A stretch of DNA of 62,048 nucleotides, counting the filler. It is 3 parts of 3 records of this genome, joined end to end, with 100 filler letters (N's around TTAATTAATTAA, not from the genome) between each part and the next. Parts side by side here need not be neighbours in the genome. Positions count along the whole stretch, not along the records: positions 1 to 23,121 come from SRR2962707_3336; 2 more parts are not named here. One strand, written 5' to 3'. The notes below the pieces were generated by a model. It made no database searches. It was not told the DNA's origin and worked only from the letters and a program-made list of their open reading frames with translations. Shown here piece by piece: positions 1-62,048 of this stretch. Every line of letters starts with the position of its first letter. Position 1 is the first letter of the stretch. A program made the position numbers and the translations under genes.

Positions 1-1
1 T

Positions 2-1942
2 GAAAAGGGTTCTCCCGTCTACATGCGTGGAGAGAATAAGTACGTGATCAAAGATTATAAATTCAATCAGGTCTATGATCCGAAGCATACCACCATATTG
101 CCAAGGATGTATAGCTCAGATCCCAATCACATCAGAAAGTACCGCGAGGTGACCGGCCTTCGCGAGGGTGAAAAACCAAGTTGGGGAGATAACATGTACT
201 ACTTGATTGTCCATCAACTTGGACATCAATACATGAGGTATTTCCTGTGGAATTTTTCTGGTAGAGAATCAGATATTCAAGGCGCTTCGTATGTCGGACT
301 GTTTAATGCGTCAGACTCAGGACTTCCTTCTGAGCTTGTCACCAATAAAGGACGTAACATCTATTTCGGACTTCCTTTACTTCTTGGTTTGTTTGGAATG
401 TTTATTCAATACAAAAAAGATGTTAAGCTCTTCTCCGCCACTGCCCTACTTTTCTTCATGACGGGTATAGCTATTGTACTCTACCTCAACACTCCACCTA
501 TCGAACCCAGAGAACGGGATTACATCTATGCGGGCTCCTTTTACATCTTCACCATTTGGATTGGTTTTGGTGTACTAGCCCTTTATGATATCATTCATAA
601 AATAAGCAAGCAGCAGAAAGTTGCAGCAATCCTCGCATCTGTGCTAGGCTTGAGCGTAACTGTTCTTATGGCGAGCGAAACATGGGACGATCACGATCGG
701 TCTGATCGTTACTTCTCGGTAGATGCAGCAAAGAATTACCTTTCATCTTGTGCTCTAAATTCCATCATTTTCACGGGTGGTGACAATGACACCTTCCCTC
801 TCTGGTACGCGCAAGAGGTTGAAGGCTTTAGAAGAGATATCAGAGTGCTGGTTTTCAGTTATTACAATACGGATTGGTACATTCAGCAATCTGCCAGAAG
901 AGCCTACGAATCAGACCCACTTCCTTATAGCTTAGGTATGGAAAATTATCAGCAGGGAGGCCTAAATGATTATTTGCCGGTCTTTGAAAGAGACGAGCTT
1001 AAAGGCAATGCAATTAATGCAAGGGCATTCCTGAATTTCGTCGCTCAGGAAAATCCGGGACTGCAGATTGCTCCAAACGATTGGACCAAGTACAACACTG
1101 TGCCTGCCAGAACCCTCTTTCTCAATGTCGACACGACTAAGGCTAAGTCTATCGTACCTGAAGACATGCATGATCAAATCGAGGACAAAATGATTCTCAG
1201 AATCAAGGGTAGAGCACTTGAGAAGAAGGATTTGGCTTTCCTCGATCTATTGATTAATTCCAACTGGGAACGTCCCATATATCTGAACAATACCTCCATT
1301 TCTCAGCTCAATTTTGATTTGAGGAATTACGTTGTTCAGGAAGGTCTTGCCTATCGGGTTGTGCCGGTTAGAAGCAACAATGAGCGTGGAGAATATACGG
1401 TGAATACAGAGGTGATGTATGACAACCTGATGAACAAGTTCACCTGGACCAATCTGGATGATCCGACTATCTATTATACGCAGGACTATTTGGGATTTGT
1501 GCTGAACTCACGATCTACCTTCAATACGCTCGCTCAAAATCTTATCGAAGAAGAAGATTATGACAGAGCATCTGAAGTATTGAAGAAATGTTTGGCTGTG
1601 ATGCCTAACGAATCAGTTCCTTATGATTTCTTTAGTATTCAGGAAGTAGACCTTCTACTGCAGATTGCCAATGTAAAGGCAGGTGGAGATCTTGAAGTGG
1701 GTGCAGTTGAGGAAGTTGAGTTAGCCAATCATATTGCTGAAGTCACCAGCAAATGGGTCAGTGAATGGCTGGATTACTACTTCAATTCTGCCGGACTACA
1801 AGACAACATGGAACTGCAGAAAAAGATGTTCTCGCTCAACGAACTGGCCAGGGCATATCGAGCCAATGGGTTTAGAGAAGAAGCTGCCAAATACGAGAGT
1901 TTGTTCGAGCAGTATTACACTCAACTACAAGCCAGACAATAA
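2..1942 (+). CDS. DUF2723-domain membrane protein (TMEM260-like putative glycosyltransferase), 5' truncated
   Basis: Frame is open from window start. Multiple TM segments and motifs YMRYFLWNF, EPRERDYIY and FTGGDNDTFPLWYAQEVEG typical of Bacteroidota DUF2723 proteins. Confidence 0.85.
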   Translation, partial: EKGSPVYMRGENKYVIKDYKFNQVYDPKHTTILPRMYSSDPNHIRKYREVTGLREGEKPSWGDNMYYLIVHQLGHQYMRYFLWNFSGRESDIQGASYVGLFNASDSGLPSELVTNKGRNIYFGLPLLLGLFGMFIQYKKDVKLFSATALLFFMTGIAIVLYLNTPPIEPRERDYIYAGSFYIFTIWIGFGVLALYDIIHKISKQQKVAAILASVLGLSVTVLMASETWDDHDRSDRYFSVDAAKNYLSSCALNSIIFTGGDNDTFPLWYAQEVEGFRRDIRVLVFSYYNTDWYIQQSARRAYESDPLPYSLGMENYQQGGLNDYLPVFERDELKGNAINARAFLNFVAQENPGLQIAPNDWTKYNTVPARTLFLNVDTTKAKSIVPEDMHDQIEDKMILRIKGRALEKKDLAFLDLLINSNWERPIYLNNTSISQLNFDLRNYVVQEGLAYRVVPVRSNNERGEYTVNTEVMYDNLMNKFTWTNLDDPTIYYTQDYLGFVLNSRSTFNTLAQNLIEEEDYDRASEVLKKCLAVMPNESVPYDFFSIQEVDLLLQIANVKAGGDLEVGAVEEVELANHIAEVTSKWVSEWLDYYFNSAGLQDNMELQKKMFSLNELARAYRANGFREEAAKYESLFEQYYTQLQARQ

Positions 1943-1955
1943 GAAAAGAATTGGA

Positions 1956-2288
1956 TTAATGCTTCAAAAATTTGAAAGCTTTTTTGAAGCGTTTTTCCTC
2001 GTCTTTCACAACAAGGAAATAGTAGCCGGTTGATAGCTCCTTAACCGGAATTTTGTATTTGCCTGTCCCCACCTCTTCAGGTTTGATCTGAAGTTTGTTT
2101 CCTATCATGGAATTCAATTCGAATTCTGCATTGGAAATATCCTCGCTGATTTCAATTACTAAAAATTCAACCGCCGGATTGGGATAGATTCTGATCTTGG
2201 TTTCCTGATCATCCTTCACCCCTTCCTGTCCAAAGGAGGCCAAGCCAATGAGGCAAGCGAACGTTAGTATGATCAGTTTATTGCGCAT
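1956..2288 (-). CDS. Small protein: signal peptide plus T9SS type A C-terminal sorting domain
   Basis: N-terminal signal peptide, IYPNP motif, LSTGYYFLVV and terminal KFLK typical of the T9SS CTD. Confidence 0.8.
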   Translation of the reverse strand: MRNKLIILTFACLIGLASFGQEGVKDDQETKIRIYPNPAVEFLVIEISEDISNAEFELNSMIGNKLQIKPEEVGTGKYKIPVKELSTGYYFLVVKDEEKRFKKAFKFLKH

Positions 2289-2591
2289 ATGATTGATACA
2301 AATTACGGAAAAAAAATCAGTTTGTTCCTACCGTTGTAAAAATATTAACCGTTAATTAACGTTAAGGAGCGCATTTCCATTGAATTTTTCCAAGAAAGAA
2401 TTGATTTAAATCGTTTTCGGAGGGTTTTTATTTCTGATCGAAAAAAATGCTGGTTTTGTCTAAACCAAGCGAAATCGTGGTAAGACTCAAGGTGTTAAGG
2501 ACTCAGGTTCTGTCAGAATATTCGGAAAAATACAGACCTAAATTAAATACTTAGCATATAATTGTATTTTCAACGCCTAACCCTACTACTA

Positions 2592-4511
2592 ATGAAAAAC
2601 CTATTTTTCTCCATCCTAACGCTTCTTTCATTCATAACCATGGCTCAAAAAGTCAAGATGGGAGAATTTGATGAAAAGTATTTCACCATGACTCATTGCC
2701 CTTTTGACTCATCGGCAGGTGCATTTGTAATCAAAGATCACGGTGTTTCCAGATTGGATCACAATTATGAGATTGAATTTAAATATCATGGCATCATTAA
2801 AATTCTCAGCAGCGAGGAGTACGATCGGGCCAATGTTAAAATAAGGTATTCCAATCGTGATAGAATTGGCGATTTCAAAGCGGTTTCCTACAACTATGAA
2901 AATGGACAAATAGTAGAAAATGAGCTTAAGCGGAAGGATGCAGTCATTGAAAAAATCAATGATGATGTTCAGAGCTTCAACTTCACATTTCCAGACGTAA
3001 AAGAGGGAACCATTATTGAATATAGTTATAGTGCAAATTACGGTGATGTGACTCGACTAAATACCTGGTATTTCCAAACGTCTATCCCAGTAATCAGAAG
3101 TCAGTACGAAGTGCAAGTACCTGCTTTCTTTGAATATGAAAGAATGTTTCAAAGCTATTTTCCATTGCAAACGGCAGATATCAAATATGAAAACAGGACA
3201 ATTGGGGCAGGTCAAAGCACACCATTTCAATTGCACAATTACATCGCCAAGGACGTTCCTGCATTTAAAGATGAGCCGTTCATCACTACTACGGACGACT
3301 ACATCTCAAAAATCGACTTTGAGTTGAAACGATACACACTCCCTGGCAGCCCTACAAAAACATACTTACCATCAGATTTCGGATCATTTGCGAGTGGGCT
3401 TTATGAAAGCGATGATTGGGGTAAAAGCATCCAAAATGTTAAGTATGTTGATGAAGTTGTAGAGGTGTTGAAATCGTCCAGCAGCAATGATGAAGAGTTA
3501 GTGAAAGCGATTTATTATTATGTGCGTGACAATTTCGAAGAAGATTATGACCAGGATTACCCAACGCTAAGAAAGGTTTTCAATGAGAAAAAAGGAGGTG
3601 CCTGGCAAATCAATAGAATTTTTGGGGCTATGTTAAATCAGGCTGGTTTTGAGAGCTATCTAGTTAGAATCAGCACTAGGTCCAATGGGCGAGTCAATAA
3701 ATACATTCCAATTGCGCGTCAGTTTAATCATACCATCATAAAAACGACAGTAGGTGACCAGACTTACGTACTAGATGCAACGGACAAAAACACTCCTTTT
3801 GGAGCTTTACCAAAATACTGCCTCAATGGCGAAGGATTGGTTATTAAGCCTGGTTTAGAGTGGGTGCCACTAGAGCCCTACAATTCTAATGGTGTCATTT
3901 ACAACGGAGAGCTCGAATTAACAGCCGATGGTATTCTCATGGGTGATTTGAAAGTTAGAAGACTTGGATACGAGGCATGGGAGTTTAAAGAAACCATTGA
4001 TGAAGATGGTGAAGACGAATACAAAAAGAGCTTTAATGAAAACAAGGAAACATGGTTTATCGATGATCATTCTATAGAGGAGTTAACAGAGGAAAATCAT
4101 ATCGATGAAAGTCTGACGGTTGAAATTGAAGATAAAATGGATGATTTAGGTGATATCGCTTATCTCAACCCAATTATCCTTGGCCAATCAACTGACAATC
4201 CTTTTAAGAAAGAAACCAGGAGTTTTCCAATAAATTATGGAGCTCCTTTCACCATTACTCATATCTATAAAATAAAGGTAGATGAGTCATTTATCATTGA
4301 TGAGATTCCGGGTCCAAAGAGCGTTGCATTACCCAACGGAGGAGGGCGTTTGCTTTTTAATACTACGGCAAGTGGAAACGAAATTAGTGTTATGAATCGA
4401 ATCCAGATTATGAAGAGCGAATTCCCTGCTGAGGAGTATCCATACCTTAGAGAATTTTATGCGCAGTTGGTTGAAAAACATGGTCAACAAATAGTTCTGA
4501 AGAGAAAATGA
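2592..4511 (+). CDS. DUF3857 + transglutaminase-like domain protein (catalytic Cys apparently absent)
   Basis: Signal peptide; FTFPDVKEGTIIEYSY and WYFQ motifs; FNH and LDAT retained, but KGGAW where G-D-C is expected. ATG at 2592 chosen over TTG at 2562. Confidence 0.8.
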   Translation: MKNLFFSILTLLSFITMAQKVKMGEFDEKYFTMTHCPFDSSAGAFVIKDHGVSRLDHNYEIEFKYHGIIKILSSEEYDRANVKIRYSNRDRIGDFKAVSYNYENGQIVENELKRKDAVIEKINDDVQSFNFTFPDVKEGTIIEYSYSANYGDVTRLNTWYFQTSIPVIRSQYEVQVPAFFEYERMFQSYFPLQTADIKYENRTIGAGQSTPFQLHNYIAKDVPAFKDEPFITTTDDYISKIDFELKRYTLPGSPTKTYLPSDFGSFASGLYESDDWGKSIQNVKYVDEVVEVLKSSSSNDEELVKAIYYYVRDNFEEDYDQDYPTLRKVFNEKKGGAWQINRIFGAMLNQAGFESYLVRISTRSNGRVNKYIPIARQFNHTIIKTTVGDQTYVLDATDKNTPFGALPKYCLNGEGLVIKPGLEWVPLEPYNSNGVIYNGELELTADGILMGDLKVRRLGYEAWEFKETIDEDGEDEYKKSFNENKETWFIDDHSIEELTEENHIDESLTVEIEDKMDDLGDIAYLNPIILGQSTDNPFKKETRSFPINYGAPFTITHIYKIKVDESFIIDEIPGPKSVALPNGGGRLLFNTTASGNEISVMNRIQIMKSEFPAEEYPYLREFYAQLVEKHGQQIVLKRK

Positions 4512-6406
4512 GGTTAATAATTATCGCTTTCACAATTGTTATTTCTGGCTTTTATGTAAAAGCACAGGATTACAAAGCCAATGCTATTCCAGCCAACCTA
4601 TCCGAAGGGATGGATGCAGTGACCCATCACCACAGTGGTGTGTTTGAGATACTCGCTCCAGATAAAGCTAAATACAAAGAGAAGCGTGTAATTACTATTT
4701 TAAATAAGGATGGGAATCATAATGCCAGCGTGGTAGTTTGGTTTGACAAACTTCGATCAGTCAGTGGACTGGAAGCAACCAAATATGATGCGAATGGGGA
4801 TAGAATTGAGCGTGTAAAGAAGTCTTCTTTCAATGAAGAAAGTGCCACTGGTGATAATTTTTTTGATGATAGCAGGGTTCTGTGGTATGACCTCAGACAA
4901 AATGAATTTCCATACACAATTGAATATGAATACGAAGTAACCTACAACTATCTCTACTCTATCCCGGATTGGAGCTTCCTGGATGCGTACGATGAAAGCA
5001 TTATGTACTCTTCCTACGAAATAATAAGTCCGGAAAATTTAAAGCCACGCTTTCAAACCTTAAGGGCAAATAAACCAGTGGAATCTACTTCAGATGGCAT
5101 CTATTCTGTGAAATGGGAGGAGAGTAACCTCGATGGGATTGAATATGAGCCCTATGGACCCTCATTAAAAGATATTGCCCCCAGAGTCATCGCATCTCCC
5201 TCAGAATTCGAATTTGAAGGATACCGAGGTAATCTATCAACCTGGGATGGTGTGGCGCTATGGCAGAACATCCTCAATCTTAACAGAGATGAACTTCCTG
5301 AGCAAACCATTCAAAAAGTGAAATCGATGACAGATGGCATGTCTGATCGTGAGAAAATTCAGACTATCTATGAATATGTTCAATCTAACACAAGATATGT
5401 CAGTATTCAGCTTGGTATCGGCGGTTTCCAACCATTTCCTGCCAAAGTGGTTGATGAGGAAGGTTATGGTGATTGTAAAGCTCTTAGCTTTTACACCCAA
5501 TCGCTTCTAAAAGCCGTTGGAGTTAAATCTCATTACACTTGGGTCTACGGAGGTAGCAATCCACCAGCTGTAAACAAGGACTTCCCGGACGATACATTTA
5601 ATCACATCATTTTATGTGTTCCTCAGGAACAGGATACCATCTGGTTGGAATGTACAAGTCAGACCAATCCTTTTGGGTATCTGGGTTCCTTTACCGGTGA
5701 TAGAGATGTGCTTGTTGTAACAGAAGAGGGAGGCAAAATCGTCCGAACACCCGGATATGATGCAGATGTAAACTTGCAAACATCAGTAGTTGATGTCCAG
5801 ATTTTAGAAAATGGAAATGCAGATGTTTCCATTGCAAATTCATATAGGGGGGTTAAATACGAATATCAGAATCTGTATAGCGTCTTAAACCTTGGAGATG
5901 ATAAGAAAAAAGAATGGCTCGAATATGTCATTGATATCCCTTCCTTTATCATCAGTGATTTTGAGTTTACAAATAATAAAGGTGCGATTCCCATCGCAGA
6001 GGTAGATAGTAAAATTTTAGTCAACAAGCTGGTAAGTAAGTCCGGAACCAGGTTTTTCTTGCAGCCAAACCTGATGAATAAAAATTCTTTTATTCCAAAC
6101 AAGGATGATAACAGAGAACAAAATATACACACAGGATATGCCTATACGGAAATCGATTCGGTGTATTATACCTTGCCTGAAAATCATAACGTTGAGGCTT
6201 ATTTTGATCCGATTGAAATTCAATCTCCATTTGGACAATACAATGCGTCAGTGGAACGACAGGAAGATGGTAGGATTCTATATTATCGAAGGTACAGGAA
6301 AGAGGAAGGTGTCTTTAGTCCTGAGCAGTATGATGATTATATGAACTTTCACAAGGAGATTGTAAGAGCGGATAAGAAGCGTATTTCCTTTAAAAAGAAA
6401 ACCTAG
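4508..6406 (+). CDS. DUF3857 + transglutaminase-like domain protein
   Basis: Signal peptide; TRYVSIQLGIGG, GDCKALS, FNHIIL and LECTS motifs; ATGA overlap with upstream paralog. Confidence 0.85.
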   Translation: MRLIIIAFTIVISGFYVKAQDYKANAIPANLSEGMDAVTHHHSGVFEILAPDKAKYKEKRVITILNKDGNHNASVVVWFDKLRSVSGLEATKYDANGDRIERVKKSSFNEESATGDNFFDDSRVLWYDLRQNEFPYTIEYEYEVTYNYLYSIPDWSFLDAYDESIMYSSYEIISPENLKPRFQTLRANKPVESTSDGIYSVKWEESNLDGIEYEPYGPSLKDIAPRVIASPSEFEFEGYRGNLSTWDGVALWQNILNLNRDELPEQTIQKVKSMTDGMSDREKIQTIYEYVQSNTRYVSIQLGIGGFQPFPAKVVDEEGYGDCKALSFYTQSLLKAVGVKSHYTWVYGGSNPPAVNKDFPDDTFNHIILCVPQEQDTIWLECTSQTNPFGYLGSFTGDRDVLVVTEEGGKIVRTPGYDADVNLQTSVVDVQILENGNADVSIANSYRGVKYEYQNLYSVLNLGDDKKKEWLEYVIDIPSFIISDFEFTNNKGAIPIAEVDSKILVNKLVSKSGTRFFLQPNLMNKNSFIPNKDDNREQNIHTGYAYTEIDSVYYTLPENHNVEAYFDPIEIQSPFGQYNASVERQEDGRILYYRRYRKEEGVFSPEQYDDYMNFHKEIVRADKKRISFKKKT

Positions 6407-7893
6407 CTTTTAAGGCCTAATGCTGCTAACCTCAGGTGACCGATAATATCTGAAGCTTGAATCCAATTTGATTCCAACTGAAGAACTGCCTCATCTCCAG
6501 CAAGTCCGTGAAGGTAAACGCCTAGTTTCAAGGCATCGAAAGGCTTTAGGCCCTGAGCCAGAAAAGAGGCAACTACACCTGTCAAAACATCCCCACTTCC
6601 GGCAGTAGCCATGGAAGGATTCCCTGTTGGATTAAAGTGGATTTCGCCGGAAGTATTGCAGACCGCAGAATAGGCTCCTTTCAGAACCATATTCAATTGA
6701 TATTCCTTACAAAACCCTTGCAGCATGTTGAGTTTTTCAAAATCATCGCTCCACGGACCAACCAGGCGCTTAAACTCGCCTGGATGCGGGGTTAGAATGG
6801 ATTCTTTAGGTAGCAGTTTTAGTAATTCTTTGTCCTCTGACAAAATATTGATCCCATCCGCATCTACAACCAGGGGCTTTTCAGCTGCTCCCAACATTCT
6901 TCTGACTGCCTCCTTTGTCACTTTTGAAGTACCTAGTCCAGGTCCAATTGCAATGGTATCTTCCGATACTTGAATGGAGGCAATAAAGTCTTCACCCTGA
7001 TCTTCAATAACCATTGCTTCAGGAATGGATACCTGCAATATTTGCACACCGCACTTAGGCACTTGCACATTGACCAAACCTACACCCGTCTTAAATGCAG
7101 CTCTTGTACATAAAACAGAAGCGCCCATCTTTCCTTTGCTCCCGGAAACAATGAGCAACTTTCCAACCTGATTCTTGTGCGCAAACTTATTTCTATGAGG
7201 AAGTAACACTTTGACATCTTCCACCTCAGTAAAATGATAGGTAGTTGGTAGATTCTGGACGAATTGGTTATCTAATCCGATATCTAGGATTCTGAATTCG
7301 CCAACATACTTATGATTCTCTGGCTGAAAGAAGGCCAATTTTGGTACCTGAAATGAAAAGGTATAATCTGGTGTAAAAACAATCGAATCCTTAGGAACAG
7401 CTTTTTCAGCAAACAGTCCTGAAGCAATGTCTATCGCAATTCGTTGACTCTTTTGTTTGTTTAAGTATTTGATCAATTCTCCATAAAGACCTTCAATAGG
7501 TCTTGATAATCCCGAGCCAAACAAACCATCAATGATGATGTCATTTGGATCACACTTTGGAAAATCATTTGGAGATTCTAATGGCTGATATTGCTGAGTT
7601 CTATTCAGATTGACTAGGAAATCAGGAGAACCATTCTCAGTATTTCCTGTAATAAAAACATCCACCTTCCATCCCCTTTCTCTCAGAATCCTTCCAATCG
7701 CCAGTCCGTCTCCTCCATTGTTACCAGTGCCACAAAAAATCTTAACGGGCCTCTTCTCTGGGTGAAGTCCAAGGAATTTGGTAACAAACGCATTGCTAGC
7801 CCGCTCCATCAAATCAATAGAAGCGATGGGTTCGTTTTTGATCGTGTACTGATCTGCTTCTCTGATTTGCTGGGATGTGAGAACCTGGATCAT
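6403..7893 (-). CDS. nnr: Bifunctional NAD(P)H-hydrate epimerase/dehydratase
   Basis: YjeF N-domain (CGTGNNGGDG, DGLFGSG) plus kinase-like C-domain (GPGLG, TPHPGEF, AGSGDVL). Confidence 0.93.
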   Translation of the reverse strand: MIQVLTSQQIREADQYTIKNEPIASIDLMERASNAFVTKFLGLHPEKRPVKIFCGTGNNGGDGLAIGRILRERGWKVDVFITGNTENGSPDFLVNLNRTQQYQPLESPNDFPKCDPNDIIIDGLFGSGLSRPIEGLYGELIKYLNKQKSQRIAIDIASGLFAEKAVPKDSIVFTPDYTFSFQVPKLAFFQPENHKYVGEFRILDIGLDNQFVQNLPTTYHFTEVEDVKVLLPHRNKFAHKNQVGKLLIVSGSKGKMGASVLCTRAAFKTGVGLVNVQVPKCGVQILQVSIPEAMVIEDQGEDFIASIQVSEDTIAIGPGLGTSKVTKEAVRRMLGAAEKPLVVDADGINILSEDKELLKLLPKESILTPHPGEFKRLVGPWSDDFEKLNMLQGFCKEYQLNMVLKGAYSAVCNTSGEIHFNPTGNPSMATAGSGDVLTGVVASFLAQGLKPFDALKLGVYLHGLAGDEAVLQLESNWIQASDIIGHLRLAALGLKS

Positions 7894-9104
7894 CGGTCTA
7901 CTTCACCCATGACAAAATCCAATGATCCCACAATAGCAAAAAGGTCGGCAAGCATGCTTCCTTTACTTATCTCTGACAAAACAGACAAATTGCAAAAACT
8001 CGGGCCTCTTGATTTGCACCTAAACGGCTGATCGGATGTTCCATCAGCTCGGAAAAAGAACCCCAGTTCTCCTTTAGGATTTTCAGCTCGGACGTATAAG
8101 TCTTTGGCTTTCGGACGGATTTTCTTCGGAACCATGGCTCTGGGATCAAACTCCCTGGTTCGTTTATGATCTCCTAGCAGTTGCTCCACACATTGCTCAA
8201 TGATACGAATCGATTCCCAACATTCCTGATACCGAACCCAATTCCTATCCCAGCAATCCCCAACAGTTCCTACTTCTCCCTTTCCAACAGGGATATCAAA
8301 TTCCAGCTCGGGATAGACACTGTATCCATCCACTTTCCTCAAATCAAATTTCAATCCTGATGCTCTCAAGCATGGACCTGTAATCCCGGCATTGATGGCT
8401 AAATCACGATTCAATACACCAACGTTCGCGGTACGCTCTATGAAGATTTTATTGGAGATGAGCAGCTTTTCAGTATCTCTAAGTTTAGGCTTCAGGTAGT
8501 CAACAAATTCTTTGGCTCGCTCTTCAAAGCCTACCGGAAGATCATAAAACAATCCTCCTACCCAAATGTAGTTGTACAGCATTCTTGCACCACTTGCCCA
8601 CTCCAGCATCCTTAAAATATGCTCTCTGTCGCGCATCATCCATAGAAATGGAGTAACCGCACCGATATCCATACCATACGTTCCAATCGCCACAAAATGG
8701 GAAGCCAGTCGGTTTAGTTCTGCAACCAGTACCCGTATATACTCTACTCGTTTGGGAAGTTCCTGATCAATCCCTAGCATCTTCTCCACGCCCATCACAA
8801 ACGCCCATTCGTTGTTCATAGCCGCTACATAATCCATACGGTCAGTGTATGGGATTACTTGATTGTACGCCAACGATTCTGCATGTTTTTCAAAGCATCG
8901 GTGCAAATAACCAATATGTGGAACCACGTCAACTACAATCTCCCCATCAGTAACCACCTCCAAACGTAGTACCCCGTGGGTTGCCGGGTGTTGAGGGCCA
9001 ATATTGATGATCATCTCTTCTGTGCGAAGAGCACTTTCTCTATACTTTAGGGGCTCAGACCTATTTAATGGAGAATTGAGAATTGAAGATTGAGAATTTT
9101 CCAT
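7890..9104 (-). CDS. nuoD: NADH-quinone oxidoreductase subunit D
   Basis: GPQHPATHGVLRL, GYLHRCFEK, ENPKGE and C-terminal GSLDFVMGEVDR. Confidence 0.95.
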   Translation of the reverse strand: MENSQSSILNSPLNRSEPLKYRESALRTEEMIINIGPQHPATHGVLRLEVVTDGEIVVDVVPHIGYLHRCFEKHAESLAYNQVIPYTDRMDYVAAMNNEWAFVMGVEKMLGIDQELPKRVEYIRVLVAELNRLASHFVAIGTYGMDIGAVTPFLWMMRDREHILRMLEWASGARMLYNYIWVGGLFYDLPVGFEERAKEFVDYLKPKLRDTEKLLISNKIFIERTANVGVLNRDLAINAGITGPCLRASGLKFDLRKVDGYSVYPELEFDIPVGKGEVGTVGDCWDRNWVRYQECWESIRIIEQCVEQLLGDHKRTREFDPRAMVPKKIRPKAKDLYVRAENPKGELGFFFRADGTSDQPFRCKSRGPSFCNLSVLSEISKGSMLADLFAIVGSLDFVMGEVDR

Positions 9105-9117
9105 TTCAATTCATTTT
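9067..9117. repeat. Heptamer tandem array downstream of four-helix-bundle gene A, overlapping its stop and the nuoD 5' end
   Basis: Minus strand reads aattctc-aatcttc-aattctc-aattctc; imperfect inverted partner of 9457-9493. Confidence 0.8.
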
Positions 9118-9480
9118 GGATGATTTAATGATTGAAATAAGAATTCTCTTCAATTCAGTAGACATTTGAAGTAAATTCTCCATGCTACCATTCCCAAGAG
9201 AAGACTCATTAATTAGTCGCAACCAGTAATGAGTTTCATGTGCTTCTTTGTTCGCGATTGCAAGTTTGTGAACAAAATCTGCTTTTGATTCTGCTTGCTG
9301 TGCTTCCTCAGACAATGCCCCAATAGCCGTTGCTGATCTTAGCAATTGTTTTGACAGAACATATTCTTTCTGCTCTATCTGCAGGTATCTGGTGAATTGA
9401 ATAATCAGCAATGAAAATTCAAAACTCTTTTCCAACAGTGGATTTGGTTTCTGGTTAATTTTCAATTCTGCATTATCCAT
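9106..9480 (-). CDS. Four helix bundle protein (23S rRNA IVS protein / TIGR02436-like), copy A
   Basis: KSFEF...EYVLSKQLLRSATAIGA..EEAQQAESKADFVHKLAIANKEAHETHYWL. Lies between nuoC and nuoD. Start ATG 9480 or TTG 9486. Confidence 0.9.
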   Translation of the reverse strand: MDNAELKINQKPNPLLEKSFEFSLLIIQFTRYLQIEQKEYVLSKQLLRSATAIGALSEEAQQAESKADFVHKLAIANKEAHETHYWLRLINESSLGNGSMENLLQMSTELKRILISIIKSSKMN

Positions 9481-9493
9481 TATCAATTCATTA
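9457..9493. repeat. Heptamer tandem array at the 5' end of four-helix-bundle gene A
   Basis: Minus strand reads taa-tgaattg-ataatgg-ataatgc-agaattg-aaaatt directly from the nuoC stop. Confidence 0.8.
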
Positions 9494-9973
9494 ATATTTT
9501 ACTTTCACTTCGTGATATGTTTCCTGCTCCTCATAATCCTTTCTCAATGGATATCCTTCCCAGTCTTCTGGCAAAAGAATTCTTCTAAGATCCGGATGAT
9601 TCAAAAATTGAATCCCTAATAAATCATAAGCTTCTCGCTCATGCCAATCTGCTGCTTTCCAAATTTTCGACACTGACTCTATCTCGGTATTACTTCTATC
9701 CAACTTCACCTGGATCATCAAGTGGAGATCAAACGGAATGCTGTACAAATTATAGATCACCTCCATGGTATTCTCCTCAGGCCCATTGTCTATACCAGTC
9801 AGACACGACAATGAGTCGAAATAGGTCTTTTCATGGGCATGAAGAAATTCACAGACCTTGATTAAATATTCTGAATCAATCTGAATGGTCCCGGGAGTTG
9901 ACTCAGGATTGAAACCCAGAATAGCCTCGGGAAAGCTGGATTCGATCAATACCTTTATCTCCTCAAACTGCAT
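9491..9973 (-). CDS. nuoC: NADH-quinone oxidoreductase subunit C
   Basis: [35 protein letters not shown]. Confidence 0.95.
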
Positions 9974-10502
9974 TCTTTTCCTGCATTAGTTTCTCCAGGC
10001 CCTTAGGTCTTAAAATAGACTCTGTCCTGATTTTCTCCTGAAGCTTTAAGAAGCCTCCAATCAACGCTTCCGGTCGTGGCGGACATCCAGGTACGTATAC
10101 ATCGACAGGAATTACCCGATCCACTCCCTTAAGTACATGATAGCCATGTTCCCAATAAGGTCCACCGCAATTAGCACATGACCCCATAGAAATCACATAG
10201 CGTGGCTCAGCCATTTGCTCATATAATCTTTTAATTCGATCAGCCATTTTAAAAGTGACTGTACCGGATACTATCATAACATCTGCTTGTCGAGGAGAAT
10301 TCCTTGGAATAACACCAAATCGGTCCAGGTCATAAGCGGAAGATGCAGTTGACATGAACTCGATTGCGCAGCAAGCCAATCCAAATCCAACAGGCCACAG
10401 GCTACTGAGTCTCGCCCAATTAAGGAGATCATCGAGCTTAGAGACAATGATTCCTCCCTCGCCTGATTTTAGACCCTCCAATTGAATTTTATTCTGACTC
10501 AT
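9963..10502 (-). CDS. nuoB: NADH-quinone oxidoreductase subunit B
   Basis: [30 protein letters not shown]. Confidence 0.96.
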
Positions 10503-10963
10503 CTGGATTCAAATTTAGCGTACGCGCTCGATGGAATTTTAGATTTAAAGTCGGATCCCTTTGGTTTAGGACGAACCCAGTCTAACATCCCTTTTGCCCA
10601 TACATAAGCCAGGCCTACAAGTAGAATACCAATGAAAATAAATGTCTCGATCATAGAGAACTTTGCCCATAATCCATTGCTTTGAACAATCAACTCCTTA
10701 TCCCCAAAGACGGTAGCCCATGGAAAAAGGAAGACTAATTCGGCTTCAAAAAGAAGAAATATGAGTGCAATGACATAGAACCGAACATTGAACTGACCCC
10801 AGGCGGTACCGGATGGCTCCTCCCCTGATTCATAAGTAGTTTGTTTTTCCGGATTGGGTCGATTTGGCCTGAGAATCCTACCAACTAGCAGGGTAATCAT
10901 CAGGAATCCAATTCCACCAACAATGAAGAGTAAAACGGTTCCAAATCCACTGATTTCCATCAT
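10499..10963 (-). CDS. nuoA: NADH-quinone oxidoreductase subunit A
   Basis: Three TM helices, YESGE and [14 protein letters not shown]. Confidence 0.93.
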
Positions 10964-11014
10964 AACGGGAAATTACCCAATAATTAGGATTCAGCTATTT
11001 TCTACGAATGGTTT

Positions 11015-11644
11015 TTAGAATTTAAGCGGATCTAAATGCTTGAAATGACCATTTTGCTTGATCCTTTCTTGTGCAGAATGAGCTCGTTCAAGAGCCGGGA
11101 TTAATCGATGCAAATGTTCGAGGACAAATTCCAATCGCTCATTTTCACTTTGAAGCTCAAGGAGTTTATACTCTTCTTCAGGCTTCAATCCGATCTTATG
11201 TCCCACGTCGTAAACACACTTGATTGAGGCAACATCAGGCACATTTGTTTCCCCGAGCCAGTTGAAGAGTTGGGCACACAATTCTTTGAATTCAATCAGC
11301 AGATTAAAATCTCTCGAGTCATCAGAAGGTGGTAAAAAATCCACTTCGCCACCTGCGTATATTTTTTCACCCCAAGGATTCCAAAAGTCCTTCACATTGA
11401 AGCGTCTAAGCGCTTTCGTCTTGATATCCATTCTTCCATCGTCGTACTTTTTAGTCACCTCGACTATCTCTACCTCAGTTCCCAATTCTATTTTATTCAA
11501 AACATATGAGGGAATACCGAATGTGCCAGATGCTTCGAGGCAATCATTAATTAGTTGCTTATATCGAGGCTCGAACACATGAAGATTAACCGATTCCCCG
11601 GGAAAGGCGACAATGTTTAATGGAAAAAGTGGCAGTTTATTCAT
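11015..11644 (-). CDS. LON peptidase substrate-binding domain protein (stand-alone)
   Basis: LPLFPL...FPGE..LHVFEPRY motif; no AAA or protease domain. Confidence 0.88.
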   Translation of the reverse strand: MNKLPLFPLNIVAFPGESVNLHVFEPRYKQLINDCLEASGTFGIPSYVLNKIELGTEVEIVEVTKKYDDGRMDIKTKALRRFNVKDFWNPWGEKIYAGGEVDFLPPSDDSRDFNLLIEFKELCAQLFNWLGETNVPDVASIKCVYDVGHKIGLKPEEEYKLLELQSENERLEFVLEHLHRLIPALERAHSAQERIKQNGHFKHLDPLKF

Positions 11645-11727
11645 TTACAATCAGTCTTAGCAATTCATTTGTTTTTGCTTACCCATTATTTTCAACCCAC
11701 CCGAATCGAAATAGTTTGGTACTTTCG

Positions 11728-12210
11728 ATGGATATGAAAATCATGAAGATCAACAAAGGAAAGACACTGCCATTACCCTTTCGGTTTGTTGGAGCAGTCA
11801 TTGTTGGCATATCGGTGGTAAAAACCATGCAATCACTCAGTGAACCCTGGTCAATCATTATTGCGATTGTTCTTTCCATGTTGCTACCAGCTCTTTGGTT
11901 TGCCTCAGATCTGATTGTCATAGACATGGAAAAAAACCAGATTTTTGATGGGTACTGGGTAATGGGGTTCCGGATTGGAAAACCGGTTTCATTTCAATCC
12001 ATTGAAAAAATCTATTTGAATAAAGTGAAGACCAAGCAAACCATGTATTCTCTGGCTAACAACCAAAATGTTGTGACCAACCTTGAATATCAAGCCTACC
12101 TTAAAACTGATACTGGAGAAACCTTTTTTCTTTTTAGTCATCCTCTTGAAGAGCGTGCTGAAGAGAAGTTGACAAAAATCAGGAAGAAGCTTGGCCTTGA
12201 ATCTGCATAA
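11728..12210 (+). CDS. Hypothetical membrane protein (two N-terminal TM helices)
   Basis: ORF fills the gap, has a hydrophobic pair and a soluble tail. Start could be ATG 11728, 11734 or 11743. Confidence 0.65.
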   Translation: MDMKIMKINKGKTLPLPFRFVGAVIVGISVVKTMQSLSEPWSIIIAIVLSMLLPALWFASDLIVIDMEKNQIFDGYWVMGFRIGKPVSFQSIEKIYLNKVKTKQTMYSLANNQNVVTNLEYQAYLKTDTGETFFLFSHPLEERAEEKLTKIRKKLGLESA

Positions 12211-12227
12211 AAAAGTCTGGTGATGGT

Positions 12228-12235
12228 TAGTTTTG
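12228..12235 (+). promoter_or_regulatory. Bacteroidota -7 promoter box (TAnnTTTG) upstream of paaE
   Basis: TAGTTTTG ending 19 nt before the paaE ATG. Confidence 0.55.
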
Positions 12236-12254
12236 CCGAACCCAAAAATTGATC

Positions 12255-13319
12255 ATGGCAAAATTCCATACCCTAACGGTTAAGAATATTGAGCGACCAA
12301 CCGATGAATCGGTTGCTGTAACTTTCGACATCCCCGACCACCTTACTGAGGAGTTTAACTTCATCCAGGGACAGCACCTGACCCTGAAAAAAGATATCGA
12401 TGGAGAAGACACCAGAAGATCTTATTCGATCTGTTCTTGCCCTCTCAATAATGAACTCACTGTCGCAATCAAGAAATTAGAAGGTGGCAAATTCTCCACC
12501 TATGCCAATGATCAATTGCAGGTTGGAGACGAAATTGAAGTGATGCCGCCTCATGGTCATTTTTATGTGCCTCTGGATGCTAAAAATGAAAATTCCTACG
12601 TGGCATTTGCCAGCGGAAGTGGTATCACTCCTATCATTTCAATCATTGAAACAACTCTTAGGACAGAGCCAAATAGCGAATTCACTTTGATTTATGGGAA
12701 CCGTAAGACTGCAAGTATCATCTTCCATGAGCGTCTTGAAGCATTAAAAAATAGGTTCATGGGTAGATTTAGTATCTACCATATTCTGAGTCAGGAACGA
12801 CAGGAATCTGATCTATTTAATGGTCGTATTGATTCGGAAAAAGTAAAAGCATTCGGACGCATTTTCTTCGATTCATCAAAAGTGGATCATTTTTTCACCT
12901 GTGGACCTGAGCAAATGATGCTAGCGGTAGAGGAAGAACTCAAAGCGCTTGGAGTAGCAGATGAGAAAATTCATCTGGAATTGTTTACCTCCCCTGTTGG
13001 AAAATTGGGTGAGGAAAGGAAAGAAACAACACATACAAAAGCACAAGCTGAAATCACAGTTGTCTTGGATGGTAACAGTGTGACGTTCCCGTATGATTCT
13101 GATGAATCGATACTTGATGTGGCCTTCCAAAATGGAATGGATTTGCCGTATGCATGTAAAGGTGGTGTGTGCAGTACCTGTGTCGCTTGCGTTCAGGAAG
13201 GAGAAGTGGAGATGGATATCAACTATGCACTTGAACCTGACGAACTGGAAAGAGGACTTGTTCTGACCTGTCAGTCAAGACCCAAGACAGAAAAAGTGAA
13301 ACTCACCTTTGATGTGTAA
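12255..13319 (+). CDS. paaE: Phenylacetyl-CoA epoxidase reductase subunit
   Basis: RRSYSI FAD motif, GSGITP, C-terminal 2Fe-2S ACKGGVCSTC...LTCQ. Confidence 0.93.
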   Translation: MAKFHTLTVKNIERPTDESVAVTFDIPDHLTEEFNFIQGQHLTLKKDIDGEDTRRSYSICSCPLNNELTVAIKKLEGGKFSTYANDQLQVGDEIEVMPPHGHFYVPLDAKNENSYVAFASGSGITPIISIIETTLRTEPNSEFTLIYGNRKTASIIFHERLEALKNRFMGRFSIYHILSQERQESDLFNGRIDSEKVKAFGRIFFDSSKVDHFFTCGPEQMMLAVEEELKALGVADEKIHLELFTSPVGKLGEERKETTHTKAQAEITVVLDGNSVTFPYDSDESILDVAFQNGMDLPYACKGGVCSTCVACVQEGEVEMDINYALEPDELERGLVLTCQSRPKTEKVKLTFDV

Positions 13320-13350
13320 TACGAACAAAGAGCAAGTGGAGCTTGTTAAG

Positions 13351-13358
13351 TAACTTTG
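13351..13358 (+). promoter_or_regulatory. Bacteroidota -7 promoter box upstream of paaA
   Basis: TAACTTTG ending 17 nt before the paaA ATG. Confidence 0.5.
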
Positions 13359-13375
13359 AATAAAGCATTGATAAT

Positions 13376-14314
13376 ATGGATATTAAAAGCTTAGAGGATC
13401 GATTTAATGAGAAGATCGATGAGGACATCCGAATCGAACCGAAAGACTGGATGCCCGAGAATTATCGAAAGACATTGATTCGTCAGATCTCGCAGCATGC
13501 TCACTCTGAAATCGTTGGAATGCTTCCTGAAGCTAACTGGCTGACCAGGGCTCCAACATTGAGAAGAAAGGCAGCTGCACTGGCAAAAGTTCAGGATGAG
13601 GCCGGACATGGATTATATCTCTACAGTGCTTGCGAAACACTAGGGATAGATCGAGACACCTTGCTGGACGAACTACACACCGGAAAAGCAAAATATTCAA
13701 GCATTTTCAACTATCCAACCCTGACCTGGGCGGATATGGGTGCCATTGGATGGCTGGTTGATGGAGCAGCCATCATGAACCAGGTGCCGCTTTGCCGTAC
13801 CTCTTATGGTCCGTATGCGAGAGCCATGATTAGGGTATGTAAAGAAGAGTCTTTTCACCAACGACAAGGATATGAGATCATGCTTACCCTTTGCAAGGGA
13901 TCCGAAGAGCAGAAGAAGATGGCTCAAGATGCGTTGAACAGATGGTGGTGGCCATCGCTGATGATGTTTGGGCCTACCGACAAAGATTCCAAACACACCG
14001 AACAGTCGATGAGATGGAGAATTAAGCGATTCACCAATGATGAGTTACGTCAAAAATTCGTAGATGCTACTGTCCCACAAGCTGAACTCATAGGCTTAAA
14101 AGTTCCTGATAATGATTTGAAATGGAATGAAGAAAGAGGGCATTACGATTTTGGCGAAATCAACTGGGATGAATTCTTCAATGTGATCAAAGGAAATGGT
14201 CCATGCAACAAGCAGCGTCTGGATGCACGCAAAAAAGCATGGGATAATGGTGCATGGGTACGGGAAGCAGCTACCGCTCACGCAGAGAAAAAAGCAAAAC
14301 AAAAAGCAGCATAA
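13376..14314 (+). CDS. paaA: Phenylacetyl-CoA epoxidase subunit A
   Basis: [40 protein letters not shown]. Confidence 0.96.
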
Positions 14315-14324
14315 TTATACGAAT

Positions 14325-14606
14325 ATGAAAAACTGGCCACTCTGGGAAATTTTTATCCGAAGTAAAGCAGGCTTGAATCACAAGCACGTAGGAAGCCTTC
14401 ATGCTGCTGATGCAGAAATGGCTATTCAGAACGCAAGAGATGTTTACACCCGAAGAAATGAAGGAGTAAGCATATGGGTTGTAGAATCAAAATACCTGAC
14501 TGCCTCAGATCCTGATGATTCTGATCCATTGTATGAGCCGGCTAAAGACAAGGTATATCGTCACCCGACTTTTTACAATTTGCCAGATGAAGTGAAACAT
14601 ATGTAA
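14325..14606 (+). CDS. paaB: Phenylacetyl-CoA epoxidase subunit B
   Basis: WPLWEIFIRS..GL.HKHVGSLHA.D..MA..NARDVYTRRNEGVSIWVV; true start ATG 14325. Confidence 0.95.
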   Translation: MKNWPLWEIFIRSKAGLNHKHVGSLHAADAEMAIQNARDVYTRRNEGVSIWVVESKYLTASDPDDSDPLYEPAKDKVYRHPTFYNLPDEVKHM

Positions 14607-14640
14607 TTGGTGAATAGTGATTTGCTAACTAGTTAATTGG
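14604..14640. repeat. 7/8-nt tandem array upstream of four-helix-bundle gene B
   Basis: taattgg-tgaatag-tgatttg-ctaactag-ttaattgg, beginning at the paaB stop. Confidence 0.7.
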
Positions 14641-15021
14641 ATGTCTCAGAATTTGCAAGATCTGGAAGTTTGGAAAAAATCTAGAGAGTTTAGAAATGAA
14701 ATTTCGAAGCTATGCAAAACATTTCCAGCAGTTGAGAAATTTAGACTAATCGATCAGTTGATAAGGTCATCCAGATCTATTTCTGCCAATATTGCTGAAG
14801 GACATGGGAGGTTCCATTTTCAGGAAAACATTCAATTCTGCAGGCAAGCAAGAGGAAGTATTACAGAAACATTTGATCACTTAACAGTTGCAGTAGATGA
14901 GGGATTCGTAAAGGTTTTGGAGTTTGAGAGATTAAATCAGCAATTAGAAGTACTAGCCAAAATGCTTAATGGATATATCAATTATTTGCAAAAACGAAAA
15001 AATGAGGAACTAATCCACTGA
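14641..15021 (+). CDS. Four helix bundle protein, copy B
   Basis: DLEVWKKS...EKFRLIDQLIRSSRSISANIAEGHGR...ARGS..ET...KMLNGYI. Lies between paaB and paaC. Confidence 0.93.
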   Translation: MSQNLQDLEVWKKSREFRNEISKLCKTFPAVEKFRLIDQLIRSSRSISANIAEGHGRFHFQENIQFCRQARGSITETFDHLTVAVDEGFVKVLEFERLNQQLEVLAKMLNGYINYLQKRKNEELIH

Positions 15022-15047
15022 TAAACTAATGAACGATTTAACCAAGT
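15008..15047. repeat. 8-nt tandem array downstream of gene B (inverted relative to 14604-14640)
   Basis: aactaatc-cactgata-aactaatg-aacgattt-aaccaagt; contains gene B stop and paaC ATG. Confidence 0.7.
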
Positions 15048-15784
15048 ATAACTATACTCTGCAACAAGCTGATAACTGTCTAATTCTAGGCCAAAGACTG
15101 GCTGAATGGTGTGGGCACGGGCCTGTCCTGGAGCAGGACATTGCAATGACCAATATTGCGCTCGATCTAATCGGTCAGGCAAGGATGCTCTATCAATATG
15201 CTGCAGAAGTTCAAGGAGAAGGAAAATCAGAAGATGATGTGGCCTACCTGAGAGATGCATGGGGATATAAAAATGTACTCTTGGTAGAACAGCCTAATGG
15301 TGACTTTGCTCAGACCATACTCCGACAATTTTTATTCGACTCGCACAATTGTTATTTCTACGAGTCATTGATGAACAGCTCAGATGAAACCCTTGCTGCA
15401 ATAGCTGCTAAATCACATAAAGAAGCACTTTACCATCTTAAATGGAGTGGGGATTGGGTAATTCGATTAGGAGATGGTACTGAAGAAAGTAACCAGCGAA
15501 TAACAAATGCTCTTGAGGAATTATGGTCGTATGCAGGTGAGCTCACTATGCCAAGTGAAACGGACATCACGGCTCTCAAGGAAGGATATGGCATTAACCT
15601 GGAAGAAATAAAGACCAAAAGAGAGGCTAAAATTCAAGAAGTCTTTGATGAAGCAACCTTGAAAGTGCCGGAAGGTTCGTATTCACATAAAGGAGGTAAA
15701 GAAGGAAAGCACACAGAGCATCTTGGTTACATCCTGGCCGATCTTCAGTTCCTTCAAAGAGCTTATCCTGGTCTAGAGTGGTAA
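15029..15784 (+). CDS. paaC: Phenylacetyl-CoA epoxidase subunit C
   Basis: LILGQRLAEWCGHGPVLEQDIA..NIALDLIGQAR, G.HTEHLGYILA.LQFLQRAYPG..W. Confidence 0.95.
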   Translation: MNDLTKYNYTLQQADNCLILGQRLAEWCGHGPVLEQDIAMTNIALDLIGQARMLYQYAAEVQGEGKSEDDVAYLRDAWGYKNVLLVEQPNGDFAQTILRQFLFDSHNCYFYESLMNSSDETLAAIAAKSHKEALYHLKWSGDWVIRLGDGTEESNQRITNALEELWSYAGELTMPSETDITALKEGYGINLEEIKTKREAKIQEVFDEATLKVPEGSYSHKGGKEGKHTEHLGYILADLQFLQRAYPGLEW

Positions 15785-15785
15785 A

Positions 15786-16166
15786 ATGAATCTCAATCAG
15801 GTCACCGTTCCATCCCTAGATGTACCAAAATCAATTGATTTTTATAAAGCACTTGGCTTAACACTTATTGTCCATACACATGATAAGTATGCACGATTTG
15901 AATGCCCCAATGGTGATTCTACATTTTCAATACACTACGTTGAAAAGATAGCAGAAGGAGAAAAACCGGTGATCTACTTTGAATGCGATGATCTAGACAA
16001 ACAAGTCCAAAATCTCCTAGATCAGGGAATAGAATTCACTGAATTACCAAACGACAAGGGCTGGGCTTGGCGAGAAGCGCACTTGTTCGATCCTTACGGA
16101 AATCATCTTATCCTTTTCAAAGCCGGCAAGAACAGAAAAAATCCACCTTGGAGATTAAAGGAATAA
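15786..16166 (+). CDS. VOC (glyoxalase/bleomycin resistance) family protein
   Basis: SIDFY..LG, YFECDDLD, W.WREA.L.DP.GN. Confidence 0.88.
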   Translation: MNLNQVTVPSLDVPKSIDFYKALGLTLIVHTHDKYARFECPNGDSTFSIHYVEKIAEGEKPVIYFECDDLDKQVQNLLDQGIEFTELPNDKGWAWREAHLFDPYGNHLILFKAGKNRKNPPWRLKE

Positions 16167-16372
16167 TGGATTACTTGATTCAAACTGCCGAAATCAGAGC
16201 ATCAGAATCGAATAGAGGTCATGGAATTGGAACTTCGCTGATGACTTTTTGCTTAAATAAAGCAAAGGAGTTAGGTTATAAAAATATCATCTTGCAGGGA
16301 ACAGATGATGGTTTAGGTATTTACCAAAAGCATGGATTTAAAGAAGTCACCACCTATTTTGAATATGCATGA
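16166..16372 (+). CDS. Short (68 aa) GNAT acetyltransferase fragment
   Basis: ATG overlaps the VOC stop (TAATG). Acetyl-CoA motif RGHGIGT.L and IY.KHGF present; N-terminal half missing. Confidence 0.65.
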   Translation: MDYLIQTAEIRASESNRGHGIGTSLMTFCLNKAKELGYKNIILQGTDDGLGIYQKHGFKEVTTYFEYA

Positions 16373-16830
16373 CAATAGATAAACATCAAATCAATCAATT
16401 ATTAGAACAAGTTACGGATCCGGAAATTCCTGTTATTTCTATTCTTGATCTGGGAATCGTAAGGGACATAAAACTGAATGGAAAACAGGTTGAGGTGATC
16501 ATTACTCCCACTTATTCAGGCTGTCCGGCCATGCTTGAAATTGAAAAAAACATCAATAACATCCTCAAGCAAAATGGTATTGCAGAGGTGAAAGTAACAA
16601 CCGTCCTCTCCCCTGCCTGGACAACAGATTGGATGTCGCAAAAAGGCATGCACCAGTTGAAAGAATACGGCATTGCACCACCGAATCCAACAGCCCCTGA
16701 AGATGTCAATTGTCCCGCTTGTGGATCAGAAAACACCACTCTGGTTAGCCAATTTGGTTCAACAGCATGTAAGTCATTATACAAATGCAATGATTGTCTG
16801 GAGCCCTTTGATTATTTCAAATGTCATTAG
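16369..16830 (+). CDS. paaD: Phenylacetyl-CoA epoxidase subunit D
   Basis: V.DPEIPVISILDLGIVR, TPTYSGCPA, CPACGS...FGSTACK..Y.C..CLEPFDYFKCH. Confidence 0.95.
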   Translation: MTIDKHQINQLLEQVTDPEIPVISILDLGIVRDIKLNGKQVEVIITPTYSGCPAMLEIEKNINNILKQNGIAEVKVTTVLSPAWTTDWMSQKGMHQLKEYGIAPPNPTAPEDVNCPACGSENTTLVSQFGSTACKSLYKCNDCLEPFDYFKCH

Positions 16831-16867
16831 TTGGTAATTAGTAGATTAGTGAAATAGTTATTAGTTA
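16826..16867. repeat. 8-nt tandem array upstream of four-helix-bundle gene C
   Basis: attagtt-ggtaattagt-agattagt-gaaatagt-tattagt-ta; includes the paaD TAG stop. Confidence 0.8.
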
Positions 16868-17233
16868 ATGAAACTTGTCGATCTGGATATATGGAAAAAA
16901 TCAAGAGTATTTCGAAATGATATTAGCCAAATGGCGAGAGCATTACCGGAGGTAGAAAAATACAAGCTTGTCGACCAAATCATTAGGTCATCACGATCAG
17001 TAACAGCTAATATTGCAGAAGGTCATGGCAGATACCATTACCAAGAAAATATTCAATTTTGTAGAATAGCAAGAGGAAGCCTCATTGAGACTTTCGATCA
17101 CTTGACAGTTGCTTTAGATGAAAAGTATATCGTTCGGGAAAAATTTGATGAACTCTTTTTGAAATATGAAGAATTGATCAAAATGATCAACGGATATATT
17201 ACTTATCTAAACAAAAGGAAAGTTGATAGCTAA
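16868..17233 (+). CDS. Four helix bundle protein, copy C
   Basis: Same motifs as copy B (about 74 of 120 aligned residues identical by manual count). Lies between paaD and paaG. Confidence 0.93.
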   Translation: MKLVDLDIWKKSRVFRNDISQMARALPEVEKYKLVDQIIRSSRSVTANIAEGHGRYHYQENIQFCRIARGSLIETFDHLTVALDEKYIVREKFDELFLKYEELIKMINGYITYLNKRKVDS

Positions 17234-17266
17234 TACTTTTTAACTCATTAACCAATCTACTAAACC
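17228..17266. repeat. 8-nt tandem array downstream of gene C (inverted relative to 16826-16867)
   Basis: aactcatt-aaccaatc-tactaaac; accaatctactaa matches the reverse complement of upstream ttagtagattagt at 12 of 13 positions. Confidence 0.8.
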
Positions 17267-17269
17267 CCT

Positions 17270-18049
17270 ATGTCTAATACGCTCCAACTTTCCCAGAAAG
17301 ACAACTTAGGTATTATCACCTTCAATCGACCTGATGTATTCAACAGTTTCAATAAGGAACTGGCATTAGCTGTTCAGAAGGCATTAAATGACTACTCAAG
17401 CGATCCTTCCATTAGAGCAATCATGCTGACAGGAAATGGTAAGGCATTCTGTGCAGGTCAAGATTTGCAGGAAGCCATCGCCGATAATGGGTTAGAAATT
17501 GAGCAAATTGTGGAGGAGCATTACAATCCGATCATTCGACAGATCAGAAGCATTGAAAAGCCAATCGTTGCTGCCATCAATGGAGTTGCTGCTGGAGCGG
17601 GTGCCAATATTGCGCTTGCATGTGATGTGACCATTGCCACAGCATCTGCCTCATTCATTCAGGCATTTAGCAAAATCGGATTAGTCCCTGATAGTGGTGG
17701 TACTTTCACTTTGCCAAGAATCATCGGGTTCCAAAAAGCATCTGCTTTGATGATGCTAGGTGATAAAGTATCTGCAGAAGAGGCCGAGAAAATGGGAATG
17801 ATTTACAAAGTGGTTCCTGATGACCAATTTGCGGAAGAAACAGAAGCACTTGCATTGAAACTTGCGAACATGCCTACCAAGGGGTTAGCCTATACCAAGC
17901 ATTTGCTGAATCAGTCATTCACCAATGATCTTGATCAACAACTGGAGTTGGAAAAAGAGTGGCAATTCAAAGCCACTGAGACTTACGACTACAAAGAAGG
18001 AGTCAACGCCTTTATGGAGAAACGTAAACCGGAATTTAAAGGAGAATAA
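17270..18049 (+). CDS. paaG: Enoyl-CoA hydratase family, ring 1,2-epoxyphenylacetyl-CoA isomerase
   Basis: FCAGQDL, NGVAAGAGANIALACD, IGLVPDSGGT; paa context. Confidence 0.88.
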   Translation: MSNTLQLSQKDNLGIITFNRPDVFNSFNKELALAVQKALNDYSSDPSIRAIMLTGNGKAFCAGQDLQEAIADNGLEIEQIVEEHYNPIIRQIRSIEKPIVAAINGVAAGAGANIALACDVTIATASASFIQAFSKIGLVPDSGGTFTLPRIIGFQKASALMMLGDKVSAEEAEKMGMIYKVVPDDQFAEETEALALKLANMPTKGLAYTKHLLNQSFTNDLDQQLELEKEWQFKATETYDYKEGVNAFMEKRKPEFKGE

Positions 18050-19206
18050 TGCCAAAGCTAAGTGTAATAGGTGCCGGAACAATGGGCACAGGAATTGCCC
18101 AGGTCGCTGCGACGGCAGGATGGGATGTAGTCATCAACGACACCAATAGTGAGATACTGGAAAAATCATCCGATAGCCTCGTGAAGGTGATGTGCCGGTT
18201 GGTAGAGAAAGAAAAGATTGATCAAAAGACTGCTGATGGCATCTTAGGAAGAATAGACTTTACGGACGATCAGCAATACTTTGAAAACTCAGATCTGGTT
18301 ATTGAAGCAATTGTCGAAAACCTGGAAATCAAGAAAAAGGTATTTACCGCTGTAGAAGAAATCGTGAGAGAGGATACCATAATTGCTTCCAACACTTCTT
18401 CTCTATCCCTTGCATCAATTGGTTCCTCTTTGAAAAATCCTTCAAGGTTTGTGGGAATCCATTTTTTCAATCCGGCTCCATTGATGCCATTAGTTGAAAT
18501 CATTCCTGCGGTTCAAACAGAGAATTCTATTACAACCCAAGCCAAAGATTGGGTAGATAGCTGGGGGAAATTGACGGTTTTGGCAAAAGACACCCCGGGT
18601 TTCATTGTAAATCGTGTGGCTCGTCCATTTTATGGTGAGTCCCTACGAATCTATGAAGAGGGCATTGCCGATTTTACAACCATTGACTGGGCTATGAAAG
18701 AACTTGGTGGTTTTAGAATGGGCCCATTTGAGTTGATGGATTTCATCGGTAACGATATTAATTATACAGTTACAGAGACTGTGTTTCAATCCTTCTTTTA
18801 TGACCCTCGCTACCGACCTTCTTTTACTCAAAAACGAATGTCAGAAGCGGGATTTTTGGGGAGAAAATCAGGTAGAGGATATTACAATTATGCGGAGGGA
18901 GCTAGCAAACCTAAACCAACGGAGGATAAGGCGCTTGGTCAGCAAATTTTAGATCGTGTACTGGCTATGTTGATTAATGAAGCCGCTGATGCATTGTTTT
19001 TAAACATAGCAAGCAGAGATGATATCGATTTAGCCATGACCAAAGGTGTCAACTATCCAAAAGGATTACTGAAATGGGCTGACGAAAAAGGAATTGATCG
19101 GTGCGTTCAAAAAATGGATGAGCTATACGATGAATATCGTGAAGACCGGTATAGATGTAGTCCTCTTTTGAGAAGAATGAAAGAAAAAGGAAGCACTTTT
19201 TACTGA
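18049..19206 (+). CDS. paaH: 3-hydroxyacyl-CoA (3-hydroxyadipyl-CoA) dehydrogenase
   Basis: GAGTMGTG, SNTSS, HFFNP, PGFIVNR; duplicated C-terminal domain. Confidence 0.9.
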   Translation: MPKLSVIGAGTMGTGIAQVAATAGWDVVINDTNSEILEKSSDSLVKVMCRLVEKEKIDQKTADGILGRIDFTDDQQYFENSDLVIEAIVENLEIKKKVFTAVEEIVREDTIIASNTSSLSLASIGSSLKNPSRFVGIHFFNPAPLMPLVEIIPAVQTENSITTQAKDWVDSWGKLTVLAKDTPGFIVNRVARPFYGESLRIYEEGIADFTTIDWAMKELGGFRMGPFELMDFIGNDINYTVTETVFQSFFYDPRYRPSFTQKRMSEAGFLGRKSGRGYYNYAEGASKPKPTEDKALGQQILDRVLAMLINEAADALFLNIASRDDIDLAMTKGVNYPKGLLKWADEKGIDRCVQKMDELYDEYREDRYRCSPLLRRMKEKGSTFY

Positions 19207-19207
19207 T

Positions 19208-19621
19208 ATGACCAAATCCGAAAAAATAGTTGCTGAGATGATGGCAAAAGACACCTTTAGTCAGTGGCTTGGTGTTGAGGTATTGGAAGTTATGGAAGGT
19301 TTTGCCAAAATTAAAATGACGGTAAGGAATGAGATGCTAAACGGACACCTGGTAGCTCATGGTGGTATTTCATTTTCTCTTGCCGACAGTGCCTTTGCAT
19401 TTGCATCCAATTCTCATGGACAGAAAGCGGTTTCTATTGAAACATCAATCAATCATATCAAACCGGTTATTGAAGGAGATGAATTAATAGCCACCGCAGA
19501 AAAGGAAAGTATCTCTAAAAGCTTGGGACAGTACATCGTACGTGTTACCAGAGGAGATGAGTTGGTTGGGCTTTTCAAAGGAGTTGTTTTTCGTAAACAG
19601 GATACCTGGGATATTAGTTAA
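19208..19621 (+). CDS. paaI: Hotdog-fold phenylacetyl-CoA thioesterase
   Basis: MLNG...AHGG..FSLADSAFAFASNS. Confidence 0.9.
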   Translation: MTKSEKIVAEMMAKDTFSQWLGVEVLEVMEGFAKIKMTVRNEMLNGHLVAHGGISFSLADSAFAFASNSHGQKAVSIETSINHIKPVIEGDELIATAEKESISKSLGQYIVRVTRGDELVGLFKGVVFRKQDTWDIS

Positions 19622-19729
19622 AAGATTAGTTAAATAGTAAAATAGTTGATTAGTTAAGTATGAACGAATGTGCAATGGCATACAAGAGGTCCTTTCAACC
19701 AAATCACTGATCAACTAATAAGCCAAGAA
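19613..19729. mobile_element. Putative empty/deleted four-helix-bundle cassette (inverted 8-nt arrays around a 16-codon mini-ORF)
   Basis: Left agattagt-taaatagt-aaaatagt-tgattagt; right tcaaccaa-atcactga-tcaactaa-taagccaa; same repeat type as the flanks of copies B and C. Mobility is inferred. Confidence 0.6.
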
Positions 19730-20821
19730 ATGAACATACAAATACCTGATCATATTGCCGCCATAAGAAGTTACCAGCCTGGTAAGACCATACCTCAACT
19801 GCAAGAGGAGTACGGATGGGAAAATGTGGCCATCCTTTGGAATAATGAAAATACGCTTGGGTATTCTCCAAAATCAAAGCAGGCAGTCATAGATGCTTAC
19901 GAATCCATTAATTACTACCCCGATCCTGTAGGCAGAGATTTAAAAAAAGCACTAGCTGAAAAGTACGGAAAGAAAGAGTCAGAGATCTTTTTGGGGAATG
20001 GTTCAGAATCCGTTTTGATGCAAACTATTCGGGCTTTGTGCTCCGGAGATGATGAATTCCTTACCTCTGAAGGTGGATTCGTTATTATCTACAATTGGGC
20101 ACGAATAAATAATGTTCGTTGTGTATCCATGCCAATGACCGAAGGTTATGGATTTGATCTTGAAGCAATTAAAAGCAGGATCAACAGAAACACCAAGATC
20201 ATCTACCTCGCAAATGTGAACAATCCTACCGGCACGATGATCACCAGCCAGGAATTGGATAGTTTCATGCAATATGTGCCTGATCATGTTCTTGTGATTG
20301 TTGACGAAGCTTATTTCGAATATTCCGAAGCGCTACATCCTGATTTTCCAAATTCGCTAAAAATGGATTATCCAAATATTTTAACCCTCCGAACATTCAG
20401 TAAGGCTTATGGTATTGCAGGGGTGAGACTCGGATTTGGAATCGGACATGAAAAGGTCATTGATGCACTGAATAAGGTAAAGCTCACCTTCGAACCAACT
20501 GCACTTGCTCAAGCAGCCGGGATCGGAGCACTTCAGGATACGGAGTTTTTGAAAATGTCAATAGACAACAACACAGATCAACTAAGATATTTCTATCAGG
20601 AATTTGATCGTCTGGGCATCAGCTATGTTCCTTCTTATGCCAATTTTATTATGACCGTATGGAAAGATAAGGATGAGGTCATGAAGGTGTTCAATGCTTT
20701 GATGGAAAGAGGTGTTTTGGTTCGTCCTCTTTATGACCCCATTAGTCACTGCATCCGAATTTCGGTTGGTAAACCAGAGGAGAATCAACAGTGTATTTCT
20801 GCTTTGGAAGAAATCCTCTAA
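19730..20821 (+). CDS. hisC: Histidinol-phosphate/aromatic aminotransferase (class II PLP)
   Basis: NEN, YPD, GNGS, NNPTG, DEAYFEY, RTFSKAYGIAGVRLG; start ATG 19730. Confidence 0.8.
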   Translation: MNIQIPDHIAAIRSYQPGKTIPQLQEEYGWENVAILWNNENTLGYSPKSKQAVIDAYESINYYPDPVGRDLKKALAEKYGKKESEIFLGNGSESVLMQTIRALCSGDDEFLTSEGGFVIIYNWARINNVRCVSMPMTEGYGFDLEAIKSRINRNTKIIYLANVNNPTGTMITSQELDSFMQYVPDHVLVIVDEAYFEYSEALHPDFPNSLKMDYPNILTLRTFSKAYGIAGVRLGFGIGHEKVIDALNKVKLTFEPTALAQAAGIGALQDTEFLKMSIDNNTDQLRYFYQEFDRLGISYVPSYANFIMTVWKDKDEVMKVFNALMERGVLVRPLYDPISHCIRISVGKPEENQQCISALEEIL

Positions 20822-20836
20822 CGCACAATACAGAAA

Positions 20837-20876
20837 TAAAAAACCCTGCTACCGAATTCTCGGCACCAGGGTTTTC
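20837..20876. terminator. Probable bidirectional intrinsic terminator
   Basis: aaaaccctg...cagggtttt stem between convergent genes. Confidence 0.65.
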
Positions 20877-20904
20877 GAAAATAAGTTTCTTATTCAGGAA
20901 GTTC

Positions 20905-21840
20905 TTATTCCTCCTTGTATACTTTGATACCGTTTCTCTCGATGATGTCTTTCTTAAGAATCTTGAAGTCATCGATCTCAGGATTCATTGTAATCGCTTC
21001 TTCGATAGCAGTAAGTGCATCCACGATCAATCCATTCTCTTCGTAGAATGAAGCGTAGATAACTTTATTAAGAGGGCTACTTTCATCGATCTCAGCCTTT
21101 AGGCTATTAAGACCTTCAGCAAATTCTTCTGAATTTTCAGGTCTTTTGATGGCAATATCACCAGAAGAAACATCCATGTTTTCTTTTGCTTTAACATTGA
21201 TGATCCAAAGGTTCTCATCATTTTGCATTTGCTCAGAAGTAAGATCAAGGTTGATTGAGTTAGCACTCACTTCTTCCTTCATGATTTCTTCGTCAAAAAT
21301 GTTCTTAACGGTAACAACAAATGTGTTCACTTCCATGCCTTCAGGTGTATCCCAGCTTACGATGGCATTGTCACCAATCACATTTGCTTCCTCAGTAGGG
21401 ATTAGCAGTTGAATGGTCTCATCACCAGCAAGTGCTCTGGATACCGCTCCAGTTGCATTAAGCCTTTGTCTGTAGTTAGGCTGCTCTTTCTCATTCATCT
21501 TATCAGCGAGATATTGAGCATATCTTGTAGAAACACTAGAAGTCTTAGTACTAACCAACTTTTCAAGATCTTCGACCTTTTTGGTACCAGGAGTTCTTAC
21601 CTCCAACGTCTTGCCAGACTTGTGCATTAATCCAATATAAGCACCTTGAGAGGCAATCAATTCATCTCCGGAACTCAACGTTGCACCTGTTTTTAAAGCC
21701 ACAGCTGCTGTGGTTCCTTCTTTTTTAATCTTATTCTGTCCCTTGTTGGCTAATACCCTGAAGGTATATCCTTGCCCGTTGGCAAAACCAAAAGCGAAAA
21801 CGAATAATGTAGTGATAGCGATAGAAACATACTTTCTCAT
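20905..21840 (-). CDS. Secreted hypothetical protein, C-terminus reminiscent of DUF928
   Basis: Signal peptide; beta-rich N-terminus; GAVSR linker; helical tail YASFYEENGLIVDAL. Confidence 0.6.
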   Translation of the reverse strand: MRKYVSIAITTLFVFAFGFANGQGYTFRVLANKGQNKIKKEGTTAAVALKTGATLSSGDELIASQGAYIGLMHKSGKTLEVRTPGTKKVEDLEKLVSTKTSSVSTRYAQYLADKMNEKEQPNYRQRLNATGAVSRALAGDETIQLLIPTEEANVIGDNAIVSWDTPEGMEVNTFVVTVKNIFDEEIMKEEVSANSINLDLTSEQMQNDENLWIINVKAKENMDVSSGDIAIKRPENSEEFAEGLNSLKAEIDESSPLNKVIYASFYEENGLIVDALTAIEEAITMNPEIDDFKILKKDIIERNGIKVYKEE

Positions 21841-21875
21841 AATTCTTCCAATATTAATTTGGCGTTTTCTAAAAT

Positions 21876-23120
21876 TTATAATCTTGATACTTTAAATAAT
21901 TCTTTTCTTCCTTCTTTGGACAGTGAGTTTTTCACTACCCCGTAAAATACTTCCAAGCCATCGCCTGAAAGGGCTACTGCGAACAGTAGATATGTAAGAT
22001 CCAATTTGACACTGTAATAATCCATCAGATAAATCATGATGTAAATAAGCCCTACAAACTCAATCAACTGAATCACCTTTGTGATTCCATCATACCACTT
22101 GGGGAGCTTCTTATAAATCCATGAAAACATCATGATGTTAACAAAGAGTCCAAAAAACATCAACAATATTTTCTGAAATTCACTCAACTGAAAGATATAA
22201 TCTTCATTCAAGATCATAGAAACAATGTTGGCATGGACAACTCCTCCATACATGTCTGGAAAGGCCCTTCCTATGTAAACTTCATTTAAGGGAGTGAAGA
22301 ACTTATCTTCGAAATTCTCCCTGTCTCCCAAGTACTCACCTAAGAAACAGAAAATAACCACTTTCCCTTCAATGATCTCCGGTACATAGTTGCTCGTGTA
22401 GACATCAGGCACATCCAAAGCATAATACTTATTACCAAACTTTGTAGCACCATAGTCAAGGACATTCCCACGATAATTAATCACTTCAACTTCATTTCCT
22501 CTGTCAATGAATTGCTGTGCCTTTGCTTCATCATAATAAGAAGCGAGTTTAACACCAAGTGCATGATGAGTTTTCCCACTCACATCGGTAAGCTGAGGAA
22601 AAAATTCCCTACACATTTTCAAATCTTCCTGCACTTCGGCATCTGTAATCAGATTCGCAAAAGCTGAATCCGAGTTCCATGTAAACATGGGGTAGGATGT
22701 TCTAAGAGAATCTGAAATATCATCTGAGTCAAATTCATTGAAAAGCTGGGTCACCATAACGAGGTTCTCTACTCTTCCCAAAGCTTCCATCAGCATGATA
22801 TCTCCTAATGTATCCTCATGAGGAAAATCGAAAAAGGTATCTACTCCTATAACCGCCGGGTTATGTTGATTGATTGAATCAATCATCATTCCAATACTTG
22901 CTCTCGGTTCCAATCCAATATTAACCAGCACCACACGTTCATCTGCGATTGGATCATCTAAAAGTTGAGAGAAGTAGATGTCGGTAAACTCCATGTCACC
23001 GAATGCCTCTCCAATTGGATCAAATATGTCAAAGACCTTAAACGCTGAAACCGACGCTAACATCAGCATCAGCCCTATTATAAAAAATGTTCCCAGGATT
23101 ACATCCCGCCAGAATCTTCT
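21876..23120 (-). CDS. CHASE2-domain membrane protein, 5' end cut by contig edge
   Basis: VVLVNIG, PAVIGVD.FF, INYRG, D.FFTP, MYGGVVHANIVSMIL followed by three TM helices. Frame is open to 23120 (RRFWRDVILGT...). Confidence 0.8.
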   Translation of the reverse strand, partial: RRFWRDVILGTFFIIGLMLMLASVSAFKVFDIFDPIGEAFGDMEFTDIYFSQLLDDPIADERVVLVNIGLEPRASIGMMIDSINQHNPAVIGVDTFFDFPHEDTLGDIMLMEALGRVENLVMVTQLFNEFDSDDISDSLRTSYPMFTWNSDSAFANLITDAEVQEDLKMCREFFPQLTDVSGKTHHALGVKLASYYDEAKAQQFIDRGNEVEVINYRGNVLDYGATKFGNKYYALDVPDVYTSNYVPEIIEGKVVIFCFLGEYLGDRENFEDKFFTPLNEVYIGRAFPDMYGGVVHANIVSMILNEDYIFQLSEFQKILLMFFGLFVNIMMFSWIYKKLPKWYDGITKVIQLIEFVGLIYIMIYLMDYYSVKLDLTYLLFAVALSGDGLEVFYGVVKNSLSKEGRKELFKVSRL

Positions 23121-23121
23121 A

Positions 23122-23221
23122 NNNNNNNNNNNNNNNNNNNNNNNNNNNNNNNNNNNNNNNNNNNNTTAATTAATTAANNNNNNNNNNNNNNNNNNNNNNN
23201 NNNNNNNNNNNNNNNNNNNNN
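23122..23221. other. Artificial contig linker
   Basis: N44-TTAATTAATTAA-N44 (stops in all six frames); abrupt GC shift and genes truncated on both sides. Confidence 0.98.
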
Positions 23222-23895
23222 ATGTTGCAGACCGTCATGCGGCCTTCCATGCTCAGCGAGCGGATGGCGCTGCCGGCGAATTCGATGGCATGGCCGGTAC
23301 CGCCGGCGGTGCCGATCACGCCGATGATGTGCAACACCACATCCTTGGCGGTAACGCCTGGGCCAAGGTCGCCCTCCACCTTCACCTGCATGTTTTTCAT
23401 CTTTTTGGCCACCAGGGTCTGGGTGGCGAGCACATGCTCCACCTCACTGGTGCCAATACCGTGAGCCAGACAGGCCAGCGCGCCATTGGTGGAGGTGTGG
23501 GAATCGCCACACACCACGGTCATGCCCGGCACCACCGCGCCCTGCTCCGGCGCCATCACGTGCACGATGCCCTGACGCACGTCACCGATACCGAACTCGG
23601 TGATACCGAACTCGCGGGTGTTGTCCTGCAGCGTCTGCACCTGAATGCGCGAGGTCTCGTCGGTGATATCGGCGGCGCTCTTGAACGGCGTGGTCGGCAC
23701 ATTGTGGTCGATGGTCGCCACCGCCGCGCCGGTCCGCCAGGGCTGCCGCCCGGCCAGACGCAGCCCTTCGAAGGCCTGCGGCGAGGTCACTTCGTGGATG
23801 ATGTGACGATCGATGTAGATCAACGCCGATCCGTCTTCCCGCTGGGCGACGAGATGGGCGTCCCACAACTTGTCGTAGAGGGTCTTGCCTGCCAT
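23222..23895 (-). CDS. leuC: 3-isopropylmalate dehydratase large subunit, 3' truncated
   Basis: [39 protein letters not shown]. Confidence 0.96.
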
Positions 23896-23925
23896 TGATG
23901 CTTCTCCTGGAGCCTTGGGGGGCTG

Positions 23926-24133
23926 AGCCCGGATATCTCACCAGTCCGCACTTAACATCGGACCGATGAGAGAGATATCGCCGCTATGCTTGGCACGCAT
24001 CAGACGGCCCTAAAGCGCAGCTGATGTTCCCGAGCCGCTGGACCAGGCCCCGGCCTGGCACGGCGCGCCCCGGAAACATCAGCTGCGCTTTATGACTCGC
24101 CTGCTACGCACCAACTGGTGAGATATCCGGGCT
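23926..24133. mobile_element. MITE-like 208-bp element with perfect 20-bp terminal inverted repeats
   Basis: agcccggatatctcaccagt (23926-23945) / actggtgagatatccgggct (24114-24133); internal perfect 18-bp IR at 24011-24028 / 24075-24092. No clear target duplication. Confidence 0.6.
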
Positions 24134-24160
24134 GTTAATGACCACACCCTACGCGGGGGC

Positions 24161-24211
24161 ATAAGATAAATCCAATTCATCTTTTTTATGGTTTGGATTC
24201 CCATGAGTTAT
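24161..24211. promoter_or_regulatory. Probable LysR boxes in the divergent leuC/LysR promoter
   Basis: AT-rich patch with T-N11-A motifs (ataagataaatccaat; attcccatgagttat). Confidence 0.4.
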
Positions 24212-24309
24212 CTGAGAGGATAAGAGACCGAAGGGCTGGGTAGTTTGTGGTGACTCCGAACCGCCGCCCTGCCCGCCCTAATTCCTCGATACCGGAGGCA
24301 GCCCACCCC

Positions 24310-25176
24310 ATGGATACCCAATCCTTGCAAGCCTTCATGGCCGTGGCCGAGAGCGGCTCCTTTTCCGGCGCGGCGGAGCGGCTGTTCCTGACCCAGCCGG
24401 CGGTGAGCAAACGCATCGCGGTGCTGGAACAGCAATTGGGGGCGCGCCTGTTCGACCGGGTTGGACGGCGTATCCGCCTCACCGAAGCCGGCGAGGCGCT
24501 GTTACCCCGGGCGCGGAAAGTGCTTCAGGAACTGGAGGACATGGGCCGCGCCATCAACAACCTCACCGGCGAAGTCAGCGGCACCCTGCGCATCGGCACC
24601 AGCCACCATATCGGCCTGCATCGCCTGCCACCGGTGCTGCGGCGTTTCTCCCGGGAGTACCCACAGGTGCGCCTGGACATCCATTTCATCGATTCCGAGG
24701 AAGCCTGGGAGGCGGTGCTGCACGGGGATCTGGAGATGGGGGTGGTGACCCTGCCGCCGCAGCCGGATACCCGCCTGCACAGCCAGGTGATCTGGGACGA
24801 CCCGCTGGTGTTCATGTGCGCGCCGGAACACCCGCTGGCCCGGCAAGCGGATCTCACCCTGGAAACCCTGACCCGCTTCAGCGCCATCCTGCCCTCTCCA
24901 GTGACCTTCACCCGCCGCATCGTCGAACGGCTGTTCCAGGAACACGGCCTGGCGCTGAACATCTCCATGTCCACCAATTATCTGGAGACCATCCATATGA
25001 TGGTCTCCATCGGCCTGGGCTGGAGCGTGCTGCCGGCCACCATGCTGGACCAGAGCGTGATCGAACTGGCGGTGGACACCCCCCTGCCGGAACGCAAACT
25101 GGGCGTGGTGACGCATCCCGGGCGGAGCCGGTCCAATGCGGCACGGGCCTTCCTTGAAGCAATCGATAGTGAATAG
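24310..25176 (+). CDS. LysR family transcriptional regulator divergent from leuC
   Basis: F.AVAE.GSFS.AAERLFLTQPAVSKRI..LE HTH; start ATG 24310. Confidence 0.93.
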   Translation: MDTQSLQAFMAVAESGSFSGAAERLFLTQPAVSKRIAVLEQQLGARLFDRVGRRIRLTEAGEALLPRARKVLQELEDMGRAINNLTGEVSGTLRIGTSHHIGLHRLPPVLRRFSREYPQVRLDIHFIDSEEAWEAVLHGDLEMGVVTLPPQPDTRLHSQVIWDDPLVFMCAPEHPLARQADLTLETLTRFSAILPSPVTFTRRIVERLFQEHGLALNISMSTNYLETIHMMVSIGLGWSVLPATMLDQSVIELAVDTPLPERKLGVVTHPGRSRSNAARAFLEAIDSE

Positions 25177-25347
25177 TTAACAGCGATGACGGCAGTGAAT
25201 AGTTAACAGTTAACAGTTAACAGTGAATAGCGAAAGTCAAAAGCAAAGAGGCCGCACCCAAGCACTGGACGCGGCCTCTTTTGCTTTCAGCGCAAGTCAC
25301 CCTCTCCCGCGCCGCTGTTAACTATTCATTGTTCCCTATTCACTGCC
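25166..25347. repeat. Heptamer inverted-array element with central terminator-like hairpin, copy 1
   Basis: Left (tgaatag/ttaacag)n at 25166-25230; hairpin aaagaggccgc...gcggcctcttt at 25245-25281; right (ctgttaa/ctattca)n at 25315-25347. Confidence 0.85.
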
Positions 25348-26442
25348 TTTTCCGCCGGGAATCGGCGACAAGGGCGCCACCACATCCCCATTCTGCGCCC
25401 GGTGGCGCAGGTAGTGGTCCATCAGCACCAGGGCCATCATGGCTTCGGCGATGGGGGTGGCGCGCACGCCGACGCAGGGGTCGTGGCGGCCCTTGGTGAC
25501 CACTTCGGTGGGCTGGCCGTCCAGGGTGAGGCTGCGGCCCGGGATCAGGATGCTGGAAGTGGGCTTGAGGGCGATGCTGGCGCGCAGGCGCTGGCCGGAG
25601 CTGATGCCGCCGAGGACGCCGCCGGCATGGTTGCTGACGAAGCCTTCCGGAGTCATCTCGTCGCGATGCTGTTCGCCGCGCTGGTTGACCACCTCGAAGC
25701 CGTCGCCCACTTCCACCGCCTTCACCGCGTTGATCGACATCAGAGCCTTGGCCAGATCCGCGTCGAGGCGGTCGAACACTGGCTCACCCCAGCCCGGCGG
25801 CACACCGTCGGCGAACACCGTGACCCGGGCGCCAATGGAAGATCCGTCCTTGCGCAGGGCGTTGATCAGCGCCTCCAGCTCCGGCACTTTGGCGGCGTCC
25901 GGAAAGAAGAACGGATTATCGTTGACCGTGCTCCAGTCAAACTGTTCGGCACGGATATCGCCGATCTGCTCGACGCCGCCGAAAATCCGCACCCCGATCC
26001 GCTCGGCCAGAAATTTGCGGGCGATGGCGCCGGCGGCTACGCGCATGGCGGTTTCCCGGGCGGAGGAGCGTCCGCCGCCGCGGTAATCACGGAAGCCGTA
26101 CTTCTGGGTGTAGGTGTAGTCGGCGTGACCGGGACGGAAGGTATTGGCGATCTCGCTGTAATCCTTGGACTTCTGATCGGTGTTTTCGATCAGCAAGCCG
26201 ATCGGCGTGCCGGTGGTCTTGCCTTCGAACACGCCGGAAAGGATGCGCACCTGATCCGGTTCGCGTCGCTGGGTGGTGTAACGGCTGGTGCCGGGTTTAC
26301 GCCGATCCAGCTCACCCTGCAGGTCCTCCTCGCTCAACGCCAGCCCCGGCGGGCAGCCGTCGACGATGGCCCCGAGCGCCGGGCCGTGACTCTCACCAAA
26401 GGTGGTCACCCGAAACCGTTCACCAAAACTGTTCCCAGACAT
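25336..26442 (-). CDS. aroC: Chorismate synthase
   Basis: [30 protein letters not shown]. Confidence 0.97.
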
Positions 26443-26469
26443 TCGTGCTCCTCGATCAGGGGTCGCCGG

Positions 26470-27396
26470 TCAGCCGGCGAAATACTCACGATGGTCGACC
26501 AATTGTTGCCGTGTCAGCAGAAAAACGCCATGGCCGCCGCGCTCGAACTCCAGCCACAGGAACGGCACCTCCGGCCAGGCCGCCATCACGTGCTGGTCGC
26601 TGTTGCCCACCTCCACGATCAGCACACCGTCATCGCTCAGATAATCGGCGGCCTCGGCCAGAATACGGCGGGTGAAGTCCAGACCATCGGCGCCGGAGCC
26701 CAGTGCCAGTTCCGGCTCGTGGTGGAATTCCTCTGGCATGGCGGCGAGATCGGCGGCGTCCACGTAAGGCGGGTTGGAGACGATCAGATCATAACGCCCC
26801 CGCAAGCCGTCAAAGCCATCCGAAAGCACCGCCCGCACCCGGTCACCAAGGCCGTAGTGATCGATATTGGCCTGGCACACCGCCAGGGCGTCGGCGGAAA
26901 TATCACTGGCATCCACCTCGGCGTCTTCCATCGCCATGGCCATGGCGATGGCGATACAGCCGCCCCCGGTGCACAAATCCAGTGCACGCAACGGCTGGTC
27001 CGGATCAAGCCAGGGCTGGAAACCGGCTTCGATCAGTTCGGCGATCGGCGAACGGGGGATCAGCACCCGCTCGTCCACCTGGAACGGCAGACCGCAAAAC
27101 CAGGCCTGGCCGGTCAAATACGGCGTCGGCACCCGCTCGTTGACGCGGCGCGCCAGCAGGGCCACGAAGGCTTCCAGTTCATGGGGCAGCAAACGGGCAT
27201 CGAGCATGCGGGGGTCGGTGTCGTGGGGCAGCGCCAGCACATGCAGCAGCAGCGCCAGCGCCTCGTCGCCATGGTCGTCGGTGCCGTGGCCCAGAAACAC
27301 CCCGCCGCGACGCAGGCAGCTCTCGCCCCAACGCAGACAATCCCGGGGCGTGCGCAGGGTGGCCAGGGCCTGTTGTTGCTGAATCTCGTCGATCAC
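26470..27396 (-). CDS. prmB: 50S ribosomal protein L3 N5-glutamine methyltransferase
   Basis: [40 protein letters not shown]; directly upstream of aroC. Confidence 0.95.
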
Positions 27397-27561
27397 CTGA
27401 GGACCTCCACGAATGGGCGCGCAAGATTAGCATAGAACGGCGCGGGATGGAGGATCACGGTCCGCCGGCCACCCACATAGCACTTTCACCGGATTGATTT
27501 CCCGAGCCCACCTGCGCCACTCTCATAAGATTGCCCAAAATAAGCAGGATGCGATAACCCC

Positions 27562-27975
27562 ATGCCCTTCCTCACCGTCCGTCAGGACGGCCCCCTGACC
27601 CTGGTCGAACTGCCCGATGGCATTGATGTGGATCCGGCGGTGCAGTGGCGTATCTACCGTCAGCGGCTGGCGCTGTTTCACACGCATGGAGAACTGCGTC
27701 AACGCGTGATCTACTACGGTAATATCGGCAGCCTCGACATGCGTGCCGCGCGCTTTGCCTGCGGCGCCGATTTCGCGCGGATCACCGCGCACAAGGTCAT
27801 CGTGCTGGAAAGCGCGCTTAACCGAACCTTCGCGCACATGATGCTGACGCTCAATAAGCCGGCATTCACCGTCAGCACGGCGTTATCGCTGGAACAGGCG
27901 AGAACCCGGCTGCTCAGCGAGCTTCCCGCCGACGCGGGGGATAGTACCCTTGCCGCCAGTATCAAAGGCAGGTAG
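27562..27975 (+). CDS. Hypothetical protein
   Basis: 137-aa ORF with host-like codon usage filling the intergenic space. Confidence 0.55.
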   Translation: MPFLTVRQDGPLTLVELPDGIDVDPAVQWRIYRQRLALFHTHGELRQRVIYYGNIGSLDMRAARFACGADFARITAHKVIVLESALNRTFAHMMLTLNKPAFTVSTALSLEQARTRLLSELPADAGDSTLAASIKGR

Positions 27976-28043
27976 TAAAGAAAAAGTGGCCGCTGCCCAT
28001 AATAATCACGCCCTCTTTTTTCGCCGACACTGATGAGGAAGCC

Positions 28044-28535
28044 ATGCGCATCTGGTTATTCAAAACCGAACCCGACGCCTTCAGCCTGGACGACTTGCAA
28101 GATGCTCCGGACGGCACCTCCGGCTGGGATGGCGTACGCAACTACCAGGCCCGCAACCGCTTGCGCGATGAGGTGAGCAACGGCGACCGCGTTCTGATTT
28201 ACCACTCCAGCTGCAAAGTGCCCGCCATCGTCGGCGAGGCGGAAGTCGTCTCCGACGCCTATCCGGATCCCACCCAGTTCAGCGCCGGCCATCCCGGCGA
28301 GGACAGTCGCAGCCGCCCCGACCAGCCCCGCTGGTATCAGGTGGATGTACGCTACCACCGCCACTTTCCCGAACCGCTCTCCCTGGCCACCATCCGTGAT
28401 CACGCGGAGTTCGCCGACATGGAGCTGGTGACCCGCCCACGGCTGTCGATCCAGCAGATAACGGATCGTCAGTACCAGCAGATTCTGGCGCTGTGCGGAG
28501 CCGATGAGCCGCGGTCCGCCACGGGCGCGGCCTGA
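28044..28535 (+). CDS. EVE domain protein
   Basis: WLFKTEP..FS..DL, WDGVRNYQARN, YHSSC, RLSIQ. Confidence 0.93.
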   Translation: MRIWLFKTEPDAFSLDDLQDAPDGTSGWDGVRNYQARNRLRDEVSNGDRVLIYHSSCKVPAIVGEAEVVSDAYPDPTQFSAGHPGEDSRSRPDQPRWYQVDVRYHRHFPEPLSLATIRDHAEFADMELVTRPRLSIQQITDRQYQQILALCGADEPRSATGAA

Positions 28536-28613
28536 CCAGGAGGGAGGCGGTTTCACTCGCCACCGTTTCCTCCGGTATGCTTAAGTAAGAAAAACAACGC
28601 AGTGGGGCACTTT

Positions 28614-29909
28614 ATGAAACTGCATCACCAGATTTTTCTCGCCATGATTTTGGGCGGGCTGGCGGGCTGGGTGACCAGTGAAGATACCCGGATATTGGGC
28701 ATCGCCGTTATCGAAGCCTATGACCTGATCGGCACGTTGTTCATCAATGCCTTGAAAATGCTGGTGGTGCCGCTGATCACCACCGCCATCATCAGTGGTC
28801 TGGTCAACGTCGGCCAGGGCAAGAACCTGGGCCGGCTGGGCGCCAAGACCGTGCTGTTCTATATGAGCACCAGCCTGATCGCCATTCTGATCGGTTTGTT
28901 GCTGGTGAATATCACCACGCCGGGCATCATCGACGGCGAGCCAGCCCGGGATCTGCTGGGCTTCGCCGCCAACACCCAGGACGTGTTGCAAAAAATCGAG
29001 GGCCGGGGCGCCGGCGAATTCACTCAGATTCTGCTGCAAATGTTGCCGCCCAATCTGGTGCAGGCCGCCGCCGATGGCCAGATGCTGGGGCTGATCGTGT
29101 TTTCGCTGCTGTTCGGCTTTTTCCTGCGGACGCTGGCCGGAGCACCGGGCGACACCCTGCGCAACATGGTCGAGGGGTTCTACGAAGTGATGGTCAGCAT
29201 CACCATGCTGATCATCCGTTTCGCCCCGCTGGGCGTGTTCGGTCTGATCGCCGCCACTGTCACCCGCACCGGCCTGGACGCTCTGGAACCGCTGCTGTGG
29301 TTCTTCTTCACGGTTCTCGCCGCCCTGTTCCTGCATGCCTTCGTGGTGATGCCACTGCTGATCCGGGTGTTGGCGCAACGCTCCCCCTGGCGCCATTTCC
29401 AGGCCATGTCACCGGCACTGATGACCGCGTTCTCCTCGGCCAGCTCCGCCGCCACCTTGCCGTTGACCATGGATTGCGTGCAAAAGCGGTCCGGTGTTTC
29501 CAAGCGCACCGCCAGTTTCGTGCTGCCGCTGGGCGCCACCGTGAACATGGACGGCACCGCGCTGTACGAATGCGCCGCCGCCATTTTTATCGCCCAGGCC
29601 TATGGTCTGGATTTGTCCTTCGGCATGCAGTTCGCCATTGTCTTCACCGCTCTGATCACTTCCATCGGCGTCGCCAGCATCCCCGCCGCCAGCCTGGTGG
29701 CGATCACCGTGATCCTCGGCATCATCGGCCTGCCGGCGGAGGCGATTGGTTTGATTCTGGTCACCGACCGTATTCTCGACATGTGCCGTACCGCGGTGAA
29801 TGTGTGGGGCGACAGCGTCGGCGCCGTCCTGCTGGCCCGCAGTGAAGGCGAGGAAAACGTGCTGCAAACCCCGATGCGCCAACTGGATGGCCAACGCCAT
29901 GCGGTGTAG
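28614..29909 (+). CDS. Dicarboxylate/amino acid:cation symporter (DAACS)
   Basis: AFSSASSAATLP, GATVNMDGTALYE, DRILDMCRTAVNVWGD. Confidence 0.93.
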   Translation: MKLHHQIFLAMILGGLAGWVTSEDTRILGIAVIEAYDLIGTLFINALKMLVVPLITTAIISGLVNVGQGKNLGRLGAKTVLFYMSTSLIAILIGLLLVNITTPGIIDGEPARDLLGFAANTQDVLQKIEGRGAGEFTQILLQMLPPNLVQAAADGQMLGLIVFSLLFGFFLRTLAGAPGDTLRNMVEGFYEVMVSITMLIIRFAPLGVFGLIAATVTRTGLDALEPLLWFFFTVLAALFLHAFVVMPLLIRVLAQRSPWRHFQAMSPALMTAFSSASSAATLPLTMDCVQKRSGVSKRTASFVLPLGATVNMDGTALYECAAAIFIAQAYGLDLSFGMQFAIVFTALITSIGVASIPAASLVAITVILGIIGLPAEAIGLILVTDRILDMCRTAVNVWGDSVGAVLLARSEGEENVLQTPMRQLDGQRHAV

Positions 29910-29936
29910 ATCCAACCTCCGGCACGAGCGCCGGCC

Positions 29937-30725
29937 ATGAGTCAAAACAGCCCCGTGATGCTGATCACCGGCGCCGCCCACGGTCTGGGCGCCGCCCTGG
30001 CCCGGGCGGCCGTCGATGATTACCGGCTGGCGCTGCTGGATCGTGATGAATTGGCCGGGCAGACCCTGGCCAACACTCTGCGCGGCCGTACCGGTGAGGT
30101 GCTCTTCCTGCATGCCGATGTCAGTGATGAACGCGCGGTCCGCCAGGCAATGGAACGAATACAGCGGCGCTGGGAACGGCTGGACGTGGTGATCAACAAC
30201 GCCGGCGTGGCCGACACCGGCCCGTTCGAGGCACTCGGCAACCACGGCTGGGAAACACTGTGGCGGACCAATGTGATGGGCACGGTGTATGTGTGCCGGG
30301 CGGCGCTGGCGCTGATGAAACGCCAGAACAGCGGCCACCTGATCAACATCTCGGCGCTGGCGGGTATCACCGGGCCACCTGGATTGAGCAGTTACGCCGC
30401 CTGCGGCGGCGCCCTGGTGCGGCTCAGCGAGGCGCTGGCGGCGGAGCTGGCCGGCACTGGCATCGCCGTCAGCGTCGCCTGTCCCGACCTCTTCGCCAGC
30501 ACGCTGCATCAGCGGCTGACCGGTGCCGACCCGCTCAGCCGGGCGCGCCTGGAACGGGCCATGCGCCGCGCCGCCGATGACGTCGACACCGTCGCCAGGG
30601 AAATCCTCGGCGCCACCGCCAAACGGCCGCTGTACATTTTCCCGCAAGCGGAAGCCCGCCGCGCCTGGCGCCGCAAGCGACGCAATCCGGTGCGTTTTTT
30701 CCATAAATGGCAAAAACGCGGTTAA
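29937..30725 (+). CDS. SDR family oxidoreductase with atypical active site
   Basis: ITGAAHGLG, DVS and NNAG present; YAACG instead of YxxxK. Confidence 0.82.
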   Translation: MSQNSPVMLITGAAHGLGAALARAAVDDYRLALLDRDELAGQTLANTLRGRTGEVLFLHADVSDERAVRQAMERIQRRWERLDVVINNAGVADTGPFEALGNHGWETLWRTNVMGTVYVCRAALALMKRQNSGHLINISALAGITGPPGLSSYAACGGALVRLSEALAAELAGTGIAVSVACPDLFASTLHQRLTGADPLSRARLERAMRRAADDVDTVAREILGATAKRPLYIFPQAEARRAWRRKRRNPVRFFHKWQKRG

Positions 30726-30947
30726 CAGTGAATAGGGAACAGTGAATAGTTGCGCGTGCTACGAAAGGCGGTAACTGAAATCAAAGAGGCCGCGTCCGGG
30801 ACAGGGAGCGGCCTCTTTGATTGGAAAAACAAAAAAGCGGACTATTGCGGATCGGCAAACGGCCTTTGCGTCATCGCAACGCCGCTTTCTTTTCACTATT
30901 AACTATTCACTGTTAACTCTTCCCTGTTCCCTATTAACTCTTCACTG
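30721..30947. repeat. Heptamer inverted-array element with central terminator-like hairpin, copy 2 (opposite orientation to copy 1)
   Basis: Left array 30721-30750; hairpin aatcaaagaggccgc...gcggcctctttgatt at 30779-30822; right array 30893-30947. Confidence 0.85.
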
Positions 30948-31454
30948 CTTTTCTTTTATATACCGCAGCGTGGCCCGATAGTCCCCTTCCAACGCCTGGT
31001 CGAAACGCTGGCCGATCAGTTTTTCCAGTTTGCCGCCCACCAGGGGCACCGAGGAGCGCACCGCCACCTGGGTGATCTGGCGGGATTCGCCGCCGCCATC
31101 GCTGCCGGGTAGCAGTGTCATGGTGCCGCTGACTTTCACCGGCACATTGCCGAGGGCGAAGCGGTATTCCGCGCGGTACCCGCCTTCCGGCGCCGGGTGC
31201 CAACGGAATTCCGTGGTCAGGTCGGCCCGGGTGGGCAGAAAGCGGCGGGCGAAACCGGGAATTTTGTCGGCGCGGATGGTAATCGGCTGGACGATGCGGA
31301 TCAGCGCGCCGTCCTCGGTCTGTTCAAAGGCATCAAAGCGATAATCCTCCACCTTCCCCCAGGCATAACGCTGCTCGAAAAACGCCTTGCTGGTCAGAAT
31401 CGCGTACAACGTTTCCACATCCACCGGATAGCGGCGCTCCACCGTCATTTCCAT
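30942..31454 (-). CDS. DUF2505-like (START/SRPBCC-fold) protein
   Basis: IPGFARRFLP, GNVPVKVSGTMTL, SSVPLVGGKLEKLI; start ATG 31454. Confidence 0.78.
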   Translation of the reverse strand: MEMTVERRYPVDVETLYAILTSKAFFEQRYAWGKVEDYRFDAFEQTEDGALIRIVQPITIRADKIPGFARRFLPTRADLTTEFRWHPAPEGGYRAEYRFALGNVPVKVSGTMTLLPGSDGGGESRQITQVAVRSSVPLVGGKLEKLIGQRFDQALEGDYRATLRYIKEKQ

Positions 31455-31577
31455 GTTGTCTCCCGAACGTTTTTTCGTATTGGCCAGTAAGCCTGTGTGC
31501 AAAGAACTCTATGATGGGCCAGAAACGGCGGGGAAGGTACACTGGAATACCAGTTCTGAACAGGATCGGGGGGCAGC

Positions 31578-32774
31578 ATGAGCGACGCACGTCCCTATGC
31601 CTTGGTGTTATACGGCGCCACCGGTTTCACCGGCGGGCTCACCGCCCGCTACCTGAGCTGTCATTTGCCCCGGGATGTCCGCTGGGCCATCGCCGGACGG
31701 CACCGTGATGGTCTGGAGAAAATCGCCGCCGCCCTGGAACAGCGCGGCCACCGTCCGGATCTGCTGATTGCCTGCAGCGACGACGACACCAGCCTCGATG
31801 CCATGGCCGCCAGGACCCGGGTACTGGCCAGCACGGTGGGGCCCTATGTCCGTCATGGTGAACCGCTGGTACGGGCCTGCATCAGCCAGGGTACCCACTA
31901 CTGTGATCTCACCGGTGAGCCGGAGTTCGTCAATCGCCTGCTGCTGGAACACCATGCCGCTGCCCGCGACGCCGGCTGTGCCATCGTCAACAGTTGCGGC
32001 TTTGACTCCATTCCCTACGATGCCGGCGTGCTGTTCACCATCAACCGGCTGACCCAGGCCCACGGCCGCCCGCTGGACCAGCCGGTAACGGTGGAAGGGG
32101 CGCTGACCGCTTCCGCCGAGTTTTCCGGCGGCACCTGGCATTCCGCCCTGGAGGTCTTCGCCCGCCCCGGCGCCAATCGCGACAGCCTGCGCCGGGCCAA
32201 CGAGCAACTGCGCCGGGACTATCCGAGACAGGTCGCCACTGTGCCCTTCCGCGCACGGCGCGACGCGGATCTGGGCGGCTGGCTGGCACCGCTGCCAACC
32301 ATCGACCCGATGGTGGTGCTGCGCTCCGCCCGCGCTCTGGAGCGCTATGGCCCGCAATTCCGCTATGGCCATTACCTGGCCAGCGGCAATCCGCTCAAGC
32401 TGGGCCTGGGCGCCGCCGCCGTCGGCGCGTTGATCGGCGCGGCGCAAGTGGGCCCGCTGCGGCGCTGGCTGTTGCAACGCCGCCCCGCTGGCGAAGGCCC
32501 GGACGCGGCCACCCGTGCCCGCTCCTGGTTCCAGGTGAGATTGCGCGGGCGCTGTGGAGACAGTGAGGTGCTGTGCCAGGTGTCCGGTGGCGATCCCGGC
32601 TACGACGAGACCGCCTGTATGCTCGCCGAAACCGTCATGGCGCTGGCACTGGATCCGGGCCAGCCCCAGGATACCGGTGTCATCACCCCGGTGATGGCGT
32701 TAGGGGACCCGTTGCTGGAGCGCCTGATCAAAGCCGGCCTCCGTTTCGAGCAGCTTCAACGGACCAGCGGATAG
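31578..32774 (+). CDS. Saccharopine dehydrogenase-like NAD(P)-binding oxidoreductase
   Basis: LYGATGFTG, WAIAGR, TVGPY, HYCDLTGE, CGFDSIP, GDPGY.ET. Confidence 0.9.
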   Translation: MSDARPYALVLYGATGFTGGLTARYLSCHLPRDVRWAIAGRHRDGLEKIAAALEQRGHRPDLLIACSDDDTSLDAMAARTRVLASTVGPYVRHGEPLVRACISQGTHYCDLTGEPEFVNRLLLEHHAAARDAGCAIVNSCGFDSIPYDAGVLFTINRLTQAHGRPLDQPVTVEGALTASAEFSGGTWHSALEVFARPGANRDSLRRANEQLRRDYPRQVATVPFRARRDADLGGWLAPLPTIDPMVVLRSARALERYGPQFRYGHYLASGNPLKLGLGAAAVGALIGAAQVGPLRRWLLQRRPAGEGPDAATRARSWFQVRLRGRCGDSEVLCQVSGGDPGYDETACMLAETVMALALDPGQPQDTGVITPVMALGDPLLERLIKAGLRFEQLQRTSG

Positions 32775-32812
32775 CTTGATGGCGGGCCCGTGAGCCAGTA
32801 GTGCCCCATAAG

Positions 32813-32851
32813 TGCAAAAGCGCCAGACGCCGGAGGCTTGACGCTTTTGCA
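32813..32851. terminator. Hairpin between convergent genes
   Basis: tgcaaaagcg...cgcttttgca stem. Confidence 0.5.
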
Positions 32852-32860
32852 TGGTCGCGT

Positions 32861-32930
32861 ATTCGCTGCCAAGGCCGCTCCCACAGCGGCTTCGTGGTTC
32901 GGCCCGTGGGAAGCTGCCTTGGCAGCGAAT
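32861..32930. repeat. REP doublet (GTGG-type)
   Basis: attcgctgccaaggccgctcccac / gtgggaagctgccttggcagcgaat in inverted orientation. Confidence 0.8.
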
Positions 32931-32947
32931 CAGCGTGCCAGAGAGAC

Positions 32948-33901
32948 TCAAACCGCCGCCTGCGCGGCCGGAGAGCGCGCCAGGTACGCCAGCGCCTGTT
33001 CGGTGTTTCCTTCAAAGAACGGATGGAAGCCGGGGTGAATCCAGCGCAGGGTCGCCGCCACCAGAAAGCTGAAGGTGGGCACATTGCCGGTGCGGCGCCC
33101 GGTGCGCTGCAACCGCCATAACAGTCGCGGAATCCACTGCCGGCCGATCCGGCGCACGCGCGGATCCGGATCCTGGCGCGCCAGGCTGCGCGCGCCTTCG
33201 GAGATGAAGTAAATGAACAATGGAAACACCAGCGCCATCAACGCCTGTCGGCTGACATAGAACCCCAGTTGGGTGCGGCACAGATGATCGAACAGATCGA
33301 AGGCCACGGTGCGGTGCTCGACCTCCTCCGCCAGATGCCATTTGAACAGGTCCGCCATGGCGGCGTCGCCCTGCTCTTCCCAGGACGTATTGTCCATCGC
33401 CCATTGGCCGAGTACCCCCGTGAAGTGTTCGATCGCGGCGATGAGGCCCACCCGCAGCACCAGCCAGGGCTTTTCCAGATGACGCTGCCGAAACATCGGT
33501 ACCGCCAACGGCGTATCACCCAGGAAAGTGCCAAATAGCCAATCCACCCGCGCCACATAGTCCTCCACGCTCAAGCCGTGGCGGCGCAGGTACTCCTGGG
33601 CGCCGGAGTGGGCACGAGAGTGAATCGCTTCCTGGCGAATGAAGCCCTCCACCTCGGCCCGCAAAGCGTCATCACTGATCAGCGGCAGGGCCTGGTTATA
33701 GACGCGACAGAACCACAGTTCCCCGGCAGGCAGCAGCAAATGGATGCCGTTGATCATGTAGGAGGAAAACGGGTCTTCCGGCAACCAGTGCAGTGGCGTC
33801 CCGGAGAAATCGAAGCGGACACGGCGGGCCTTCAAGGAATGGCCCGCCGCGCGATGCAGCTGTTGTGCTTTTTGTTTGGCGGTGGACATGTCGGATTCCA
33901 T
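32948..33901 (-). CDS. Predicted metal-dependent hydrolase (diiron-type HEA/EH motifs)
   Basis: LPAGE.WF, FIRQEAIHSRAH, AAIEHFT, WHLAEEVEHRTVAFD. Confidence 0.88.
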   Translation of the reverse strand: MESDMSTAKQKAQQLHRAAGHSLKARRVRFDFSGTPLHWLPEDPFSSYMINGIHLLLPAGELWFCRVYNQALPLISDDALRAEVEGFIRQEAIHSRAHSGAQEYLRRHGLSVEDYVARVDWLFGTFLGDTPLAVPMFRQRHLEKPWLVLRVGLIAAIEHFTGVLGQWAMDNTSWEEQGDAAMADLFKWHLAEEVEHRTVAFDLFDHLCRTQLGFYVSRQALMALVFPLFIYFISEGARSLARQDPDPRVRRIGRQWIPRLLWRLQRTGRRTGNVPTFSFLVAATLRWIHPGFHPFFEGNTEQALAYLARSPAAQAAV

Positions 33902-33999
33902 CTGGACGTTGTCTAGATAGAATCTAATTTACATCGATCAATGTCACTGTCAACAATGTCGAGCCACCGAAATGCCGCCGGTACCGGTCTCGGTCGTCC

Positions 34000-34875
34000 T
34001 TACGAGGCCAGAAAGCCCTGGATCTCCGCCGCCACCGGCTCGGGCGTATCCATATGCAAATGATGACGTCCAGGCAGGATGACCCGGCGGGCGTCCCGGA
34101 GCCAGTCGAAGCGGTGCTCGAATTTCACCTCGCCGGCGAGGCCATTCTCCCCCAGGATCAGCAAGGTGGGTGCTTCAATGGCGCGGACAAAGCCTTCCAC
34201 CTGTTCCTCGGTGAAGCGAACCGAGGAGGCAATCCGCAAGCGCATGTCGGTACGCCAGGTCCAGCCGCCTTCCACCGCCACCAGCCCCCGCTCGCACAGC
34301 AGCCGCGCGGATTCGGTTTCGAGACCGCCAAGCGCGGGCCGGCGCACCGCCACCGCATCGTCCTGGTGGGCATAGACCGGCTTGCGCTTCTCCGGCAGCG
34401 AGTGCATCTGATCGATGGCCGTGCGCAGCGTGCTGGCCACTTCATTGGCGGGCGTGGCCGGCGGGCCCAGCCCTTCAATCAGCACCAGTTTGCTGACCCG
34501 CTCAGGGAAAGTGGCGGCGAACAGGCAGGCCACCCCTGCCCCCATGGAATGTCCCATCAACACGAAGCGGTCCCAGCCCAATTGGTCGGCCACGGCGAGC
34601 ACGTCGCGCACATGGTCCACGTAATGGGTGGCCAGCTCCGCCGGGCGGTGCTCGGAATGTCCATGGCCGGCGAAGTCCAGCGCCACCATGGGCCGGTTCA
34701 AATGCGCGGACAGCGGCAGAAAAGAAGCGGCATTGTCGAGCCAGCCATGCAGCGCCAGAATCGGTTCGCGCTCTTCCTCCGCATGCGGCCCATCCCAATA
34801 CAGCGCCGCCAGGGTCTGTCCGTAGGCGGAAAAGCGGCGTTCTTCAGGCACTCTTTTGGTCGGCGGGGAGGACAT
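34000..34875 (-). CDS. Alpha/beta fold hydrolase
   Basis: LHGWLDNAASF, GHSMGA, GRHHLH. Confidence 0.9.
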   Translation of the reverse strand: MSSPPTKRVPEERRFSAYGQTLAALYWDGPHAEEEREPILALHGWLDNAASFLPLSAHLNRPMVALDFAGHGHSEHRPAELATHYVDHVRDVLAVADQLGWDRFVLMGHSMGAGVACLFAATFPERVSKLVLIEGLGPPATPANEVASTLRTAIDQMHSLPEKRKPVYAHQDDAVAVRRPALGGLETESARLLCERGLVAVEGGWTWRTDMRLRIASSVRFTEEQVEGFVRAIEAPTLLILGENGLAGEVKFEHRFDWLRDARRVILPGRHHLHMDTPEPVAAEIQGFLAS

Positions 34876-35695
34876 GCTCGGCTCCGGTCAGTTCCACGAT
34901 CAGTTCCCGCACCATTTCAGCGGTGCGCTCCGGGTATTGCAACGGGTACATGTGCCCTCCCGGCGAGAACAGGCGGCGCAGACGATGGCGGCGCGCGTGC
35001 CGTGCGCCGCTGTGATGAAACGGCGGCGGCGAGTCCTGGCCGGTGACCAGGGCGCCGGGTACCTTGAGGCGGGGCATGCGCGTGAGACCGGTGGGGACTT
35101 CGCGGAAGATGGCCACTTCGATTGCCGGGCGGAAGCGCAGCCGCCAGCCGTCACCGTGACGCTCCAGACCGGCCCGCAGATAATCCCGCAGGCAGCGCGG
35201 ATCGAACGCCTTGAAGAAGCCACGGGAGCCGAAGTAGCTTTCCACGTCCTCCCAGTTGTCCCAATGATCGAGCCGGGTTTTGCTGAGGCCGGCGGGGGTG
35301 AACCGGTCCTGCAGGCCCAGCGCCTTGATGCCGCGCATGACCACGCCGCGGAATCCGTTGGCCATGGGTGGATCCAGCATGATCAGCGCCTTGAACCAGT
35401 CCGGGTGGCGCTGGGCCACGTGAAACATCAGCACCGAGCCCATGGAATGGCCCAGGCCGATCAGCGGCTTGGGCAGCTCCCGCATCCACTCTTCCAGTTC
35501 CAGGCTCAGGCTTTTCCAGTCGGCGTCCACCGGGAAACGCGCATCGTGCGCCAGACACTCCATAATCCGCACATCATAGTGCTCCGCCAGCGGCGCCAGA
35601 AAGGTGTCGTAACTGTGACCGGGCACACCGTTGGCATGGGCGAACGCGAGCGTGGTTTCGCGCCCGGCGTCACCGGTGTTATCGGTATCCGTCAT
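34844..35695 (-). CDS. Alpha/beta fold hydrolase
   Basis: FAHANG, GHSMG, GGHMYPL. Confidence 0.88.
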   Translation of the reverse strand: MTDTDNTGDAGRETTLAFAHANGVPGHSYDTFLAPLAEHYDVRIMECLAHDARFPVDADWKSLSLELEEWMRELPKPLIGLGHSMGSVLMFHVAQRHPDWFKALIMLDPPMANGFRGVVMRGIKALGLQDRFTPAGLSKTRLDHWDNWEDVESYFGSRGFFKAFDPRCLRDYLRAGLERHGDGWRLRFRPAIEVAIFREVPTGLTRMPRLKVPGALVTGQDSPPPFHHSGARHARRHRLRRLFSPGGHMYPLQYPERTAEMVRELIVELTGAEHVLPADQKSA

Positions 35696-35887
35696 GCATG
35701 AACCTCAGAACCAGCGTGGAAAGGCGGACATCATAGCCACACCGGCGGGGAAACACATGGACCAATTACGACATCATGGGGGGCGAATTCGGTCAGCCGG
35801 GCGCTCAACGCAACGCAGGTCCGCTCGTGTACAATGCCCCGATGGCCGACGGCCGCCAGCGGCCGAGTAACGATCCGAGGAAAAGGC

Positions 35888-36709
35888 ATGACTCTGATTT
35901 CTTTCAACATCAACGGTATTCGCGCCCGTCTGCATCAGTTGGAGGCGGTGATCAACAAGTACCAGCCGGCGCTGATCGGTCTGCAGGAAACCAAGGTGCA
36001 GGACAGCGAGTTTCCCGAACAGGCAGTGCGGGATATGGGTTATCACCCCTATTATTTCGGCCAGAAGGGACATTACGGCGTCGCCCTGATCACCCGTGAG
36101 CCGCTGGCGGATATTCGCTATGGCTTTCCCGGCGATGGCGAGGAAGCGCAAAAGCGCATGATCATCGGCCGTCTGCATGATCGCGATGGCGCTCCGGTGA
36201 CGGTACTCAACGGCTACTTTCCACAGGGCGAGAACCGTTCCCATCCGACCAAATTCCCGGCCAAGCAGAAGTTCTACGAGGACCTGCAACAGTACCTGGA
36301 AAGCGAACACAAGCCGGATGAGCAATTGGTGATCATGGGCGATTTCAATATTTCCTCCACCGATCTGGACATCGGCATCGGCGAGGACAATCGCAAACGC
36401 TGGCTGCGCGAGGGCAAAACCAGCTTCCTGCCGGAAGAGCGCGAATGGTGGCAGCGGCTGTTGGACTGGGGGCTGGTGGACACCTTCCGCCACCTGAATC
36501 CGCAAACCAACGACGTGTTCTCCTGGTTCGATTACCGCTCCAAGGGCTTCCACCGTGATCCGCGCCGCGGCCTGCGCATCGACACCCTGCTGGCGACCCG
36601 GCCGTTGCTCGACAAGCTCAGGGACAGCGGCGTGGATTACGATATCCGCGCCATGGAGAAACCCTCCGACCACTGCCCGGTGTGGAGCCGCTTCGACCCG
36701 ATCTCATGA
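35888..36709 (+). CDS. xthA: Exodeoxyribonuclease III
   Basis: [36 protein letters not shown]; start ATG 35888. Confidence 0.95.
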
Positions 36710-37797
36710 ACGTGCGCCTGAACCTGAAACGGCTGCGCCCGGATCTGGACAGCCTGGGCTATCTGGTCGATCTGGCGATGATCGGCCTGATCCTGCTCAA
36801 TCTGGGACTGATCCTGTTCGACTGGCTGTTCCGCATCCCCGCCGTGCAGGATTTTCTGCACATGCTGTCACCGGCGTTTTTCAGCTTCTACCGGGACACC
36901 GTGCACGCCAATTTCCTCGAGATCGACCTCTGGTTCGTGGCGGTTTTCCTTACCGAGTTCGTGATTCGCTGGGGCTTCGCCATCGGCCGGCGCACCTACC
37001 ATCGCTGGTTCTTCTACCCGTTCGCGCACTGGTACGATCTGCTCGGCTGTATTCCGGTGGGCAGTTTCCGCTGGCTGCGGATCCTGCGCGTGATCAGCCT
37101 CATGTACCGGCTGCAGAAGCGGGGCGTGGTGGATTTCACCGAGACCTATCTGGGCCGCACCGTGCTCAAGTATTACCGGATCCTGGTGGAGGAGATTTCC
37201 GACCGGGTGGTGATCAACATCCTGGAAGGCGCCCAGCGGGAGATCGTCAGCGGCGGCCAGTTGATGCATCGCATCGAGCAGGACGTGCTGCTACCGCGCC
37301 GTGACGAGCTGGTGGACTACCTCGGCGGACGCATCGCCGATGCCACCCGGCGCAGTCACGACCAGTACCGGGACCAGCTCGGCGATTATCTCAGCCACCT
37401 CACCAACGAGGCGGTGAACCGCACCCCGGCGGGCCGCCGGCTGGCGGCGATTCCGGTGGCCGGCCCCCGTGCCGTCGCCCTGCTTGGCGAGACCGTGCGC
37501 GATGCCGGCGACGCTCTGGTGGAGCAATTGGTGGAGGACATCAGCGCGCCGGCCAACCGTGAAAGGCTGGATCGTCTGATCAATGATCTGATCAACACCG
37601 CCACCAGCGGCCAGCAACAACAACTGAACACGCTGATTCGCGAAACCCTGCTCGATATTCTCGAAGAAGTTAAGGCGCAAATCGCCGTGCAGCACTGGAA
37701 GCACGAGGAAGCGGATGAGCGCATGCTCGAGGAGAAGCGCCGGCAGGAGGCCCGTAAAGCGCGCCGACAACGGCGCGAACGGGAAGCCGGGCAATAA
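36706..37797 (+). CDS. Membrane protein with voltage-sensor-like (ion transport) N-domain and helical C-terminus
   Basis: Four hydrophobic segments, WYDLLGCIP and [10 protein letters not shown]4-like motif; ATGA overlap with xthA. Confidence 0.7.
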
Positions 37798-37822
37798 TGG
37801 AAGCGAATCCTGGTTGATCGAC

Positions 37823-37894
37823 ATTCGCTTGCAAGCAGGCTTCTCACAGGGGCTTCATTGTCCTTCTCTGTGGGAAGCTGCCTTGGTAGCGAAT
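37823..37894. repeat. REP doublet (GTGG-type)
   Basis: ctgtgggaagctgccttggtagcgaat nearly identical to 32906-32930, with a degenerate inverted partner at 37823-37849. Confidence 0.8.
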
Positions 37895-37896
37895 TG

Positions 37897-38367
37897 TCAG
37901 CAGGGCCGCTCCGGCCCGCGCAACCATAACAGGCGGGCACCGTTGGCGGCGGCCACGTCCACATCCAGCGCCGCCACCGAACCGACCCGGAACGCCGGAC
38001 GGGAGCACGGCTCACCAATCCAGGTGGCGGTGAGCAAGGACACCAGCGGCATGTGGCTGACCAGGACCAGGTTTTCCTGCTTCGGCTGCAGCATCAACCA
38101 CTCCAGAAACCGCTCCGGCTGGGCCTCGGGCACCAGGTAACCGCAGGATTCCTGTTCCATGCCGCCGAACGCCTGAGCGATGCACAGCGCGGTCTGCTGC
38201 GCGCGCCGGTAGGGGCTGGCCACCAGGCGGCCCACGCTTACCCCTTCCTCACGCAAGGTTTGCCACAGGGACAACACTTCCGCGCGGCCCCGTTCGGTCA
38301 GCGGGCGCTCCGCGTCAGTGGGGGCCTTGGCCACCGCTTCACCATGACGGCACAGGTAAACTCTCAA
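37897..38367 (-). CDS. sixA: Phosphohistidine phosphatase
   Basis: RHGEA, RPLT..G, SPY.RA.QTA, LVSHMP. Confidence 0.9.
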
Positions 38368-39389
38368 GATGAGGCTCCGTGGAAGCTGAATTCCACATCG
38401 TGTTTGTGTTCGCCACTCATCAGCCTCATCACCATGGTGTCCAGCGGCTGATGATCGTAAATGATGTCGTAGAGGGCGGTGGCCAGCGGCATATAGACCT
38501 GCAGCTCCCTGGCCCGCTCCGCCACCAGCTTGATGGTGTTGATCCCTTCCGCGGTCTGTCCCAGGTCCGCCACCGCCTGTTCCAGTGACTTGCCCTGCCC
38601 CAGCTCGTAACCGACCCGGTAATTGCGGGACAGCGACGAGGAACAGGTGGCGATCAGGTCGCCCACCCCGGCCAGCCCCAGAAAGGTCAGCGGATTGGCG
38701 CCCAACCCCACGGCGAAGCGGCTCATCTCCGCCAGGGCCCGGGTCAGCATGAAGCTGCGGCTGTTCTCGCCAACGCCGATGGCCGCCGCCATCCCGGACG
38801 CCACCGCGTAGATGTTCTTGAGCGCCCCGCCCAGCTCCACACCATACAGGTCCGGGTTGTCGTAGACACGAAAGTAATCACAGCTCAGGGCTTTCTGAAT
38901 GGTGGCGCGCAGTTCTTCATCACCACTGGCGATGACGGTGCCGGTGAACTTGCGTTCGACGATCTCCCGCGCCAGATTGGGGCCGCTGAGCACCCCGACC
39001 CGGGTGTGCGGCCATTCGCGCTGCAACACCTGGCTCATCAGCAGAAAGCCGTCTTCCAGGATGCCCTTGGTGCAACTGACCACGATGGTGCCGTCCGGCA
39101 CCCAATCGCGGGCCTGGCCGAGGACCTCCACGAAGGCGCTGCTGGGGACCGCGACGAACACCAGATCGGCGCCCTTGAGCACCTCTTCCAGGCTCTCGGA
39201 TGCCACCACGCCGGCCGGCAGGGCCTGCCCTGGTAGATAGCGCGGGTTCTCACGGTCTTCATTGATGGCCGCGGCGGTTTCCGGATCGCGCACCCAGAGC
39301 CGGGTGCCGTGACCGTTTTCCGCCAGGATACTGGCCATGGCGGTACCGAAGCTGCCGCCACCGAGAATGGCCGCGGTATGTTGCGTCAT
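38364..39389 (-). CDS. gpsA: NAD(P)H-dependent glycerol-3-phosphate dehydrogenase
   Basis: [36 protein letters not shown]. Confidence 0.95.
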
Positions 39390-39519
39390 GCAGGGCATCC
39401 TTTGTCCGGCGGCACGACCCCGGGGCCGCGCCGCGAATTTCCGGCATCATAAGAGCCTGGGCCGGATCTTTCCACCTTACGCCACTTTCCTGCTCCGGGT
39501 CCGTTGCCCGGCCTTCCTA

Positions 39520-41397
39520 TCAAGCCCGTTCGGCGCGATCCTGCAGCAGTTGATTCAAGCGCCGGGCGGTGGCCGCCGGATCCTTCGGCAACTGGCCTTC
39601 AGCCAGCAGCGCCTGATCCAGCAGCAGCTGAGCCAGTTCGGCAAAGGTATCGCCGTCCTCCAGCTCCGCCATGCGCTGCATCAGCGGATGGGACAGATTC
39701 ACCTCCAGGGTCGGCTTGCTCTCCGGCACCGGCTGGCCGGCGGCTTCCAGCATCATGCGCATCTGCGGGCCCAGCTCGTCGGCGCCGAGCACCAGACAGG
39801 CCGGGGATTCCACCAGCCGGGCGGTGGCGCGCACCGCTTCCACCTGCTCGTTGAGCACTTCGCCCAGACGGCCCAGCACCGGCGCATCCTGCCGCGGGTC
39901 TTCCGCCTTGTCGTCGTCATCGCCGGGCATGTCCAGCTCACCGCGCGCGGCGTTGACCAGGGTGTGCCCCTTGTACTCGGTGAGGAAGCCCATCATCCAT
40001 TCGTCCACCCGCTCGGCCAGCAGCAGCACCTCGACGCCTTTCTTGCGGAACACTTCCAGGTGCGGGCTGTTCTGCGCGGCGCTCAGGCTGTCGCCCAGCA
40101 GGTAGTAAATCCGCTTGTTCTCTTCGCCGGCACGTTCGATGTAGTCATCCAGCCCCACGCTCCCCGGCGTTGGCGAGGTGGAAGAAGCAAAGCGCAGCAA
40201 ACCGGCGATGGCTTCACGGTTATCGCCGTCCTCGCCGATCCCTTCCTTGAGCACCTGGCCGAATTGTTGCCAGAACGTGGCGTAGGCTTCCTGGTCACCG
40301 CTCAGCTTGCGCAGCATCTGCAGTACCCGCTTGGTCAGCGCCGCGCGGATCTTGCGCACCGGACCATAGTCCTGCAGCAATTCACGGCTGACATTCAACG
40401 GCAGGCCCGGCGCATCCACCACGCCTTTGATGAAACGCAGATACAGGGGCAGGAACTGTTCGGCGTCGTCCATGATGAACACGCGCTGAACATAGAGCTT
40501 GAGCCCCCGGCTGGCTTCCCGGTGGTACAGATCGAACGGCGCCCGCGGCGGTACGTACAACAGGCTGGTGTACTCCAGGTTGCCTTCCACCCGGTTGTGA
40601 CTCCAGGTCAGTGGATCCTGGAAGTCATGGCTGACGTGACGATAGAAGCTCTTGTATTCGTCGTCGTTGATCTCCTGGCGGGGGCGCTGCCACAGGGCGG
40701 TGGCGGAATTGAGGGTTTCCAGCTTGGTGGCGTCCTCCTCCTTCTCGTCACCGGACGGCACCGCCATGCGGATCGGGAAGGCCACGTGGTCGGAATACTG
40801 CCGTACTATGCCGCGCAACTTGCCGGTGTCGACGAAGTCCTTGGCGTCGTCACGCAAATGCAGGGTAATACGGGTGCCACGGCGCGGCACCGTCAGCGTT
40901 TCCACACTGAACTCGCCCTGACCGTCGCTTTCCCAGCGCACGCCCTGCTCCGCGCTCTCTCCGGCCCGGCGGCTTTCCACGGTGACCTTGTCGGCGACGA
41001 TGAATGCGGAATAGAAACCGACGCCGAACTGGCCGATCAGTTGCGCATCCTTCTTCTGATCACCGGTGAGACTGGCGAGGAATTTTTCAGTGCCGGAACG
41101 GGCGATGGTGCCCAGATTCTCCACCACTTCCTCGCGGCTCATGCCGATGCCGTTGTCACTGATGGTCAGGGTGCCGGCGTCGGCGTCCACCGCCAGATCG
41201 ATGGCCGGCTCCGGGTCTTCCTCCAACCACTCCGGGTGATCCAGCGCGGCGAAGCGCAGCTTGTCACAGGCGTCGGAGGCGTTGGATACCAGCTCACGCA
41301 GGAAAATTTCCCGGTTGCTGTACAGGGAATGGATCATCAGATGCAACAGGCGGGACACTTCCGCCTGAAAACCACGGGTCTCGCGGTCACTGCTCAT
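39520..41397 (-). CDS. htpG: Molecular chaperone HtpG (Hsp90)
   Basis: HSLYSNREIFLRELVSNASDA, IGQFGVGFYSAF, LPLNVSRE.LQ. Confidence 0.97.
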   Translation of the reverse strand: MSSDRETRGFQAEVSRLLHLMIHSLYSNREIFLRELVSNASDACDKLRFAALDHPEWLEEDPEPAIDLAVDADAGTLTISDNGIGMSREEVVENLGTIARSGTEKFLASLTGDQKKDAQLIGQFGVGFYSAFIVADKVTVESRRAGESAEQGVRWESDGQGEFSVETLTVPRRGTRITLHLRDDAKDFVDTGKLRGIVRQYSDHVAFPIRMAVPSGDEKEEDATKLETLNSATALWQRPRQEINDDEYKSFYRHVSHDFQDPLTWSHNRVEGNLEYTSLLYVPPRAPFDLYHREASRGLKLYVQRVFIMDDAEQFLPLYLRFIKGVVDAPGLPLNVSRELLQDYGPVRKIRAALTKRVLQMLRKLSGDQEAYATFWQQFGQVLKEGIGEDGDNREAIAGLLRFASSTSPTPGSVGLDDYIERAGEENKRIYYLLGDSLSAAQNSPHLEVFRKKGVEVLLLAERVDEWMMGFLTEYKGHTLVNAARGELDMPGDDDDKAEDPRQDAPVLGRLGEVLNEQVEAVRATARLVESPACLVLGADELGPQMRMMLEAAGQPVPESKPTLEVNLSHPLMQRMAELEDGDTFAELAQLLLDQALLAEGQLPKDPAATARRLNQLLQDRAERA

Positions 41398-41475
41398 CGA
41401 GGGGTCTCCGTTTTGTTGTCGGGTGCGGCTTTCGGATGGGAGAAAAATAGGGTTGGCGGCGGGAATTTCAAGGGG

Positions 41476-42375
41476 TCAAACCAGATCGGCCAGGGCCTGC
41501 TCCAGGTGCGGATAACGGAACACGAAGCCCTGCTCTTCCAGCCGGCGGGGATAAGCGCGCTGCCCACCGAGCATCAGCTGCGACATTTCGCCCAGTGCCA
41601 GTCTCAGCAGCGGCGCCGGCATTACCCAGGGCGCCGGCCGCCGCACCGCCCGGGCCAGGGTGTGATGAAATTCGCGCTGGGTCACCGGCCCCGGCGCGGT
41701 ACCGTTGAACACCCCCTCGACGCCGGGAGCGGTCAGCGCCCGGGTCAGAATCGCCACCAGATCATCCCGGTGGATCCAGCTCAACCACTGTTCACCGTTG
41801 CCGAGACGCATGCCCAGGCCGAACCGGTAAACGGGCAACAAGCTGGCCAGCATGCCACCGTTGGCGCCCAGCACCACACCGGTACGGATGATCGTCAACC
41901 GTACGCCCAGATTTGAGACTTCACGGGCGGCCTGCTCCCAGGCGTCGCAGAGCCGGTAACCGAAGTCCTTGCGCCGGGCCGGGCTGCGTTCGGTCAGCTC
42001 GGCGTCACCGGCATCGCCGTAGAAGCCCACCGCGGAGCCGCTCACCATCACCGCCGGCGGCTGCCGCAGACGGCGCATCAGCGCCACCAACTCGTGGGTA
42101 ACGCCGACCCGGGAATCCAGCAACCGCTGTTTGCGCGCCGCGCTCCAGCAGCGGCTGAACAGGCTTTCGCCGGCCAGATTGACCACCGCGTCCAGCGCTT
42201 CGTCATCGGCAATGTCATCGAATGAGGCGATTATCCGGGTGCCGGGCGGGCACGACGCCAGCGCCCGTTGCTGGCTCTGGCGACTGAGCACCACCAGCCG
42301 GTGACCGAGACTGTGCAGATGATGTCCCAGGGCGCCACCGATGAAACCGGTGCCGCCGGTCATCAGAATATTCAC
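41476..42375 (-). CDS. TIGR01777-type NAD-dependent epimerase (YfcH-like)
   Basis: TGGTGFIG, VNLAGE, SGSAVGFYG, G.GEQWLSWIH.DD. Confidence 0.9.
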   Translation of the reverse strand: MNILMTGGTGFIGGALGHHLHSLGHRLVVLSRQSQQRALASCPPGTRIIASFDDIADDEALDAVVNLAGESLFSRCWSAARKQRLLDSRVGVTHELVALMRRLRQPPAVMVSGSAVGFYGDAGDAELTERSPARRKDFGYRLCDAWEQAAREVSNLGVRLTIIRTGVVLGANGGMLASLLPVYRFGLGMRLGNGEQWLSWIHRDDLVAILTRALTAPGVEGVFNGTAPGPVTQREFHHTLARAVRRPAPWVMPAPLLRLALGEMSQLMLGGQRAYPRRLEEQGFVFRYPHLEQALADLV

Positions 42376-43901
42376 CGAACCGCCTCCATGGACACGATAT
42401 CGGGTAATGCATGGAAGTATTCCACTGTGCCGGCACCCACCGGCACAGTCAAAGTAATACGCCCGCCTTCCACCGCCTGCAAGCGCCCCTCCTGGGTTTT
42501 TCCATCCCCGGTGGTGACTCGCACCTGACGTCCCAGCAATGCCTGGTAAGGCGTCTCCGGCGCCACCGGGTCATCACCCGGCCGCGCTGGCGGCGGCGTA
42601 TCGGAAATGGTGGGCGTCGCCACTTGCCAGCGGCGGCCATCGCGGCTGCCCAGGCTGTCGATGTGGGCGCCGTCCACGGCGATCTCGGCGTTGCCCGCAC
42701 CCAGCGCCAGACGCAGCCAGAGCCGATCACTGGCGACCCGGGTCAGCACACCGGTGCGCTCGCGGCCACTGCTTTCGCGTACCGTCAGCTCGGTGCCGGT
42801 CAGCGGCGCCAGGGCCAACAAGTCGGTCAGCGGCTCCGAGGTGGCCGGCCCCCTTGGTTTTACCGGCTCCGGCTGAACCGGCGGCTCCGGCAACGGCTGG
42901 CGGCCACCGGTCATGGAACCCGGCGTCACCGCCCACCCCACCGGAGTCTTCTCCAGGCCCAGCTGACGCCGTTCACTGGCGCCATCGGAGCGGGTCAGGC
43001 GCACCTCCACCCGGCCCTCGCCGGCGGCACGGCGCAGGATCACGTTTTCCACGTCCACGTTTTGCAGTACCCCGGCGGGAAACTGGGTCTGCAAATACTG
43101 CTCCGCCACCCAGGCCAGGGTGTCCGGGTGATCGAAAGCGGCATCCACCTTGCCGTTCCGGTAGCGCAAGTGATTGGTGCGGGCGGTGAAGTCCCCCACC
43201 AGATAGCTGTTTTTCTCATCCGGCAGGACCAGTTGTATGGTGCCGCTGAAACCGCCGGGATCCCGTGGCGCCAGTGCCAGATCAAGACGGTAGCCGTTAC
43301 TTATGATGCGCGTTTCCGGATATTGCTGGCCGGCGGGAGTCCAGGAAAGATGCACTTCCGGTGCCTGCTCCTCCCAGGGAGACACCAGCAAGGTGCGGCG
43401 TTCGCGGATGGCCTCCGCCGACCAGTTCAACAACAGGCTGACGGACAGTTCCGGTAATACACCGTTTCCCTGGTGCACTGTCAGCACACCATTGACGAGA
43501 GTCGCCTGGGGGGTTGTCAGATCGGTACCGTGCAGCCGGCCGCTAAGCGGATGCCCCTCGCCACGGGCCATCAGCAGGGCCGCTTCCGAGGAGCGCACGA
43601 AGGGGCTGCTGGTGATGTTGGCGGCGCCGCTCACCACCTGACCGGGCATCGAGGGAATCGTTGCGTTCTCGCGGTAGTCCACGTACATCAGTCCCAGGCC
43701 CGCCAGGGTGATCGCCAGCCCCGCGACCCGCAACAAAGCAAGCCGGCCGTAGGCCTCCCAGTTCTCCTGCACCTGCTGCAGACCCGCCACTGGCAATATG
43801 AACAGGACCAGGCTGTGACCACGCCAGGCCGCCTGCCTGATCAGCCCCACCGTGGCCATGACCGCCATGCTGACGCCCACTACCACCAGCCAATCCGCCA
43901 T
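42372..43901 (-). CDS. Hypothetical membrane-anchored protein
   Basis: 509-aa ORF with N-terminal TM helices, beta-rich middle, Pro-rich linkers and two small similar C-terminal modules. Confidence 0.75.
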   Translation of the reverse strand: MADWLVVVGVSMAVMATVGLIRQAAWRGHSLVLFILPVAGLQQVQENWEAYGRLALLRVAGLAITLAGLGLMYVDYRENATIPSMPGQVVSGAANITSSPFVRSSEAALLMARGEGHPLSGRLHGTDLTTPQATLVNGVLTVHQGNGVLPELSVSLLLNWSAEAIRERRTLLVSPWEEQAPEVHLSWTPAGQQYPETRIISNGYRLDLALAPRDPGGFSGTIQLVLPDEKNSYLVGDFTARTNHLRYRNGKVDAAFDHPDTLAWVAEQYLQTQFPAGVLQNVDVENVILRRAAGEGRVEVRLTRSDGASERRQLGLEKTPVGWAVTPGSMTGGRQPLPEPPVQPEPVKPRGPATSEPLTDLLALAPLTGTELTVRESSGRERTGVLTRVASDRLWLRLALGAGNAEIAVDGAHIDSLGSRDGRRWQVATPTISDTPPPARPGDDPVAPETPYQALLGRQVRVTTGDGKTQEGRLQAVEGGRITLTVPVGAGTVEYFHALPDIVSMEAVR

Positions 43902-44053
43902 TGTCTCTTATCTCCCCAATCCCGGGTCCATGCCGCTCGCGGCCGCCCAAAAGGGCAGCTTACAAAGCCTCTGCGGAGCCCGCCAGCGTTTCCCCCGCCA
44001 TACCGGGGTGGAGATTCCGGGCTTATGACCACGGTCACATAGCGCCGGCACCA

Positions 44054-44127
44054 GAAGGCCTCCGTACAGACCCGCCTCAGTGCCTCCCTCCATCAGGGAC
44101 AGCGGAAGGCCTCCGTGCAGACCCGCC
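44054..44127. repeat. Pair of 23-bp direct repeats, 28-bp spacer
   Basis: gaaggcctccgtRcagacccgcc at 44054-44076 and 44105-44127; degenerate third copy near 43963-43984. Confidence 0.75.
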
Positions 44128-44300
44128 CCCCGATGGAGAGACCCATCCTCGGTTGATCCGCGATGAACAAAAAAAATACTTGTATCGGGGAAAAACAGAA
44201 GTTATATAGGCGCTGAGGTAGTCGGGTTGGGAGTTTCGTTCGCGGAGTCCCCCTTGGCACCCGGTTGTTTACGGCGCTTTCGTTACCGAAAGGAGGCCCC

Positions 44301-44540
44301 ATGAGTAACCGCCGCGCTGACCGTGACTATGAATCGGAAGATCTGCTGATGAATGATGATTTTGACCTTGTCGATGACGACAACGATGAGGAACTCCAGG
44401 AGGAACGCAGCGCCCGCGCTCGCAGTTTCAACATGGACATGCGTCATCGTATCGAGGATCGGCTGGAGGAGCGCCGTCTGAAACGGGAACTTAGCGAGTA
44501 CGAGTTCCTTGATTTTGAAGACGACGATACTCTGCACTGA
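44301..44540 (+). CDS. Small acidic protein, PA3496-like family
   Basis: Strong RBS aaggagg; R.RIEDRLEERRLKREL motif. Confidence 0.78.
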   Translation: MSNRRADRDYESEDLLMNDDFDLVDDDNDEELQEERSARARSFNMDMRHRIEDRLEERRLKRELSEYEFLDFEDDDTLH

Positions 44541-44547
44541 ACCTCAC

Positions 44548-44606
44548 CGGCCTCCGTCACCCTTCGGGGCTGACGGAGCCCGCCGGTATCTTTTTATTCT
44601 TTTTTC
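44548..44606 (+). terminator. Intrinsic terminator
   Basis: ctccgtca-cccttcggggc-tgacggag stem followed by T-rich tract. Confidence 0.7.
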
Positions 44607-44628
44607 AAAAAAAACGGGAAAACGTCAC

Positions 44629-45036
44629 CTAGAAGCGTTCATTGTTCGCTTTGCCGAGGTTATTGATTTTGCTTTTCCTCAGTGCCTTGAGTAACAGGTT
44701 ACGCAGGGCGCGCAACATCGGATACAGCACGGACGCGACCCTGGGCGAACGGAACATCCAGTAATTCAGGCGGTTGAACACCCCGGAACGGCTGCCCATC
44801 AATGCCAGCGAGTGGATGGCGTCGGCACCGTAATAGAGTTGATCCCCGACCTTCAACACCATGCCCTGATCAATGTCCCAGCCACGGGCCGTAATCTCGC
44901 GCAGGATATCAGTGTCCTCACGCGCATCGACCAGCTGCGGGGGGCCTACCGCATCACGCAGGCGAACCCAGCGGCAATAGTTGTCGCAGGCGGGGCATTG
45001 TTTGTCATAGACCAATACGATGTTCGACTCTGCCAA
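44629..45036 (-). CDS. DCC1-like thiol-disulfide oxidoreductase (DUF393)
   Basis: LVYDKQCPAC (DxxCxxC), DIDQGMVL, YYGADAI; TTG start at 45036 with GGGAG RBS. Confidence 0.85.
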   Translation of the reverse strand: MAESNIVLVYDKQCPACDNYCRWVRLRDAVGPPQLVDAREDTDILREITARGWDIDQGMVLKVGDQLYYGADAIHSLALMGSRSGVFNRLNYWMFRSPRVASVLYPMLRALRNLLLKALRKSKINNLGKANNERF

Positions 45037-45214
45037 GCAATACTCCCGATGCCAATGTCCCTTTACCCTCGACTCTCGACCACGGAGGCTGCAACCCACC
45101 GTGGTACACGACGTTGACTGGAACTCACCGCAACCGTGGCTGTGTTGCCATTTTCATACCCCCCGGGTTTAATATCATTAAAACAATAAGGCAATCGCTT
45201 TCACGGGGGTACTA

Positions 45215-45778
45215 ATGCGCTTGTTACTCATTACTTTTCTTTTTCTCTCCACCTATGGCTGCGCTTCCCATTATTCGGTAGAGCCAGCGCTTCCCCCATC
45301 TTCAACTCCGGTGTTCGCTCCCGTCACGGCCTACATTGATGATGGAACACAAGGCAGCGGAAACGCTTACCCTTATGATGTCGAGATCTACAAGACCCTG
45401 GTCGCATCCGGCATGTTCAGCTCTCTTTCAAGCCTTGGCCCGGAAAATCAACTTATTATCAACTTTGACACGCACAACAATGAGGGACTGGCGGCCGTGT
45501 TCGTATCCGCGGCTCTCCTCTTTCTACTCCCGATCAAACACGACTTTGACTACACCCTTGTCGCAGAAGCACGGGTACACGGCACGACCGTTCGCCAGTA
45601 TCACTACCGTGTGAATGAACAGGCCTTCAAGGCACCTTTGCTGGACCCCGGTATGAGAAGTTCCCGTGAGGCCATAGCTATTCTGATGTCTCACTTTCTC
45701 AAGGATCTGGCAGACCAGCCACCTTTTCCCGAAATGTCATCGCCGATGCCCTCAAACCAAACACCAATCACGCTCTAA
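45215..45778 (+). CDS. Putative lipoprotein
   Basis: Signal peptide ending TYGC; visibly lower GC than flanking genes. Confidence 0.65.
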   Translation: MRLLLITFLFLSTYGCASHYSVEPALPPSSTPVFAPVTAYIDDGTQGSGNAYPYDVEIYKTLVASGMFSSLSSLGPENQLIINFDTHNNEGLAAVFVSAALLFLLPIKHDFDYTLVAEARVHGTTVRQYHYRVNEQAFKAPLLDPGMRSSREAIAILMSHFLKDLADQPPFPEMSSPMPSNQTPITL

Positions 45779-45867
45779 GACCATTTCAGACAGCAGCCCA
45801 ATAATACCATCTCTACTTCGAGCGCCCCTGTTTTCCGCGCTTACTTCTCTCTTTGATCCAATATTCG

Positions 45868-46431
45868 CTAGCGCCGGCGCCAGTATTCAGCGGACAGCCG
45901 GTAAAGACAGTGCTCCCGTATTGGCATGCCTTCCGGCACGCTGGGATGGTCAAAGGTTTCCTCCTGCCGCTCCATGCCCAGCCGCTCCATCACCGCCTGG
46001 GAGCGATAATTCAGCACACTGGTGAAGGCAACGATTTCCTCCAGTTCCAGGTTGTCAAAACCAAACTCGAGCACCGCTCTGGCGGCTTCCGTGGCATAGC
46101 CATTGCCCCAGGCATCGCGGCGCAAACGCCAGCCGATTTCCACACACGGCTGGAATGGCAGCATGACGTTGGGAATATTGAGGCCAACAAAGCCCAGAAA
46201 CCGCTTCTGTTGCTGTTGCTCCAGCGCCCAGAAGCCCCAGCCGCGTTCGGCGATCAATGCCTCGCAATGATCCGCCATGGCCTGGCTCTGCGCCTCGTTC
46301 ATGGTCTCGGGGAAGAATTGCATCACTTCCGGGTCCGCGTTCATAGCCGCGAACGGAGCACGATCCGCGGGCCGCCACTGGCGCAAACGCAGACGCTCGG
46401 TGTTCAGTTCGGCAACCGGTTGTTTCATCAC
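45868..46431 (-). CDS. GNAT (RimJ/RimL-type) N-acetyltransferase
   Basis: TERLRLR, VEIGWRL...WGNGYATEAA, N.RSQAVMERLGM. Confidence 0.92.
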   Translation of the reverse strand: MMKQPVAELNTERLRLRQWRPADRAPFAAMNADPEVMQFFPETMNEAQSQAMADHCEALIAERGWGFWALEQQQQKRFLGFVGLNIPNVMLPFQPCVEIGWRLRRDAWGNGYATEAARAVLEFGFDNLELEEIVAFTSVLNYRSQAVMERLGMERQEETFDHPSVPEGMPIREHCLYRLSAEYWRRR

Positions 46432-46454
46432 TCCCTCCGAGGCAATAGTCTCTC

Positions 46455-46619
46455 TCAGGCGTTTCCAGCCTTGAAAAAAATGCGCGGCCGGGATCCCCGG
46501 CGACGCTGATAAAACGGCTCCACCTGCTCCACGAAATAGCGGCTGAGCCGTTCGTCATTCTCCGCGATCCGGTACAGATCCACCGCCTTCCGTATGTCAT
46601 GCCGACCTGTCAAGGACAT
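46455..46619 (-). pseudogene. 54-aa small ORF or C-terminal gene remnant
   Basis: MSLTGRHDIRKAVDLYRIAENDERLSRYFVEQVEPFYQRRRGSRPRIFFKAGNA; coding-like codon usage; below the ORF-track cutoff. Confidence 0.4.
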
Positions 46620-46640
46620 TAGGGCCGGACCGGAACGAAT

Positions 46641-47426
46641 TCAGGCTTTCCCTGAACCGGGGAAAGCAATGATGTTGTTGGGGAACTCACGGGAGGCCAC
46701 CTCACCGGCGAAGTCCTCCGCCACCTGCAAAATGGTGCGGCTGACGTGAGCGTACTGCTTGGAGAACGGCGGCCAGTAATCGCCCAGCCCCAGGGCATCA
46801 TTGATCACCAGCACCTGGCCGTCGCAGTCCGGACCGGCACCGATACCGATGGTGGGAATCCCCAGGGTGTCGGTGAGCGTCGCGCCCAGATCGTAGGGAA
46901 TGTGTTCCAGCACGATCATGAAGGCACCCGCCTCCTGGATGGCGATGGCATCCTCCAGCACCTGCCTGGCTTCCTGTTCCGTGCGTCCCACCTTGGTGAA
47001 GCTCTTGGCGGTTTGCGGAGTCAGGCCGGTGTGTCCGACCACCGCGATACCGTTGTCCACCAGATGCCGGATCACCTCGGTCTTGGCGCCCTCCAGTTTT
47101 ACGCTGTCCGCGCCGGCGGCGATCAGGCGGCGGGCGTTCCACAGCGCGGTGTCCGGATCCTTGTCGGTCAGGTAGGGCAAGTCACCGATGATGTGGGTTT
47201 CCGGCGCGCCACGGCGTACGGCACCGACGTGATAGGTCATGTGGTCGATGGTCACGTCACGGGTGCTCTCGAAGCCCATCTCCACCATGCCCACGGTATC
47301 CCCCACCAGGATCGCCGGAATCGATGCCCGTTCCACCGCCCGGGCCACCGGGCAGGTATAGGCGGTCAACATGGCGATGGGCGTCCGCCCTTTCATTTCC
47401 ATCAAAGCCTGTGCGTGCTTTTTCAT
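46641..47426 (-). CDS. panB: 3-methyl-2-oxobutanoate hydroxymethyltransferase
   Basis: MLTAY, LVGDT, VKLEG, GHTGLTPQ, IPTIGIGAG..CDGQVLV..D.LG; start ATG 47426. Confidence 0.9.
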   Translation of the reverse strand: MKKHAQALMEMKGRTPIAMLTAYTCPVARAVERASIPAILVGDTVGMVEMGFESTRDVTIDHMTYHVGAVRRGAPETHIIGDLPYLTDKDPDTALWNARRLIAAGADSVKLEGAKTEVIRHLVDNGIAVVGHTGLTPQTAKSFTKVGRTEQEARQVLEDAIAIQEAGAFMIVLEHIPYDLGATLTDTLGIPTIGIGAGPDCDGQVLVINDALGLGDYWPPFSKQYAHVSRTILQVAEDFAGEVASREFPNNIIAFPGSGKA

Positions 47427-47651
47427 CACAAACCACTCCTCCTGAAAACCGGAGCTTGAGCTAATCATGTTCCGCCGCGACAGACAATACGGGTGCGCCA
47501 CCGCCCGTTGAAAAGCATGGAGACAGCCTTATCGCCCTATCTTCACGACGCCGATATCGTGCAAAATGCTTGCACGATGGCGGCTGATTCCCCAGCGCGG
47601 CCAGCAATTCCGCGATGGCCACGCCGTCGTCATGAGTTGGAGAAAAACAAT

Positions 47652-48923
47652 ATGTTCGATCTGGTGACACCGGAGCTGGTGGGAATCTCAAGCAATCGAT
47701 TGGAGCGCGTGGCCGACTGGATGCGGACGCTGGTGGCATCGCGGCGGCTGGCCGGTATCAGCGTACTGGTTTACCGGCGCGGGCACTGCGCCTGGTTTGG
47801 CGGTGCAGGCCACCTGAAAACGGATCAGCAGCAAAAGATCGCCGAAGATACCCTCTTTCGTATCTACTCGATGACCAAGCCGATCACCAGCGTCGCCGCC
47901 ATGATGCTCTACGAGCAGGGCCTGTTTCAGCTCGATGATCCGATAGCAAAATTTTTGCCTGAGTTCACCGACATGCAGGTCTGTGTGGGCGGGGACGAGG
48001 AGAATCCCAAGCTGGAACCGGCGCGCAGCCTGATCACCATGCGGCAACTGCTGACACACACTTCCGGGCTGGCCTACGATTTCACCAGCATTCCACCGGT
48101 GGATGCCCTGTATCGCAAGCACGGCATCAACTTCAGCCGACATCACGGTTCACTGGCGGAAATGACCCGGCAGGCGGCACGAATGCCGCTGCTTTTCCAT
48201 CCCGGCACGAAGTGGAACTACAGCATCTCCACGGATGTGCTGGGGCGGGTGGTGGAGGTGATTTCCGGACAATCACTGGATCGCTATTTCGAGGAACATA
48301 TCTTTGCTCCTCTGGGCATGAACGATACCGCCTTCTGGGTCGCCGAAGATAAATTGCACCGGCTGGCGGAGATGTACACCCTGGCCGGCGCCACGCCGCC
48401 ACGCATCAAGGGCGAGCCCACCGAAGTCACCCCTGACCCGCGGGGCACGCTGGAAGTCAGTGGTGCGTCCGGTGGCCGGCAATTCACTCAGCCACCCAAA
48501 ATTTTCTCCGGCGGCGGTGGTCTGACCTCCACCACCGGCGACTACCTGCGTTTCGCTCTGATGCTACGCAATGGTGGCAACTTCAACGGAGCACGCCTGC
48601 TGGGCCGCAAGACCGTGGAATTGATGCACAGCAATCACCTGCCCGGCTCGATGGCCGACATGGGCGAGCCCCGTTTCAACAATACTCACATGGGGGCCGG
48701 GTTGGGATTCGGTCTGGGTTTTGGCGTGGTACTCAATCCGGCCTTGGCTCAAACCATGGGTTCGGTGGGCGAGTATTTCTGGACCGGCATGGCGAATACC
48801 CAGTTCTGGATCGACCCCAGTGAAGATCTGATCGTCATCCAGATGGCCCAGATGATGCCGTCCACGCTGGTACCGATCCGGCAAACCCTGCGCTCACTGG
48901 TCTATCAGGCGCTGATTGACTGA
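47652..48923 (+). CDS. Serine hydrolase, beta-lactamase-related (EstB-like)
   Basis: YSMTK (SxxK), LLTHTSGL, WNYS, PLGM.DT, GGGGL.ST; no signal peptide. Confidence 0.9.
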   Translation: MFDLVTPELVGISSNRLERVADWMRTLVASRRLAGISVLVYRRGHCAWFGGAGHLKTDQQQKIAEDTLFRIYSMTKPITSVAAMMLYEQGLFQLDDPIAKFLPEFTDMQVCVGGDEENPKLEPARSLITMRQLLTHTSGLAYDFTSIPPVDALYRKHGINFSRHHGSLAEMTRQAARMPLLFHPGTKWNYSISTDVLGRVVEVISGQSLDRYFEEHIFAPLGMNDTAFWVAEDKLHRLAEMYTLAGATPPRIKGEPTEVTPDPRGTLEVSGASGGRQFTQPPKIFSGGGGLTSTTGDYLRFALMLRNGGNFNGARLLGRKTVELMHSNHLPGSMADMGEPRFNNTHMGAGLGFGLGFGVVLNPALAQTMGSVGEYFWTGMANTQFWIDPSEDLIVIQMAQMMPSTLVPIRQTLRSLVYQALID

Positions 48924-48934
48924 ACCCCAAAAAG

Positions 48935-49004
48935 CATCGCGGCCCGTGGGCCGCTCCCGCGAGAGGCCGAAACCTCCTGCGGGAGCGGCCCACGGGCCGC
49001 GATG
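48935..49004. repeat. REP doublet, perfect 26-bp inverted repeat
   Basis: catcgcggcccgtgggccgctcccgc (48935-48960) / gcgggagcggcccacgggccgcgatg (48979-49004). Confidence 0.85.
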
Positions 49005-49049
49005 ACATTGGCGCTGGCGGCCGGACTCAAGGTCCGGCACCACCTGGCC

Positions 49050-49925
49050 TTACCAGCCAGTGGCTTTCTTCACGCCTTCGCCGATTTCCGCCGGGTTGCG
49101 CACGGTGACGACACCGGCGGCTTCCAGGGCAGCGAATTTTTCGTCCGCGGTGCCCTTGCCACCAGCGATGATCGCACCGGCGTGCCCCATGCGCTTGCCC
49201 GGAGGCGCGGTGACACCGGCGATGTAGCTGACCACCGGCTTGGTCACGTGCTCCTTGATGTAGGCAGCGGCTTCATCTTCCGCGGTACCGCCGATCTCAC
49301 CCACCATGACGATGGCTTCGGTCTGCGGATCGTTCTGGAACATTTCCAGCGCATCGATGAAGGTGGTGCCCGGAATCGGATCACCACCAATACCGATACA
49401 GGTGGACTGACCGTAACCCAGCTTGGTGGTCTGGTTGACCGCTTCGTAGGTCAGGGTACCGGAACGGGAGACGATGCCCACTTTACCCGGCTTGTGAATG
49501 TGACCGGGCATGATACCGATCTTGCACTCGCCCGGAGTGATCACGCCGGGGCAGTTCGGGCCGATCAGACGCACACCGCCCTTGCGGGTGATGTATTCCT
49601 TCACGTACAGCATATCGAGAGCCGGAATGCCCTCGGTGATGCAGACGATCAGCTCGATACCCGCGTCGGCCGCTTCCAGAATGGAGTCCTTGCAGAACGG
49701 TGCCGGTACGTAGATCACGGAGGCGGTGGCGCCGGTTTCCTTGACCGCGTCGGCCACGGTGTTGAAGACCGGCAGGCCCAGATGGGTCTGACCGCCCTTG
49801 CCCGGGGTCACGCCGCCGACCATCTGGGTACCGTACTCGATCGCCTGCTCGGAGTGGAAGGTGCCCTGACTGCCGGTGAAACCCTGGCAGATCACTTTGG
49901 TGTTCTTGTCGATCAATACGCTCAT
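49050..49925 (-). CDS. sucD: Succinyl-CoA synthetase alpha subunit
   Basis: [27 protein letters not shown]. Confidence 0.97.
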
Positions 49926-51091
49926 TTGGCACCTCCCGCCGCTTTCACCACCTGCTCGGCGGCGTCATCAAAACTCTTGGCGGCGATGATGTTCATGCCG
50001 CTGTCGGCCAGCTTCTGCGCACCCAGCTCGGCGTTGTTGCCTTCCAGACGCACCACCACCGGCACCTCGACGCCCACTTCTTCCACGGCACCAATGATGC
50101 CTTCGGCGATCAGGTCACAACGGACGATACCGCCGAAGATGTTCACCAGAACCGCTTGTACCTGGTCGTCGGAGAGGATGATCTTGAACGCTTCGGTGAC
50201 ACGCTCTTTGGTGGCACCGCCGCCCACATCCAGGAAGTTGGCGGGCTGGCCGCCTTTGAGTTTGACCAGATCCATGGTGCCCATGGCCAGACCGGCGCCG
50301 TTCACCATGCAGCCGATGTTGCCTTCCAGGGCCACGTAGTTGAGTTCCCACTCGGCGGCGCGACGCTCACGCTCGTCTTCCTGGGAAGGATCTTCCAGCG
50401 CCTTGATGTCCGGGTGGCGGAACAGCGCGCTGCCGTCCACGTTGATCTTGGCGTCCAGGCAGTGCAGATCGCCCTGCTCGGTGACCACCAGCGGGTTGAC
50501 TTCGATCAGCGCCAGGTCCTTGTCATCGAACAGTTTGGCCAGGCCGGTGAAGATCTTGGCGAACTGGTTGACCTGCTTGCCTTCCAGGCCCAGCTGGAAC
50601 GCGATTTGACGGGCCTGATACGGCTGCGCGCCGACCAGCGGATCCACTTCCGCCTTGAGGATTTTCTCGGGGGTTTCCTCGGCGACTTTCTCGATTTCCA
50701 CGCCGCCCTCGGTGGACGCCATGAACACCACCCGGCGGGTGGCGCGATCCAATACCGCGCTCAGGTACAGTTCCCGGGCGATGTCGGTGCAGGTTTCCAC
50801 CAGAATTTTGGAAACCGGCTGGCCGTGCTCGTCGGTCTGGAAGGTGACCAGACGCTGGCCCAGCCATTTTTTGGCGAATTCAGCCGCTTCTTCCGCGCTG
50901 TCCACCAATTTCACACCACCGGCCTTACCACGGCCGCCCGCGTGTACCTGGGCCTTGACGACCCATTTGTCACCACCAATTTCCTTCGTCTTGGCGGCAA
51001 CCTCTTCGGGGGTGTCGCAGGCGAAGCCTTTGGAAACCGGCAGGCCGTAATCAGCAAACAGCTGTTTCGACTGATACTCGTGGAGGTTCAT
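49922..51091 (-). CDS. sucC: Succinyl-CoA synthetase beta subunit
   Basis: [36 protein letters not shown]. Confidence 0.97.
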
Positions 51092-51252
51092 GCCATTAAT
51101 TCCGTCGTTGATGAAAGATCAAAAGGCGGGGCGGCGTGGCACGCCAACAACCGACGAAGTTCCGCGTTTGCGCCGACGGCTCCCGTGGGAGCGCGGCGGT
51201 GCAAACACACTACGTCCGGTATCGGTCAGCGCGGCACGCCGGGGCCCGACTC

Positions 51253-52701
<1,449 letters not shown>

Positions 52702-52757
52702 CTATATGCGTCGGGGCCACCGGCGCGGGGCGCGGGGCCCCGGGCCGGCGCCGGGAA

Positions 52758-53975
52758 TCAGATGTCCAGCAGCAGCCGTGCCGGATCCTCGATGAAGTTC
52801 TTCACGGCGACCAGGAATTGCACCGCTTCCTTGCCGTCGATGATCCGGTGGTCGTAGGACAACGCCAGATACATCATTGGCAGAATCTTCACTTCGCCAT
52901 CCACCGCCATCGGTCTTTCCTGGATCTTGTGCATCCCCAGGATGGCGGTTTGCGGCGGGTTGAGGATCGGCGTGGACAACAGTGAGCCGAAGATACCGCC
53001 GTTGGAGATGGTGAAGGTGCCGCCGGTCATCTCCTCGATGGACAGTTTGCCGTCACGGGCCTTGGTACCGAACTCGATGATCTGGGATTCGATTTCGGCC
53101 AGCCCTTTCTGGTCGGCGTCACGCATTACCGGCACCACCAGGCCACGCTCGGTGGATACCGCCATGCCCACGTCGTAGTAACCGTGGTACACGATGTCGT
53201 CACCGTCGATGGACGCATTCACCGCCGGGAAGCGCTTCAGCGCTTCCACGCAGGCGCGGGTAAAGAAGCTCATGAAGCCCAGGCGCACACCGTGGGACTT
53301 CTCGAACTCGCTTTGATAGTGCTTGCGCATGTCCATGATCGGCTTCATGTTGACCTCGTTGAAGGTGGTCAACATGGCCGCGTCCTGCTGCGCCGCCACC
53401 AGACGTTCGGCGATGCGCTTGCGCAGGCGGGTCATCGGTACGCGGCGTTCCTCGCGCTCACCCGCGGCCGGAGCCGGAGCGGCCGCCGGAGCCGGAGCGC
53501 TGGCGGAGGACGGGCTTTGCTGCTTGCTGGCCAGCGCCTTTTCCACGTCTTCCTTGGTGATGCGGCCCTTGGCACCGGTGCCTTTGATGTCGGCGGCACT
53601 GAGACCATGCTCGCTCATCAGCTTGCGCGCGGCCGGCCCGGCCTGAGCATCGCCGTCATCGTCACCGCCTTGCGCTTCGGCGGCCGGCGCCTCGGCTTGC
53701 GGTTTTTCCTCGGCGGGAGCGGAGACGGACGCGCTGGCACCCGCTTCCAACTGCCCGAGCACTTCCTGACTTTCCACGGTGGCGTCTTCGCCTTTGAGGA
53801 TCTTGGTCAGAACACCGTCCATCGGAGCCACTACCTCGAGAACCACCTTGTCGGTCTCGATGTCCACCAGCAGCTCGTCACGTTTAACCGCCTCGCCTTC
53901 TTTCTTGTGCCAGGTGGCTACCGTGCCATCGGCCACGGATTCCGGAAATTGCGGGGCTTTGATATCTGTCGCCAT
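52758..53975 (-). CDS. sucB: 2-oxoglutarate dehydrogenase E2
   Basis: Lipoyl ETDKV, E3-binding domain, SYDHRIIDG. Confidence 0.97.
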
Positions 53976-54006
53976 GCCTGTTCCTTAAACCAGTTCGTTA
54001 GGCTGT

Positions 54007-54774
54007 CTACTTGATGTTGAAGGCGTCTTCGACCAGACGCTGCTGCTGTTCCACGTGCAGGGACATCGAACCCGCCGCCGGAGCCGCCGCCATGTCACGG
54101 CCCGCGTATTGCACGTACAGTTTCGGATTGACCGCGCGGGCCACCCGGAACATGTGGTGTTGGGAGCAGTACCAGGCGCCCTGGTTCATCGGCTCCTCCT
54201 GACACCAGACCACATGCTCGAGATTCGGATAGCTTTCCAGAATCTCGCGCAGCCGCTGCTCCGGGAACGGATAGAGCTGCTCGATGCGGACCAGAGCGGT
54301 GTCCTTGATGTCGTCGGACTCACGTTTTTCCAGCAGGTCGTAGTAGACCTTGCCGGAACACATGACCACGCGCTTCACCGCTTTGCTATCGAGCTCGGCG
54401 GTATCCTCAAGCACAGTGTGGAAACGACCCTCGGAGAGATCCTCCAGAGACGAGATCGCCCGTTTGTGCCGCAGCAAACTCTTCGGACTCATCACCACCA
54501 GCGGCTTGCGCAGCGGTCGTACCGCCTGGCGGCGCAGCAGGTGGAAGATTTGCGCCGGAGTCGACGGTACGCAGACCTGCATGTTGTGCTCGGCACTGAG
54601 CTGCAGGAAGCGTTCCAGACGAGCGGAGGAGTGTTCCGGCCCCTGCCCTTCGTAGCCGTGCGGCAGCAGCAGCGTCAAACCGCACAGCCGCCCCCACTTG
54701 GCCTCGCCGGAAGAGATGAACTGGTCGATCACCACCTGAGCGCCGTTGGCGAAATCGCCGAACTGCGCTTCCCA
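54007..54774 (-). CDS. sucA: 2-oxoglutarate dehydrogenase E1, 5' truncated
   Basis: WEAQFGDFANGAQ, LLPHGYEGQGPEHSSARLER, QEEPMNQG. Confidence 0.96.
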   Translation of the reverse strand, partial: WEAQFGDFANGAQVVIDQFISSGEAKWGRLCGLTLLLPHGYEGQGPEHSSARLERFLQLSAEHNMQVCVPSTPAQIFHLLRRQAVRPLRKPLVVMSPKSLLRHKRAISSLEDLSEGRFHTVLEDTAELDSKAVKRVVMCSGKVYYDLLEKRESDDIKDTALVRIEQLYPFPEQRLREILESYPNLEHVVWCQEEPMNQGAWYCSQHHMFRVARAVNPKLYVQYAGRDMAAAPAAGSMSLHVEQQQRLVEDAFNIK

Positions 54775-54874
54775 NNNNNNNNNNNNNNNNNNNNNNNNNN
54801 NNNNNNNNNNNNNNNNNNTTAATTAATTAANNNNNNNNNNNNNNNNNNNNNNNNNNNNNNNNNNNNNNNNNNNN
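54775..54874. other. Artificial contig linker
   Basis: N44-TTAATTAATTAA-N44. Confidence 0.98.
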
Positions 54875-54903
54875 CTCTCTTTCTCTCTCTCTCTCTCTCT
54901 CTC
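54875..54903. repeat. (CT)n microsatellite at contig end
   Basis: Direct reading. Confidence 0.9.
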
Positions 54904-55259
54904 AAAACTGCTCTTCGTTGTTCACAGAGTCAACCCGTGTTGGGGCCTCTACGTTGGGCCGGGGTCTCGGTCTTTGCGACTGCATCGAGCGAGCGGTTCG
55001 AAAACACACCCCTCGAGCGCAACCTGACTTTCTCGCCTGAGTTTTTTTCTTTTCTTCCCCTTCTCCTTCTGTCGAGCGAGCGAACAAGCTCCCGTGAGTG
55101 AATAAAAACCCAAGTATAGGACACACTCTACTACCACATGGTATCTTGTCCCTTGCTCTGTGAAGGGCCGTTGGTGTCGCTTCCCTTTCGTTTCACTTTG
55201 CACTCGCCGCACTGAAGACGGTGTAACTCTCCCACCTTTGACGCAGGTTGGACTCGATC

Positions 55260-58200
55260 ATGGCAGCGCCCTCACCTGCTGCGAGTGGAGTGTCCACTGA
55301 AGCGAGCAGTGGTCTCACCACCCCAGCGACAGAAAATATTGACAACCTTGCGGCATTCTTCACCAGCAACACCCAACAATTTTATTTCGGCTTCTGGGGC
55401 TCTGTGTTTGATGGCATACAGATGGATATTTCGTGCGATGAACCACGAAACTATTCGTTCGCGTACCTTTTCCAAGACGGTATGTTGCCGAGAGAAGTCG
55501 CTTTTTTTGGTTGCAACGCGTTTTTGAAGATTTTTACGCTTGCCGCCACGTCGCTTTTTTCTCCCGCTTGACCTGTGGCTACGTTCTTGAACTCTTGCAC
55601 CTGATTCCAGGCTATGAACACAAATTTACCTTCAGTAGCAACTGGACTGGGAATTATGAGTGAGTTTTAACGTACACTGCGCTAGGTGGCCTCAATTCAT
55701 CGCGCAGTCCACGTTATTTTGTTTCCGTTTTGTTTTAGTCCAACTGTACAAGATGCTTCCTACATAGCCTCTATGGCTGTTGCCTTGGTCCTGTTTGGAA
55801 TCATTTGGATCATGGCATGGAGTCTTCACTGTGCAAGCTTGTGCGTCAACACGACCTAACGACCTGGTCCACTGGTTTTCATCTACTCACTGTCGTGCAA
55901 GATCAGTCATATTGCCAAACACGATGCTCAACTGTGTTTTTCGTGTTGATTCTAGGATGCATACTTCGTTGCTTGGTGTAGCCTCCCGCGGCTTCCCACG
56001 AACAAACAGCAGTCCATTATCCGTTGCACATCCACCCATGGACGACCAACGTAACCGAGAAGCCCCTCGCGATGAGCCATCAAGTCGGCCTCAGTCGAAA
56101 GACTTCCAAGGAGTACGTAGAAAAGATGGTTTGTTGTGGTTTTTCATGCACATTGCATTTGATGGCTGACTTGTTGCTTTCGTTGCCCGACAGAGTGTGT
56201 CGGAGCTCGAGGATGATGATCAGGGCGACACACCTGTCCACGATGCGCATGCATCATCGGCCAACGACTCAATGTCCCCAGTACGTTCTTGGCTAATCAC
56301 TTCTAGCTCCGTAGAGAACACTTTAAAGCGGGATTTCTCTTGATTGTCCTGAGTGGTGTGGTTTCTAGGCTGCTAGAGTTCGAGGGGGGTCAACAATGCG
56401 GACCATTCTCGTCATCGATAACGACGAAGAACCAATGGTGGCAGAATTTTCGATTCACGATGCGACAATGCGCACGCTCAAATTGCAGGTATCTACTCCA
56501 CTGACAAGCAATGTCTACTCCGTTGACCATTGCCGGTATCAGTTGTGTGTTCCTCACTCAGTATGGCGCCCACTTCTTGGCAGGTTCAAGCCCAGCGTGC
56601 TGTAGAGCTTTCGCGAATACATCTGTTTCTTAACCAGCAAGAAGTTGAGGACAACTTACTGATTCGTGGTTCTGGAGTCAACTATGTGCACAAGCGGCAG
56701 GTCCTGCGCGCCTTCGACCCGACACAACAAATGTACTACGTGCATGTTCGGGTACGAAAACATTTTATTGCCAACCTTTGATCCATTGTGTGCCCCTTCT
56801 GCAAAAAATGTGATGCCTCTCATTAATCCTTGATGTCGTCTTTTTTGTCGCAATTCGTGCAGATTGATCCTATCGCCAATCTCTGCCATTTGGTATTCCG
56901 CAATGCGAGATATCACGAAGATCCGCCAACCGCACCAGTGTGGCGGTGGCTTGACAACTGCCTGCGCAATGATCCAACACGAGAATCGTCGCCCGGACAG
57001 GTACGTGCACGCAAGAACGCCATGAGATGTCGAAGGCGTATTGCAACCGATGAAGCTTATGCATTCTTCATTCTGGGGTTTGATAGACGCGTGCAACTCA
57101 CCGCGGCACTTTGCAACAAGATGCGGAAGCGTTTGGCGATGGTGACGCGCTTGACAACATGAACAGTGGCAGATTTCGCCAGTCAAGCCGCCTTGGCTCA
57201 GACTATCCGCACATGCCCGCAGATGGAGAATCACTTGCATCGCCTGCCAACAGTTGGCGTCGGCGCCGTTCACGAGGTGTTCCGCCAGGCACTACGCCTG
57301 GTTCTCGATCTGCACGCGATGCACTGAATGCAGGAGGTGGGCCGAAGGCACGTGGATCTCCTGGAGTCTTTGATGACTCTGGGCGCAACAAGTCCAAGTT
57401 TCTGCTCCAGGGTGTGAGCGCAAGCTTCACACCTGGATCACTGAACGCTATTGTTAGCGATGATGAGGTATGCCGATATGTGGTGCTTTGACTGTTTGTG
57501 AAGAAGTTGAACACTGTACTCACGATCTGTTTCCATCTGCAGGCGAGTGCCCGGGTGCTAATGCGTATGCTTGCGGGACACGTGCTGCCGGGTGATCTCA
57601 GCGTCGAAATGGCAATTAATGGATTCCCTGTGGGAAGTAATTATCACCGATTTGTGGTTTTCATTGGGCAAAATGACGTGCTGCTGGAATCTCTGACTGT
57701 GTATGTTTTGCATGCATTGTCATCAACATTGCCTGCCCTGTTGTCGCCGCGTCGTTTTCCGCTGTTTTACGTGCACATTTTTTTCGTGTTGCCGCCGTAG
57801 TTACCAAGCCGTATTGTTTGAGGCTGCGGCGTCAATTGACTTGGAGGGAATTGATGTCAAACAAGATCTTGCATTGCGTGTTCGATCGATCTTGAAACTC
57901 CTGGAAATGGAAGCAGTTGCAGATCAACGGTTACGTGATCTCACTGAACCTGGCCAAACTCGACGAGTTCAACTGGCTGTCGCACTTGCTGCGAATCCAA
58001 GCTTAATATTCTTTGATCGCTTTATCCACGGCCTGTCGGGATCTGAAGCACTAGTTTTGACCATCCAGCTCCGTAAGCTAGCTAGCGAGGGCCGCACCAT
58101 AGTATGCAACGTGGTTGACCCGCGAGAGGAAGTTTTGGAGCTATTTGATACTGTGCTTGTTCTGACCGGTGGTCGCCCGGCCTACTTCGGCAACCTAGAC

Positions 58201-60370
58201 GACTTCCACAGCTTTGCAAACCGTCATGAGTGAGTCAATTCACCTGCTCTAGATAATGCTGGGGCGAAAAATCACATGGCCGCTGATTTGCTCGTGAGTG
58301 TTTATGTGGTTCGGTCTGTGTGTTTGTTGTAGATGTGGCATTCCGCGAGGCATGAATTTAGCAACTTTCCTTGCGAAACAAACAATTGATGCTCGCACGG
58401 CCAACAACAACGTCCTTCGCCACAGTCACCACAGTTCGTGGCGACGGCGACCTTCAAACCAAAGTACACACACTCGGGCAGATGTGGTTGGGCGCATGAA
58501 GTCGTCCACTTCGAGTCCGTCAGAAGCCATCAACGGGCCCTCCTCGACCGCCGATGAGGCCGTTGGAATTGGGCGAGCCTCTGGTACAAGTGACCCAGAA
58601 AGTGGTCTCGCTCGCAACAGCAGCTCCACTCGAGGCCCAGAACTACTTCGTGCGTCAAGCTTGCGAAGAACTCAAAGTACTCGCACAGGGCGCCGCGTGC
58701 TGGCGAAACTTGCAACGGCTTATGAAAATAGTCCTGAGGCATATGAGAACAATTCCATCGTAACTGCAGTTATCGATGGAACACTTCAGGACATGCCCCG
58801 TGCTCCGGATCTGTTCATGCGCACCAAAAGCTCATTTCCAAATCCAACGTGGACGCAGGTTTGCGCCGTCGAGTGTGAGCTCTTGCTGGCTTCCGCTTGC
58901 AAGACTACGTATTTCCCAATGCTTCCTTTTGATTTTGCACACAGATTTCACTACTTGTTCAGAGGCATCACGCGGCAACCTTGTGGGAACCGCGGTTTTA
59001 TATTCACGTGTCAATTATCGTCGGACTTCTTTTCCTTTCAGGAATGCTTTATGTAGGGCAACCCCTCTACCGGGGAATGTACGTGTATGTGCTGTGGTGT
59101 AAATCTCCGCAAAACAACACTTGCAGTACACTTTCTGGTTTACGTATCGTTGCTTAATGTTCCATCCCATGCGCAATGTCTGCAGTTACAACTACTCTCT
59201 TTACAACACGGAGCCAGCTGTTTTGCAAACGATGGTCGAGAACTATTTCACCGCATGCAATCTGTCGCTGATGATTGTTTTTCTATTACTCTCGAGGCTG
59301 ACTACTCTTTCCAGTAGTATGTCTGAGGTGCGCAAGTTTCGCCAAGATCGACTTGCGTACCGGACATCGATAGTGTCTTTCTTTGTGGCAGATTTCTCAA
59401 CCGCAGTGTGCTACGATTCTGTCAAAGCATTGCTGTACTCCATCGTTATTTTCTGGTGGTTTGGTATGTCGATCGGTGCTGCAAGTTTTTGCGCTGTAGT
59501 GCCCTTTTTTGCGCTTCATGTTTTGTTTATTTCTTACCCCTGTTGTTGATATCGGGTGTGAAGGTATCACAACTGACCCGACCAGTTCCATCAGCACCGG
59601 TGGTGGAGCAGGGAATTTCTTCTTCTTTGTGCTCATGAACTTCCTGGCGCTTGTGTTTTCAAAAGCAATGATACTTGGGCTCTTACTGTTGACCAACTCC
59701 GTTGCCACAGCGATGAAAGTATACATTCTATGTGTCATCATCCCGTACGTTTGCTGCGTGCGTTTCACGGCACGATATTGGCAAAATGGTCCCTTGTGAA
59801 AATGTATTACACTTTGCTTCTTGTTTTTCTAGGTACAGCTTCGGTGGCTATAATCTCTCCCCAACGCATCAGCCCATTGTGCACACGTTTCTGTATCAAT
59901 TCAACTACTTCAAGTGCGCTCCTGATGATAGCGATTTTCGCAAAAATGTGTGCACACCTACATTTTTGGAATGTCAACGTGTCTCAATTTCGCCCATTCC
60001 GGCAGGTATTTCTACGAAGCCCACATTTGGAACACATTCAAGGAGGACTTCATTTGCCCGATGGTCGCTTCGTCCAACGCGCTGGACAAAATTCCTTATG
60101 TGCTGTTTGCCCAGTTGTCACTGAACACGAATCAATGGATTGACGTCTTAATCATCATGGTACGTTTTCGATTCACGCTGAATGTATTTCTTGCATTCCT
60201 TTCTTGCAACCAAGCTCTTTGCTTTGCTGCACCTGTGAAGTTGCGTATGGATGTGATTTTCGAACTTGCCCATTCTTCTGTAGGCTGTGACTCTTGTCAT
60301 CTACATCTTCAGCGTCTACGGAATCCACCGGACGCTCAACGCAAAGGAAAGCGGAAAAGGACAAAGATGA
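55260..60370 (+). CDS. Eukaryotic ABCG-like half transporter, 18 exons, 1149 aa, degenerate nucleotide-binding domain
   Basis: Manual model with 17 GT-AG introns: 55480-55610, 55660-55738, 55841-55955, 56113-56193, 56281-56368, 56489-56583, 56752-56862, 57001-57086, 57468-57542, 57701-57800, 58230-58332, 58859-58944, 59079-59185, 59464-59563, 59745-59832, 59914-60005, 60160-60283. Exons total 3450 nt in one open frame. NBD precedes an ABC2-type membrane domain. Confidence 0.8.
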
Positions 60371-60480
60371 AGCTTCGTTGCACCACGCTTCAGGGCCACC
60401 CGTTCTACCAACCACCCAATACCTACTTTTGTAATTTTTATTGTGTAGAAAACTTGGAGTCGGCAGTCGTTTTTGCTCTT

Positions 60481-61458
60481 TCATTCGTTGGTTGTTGGGT
60501 CACTTGCGGTGTTAAATAACGACCCGAACAGGCTCACGTGCTTTTGGTGGGCGATGCGAGCTTCGTGCTCCACAATGTATCTCAGAAAAGGACTGCATCG
60601 GCCCTCGATCAACTACAGCAATTGGGAAAGCCCCATCCACCAATTCAAAGAAAATGAAATGGCTCGAAATTCGCAACTTGCGTAAAAAGCACATTTATTC
60701 GGGAACATGAACGCTATTGCAACAAGCGCTTGCTCTGCCAACTTACCTCATCCACGTGCACCCGATCACACAGCAAAGAGATCCGTCGTCTTTTCCGAAC
60801 ATAAACTCCTGCTGATGCTATTGATTCGTACACTACCTCGAACGCCTGCGAGCAGAGACCGCGAACAACCACTGCAAAATCAAGGAGGTTCAACTTCCAG
60901 ACATATTGGATCACACTTTTTTAGAGGTCGGTCACAACGTACCCCAGCAACTTCGCTCTGTATCTCAGCTTGGCAGGCATCAACGTGCACAGTCTTGGTC
61001 CACAACCCTCCCAAAAGTGGGACATCTTCCTCAAACGTGAAACGATGAACGTCTTTTTCCGGTGCGAGTCCTCCGGGCTGCACACCATGTAGCCAGGCCG
61101 GAACCTCCGCTGACAGCAGCTTCAAATTCTTCGAAATGGGTGACAACAGAACCACCGCCGCGATCGAGCTGGGGTCCAACAGCATGCGTTTAGCGGTGGC
61201 CAAGGAGACGCCTGCTGGTAATTCTGTGGACGATTCAGAACGGAAGTTTGGAAGAAACTCTCCGCGCGGCTCTCGCGGGTGTCCAATGGGTGCAATTGTT
61301 GCCCTGTAAGTTGCACAACACAGGCAGCAGGAGGCCCGCCGCTGTTTTCGCTTCCATGCCTGCGCTGCCTGAACGCGGGATAAACGTTCCTGATTCGGCA
61401 ATGGCACGTTGAACACGTCCAAATCCTCGCCACCTCGAGCAGGGTTGCAACGTTCCAT
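60481..61458 (-). CDS. Eukaryotic 3-exon gene, 248 aa, probable START/SRPBCC-like fold
   Basis: Introns 60846-60942 (GTACGT..CAG) and 60613-60746 (GTAAGT..TAG) on the minus strand give one frame ending LIEGRCSPFLRYIVEHEARIAHQKH...NE-stop. Start uncertain. Confidence 0.62.
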
Positions 61459-61789
61459 GCTGCCTGAATTAAGTCCGCCCTTCGATTGAACAAGCACACC
61501 ACGCTGTGGATGGCATCCGCTACGAAAAGGCCCAAATCGGACAAAAAGACCCTAACGAGAAAAAGCAGGGATTCTTTGGTAGCAGCTTTTGCAACCAGCA
61601 GCTACAGAAGCAGAGGAGCTTCATCATCACCTTGTTGGCTTTGTGTGAAGACAACTGGAAGAAAGGAGGAGGTGCCAAGAGTGATGGAACCGCTGACCAC
61701 ATACAATGTACTGTTCCGACTTTTTAATTTTAACACCCTAAGGGTGTTAATCAAATTAAAACAACTGCGAGCAAGATAAGACCTGAAGC

Positions 61790-62048
61790 CTTTCCTTCTG
61801 TCTGTTTGTGATTGATGTTTCTGTTTCTTTCTTTCTGTTGCTTTCTGTGCCTTTCCGCTCCTTCCGTTTCTTTCTGTTGCATTGTGTTCCTTTCTGCTCC
61901 TTCCAGTTTCTTTCTGTTTCTTTGTGCTTCTTCGTGTTTCTTTCTGTTTCTTTCTGCTTCTTCCTGTTTCTTCATTTTTCGTTCTGTTCCTTTCTGCTTC
62001 TTTCTGTTTCTTTGTGATTCTATGTGTTTCTAACTGTTTCTTTCTGTT
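61790..62048. repeat. Pyrimidine-rich degenerate minisatellite (about 10-nt unit TTTCTGYTTC)
   Basis: Direct reading; runs to the window end. Confidence 0.8.

Follow-up and report, generated by a model that had tools for sequence, protein, structure and literature searches.

A small four-helix-bundle gene, together with the short repeat arrays that flank it, very probably forms a single unit that resides at gene junctions within bacterial operons. The unit is heritable and co-oriented with the genes around its junction, which it occupies patchily among relatives; its alleles have sometimes been replaced by divergent ones, and it was copied to nearby sites long ago. The design of a gene between inverted arrays is common across the Bacteroidota. 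As to its nature, we lean slightly towards a promoterless cassette that encodes an Avd-like protein, ends in inverted arrays of 7-8-nt units, would be looped in the RNA, and would represent the operon counterpart of S23p-type intervening sequences (IVSs).

The window, meaning the whole stretch of DNA that was analysed (62,048 nt), is a composite: its GC content jumps at about 23.2 kb, positions 24.5-44 kb match parts of an unrelated genome at 98-99% identity, and only about 23 kb belongs to the cassette host. Three ORFs of interest lie in it, here called H1, H2 and H3, and are given below with their surroundings and a gene-less pair of arrays.

7890 to 9104, minus strand: nuoD, downstream neighbour of H1 (Pfam Complex1_49kDa)
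9066 to 9098, minus strand: H1 3' arm, a period-7 array with AATTCTC-type units on the coding strand (TRF and inverted pair)
9106 to 9480, minus strand: H1, four-helix-bundle gene at the nuoC/nuoD junction (PF05635 and TIGR02436 profiles)
9457 to 9490, minus strand: H1 5' arm, GAATTGA-type units that run through the spacer next to the nuoC stop into H1 codons 1-8 (inverted-pair search)
9491 to 9973, minus strand: nuoC, upstream neighbour of H1 (Pfam Complex1_30kDa)
14604 to 14640, plus strand: H2 upstream spacer, degenerate 7-8-nt units (sequence)
14641 to 15021, plus strand: H2, four-helix-bundle gene at the paaB/paaC junction (same profiles)
15004 to 15033, plus strand: H2 downstream spacer, where ACTAAT, found 6 times in 23.2 kb, occurs twice
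16826 to 16867, plus strand: H3 5' array, with ATTAGT units at intervals of about 8 nt, beginning 1 nt past the paaD stop
16868 to 17233, plus strand: H3, four-helix-bundle gene at the paaD/enoyl-CoA hydratase junction (same profiles)
17234 to 17266, plus strand: H3 3' arm, which complements the 5' array and stops 7 nt short of the hydratase ATG
19613 to 19725, plus strand: gene-less array pair at the thioesterase/aminotransferase junction (TRF, sequence)

The original prediction of three four-helix-bundle genes was correct: H1, H2 and H3 reach 73.4, 112.6 and 117 bits against PF05635 (curated cut-off 33.8 bits) and 89.7, 108.8 and 113 bits against TIGR02436 (cut-off 24). The AlphaFold model of H1 has four helices (pLDDT 91.2), and its fold matches 2RLD (TM 0.82-0.94, 49% identity), 2GSC (TM 0.8) and, ranking after these, Avd (4DWL, TM 0.72/0.82), with ribonucleoprotein entries of diversity-generating retroelements (DGRs) among the further matches; H3 matches 2GSC by sequence (E 4.7e-8). 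Pfam likewise confirmed that each gene sits between two operon genes and is co-oriented with them, at nuoC/nuoD (H1, which shares the minus strand with the nuo genes), paaB/paaC (H2) and paaD/ECH_1 enoyl-CoA hydratase (H3). The accompanying claim that the contig lacks a transposase, integrase or reverse transcriptase is upheld for the ORFs scanned in 1-23.2 kb but not beyond them, since in a composite window such an absence covers only some 23 kb of the host. Around relatives' cassettes, 58 neighbour ORFs were scanned and held none of these enzymes either.

Inverted bracketing arrays are clear at H3, moderate at H1 and not above chance at H2, and the idea that arrays bracket every gene survives to just that extent, in the flank scores as in the in silico folds. 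The ATTAGT hexamer occurs 4 times in 16826-16865 and 14 times in 23.2 kb; the H3 arms (16838-16860 and 17241-17263, 23 nt) are 83% complementary, with a flank-pairing score of 34, and their stem closes the ORF in both the minimum-energy and the centroid fold. TRF, run at score 30, misses this array but detects the period-7 array of H1 (9067-9098, 4.6 copies, 80% matches), whose inverted partner at 9457-9482 is 85% complementary over 26 nt. This 5' arm covers the H1 start codon and first codons rather than forming a separate upstream array, and the flank-pairing score drops from 33 to 22 if the first 30 nt of the gene are left out. The 3' array is translated as codons ~3-13 of NuoD, an N-terminal extension; empty nuoC/nuoD alleles encode a shorter NuoD N-terminus. 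At H2 there is no bracketing inverted pair of more than 10 nt. Of 50 mismatched flank pairs, 42 reach or exceed its score of 18, and folding gives a z-score of +0.95; the H2 flanks are at best degenerate, and a stem is not credible. The gene-less pair combines a period-8 array (19627-19657) with a partly complementary arm (~19700-19722) that folds into a 12-bp stem, with a z-score of only -1.26. Its unit type is also found gene-less at the HCDH/thioesterase junctions of two relatives' loci (L137, L144).

Are such flanks special to these genes? Among 26 cassettes of the Ekhidna/window sample, the two flanks of one gene pair with a mean score of 28.5, against 20.8 for mismatched flanks, and among 28 cassettes from 28 Bacteroidota genomes the means are 37.5 and 22.9; in neither sample did any of 10,000 permutations score as high. 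More than half of the latter cassettes (16 of 28) exceed the 95th percentile of mismatched pairs. Flank complementarity is thus locus-specific. As for the expectation that periodic inverted flanks would be commoner here than around other genes, it held: the 497 further ORFs of the loci retrieved average 21.5 (95th percentile 29), compared with the 37.5 of the phylum sample, in which the autocorrelation of either flank is highest at lag 7 (0.38 versus ~0.26 in controls). Within the nuo set alone, whose members are mostly similar, matched flanks outscore mismatched ones only slightly, at 32.7 versus 30.2 (212 of 10,000 permutations as high), and at two loci of the phylum sample (L164, L168) the repeats are direct rather than inverted.

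That gene and arrays belong together, as had been proposed, is best seen in one genome where two loci, L179 and L182, encode proteins 86% identical amid unrelated flanks. Their homology begins within the upstream GTGAGA-type array and stops within its downstream complement, and in each locus the arms remain complementary for 4-6 nt past the shared sequence. The neighbours of cassettes are coupled pairs such as cysD/cysN, ftsA/ftsZ, hisA/hisF, E2/E3, CoA-transferase A/B, umuD/umuC and nuoC/nuoD. All 23 Ekhidna copies are co-oriented with both neighbours, as are 25 of 29 in the phylum sample; the remaining 4 are not, and the L179/L182/L187/L188 subfamily is antisense to its neighbours and carries its own conserved leader, so that the upstream array of antisense copies may fall outside the cassette transcript. 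Where both neighbours could be identified (33 stems), the median 5' arm begins at -3 nt relative to the upstream stop and the median 3' arm ends at -1 nt relative to the downstream ATG, a geometry that would follow trivially if an array-ended element inserted at a junction. Together with cassette-free alleles in relatives, this placement bears out the view that insertion leaves operons unbroken.

Such alleles exist at nuoC/nuoD, paaB/paaC and paaD/ECH, and show that the flanking genes are normally adjacent. Of the 57 nuoC-nuoD operons compared, a cassette is present in 21 and absent from 33, while 2 have arrays only and 1 a deletion remnant, which excludes vertical conservation at the same junction in all relatives; in many of them the nuoC stop overlaps the nuoD start. 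The NuoCD tree requires at least 13 changes of occupancy, and the nuo cassettes form a single orthologous clade, whose branching for the most part follows that of the hosts. There are exceptions: between L026 and L031 the flanks are 93-99% identical and the cassette only 50-80% (dS 1.84 for the four-helix-bundle gene versus 0.17 for NuoD), and L073 and L079 are sister hosts, yet their four-helix-bundle genes fall in different clades. In the paa operons, cassette-free gaps measure 6 nt at paaB/paaC (L137, L139) and 35-37 nt at paaD/ECH (L147, L148). The paaB/paaC junction is occupied in the window only, 1 of 13 operons compared, while L137 carries an H3 orthologue (74% identical) at paaD/ECH. 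The H2/H3 clade is found at paaA/B, paaB/C and paaD/ECH in different genomes, and its cassettes share ATTAGT-type units at all three. Relatives also carry other REP-like hairpins at these paa junctions.

Purifying selection acts on the cassette protein: dN/dS is 0.07-0.12 in those 3 pairs whose dS is not saturated. Cassettes are for the most part inherited vertically; some have been lost, alleles have now and then been replaced, and copying to nearby sites is old. They decay by internal deletion into hairpins made of arrays only. Among the 29 copies in three copy-rich genomes, a single within-genome pair is 86% identical and all others are at most 54%. An array-bounded unit at unrelated loci fits the suggestion of a mobile system, but movement is slow, judging from the age of these paralogues and from a nuo clade that tracks its hosts.

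The explanation that we lean towards runs as follows. A cassette whose cargo is an Avd-like four-helix-bundle gene, and whose ends are inverted arrays of 7-8-nt units, would lie in a tightly coupled gene pair of an operon, after the stop codon of the first member and before the start codon of the second. In the polycistronic RNA the two arrays would pair and loop the cassette out, and the flanking stop and start codons would thereby be reunited, which may be why the operon tolerates the insert. The stem would be a likely target of RNase III, of the putative encoded pentamer, or of both. The looping or processing of the stem in RNA, taken by itself, is a tentative proposal, and at H1 a cut in the 3' arm would remove the nuoD start, since that arm lies inside nuoD codons. 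We consider rather unlikely the broadest form of the idea, a widespread and so far undescribed class of selfish "operon intervening sequences", in which a gene for an Avd-like pentamer, borne in the loop of a hairpin of inverted heptamer arrays, would hide itself by RNA looping, keep the flanking genes translationally coupled and have its own protein, bound to the array duplex, aid processing or copying to new sites. Such elements would enter stop/start junctions and also domain boundaries, as in a split metH.

Much of the same evidence could be read at the level of DNA, with the arrays as multi-site terminal inverted repeats that the pentamer binds and pairs, a host or trans-encoded nuclease or recombinase moving the unit, and the RNA stem being incidental. 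Copy-to-copy homology does stop at the arrays in L179 and L182, with complementarity running those 4-6 nt further; the mismatches in 43 stems (46 G·U versus 57 A·C) carry no G·U excess and hence no wobble signature of selection on sense RNA; arrays are tolerated within coding sequence; and some copies are antisense, with a leader of their own. Copies also cluster locally (7 pairs within 3 kb in three genomes, versus 0.85 expected), and one clade holds three paa junctions. We nonetheless judge this reading unlikely. The 23 kb and the 58 neighbour ORFs contain no catalytic gene, no direct target duplication was recognised at the cassette boundaries compared, within-genome paralogues are old (at most 54% identical, one pair excepted), each Ekhidna genome has only 3-7 copies, and a pure DNA mechanism does not demand such strong transcriptional co-orientation.

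Host benefit offers another way to account for purifying selection on the protein, the genes being domesticated post-transcriptional regulators or insulators of their own operons and the arrays their operators. Occupancy of nuoC/nuoD across genera, and the recurrence of hydratase/thiolase, HlyD/ABC and umuD/umuC junctions in the phylum sample, fit this. It is made very unlikely, however, by close relatives that are cleanly cassette-free at the same junction, by the many state changes, remnants and pseudogenes, by divergent alleles that displace one another, and by host operons that are functionally unrelated. That nothing special is present, only ordinary small genes in AT-rich low-complexity spacers with chance inversions, would suit the H2 flanks and the weak z-score of the gene-less stem, but it is scarcely credible for the whole, contradicted as it is by the 497 controls, the permutations, the array-bounded duplicate pair and the lag-7 periodicity.

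The looped cassette that we favour can finally be set beside known systems. An integron gene cassette is a promoterless ORF with a single downstream attC and an adjoining integrase/attI platform; here repeats lie on both sides, the units are scattered in housekeeping operons, and neither the 23 kb nor the neighbour ORFs hold an integrase, so this candidate was rejected. Like MITE or REP hairpins and IS ends, the cassettes have inverted ends, which bound the element in L179/L182, and gene-less hairpin forms at junctions. They differ from these in having no transposase (in 23 kb or the neighbour ORFs) or recognised direct duplication, and few old copies in place of many near-identical ones, with tandem-unit arms that vary by lineage; a transposon or MITE was likewise rejected. 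In life cycle they are analogous to homing-endonuclease genes and inteins, with a precise but patchily occupied site where intact, degenerate and empty alleles coexist and are exchanged horizontally; they differ in that the protein has no nuclease domain and that the cassette probably spreads through flanking homology.

Avd is a basic pentamer whose five subunits all grip an 11-bp RNA stem-loop, and in DGR RNAs sequences upstream and downstream of the template pair, according to the parts of the preprint available to us (bioRxiv 10.1101/2023.10.23.563531). The H1 model resembles Avd in fold, and cassette RNA would similarly pair sequences on both sides of its gene. A DGR component proper was set aside, as the ORFs of 1-23.2 kb and the 58 neighbour ORFs include no reverse transcriptase and template/variable repeats are absent beside the genes. 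Cyanobacterial STRRs are tandem heptamer repeats grouped with TAACTGA-type repeats upstream of start codons. The TAACTGA heptamers themselves occur within a few nt of start codons in Beggiatoaceae, cyanobacteria and a few Bacteroidetes, including one member of the Cytophagales; their function is unknown and a post-transcriptional role was proposed (PMC4679880, as far as the accessible text goes). They consist of one shared heptamer, almost always direct, whereas cassette arrays have locus-specific units in inverted pairs round a gene, and the same accessible text draws no link to four-helix-bundle genes or inverted partners (PMC4679880).

The closest parallel lies in rRNA. What we describe is not a 23S rRNA IVS proper, the flanks being protein-coding nuo and paa genes with no rRNA match in 8500-20500. 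S23p-type 23S rRNA IVSs occur in Leptospira, Coxiella, Xanthomonas and others. In the available portion of one report on Coxiella, tandem heptamers lie immediately 5' of the S23p start, a 28-bp terminal stem is present, RNase III excises the IVS with a cut at the first repeat, heptamer copy number differs between strains, and the ORF is described as decaying and probably untranslated (PMC4990558). These features make the link to rRNA intervening sequences stronger than first claimed (PMC4990558): the same protein family lies in the loop, tandem heptamers precede the start, and the termini are inverted repeats, clearly so in H3 and moderately in H1 but not in H2. Heptamer-type repeats stand upstream of the ORF in H3 and most relatives, run across the start and downstream in H1, and are degenerate in H2. 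Unlike the rRNA element, the cassette is hosted by polycistronic mRNA instead of helix 25/45 of 23S rRNA, its arms often overlap neighbouring coding sequence, and its ORF is maintained by purifying selection where that of Coxiella is reported to decay. If the selfish reading were true, 23S rRNA IVSs would be the rRNA-resident branch of a single class of elements.

Three small genes of the four-helix-bundle (4HB) family lie in the low-GC part of the window, each within an operon. All three open reading frames (ORFs) announced by the original prediction are present, and each clears the curated cut-offs of both PF05635 and TIGR02436 by a wide margin. With the arrays detected near them, the features are:

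9106-9480, minus strand: H1, PF05635/TIGR02436 gene between nuoC and nuoD
14641-15021, plus strand: H2, PF05635/TIGR02436 gene between paaB and paaC
16868-17233, plus strand: H3, PF05635/TIGR02436 gene between paaD and the ECH_1 enoyl-CoA hydratase gene
9067-9098: H1 3′ arm, period-7 array (TRF)
16838-16860 with 17241-17263: H3 arm pair, 23 nt, 83% complementary, bracketing H3
19613-19725: gene-less array pair between thioesterase and aminotransferase genes (TRF and sequence)

The AlphaFold model of H1 (input alignment of 18 rows) has four helices and a mean pLDDT of 91. Its top structural match is the Bacteroides S23-family protein 2RLD (TM 0.82-0.94, 49% identity), the others being Xanthomonas 2GSC, entries for ribonucleoproteins of diversity-generating retroelements (DGRs), and the DGR accessory protein Avd (4DWL). 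No transposase, integrase or reverse transcriptase was found among the remaining ORFs up to ~23.2 kb, where GC is low. The earlier statement that the contig lacks them holds for these ORFs, its reach being limited because the window is composite.

GC is ~40% until ~23.2 kb and ~63% beyond, the local value around the boundary (23000-23400) rising from about 0.26-0.30 to 0.55-0.68. Three contigs of one unrelated genome contain pieces that match the stretch at 24.5-44 kb with 98-99% identity, and the last 8 kb (54000-62048), with a GC of about 50%, may come from a third source. NuoD of the low-GC part shares 84-88% identity with Ekhidna (Cytophagales), and judged by this protein the host adjoins that genus. 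The unrelated genome (G001, of the high-GC type) carries a PF05635 gene of its own on contig 4 (L001/L002); ~4 kb away lies a stretch resembling paaA, with 68% identity to the paaA of the window. Within the window, a 101-aa ORF (16067-16372) matches the C-terminal part only of GNAT acetyltransferase profiles. The spacer from the glyoxalase-like gene to paaD measures 769 nt in relatives versus 205 in the window, a difference that suggests a deletion in the window.

Inverted arrays had been claimed around all three genes. The H1 arms (the 9067-9098 array against 9457-9482) form a 26-nt pair with 85% complementarity. Read on the coding strand, the 5′ arm spans the start codon and first codons of H1, and the 3′ arm, once translated, gives residues of an extended NuoD N-terminus. 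Of 14 ATTAGT hexamers across 23.2 kb, 4 fall in the H3 5′ array (16826-16865). The 5′ arm of H3 starts 1 nt past the paaD stop, the 3′ arm ends 7 nt ahead of the hydratase ATG, and folding of the flanks, as had been suggested, yields a stem that closes the entire ORF in both minimum-energy and centroid RNA folds. For H2, a search for a bracketing inverted pair found none, the pairing score falls inside the background of mismatched pairs (flanks of different loci), and the RNA fold is no better than those of shuffles. The original observation therefore holds for H1 and H3 and is overstated for H2. The gene-less pair at 19613-19725 has a weak stem. A search of Rfam families over 8500-20500 gave no match except one sub-threshold miRNA hit, regarded as chance. 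The two H1 boundaries (9481-9493 and 9104-9115) carry an identical stop/start motif (a mini-frame of two codons, then ATGGA); this makes a ~17-nt direct repeat around H1, which could mediate its deletion.

How general is this arrangement? Genome-wide counts were made in complete relatives, in place of the window's own genome, and five Ekhidna genomes have 3-7 PF05635 family members each, the genome of the Ekhidna lutea type strain (with locus L022) giving seven matches. All 23 copies analysed (of 24, the ORF filter having lost one stop-interrupted copy) share the orientation of both neighbours and are closely spaced, and most have locus-specific tandem units upstream and the complement downstream. 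Flanks were compared by a local pairing alignment (G-C 3, A-U 2, G-U 1), which replaced a count of shared reverse-complement 6-mers whose separation stood on a high background (7.4 vs 4.0). RNAduplex energies did not separate matched from mismatched pairs in the nuo set (-19.7 vs -19.2 kcal/mol), a measure of no use here, since internal loops were long and one motif was shared. By local pairing, the 26 cassettes of Ekhidna and the window average 28.5 for real flank pairs (both flanks of one locus) versus 20.8 for mismatched ones, and none of 10000 permutations reached the observed score sum.

The family extends well beyond this genus, with PF05635 matches in 119 of 151 sampled Bacteroidota genomes and up to 19 per genome. 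Among the best 30 loci, one per genome, the central gene is found in 29, and 25 of these 29 are co-oriented with both neighbours. One truncated gene was dropped, and the 28 loci scored give 37.5 for real pairs versus 22.9 for mismatched ones; 16 of them exceed the 95th percentile of mismatched pairs, the observed sum was matched by 0/10000 permutations, and both flanks show an autocorrelation peak at lag 7. As control, 497 other ORFs from these loci, each 150 aa or longer, have a mean of 21.5 and a 95th percentile of 29; flank pairing is indeed stronger around these cassettes than around other genes. Two of the 28 loci have direct instead of inverted flank repeats. The 58 ORFs neighbouring 29 cassettes belong to coupled housekeeping pairs: hydratase/thiolase, E2/E3, cysD/cysN, ftsA/ftsZ, moaE/moaC, hisA/hisF, CoA-transferase A/B, umuD/umuC, HlyD/ABC and nuoC/nuoD. 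In 33 good stems for which both neighbours are known, the median distance of the outermost base pairs is 3 nt to the upstream stop codon and 1 nt to the downstream ATG. Three Ekhidna loci (L084, L091, L098) have their cassette between a homocysteine S-methyltransferase ORF (336-342 aa) and a pterin-binding/B12-binding ORF (~494 aa), which looks like a methionine synthase divided between domains; in L157 a single ORF contains the first two methionine synthase domains.

The cassette-free alleles sought by aligning the junctions of relatives do exist. The nuo comparison started from 80 NuoD loci; 23 without a NuoC hit in the locus were left out, and the 56 remaining loci plus the window made a set of 57 operons. 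Rather than being vertically conserved at this junction in all relatives, the H1-type gene is present in only 21 of these 57. The junction is empty in 33, many with an overlapping stop/start as in outgroups; arrays without a gene persist in two (L007 and L014, whose occupied sister L015 has a damaged gene), and one (L009) retains an internal-deletion remnant. Occupancy is limited to a 45-row clade, and the NuoCD tree requires no fewer than 13 changes, of which starred branches force 5. The 20 full-length occupants (one short copy was dropped from the tree) form a single clade with support 91, and 4HB distances follow host distances (Mantel r 0.41; 0/5000 permutations as high). This single clade and correlation therefore point to one old insertion, then losses, as the main signal.

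Some copies depart from it. Loci L026 and L031 have near-identical flanks and a NuoD dS of 0.17, but their cassettes are 50-80% identical with indels, and the 4HB dS is 1.84; L073 and L079 come from sister hosts, with 4HB genes in different starred clades. Both cases probably reflect allele replacement via conserved flanks. The L026 and L031 genomes are otherwise near-identical, with a sharp difference at the nuoC/nuoD cassette only (about 2580-3040 in these loci), and a ~70-nt nearly identical block mid-gene forms a mosaic that suggests recombination between cassette alleles.

Among 13 paa operons, the window alone has paaB/C occupied, and paaD/ECH is occupied there as well as in L137 and L144. 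At paaA/B, L142 has a stop-interrupted copy and L140 a C-terminal remnant, 87% identical to each other. The paa copies share 61-74% identity, and their spread within the operon is therefore old. Local clustering recurs in other genomes (7 copy pairs within 3 kb vs 0.85 expected). A dN/dS of 0.07-0.12 in three of seven pairs, those with unsaturated dS, indicates purifying selection on the 4HB protein. The paa junctions gather several kinds of hairpin insert, among them a distinct repeat family with GTCAT..CGAA-type arms (L141, L143, L144 and others) at the paaA/B, paaB/C and HCDH/thioesterase junctions of relatives. The evolutionary picture is well supported.

Readings as an integron cassette or as a DGR were rejected on anatomy. 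Wherever the H2/H3 clade occurs, the junction has ATTAGT-type units, which are also found gene-less at neighbouring paa junctions of relatives. Recent transposition was searched for among 29 copies from three copy-rich genomes, where within-genome paralogues are at most 54% identical, bar the single informative pair, L179 and L182 (86%). The flanking sequences of these two loci are unrelated; their homology begins inside the upstream array, includes a conserved leader and the gene, and ends inside the complementary downstream array, and in each copy the arms are complementary 4-6 nt past the shared sequence. This extension, together with the likeness of the empty paaB/C spacer to an array unit, prompted the idea that arrays derive from the target or that hairpin loops are targeted; one pair not being enough, this remains a lead on the insertion mechanism. 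The subfamily of L179, L182, L187 and L188 is antisense to both neighbours, and its conserved leader (~75 nt, with a small hairpin) is possibly its own promoter or an RNA element. In L188 and L093/L094, a direct copy of the upstream array and its complement both lie downstream of the gene. The comparisons as a whole show a promoterless, junction-resident unit of gene plus arrays that is selected for, deleted at times, and occasionally replaced or copied.

At which level would such a unit act? In the reading preferred here, the inverted arrays would pair in the operon transcript and loop out the cassette, bringing the upstream stop and the downstream start back near each other, and the stem could be a substrate of RNase III, of the encoded pentamer, or of both. 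The main rival is a DNA-level element, in which the pentamer would bind the arrays as multi-site inverted termini. A wobble test on 43 stems gave no RNA signature (46 G·U vs 57 A·C mismatches), and this want of a G·U excess counts against an RNA role, as do the H1 3′ arm within nuoD codons, H2 without a stem, the antisense subfamily with its own leader, and a stop/start geometry that would follow trivially were the arrays just the ends of an insert. These five results are why a DNA-level element is retained as the chief alternative. Transcript coverage is sparse: a metatranscriptome run contained 7% of sampled window words and, at 90% likeness, gave 20 short contigs, most of them 90-99% alike, and the depth was zero or low in the majority of bins. 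It includes one 151-nt piece inside H3 (16875-17025), and a joint from 16772 to 17432 that omits the H3 cassette along with the adjoining ends of the two genes beside it; on the shorter side this joint has 29 nt, below the reliability guide of the tool.

PF05635 genes are very common, yet they are annotated merely as “four helix bundle protein.” The open full-text literature (as distinct from paywalled papers and database family notes) yielded no description of 4HB cassettes with inverted arrays at operon junctions, and the arrangement is real, general and, apparently, undescribed. A self-contained cassette would join rRNA intervening sequence (IVS) ORFs, start-codon heptamers and Avd-like proteins outside DGRs. 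It would also offer a testable model for a harmless insert within essential, stoichiometrically coupled pairs (ftsA/ftsZ, nuoC/nuoD, cysD/cysN), and for annotation its arrays would account for odd N- or C-terminal extensions of neighbour proteins and at least one split gene.

Earlier work has established the 4HB family and its fold, as well as its occurrence in rRNA intervening sequences. One genome paper places a PF05635-type gene between gmk and nadD and lists it as a “phage element” (PMC5524665), and a review passage likens PF05635 to Avd (PMC10053308). Tandem heptamers before start codons are described in Beggiatoaceae, cyanobacteria and a few Bacteroidetes, in passages that draw no link to the PF05635 gene family (PMC4679880). 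In the 23S IVS of Coxiella, heptamer repeats lie directly upstream of the S23p ORF, the terminal stem is 28 bp long, and the first of the repeats is where RNase III cleaves (PMC4990558). All five protomers of the Avd pentamer grip an 11-bp RNA stem-loop, and in DGR RNAs the sequences on both sides of the template pair (bioRxiv 10.1101/2023.10.23.563531). These two precedents fit the proposed looping of the cassette in RNA, and the cassette is classed here as an element of the rRNA-IVS kind, residing in operons.

Follow-up and report, generated by a model that had tools for sequence, protein, structure and literature searches.

Intervening sequences with an S23p ORF were recognised in 23S rRNA decades ago, but no explanation has been given for their origin and mobility or for what the ORF does. 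The encoded four-helix-bundle protein is a relative of Avd, the accessory protein of diversity-generating retroelements. Here, IVP denotes this protein (PF05635 / TIGR02436), which was first found in the intervening sequences of 23S rRNA. According to a report on Coxiella burnetii (PMC4990558), the intervening sequence consists of a 28-bp terminal stem with the S23p ORF in the loop and is excised by RNase III. The same report (PMC4990558) describes tandem heptamers of variable number directly 5' of the S23p ATG and an ORF that is prone to decay.

The 23S rRNA intervening sequences (Coxiella burnetii helix 45; Leptospira; S23p / PF05635) are the closest known system to the element described in the present study. 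The focal element occupies the 108-nt spacer between paaI and hisC (19622-19729) in a phenylacetate (paa) operon and is a geneless pair of mirror-image 8-base arrays. We propose that the element probably belongs to a family of intercistronic cassettes as a cargo-less form ('solo hairpin'), generated via cargo deletion or junction turnover.

The paaI-hisC element and its operon

The window, that is, the whole 62,048-nt stretch of DNA that was analysed, is composed of three contigs with G+C contents of 40%, 63% and approximately 50%, which are separated by linkers at 23122-23221 and 54775-54874, each made of 44 N, TTAATTAATTAA and 44 N. The focal element resides in the first contig (1-23121), whose aminotransferase is 81-90% identical to aminotransferases from Ekhidna MAGs (Reichenbachiellaceae, Bacteroidota). 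For the second contig, identity to a different genome, G001, is 98-100%. The paa operon is arranged in the order paaE, paaA, paaB, IVP copy B, paaC, glyoxalase, GNAT fragment, paaD, IVP copy C, paaG, paaH, paaI, the focal element and a hisC-type aminotransferase gene. The paaI gene (19208-19621, + strand) encodes a hydroxyphenylacetyl-CoA thioesterase (Pfam 4HBT, 2.4e-12; NCBIfam TIGR02286, 118.3 bits against a cut-off of 118.9). The hisC-type gene (19730-20821, + strand; TIGR01141, 286.3 bits against a cut-off of 276.55; Pfam Aminotran_1_2, 8e-54) is the last gene of the operon and is followed at 20822-20904 by a G+C-rich hairpin and then a T run. Within 19200-20000, no terminator-like site was found, and the G+C-rich stem and T run of a Rho-independent terminator do not occur. 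The focal element contains no sigma-70 promoter-like site under a scan model that does not cover Bacteroidota-type promoters. It matches no Rfam covariance model at E <= 1 (14000-21000 has two weak matches, both outside the element), and it sits between paaI and hisC, outside an rRNA helix, in a region (14000-21000) that has no rRNA match.

The left array (19613-19659, + strand), defined by Tandem Repeats Finder and pattern scans, contains approximately five period-8 units (ATTAGTTA / AAATAGTA / AAATAGTT / GATTAGTT). Tandem Repeats Finder reports 19627-19657, with a period of 8, 3.9 copies, 78% matches and the consensus TAGTTAAA. The first unit, ATTAGTTAA (19613-19621), corresponds to the last three codons of paaI, ATT AGT TAA, including the stop codon, and is repeated exactly at 19625-19633. 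Ten stop triplets, distributed 4/3/3 over the forward frames, close all three frames, and the period-8 array finishes 2 nt before an ATG at 19660. The right array (19695-19725, + strand), defined by inverted repeats and duplex statistics, is of the reverse-complement type (TCAACCAA / ATCACTGA / TCAACTAA / TAAGCCA). Its core arm ends 10 nt 5' of the hisC ATG, and on the - strand, each of its three frames contains stops. The best inverted pair connects 19625-19649 with 19695-19719 (25 nt, 72% complementary, 45 nt apart), and the two arrays could pair as an imperfect stem of about 20-25 bp.

The loop between the arrays (19660-19694, + strand), which was compared with seven IVP genes by local alignment, is the start of a 16-codon mini-ORF (MNECAMAYKRSFQPNH; 19660-19710, + strand) read from the sequence. 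A sequence-only reading of this DNA had described two arrays of the type that flanks copies B and C, enclosing about 35 nt, and a mini-ORF that stops in the right array as copy B does. The arrays and their type are borne out, the enclosed interval measures 36 nt by the limits of that reading, and the mini-ORF indeed ends in CACTGA, as does copy B (15016-15021). The further idea that the mini-ORF is a gene remnant finds no support, since the orthologous empty spacers of L006, L007 and L008 contain a different small ORF or none. The mini-ORF is therefore rejected as a gene on the grounds of non-conservation, and its CACTGA stop is simply one of the common right-arm units.

The octamer TTAGTTRA occurs seven times in the window against 1.63 expected, a count that none of 100 shuffles reaches, and four of the seven copies lie in the focal element. 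The pattern TAGT-N3-5-TAGT-N3-5-TAGT has four matches in 62 kb (0.00 expected), which fall into only two arrays, that of the focal element and the left arm of copy C. The autocorrelation array detector did not pick up the focal right arm or either arm pair of copies B and C, and spacer-based duplex tests were used instead. The arm-to-arm duplex of the focal element has an energy of -24.8 kcal/mol on the - strand (z -5.1), which none of 500 dinucleotide shuffles reaches, and of -16.1 kcal/mol on the + strand (z -2.5), which 5/500 reach. Folds of the whole hairpin, which are weaker evidence than the arm-to-arm energies, yield z -2.51 on the - strand (2/200 shuffles) and z -1.69 on the + strand (9/200 shuffles). 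The stem on the + strand, which is that of the mRNA, is weak, with a 12-bp core.

Loaded cassettes and arm pairing

The first contig of the window, of 23 kb, contains three cassettes loaded with an IVP gene. Copy B (14604-15028, + strand) is inserted between paaB and paaC with its IVP ORF at 14641-15021 (PF05635, 1.3e-32; TIGR02436, 1.5e-31), and copy C (16828-17269, + strand) lies between paaD and paaG with its ORF at 16868-17233 (PF05635, 5.7e-34). Copy A (9065-9493, - strand; IVP ORF 9106-9486; PF05635, 2e-20) has heptamer arms of another unit (GAATTGA / GAGAATT), which the autocorrelation detector picked up. Copies B and C are 64% identical and both carry TTAGT-type arms; together with the focal element, they use the left units TTAGT/ATAGT and the right units ACTAA/CACTGA. 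The focal left arm is closest to the left arm of copy C (score 22 versus 17-18 for the orthologous empties), a likeness that is suggestive only, given the low complexity of the sequence. When the copy C cassette is folded as a whole, its MFE structure has the ORF enclosed by the paired terminal arms (z -2.13; 3/100 shuffles).

Three complete Ekhidna genomes contain 23 PF05635 matches. Nearly every one of these genes is preceded by a 5' array that continues up to the ATG, with a stop triplet every 7-8 nt, and is followed by a complementary 3' array. The repeat unit varies from cassette to cassette (GTAGAAAG, GTTAGCN, TTAGACN, TAGTCNA and others), and the two arms within one cassette match. The IVP subfamily of copies B and C was found in paa operons only; all seven of its copies have TTAGT-type arms, and different units accompany the IVPs of G002-G004, which are more distant. 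Pairing of the arms was assessed in 22 cassettes, including those of the window and the paa-locus copies, and 19 of the 22 genes lie between two same-strand ORFs. Cognate arm duplexes average -18.7 kcal/mol against -13.8 kcal/mol for non-cognate ones, and none of 10,000 permutations reaches the observed sum over the 22 cassettes. The cognate arm ranks first among the right arms in 10/22 cassettes and pairs no better than average in 9/22, the ends being badly defined in some, such as truncated copies. Since the repeat units differ between cassettes and the cognate arms nevertheless match, the arms are constrained in how they pair and not in their sequence.

A full cassette consists of a left array of 7-8-nt units with a stop triplet each, a PF05635/TIGR02436 gene that begins at once and a reverse-complement right array. 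The ORF-bearing 23S rRNA intervening sequences are built in this way, and the cassettes have the same build between protein genes that are presumably co-transcribed. In the mechanism that we propose, the focal copy would most likely have lost its cargo from a cassette of the copy B/C type or would result from turnover at a repeatedly colonised junction. It would now be part of the paa-hisC transcript; the left array provides the paaI stop and closes three frames, and the right array extends to the hisC start region.

Origin and persistence of the empty pair

Did the paaI-hisC pair ever hold a gene? Among nine genomes with hisC downstream of paaI, the junction is in an empty state in five and is loaded in none. 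Empty array pairs are present in the window, L006, L007 and L008; the pair of L005 encloses an insert of approximately 200 nt that has no ORF of more than 30 codons, the arrays of L110 are weak or degenerate, and no arrays were found at the paaI-hisC junctions of L004, L009 and L010. In L114 and L115, where a thiolase gene is located downstream, an IVP gene within arrays directly follows the paaI stop; it is frameshifted and, over its first part, 66% identical to copy C. Orthology of this loaded junction is limited to the paaI side, as the downstream gene is that of the thiolase and not hisC. The other loci with a thiolase gene downstream have either an empty pair (L111) or a tight 15-nt junction from which arrays are absent (L112 and L113). 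In L107-L109, like arrays bracket a 149-aa ORF without a Pfam match, which is intact in L107 and interrupted in L108. The sequence-only reading had looked to this junction in close relatives for a full four-helix-bundle gene or for a lack of arrays. The relatives offer a frameshifted gene and array-less junctions, and the first part of its refuting case, a lack of any gene in relatives, is therefore not borne out.

The same reading had weighed the possibility that such array pairs are scattered over random intergenic sites, and they are rare at such sites. The genome scan was performed in relatives, with a 400-kb sample (20 evenly spaced stretches of 20 kb) of the complete genome G003. The sample contains 118 spacers of 50-260 nt, and same-strand genes flank 74 of these. 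Arms that pair at z <= -3 are observed in 12 of 28 paa-operon spacers from the fetched loci versus 6 of the 74 same-strand spacers of G003 (Fisher p = 1.4e-4); three of the 12 belong to another palindromic repeat family. By inspection, the six G003 spacers can be assigned to terminators, to repeat families of another kind or to a conserved hairpin with a single stem. The sole array-like match in the G003 sample, L152 8870-8950, was rejected as a different thing, with a single 13-bp stem and a loop conserved in four genomes. TAGT-triple arrays number 4, 9, 4, 7 and 7 in five Ekhidna genomes of 3.9-4.7 Mb, in which the reversed control pattern occurs 43-61 times, and three of the seven arrays of G006 lie within the paa locus. 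Over the whole genome, arrays of this kind are rare, and they cluster in the paa operon.

The neighbouring paaA-paaB junction illustrates how a pair is emptied. In L006, the IVP gene at this junction lacks its first 53 codons and the left arm. In L005, the 'empty' pair retains approximately 30 nt of the IVP 3' coding end and the right arm, both of which align with the IVP of L006. Deletion scars therefore do arise. The paa junctions collectively form a decay series that runs from intact (copies B and C, L008) through frameshifted (L007, L115) and truncated (L006) to empty and tight. Empty pairs of the same array type occur at several paa junctions in relatives, and these pairs, along with the different ORF within the arrays of L107-L109, support the earlier proposal that the arrays form a distinct unit, which can be separated from the four-helix-bundle ORF. 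The accompanying proposal of a deletion scar stands for paaA-paaB and finds no direct trace at the focal site: alignment of the focal loop with seven IVP genes detects no IVP remnant (score 17 versus a shuffle mean of 17.9), and 341/500 shuffles score at least as high. By analogy, a deletion scar nonetheless appears to be the most likely origin of the focal copy and a reasonably probable one, and the focal copy would presumably once have held a gene.

Alternatively, the array pair may have come first as a docking site at which four-helix-bundle genes or other cargo are received, for example, by recombination between similar arms, and the focal copy may never have been loaded. The non-IVP ORF of L107-L109, the insert of L005, the lack of an IVP remnant in the focal loop, the exclusively empty states at paaI-hisC and the single, interchangeable type of all paa-operon arms would each be expected of such a site. 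However, an empty pair is seen to arise by deletion in L005/L006, the paa junctions display successive stages of decay, the arm type tracks the IVP subfamily, and arrays are rare where IVP cassettes are not nearby. We consider this order of events unlikely.

Whether emptied or never filled, the pair has persisted. The four-fold sites of paaH are only 24-37% identical between the window, L006, L007 and L008, and neutral sites are therefore saturated; nevertheless, all four retain the array pair at paaI-hisC. MAFFT alignments of the low-complexity spacers are unreliable and were used for rough identity only, and L005 was compared with L006 by exact words. The shared exact words are a 17-mer in the left arm of L005 and L006, a 14-mer in the right arm of L005 and L008 and an 11-mer in L007 and L008. 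In the PaaH tree, the array-less L004 and L009 are nested with the array-bearing L005 (98/94 support), beside L006. Since L005 and L006 share the 17-mer, two array losses in L004 and L009 are likelier than two gains. Over this time, a neutral scar would be expected to vanish, and the pair would therefore have been kept by selection, by repair or conversion between the arms, or by repeated re-seeding. We infer that the focal element itself is maintained by selection, for example, as a hairpin for mRNA processing or stability, or by template-switch or conversion repair between its arms, and its stem would presumably form in vivo as RNA or single-stranded DNA.

The two strands of the hairpin differ. 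Cognate arms of the orthologous empties show no pairing advantage over swapped ones (the observed sum is reached by 335 and 240 of 720 permutations), and as the arms all belong to a single sequence type, the focal site gives no compensatory signal. The antisense-strand stem is the stronger one in five of six empties, and their arm mismatches are biased toward sense A.C, that is, antisense G.U (30 versus 11; binomial p 0.004, for six empties that, being related, do not count as independent). Loaded cassettes show a weak bias (60 versus 46, p 0.21), and the antisense duplex is more stable in 16/22 (p 0.05). A weak sense stem with A.C mismatches is a poor match for a sense-transcript stem of the RNase III type. 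Shine-Dalgarno pairing is largely missing in Bacteroidota. The A.C bias may come from selection that keeps the leader of hisC unstructured and rich in A and C up to the start codon, or from a hairpin that matters on the bottom strand.

These observations bear on a second alternative, in which the element is a REP-like cis-regulatory hairpin of the host that is selected to tune paaI/hisC expression through mRNA processing, stability or translational coupling and that has only its repeat style in common with the IVP cassettes. Such a hairpin would explain why an array pair with shared 11-17-nt words is found at the same junction in at least five lineages with saturated four-fold sites, why it lies inside an operon without a promoter-like or terminator-like site, and why its left arm supplies the paaI stop and stops in all frames. 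This explanation is quite unlikely, however, in view of several findings. The hairpin is absent from L004, L009 and L010, two of which (L004 and L009) are nested with array-bearing loci in the PaaH tree, and it is therefore dispensable. Moreover, its mRNA-strand stem is the weaker one, IVP genes located 2.4 and 4.6 kb upstream are enclosed by arms of the same type, and no Rfam family matches.

A third and more doubtful possibility is that the arrays, and not the IVP gene, constitute a self-maintaining intercistronic hairpin element that acts on the bottom strand as G.T-tolerant single-stranded DNA or antisense RNA. This element would capture and lose cargo, such as IVP genes, the 149-aa ORF of L107 and the 200-nt insert of L005, and template switching between the arms would preserve their complementarity. 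It would bear a loose likeness to integron attC hairpins, and the rRNA intervening sequences would become one special landing place of a general cassette system. Finally, a chance low-complexity spacer unrelated to the cassettes would suit the A+T-rich focal region and the modest + strand fold of the whole hairpin but is extremely improbable against the TTAGTTRA and TAGT-triple counts, the period-8 array found by Tandem Repeats Finder, the - strand duplex energy and the like arrays at the orthologous junction in four other genomes. Neither the docking-site nor the host-hairpin explanation excludes a deletion scar.

The paa operon, followed over about a dozen related genomes, presents every stage of such a cassette outside rRNA: loaded, frameshifted, truncated, empty, re-filled and absent. 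The empty form indicates that the repeat arms can outlive the gene and remain in place at one junction well past the randomisation of neutral sites. Ekhidna has cultured members and the paa operon should be inducible, which makes for a tractable system in which to address the role of the arms (RNA processing or DNA-level maintenance) and the contribution of the four-helix-bundle protein. For annotation, such spacers are easily taken for junk or small ORFs.

Comparison with described systems

REP and BIME sequences of enterobacteria are imperfect, non-coding palindromes between operon genes that are thought to affect mRNA stability. REPs are conserved units of approximately 35 nt that occur in hundreds of copies and are linked to a protein-coding parent, the RAYT transposase. 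The focal element is similar to REP/BIME in its intergenic location within an operon, its non-coding nature and the protein-coding capacity of its parent element. Unlike REP/BIME, however, the TAGT-type arrays number only 4-9 per genome, are built of tandem 7-8-nt units whose sequence varies by cassette, and are linked to a gene whose four-helix-bundle product is not a RAYT transposase. A high copy number of the REP/BIME kind was not found in the G003 sample, in which at most one of the six spacers with z <= -3 among 74 resembled the focal type and proved different.

The focal element also resembles a MITE in that it is a geneless derivative that has both inverted ends of a gene-carrying parent and belongs to a visible decay series. 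In contrast to MITEs, the ends are not sequence-conserved across the family, the copies are few and not near-identical, and the parent has no recognised transposase. No flanking direct repeat indicative of a target-site duplication is evident at the focal element. A possible duplication of the hisC 5' end within the element, based on a 14-nt stretch of the right arm that resembles codons 4-8 of hisC, was rejected, as it is not significant in any of five genomes and is reached by 31/500 shuffles in the best case. The focal element has the defining features of neither a MITE nor a REP. In the literature covered, which includes a minority of subscription journals, we found no description of repeat-array hairpins around PF05635 genes outside rRNA.

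The closest match remains the 23S rRNA intervening sequence. Copies A-C have in common with the Coxiella intervening sequence a terminal inverted-repeat stem around a four-helix-bundle ORF, short tandem repeats 5' of the ORF and a decay-prone ORF. The focal element shares with this class the complementary termini that are able to pair and the tandem short repeats in the 5' arm. In contrast, it lies between protein genes of an operon and not in an rRNA helix (25 or 45), its 36-45-nt loop has no PF05635 ORF, which copies A, B and C do have, and its arms are imperfect (72% complementary) compared with the near-perfect 28-bp stem of Coxiella. Lacking both the rRNA location and the ORF, the focal element is not a member of the 23S rRNA intervening sequences. 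The most fitting description is an operon-resident, cargo-less variant of the ORF-bearing intervening sequence design.

Sequences enclosed by the arrays

What do arrays of this type enclose other than the four-helix-bundle (IVP) gene? In the relatives' paa loci L107 (1311-1900), L108 and L109, arrays of the same type as the gene-less pair in the paaI-hisC spacer surround a 149-aa ORF, for which a search for a Pfam match returned none. The N-terminal half of this ORF appears hydrophobic by eye; its copy in L107 is intact and that in L108 is broken by a stop codon. At the paaI-hisC junction of another relative (L005, 5714-6000), the array pair carries an insert of ~200 nt that contains no ORF of more than 30 codons and is itself bounded by a terminal inverted repeat (AGCATCCGA... 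/ ...TCGGATGCT). The insert may represent a further small element lodged inside the hairpin.

The third four-helix-bundle cassette on the first contig, copy A (window 9065-9493, minus strand; PF05635, 2e-20), lies immediately after the stop codon of the upstream minus-strand gene. Its arms consist of heptamers with the unit GAATTGA / GAGAATT, unlike those of the other cassettes in the window.

The array search pattern TAGT-N3-5-TAGT-N3-5-TAGT occurs genome-wide only 4-9 times per genome in the Ekhidna genomes G002-G006 versus 43-61 times for the reversed control, and is thus 5-12 times rarer. This rarity is in line with words that contain TAG being avoided in general, and it renders the arrays even more conspicuous.

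Other hairpins in the paa operon and elsewhere

The paa spacers of some relatives harbor other families of palindromic repeats, exemplified by GTCATTTCGAAGGAGG...CGAAATGAC and GATGCTTCCTTCGTCAGCATGACA...GCATGTCATTCTGAGC...GCGAAGAATCTC. Such repeats are found between paaB and paaC (L004, 251-345; L009, 1426-1516) and in the paaH-paaI spacers of L004, L005, L007 and L009. Several kinds of hairpin elements are drawn to the same paa junctions.

Two further hairpins were observed. Directly after hisC, with convergent genes on either side, a G+C-rich hairpin precedes a run of T (window 20822-20904) and probably serves as the paa-hisC operon terminator. In a stretch of the G003 sample (L152, 8870-8950), a conserved intergenic hairpin with orthologues in L153, L155 and L156 is flanked by genes for an ABC-type ATPase and a membrane protein. 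The loop of this hairpin is conserved, whereas in one genome both sides of its 13-bp stem are altered (GGTTAGATAGGTT/AACCTATCTAACC versus AAAGTTGGTTG/CAACCTTT as the two forms). This hairpin is probably a cis-regulatory RNA rather than an array cassette.

Composition of the window and the G001 cassette

The three contigs of the window are joined by two linkers (23122-23221 and 54775-54874), each composed of 44 N, TTAATTAATTAA and 44 N. The contigs differ in G+C content (40%, 63% and about 50%), the middle contig matches genome G001 with 98-100% identity, and the first contig is Ekhidna-like. Therefore, the window 'assembly' is a mixed bin or a concatenation.

The unrelated G001 (63% G+C) contains a single PF05635 gene (L002, G001:C4:110317-113613; 1501-1797 of the locus, minus strand), whose neighbors we take to be glyA and nrdR from reading the translations alone. 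This gene is also flanked by A+T-rich inverted arrays (GAATAGTTAACAG... / ...CTATTCACTGTTCAC...).
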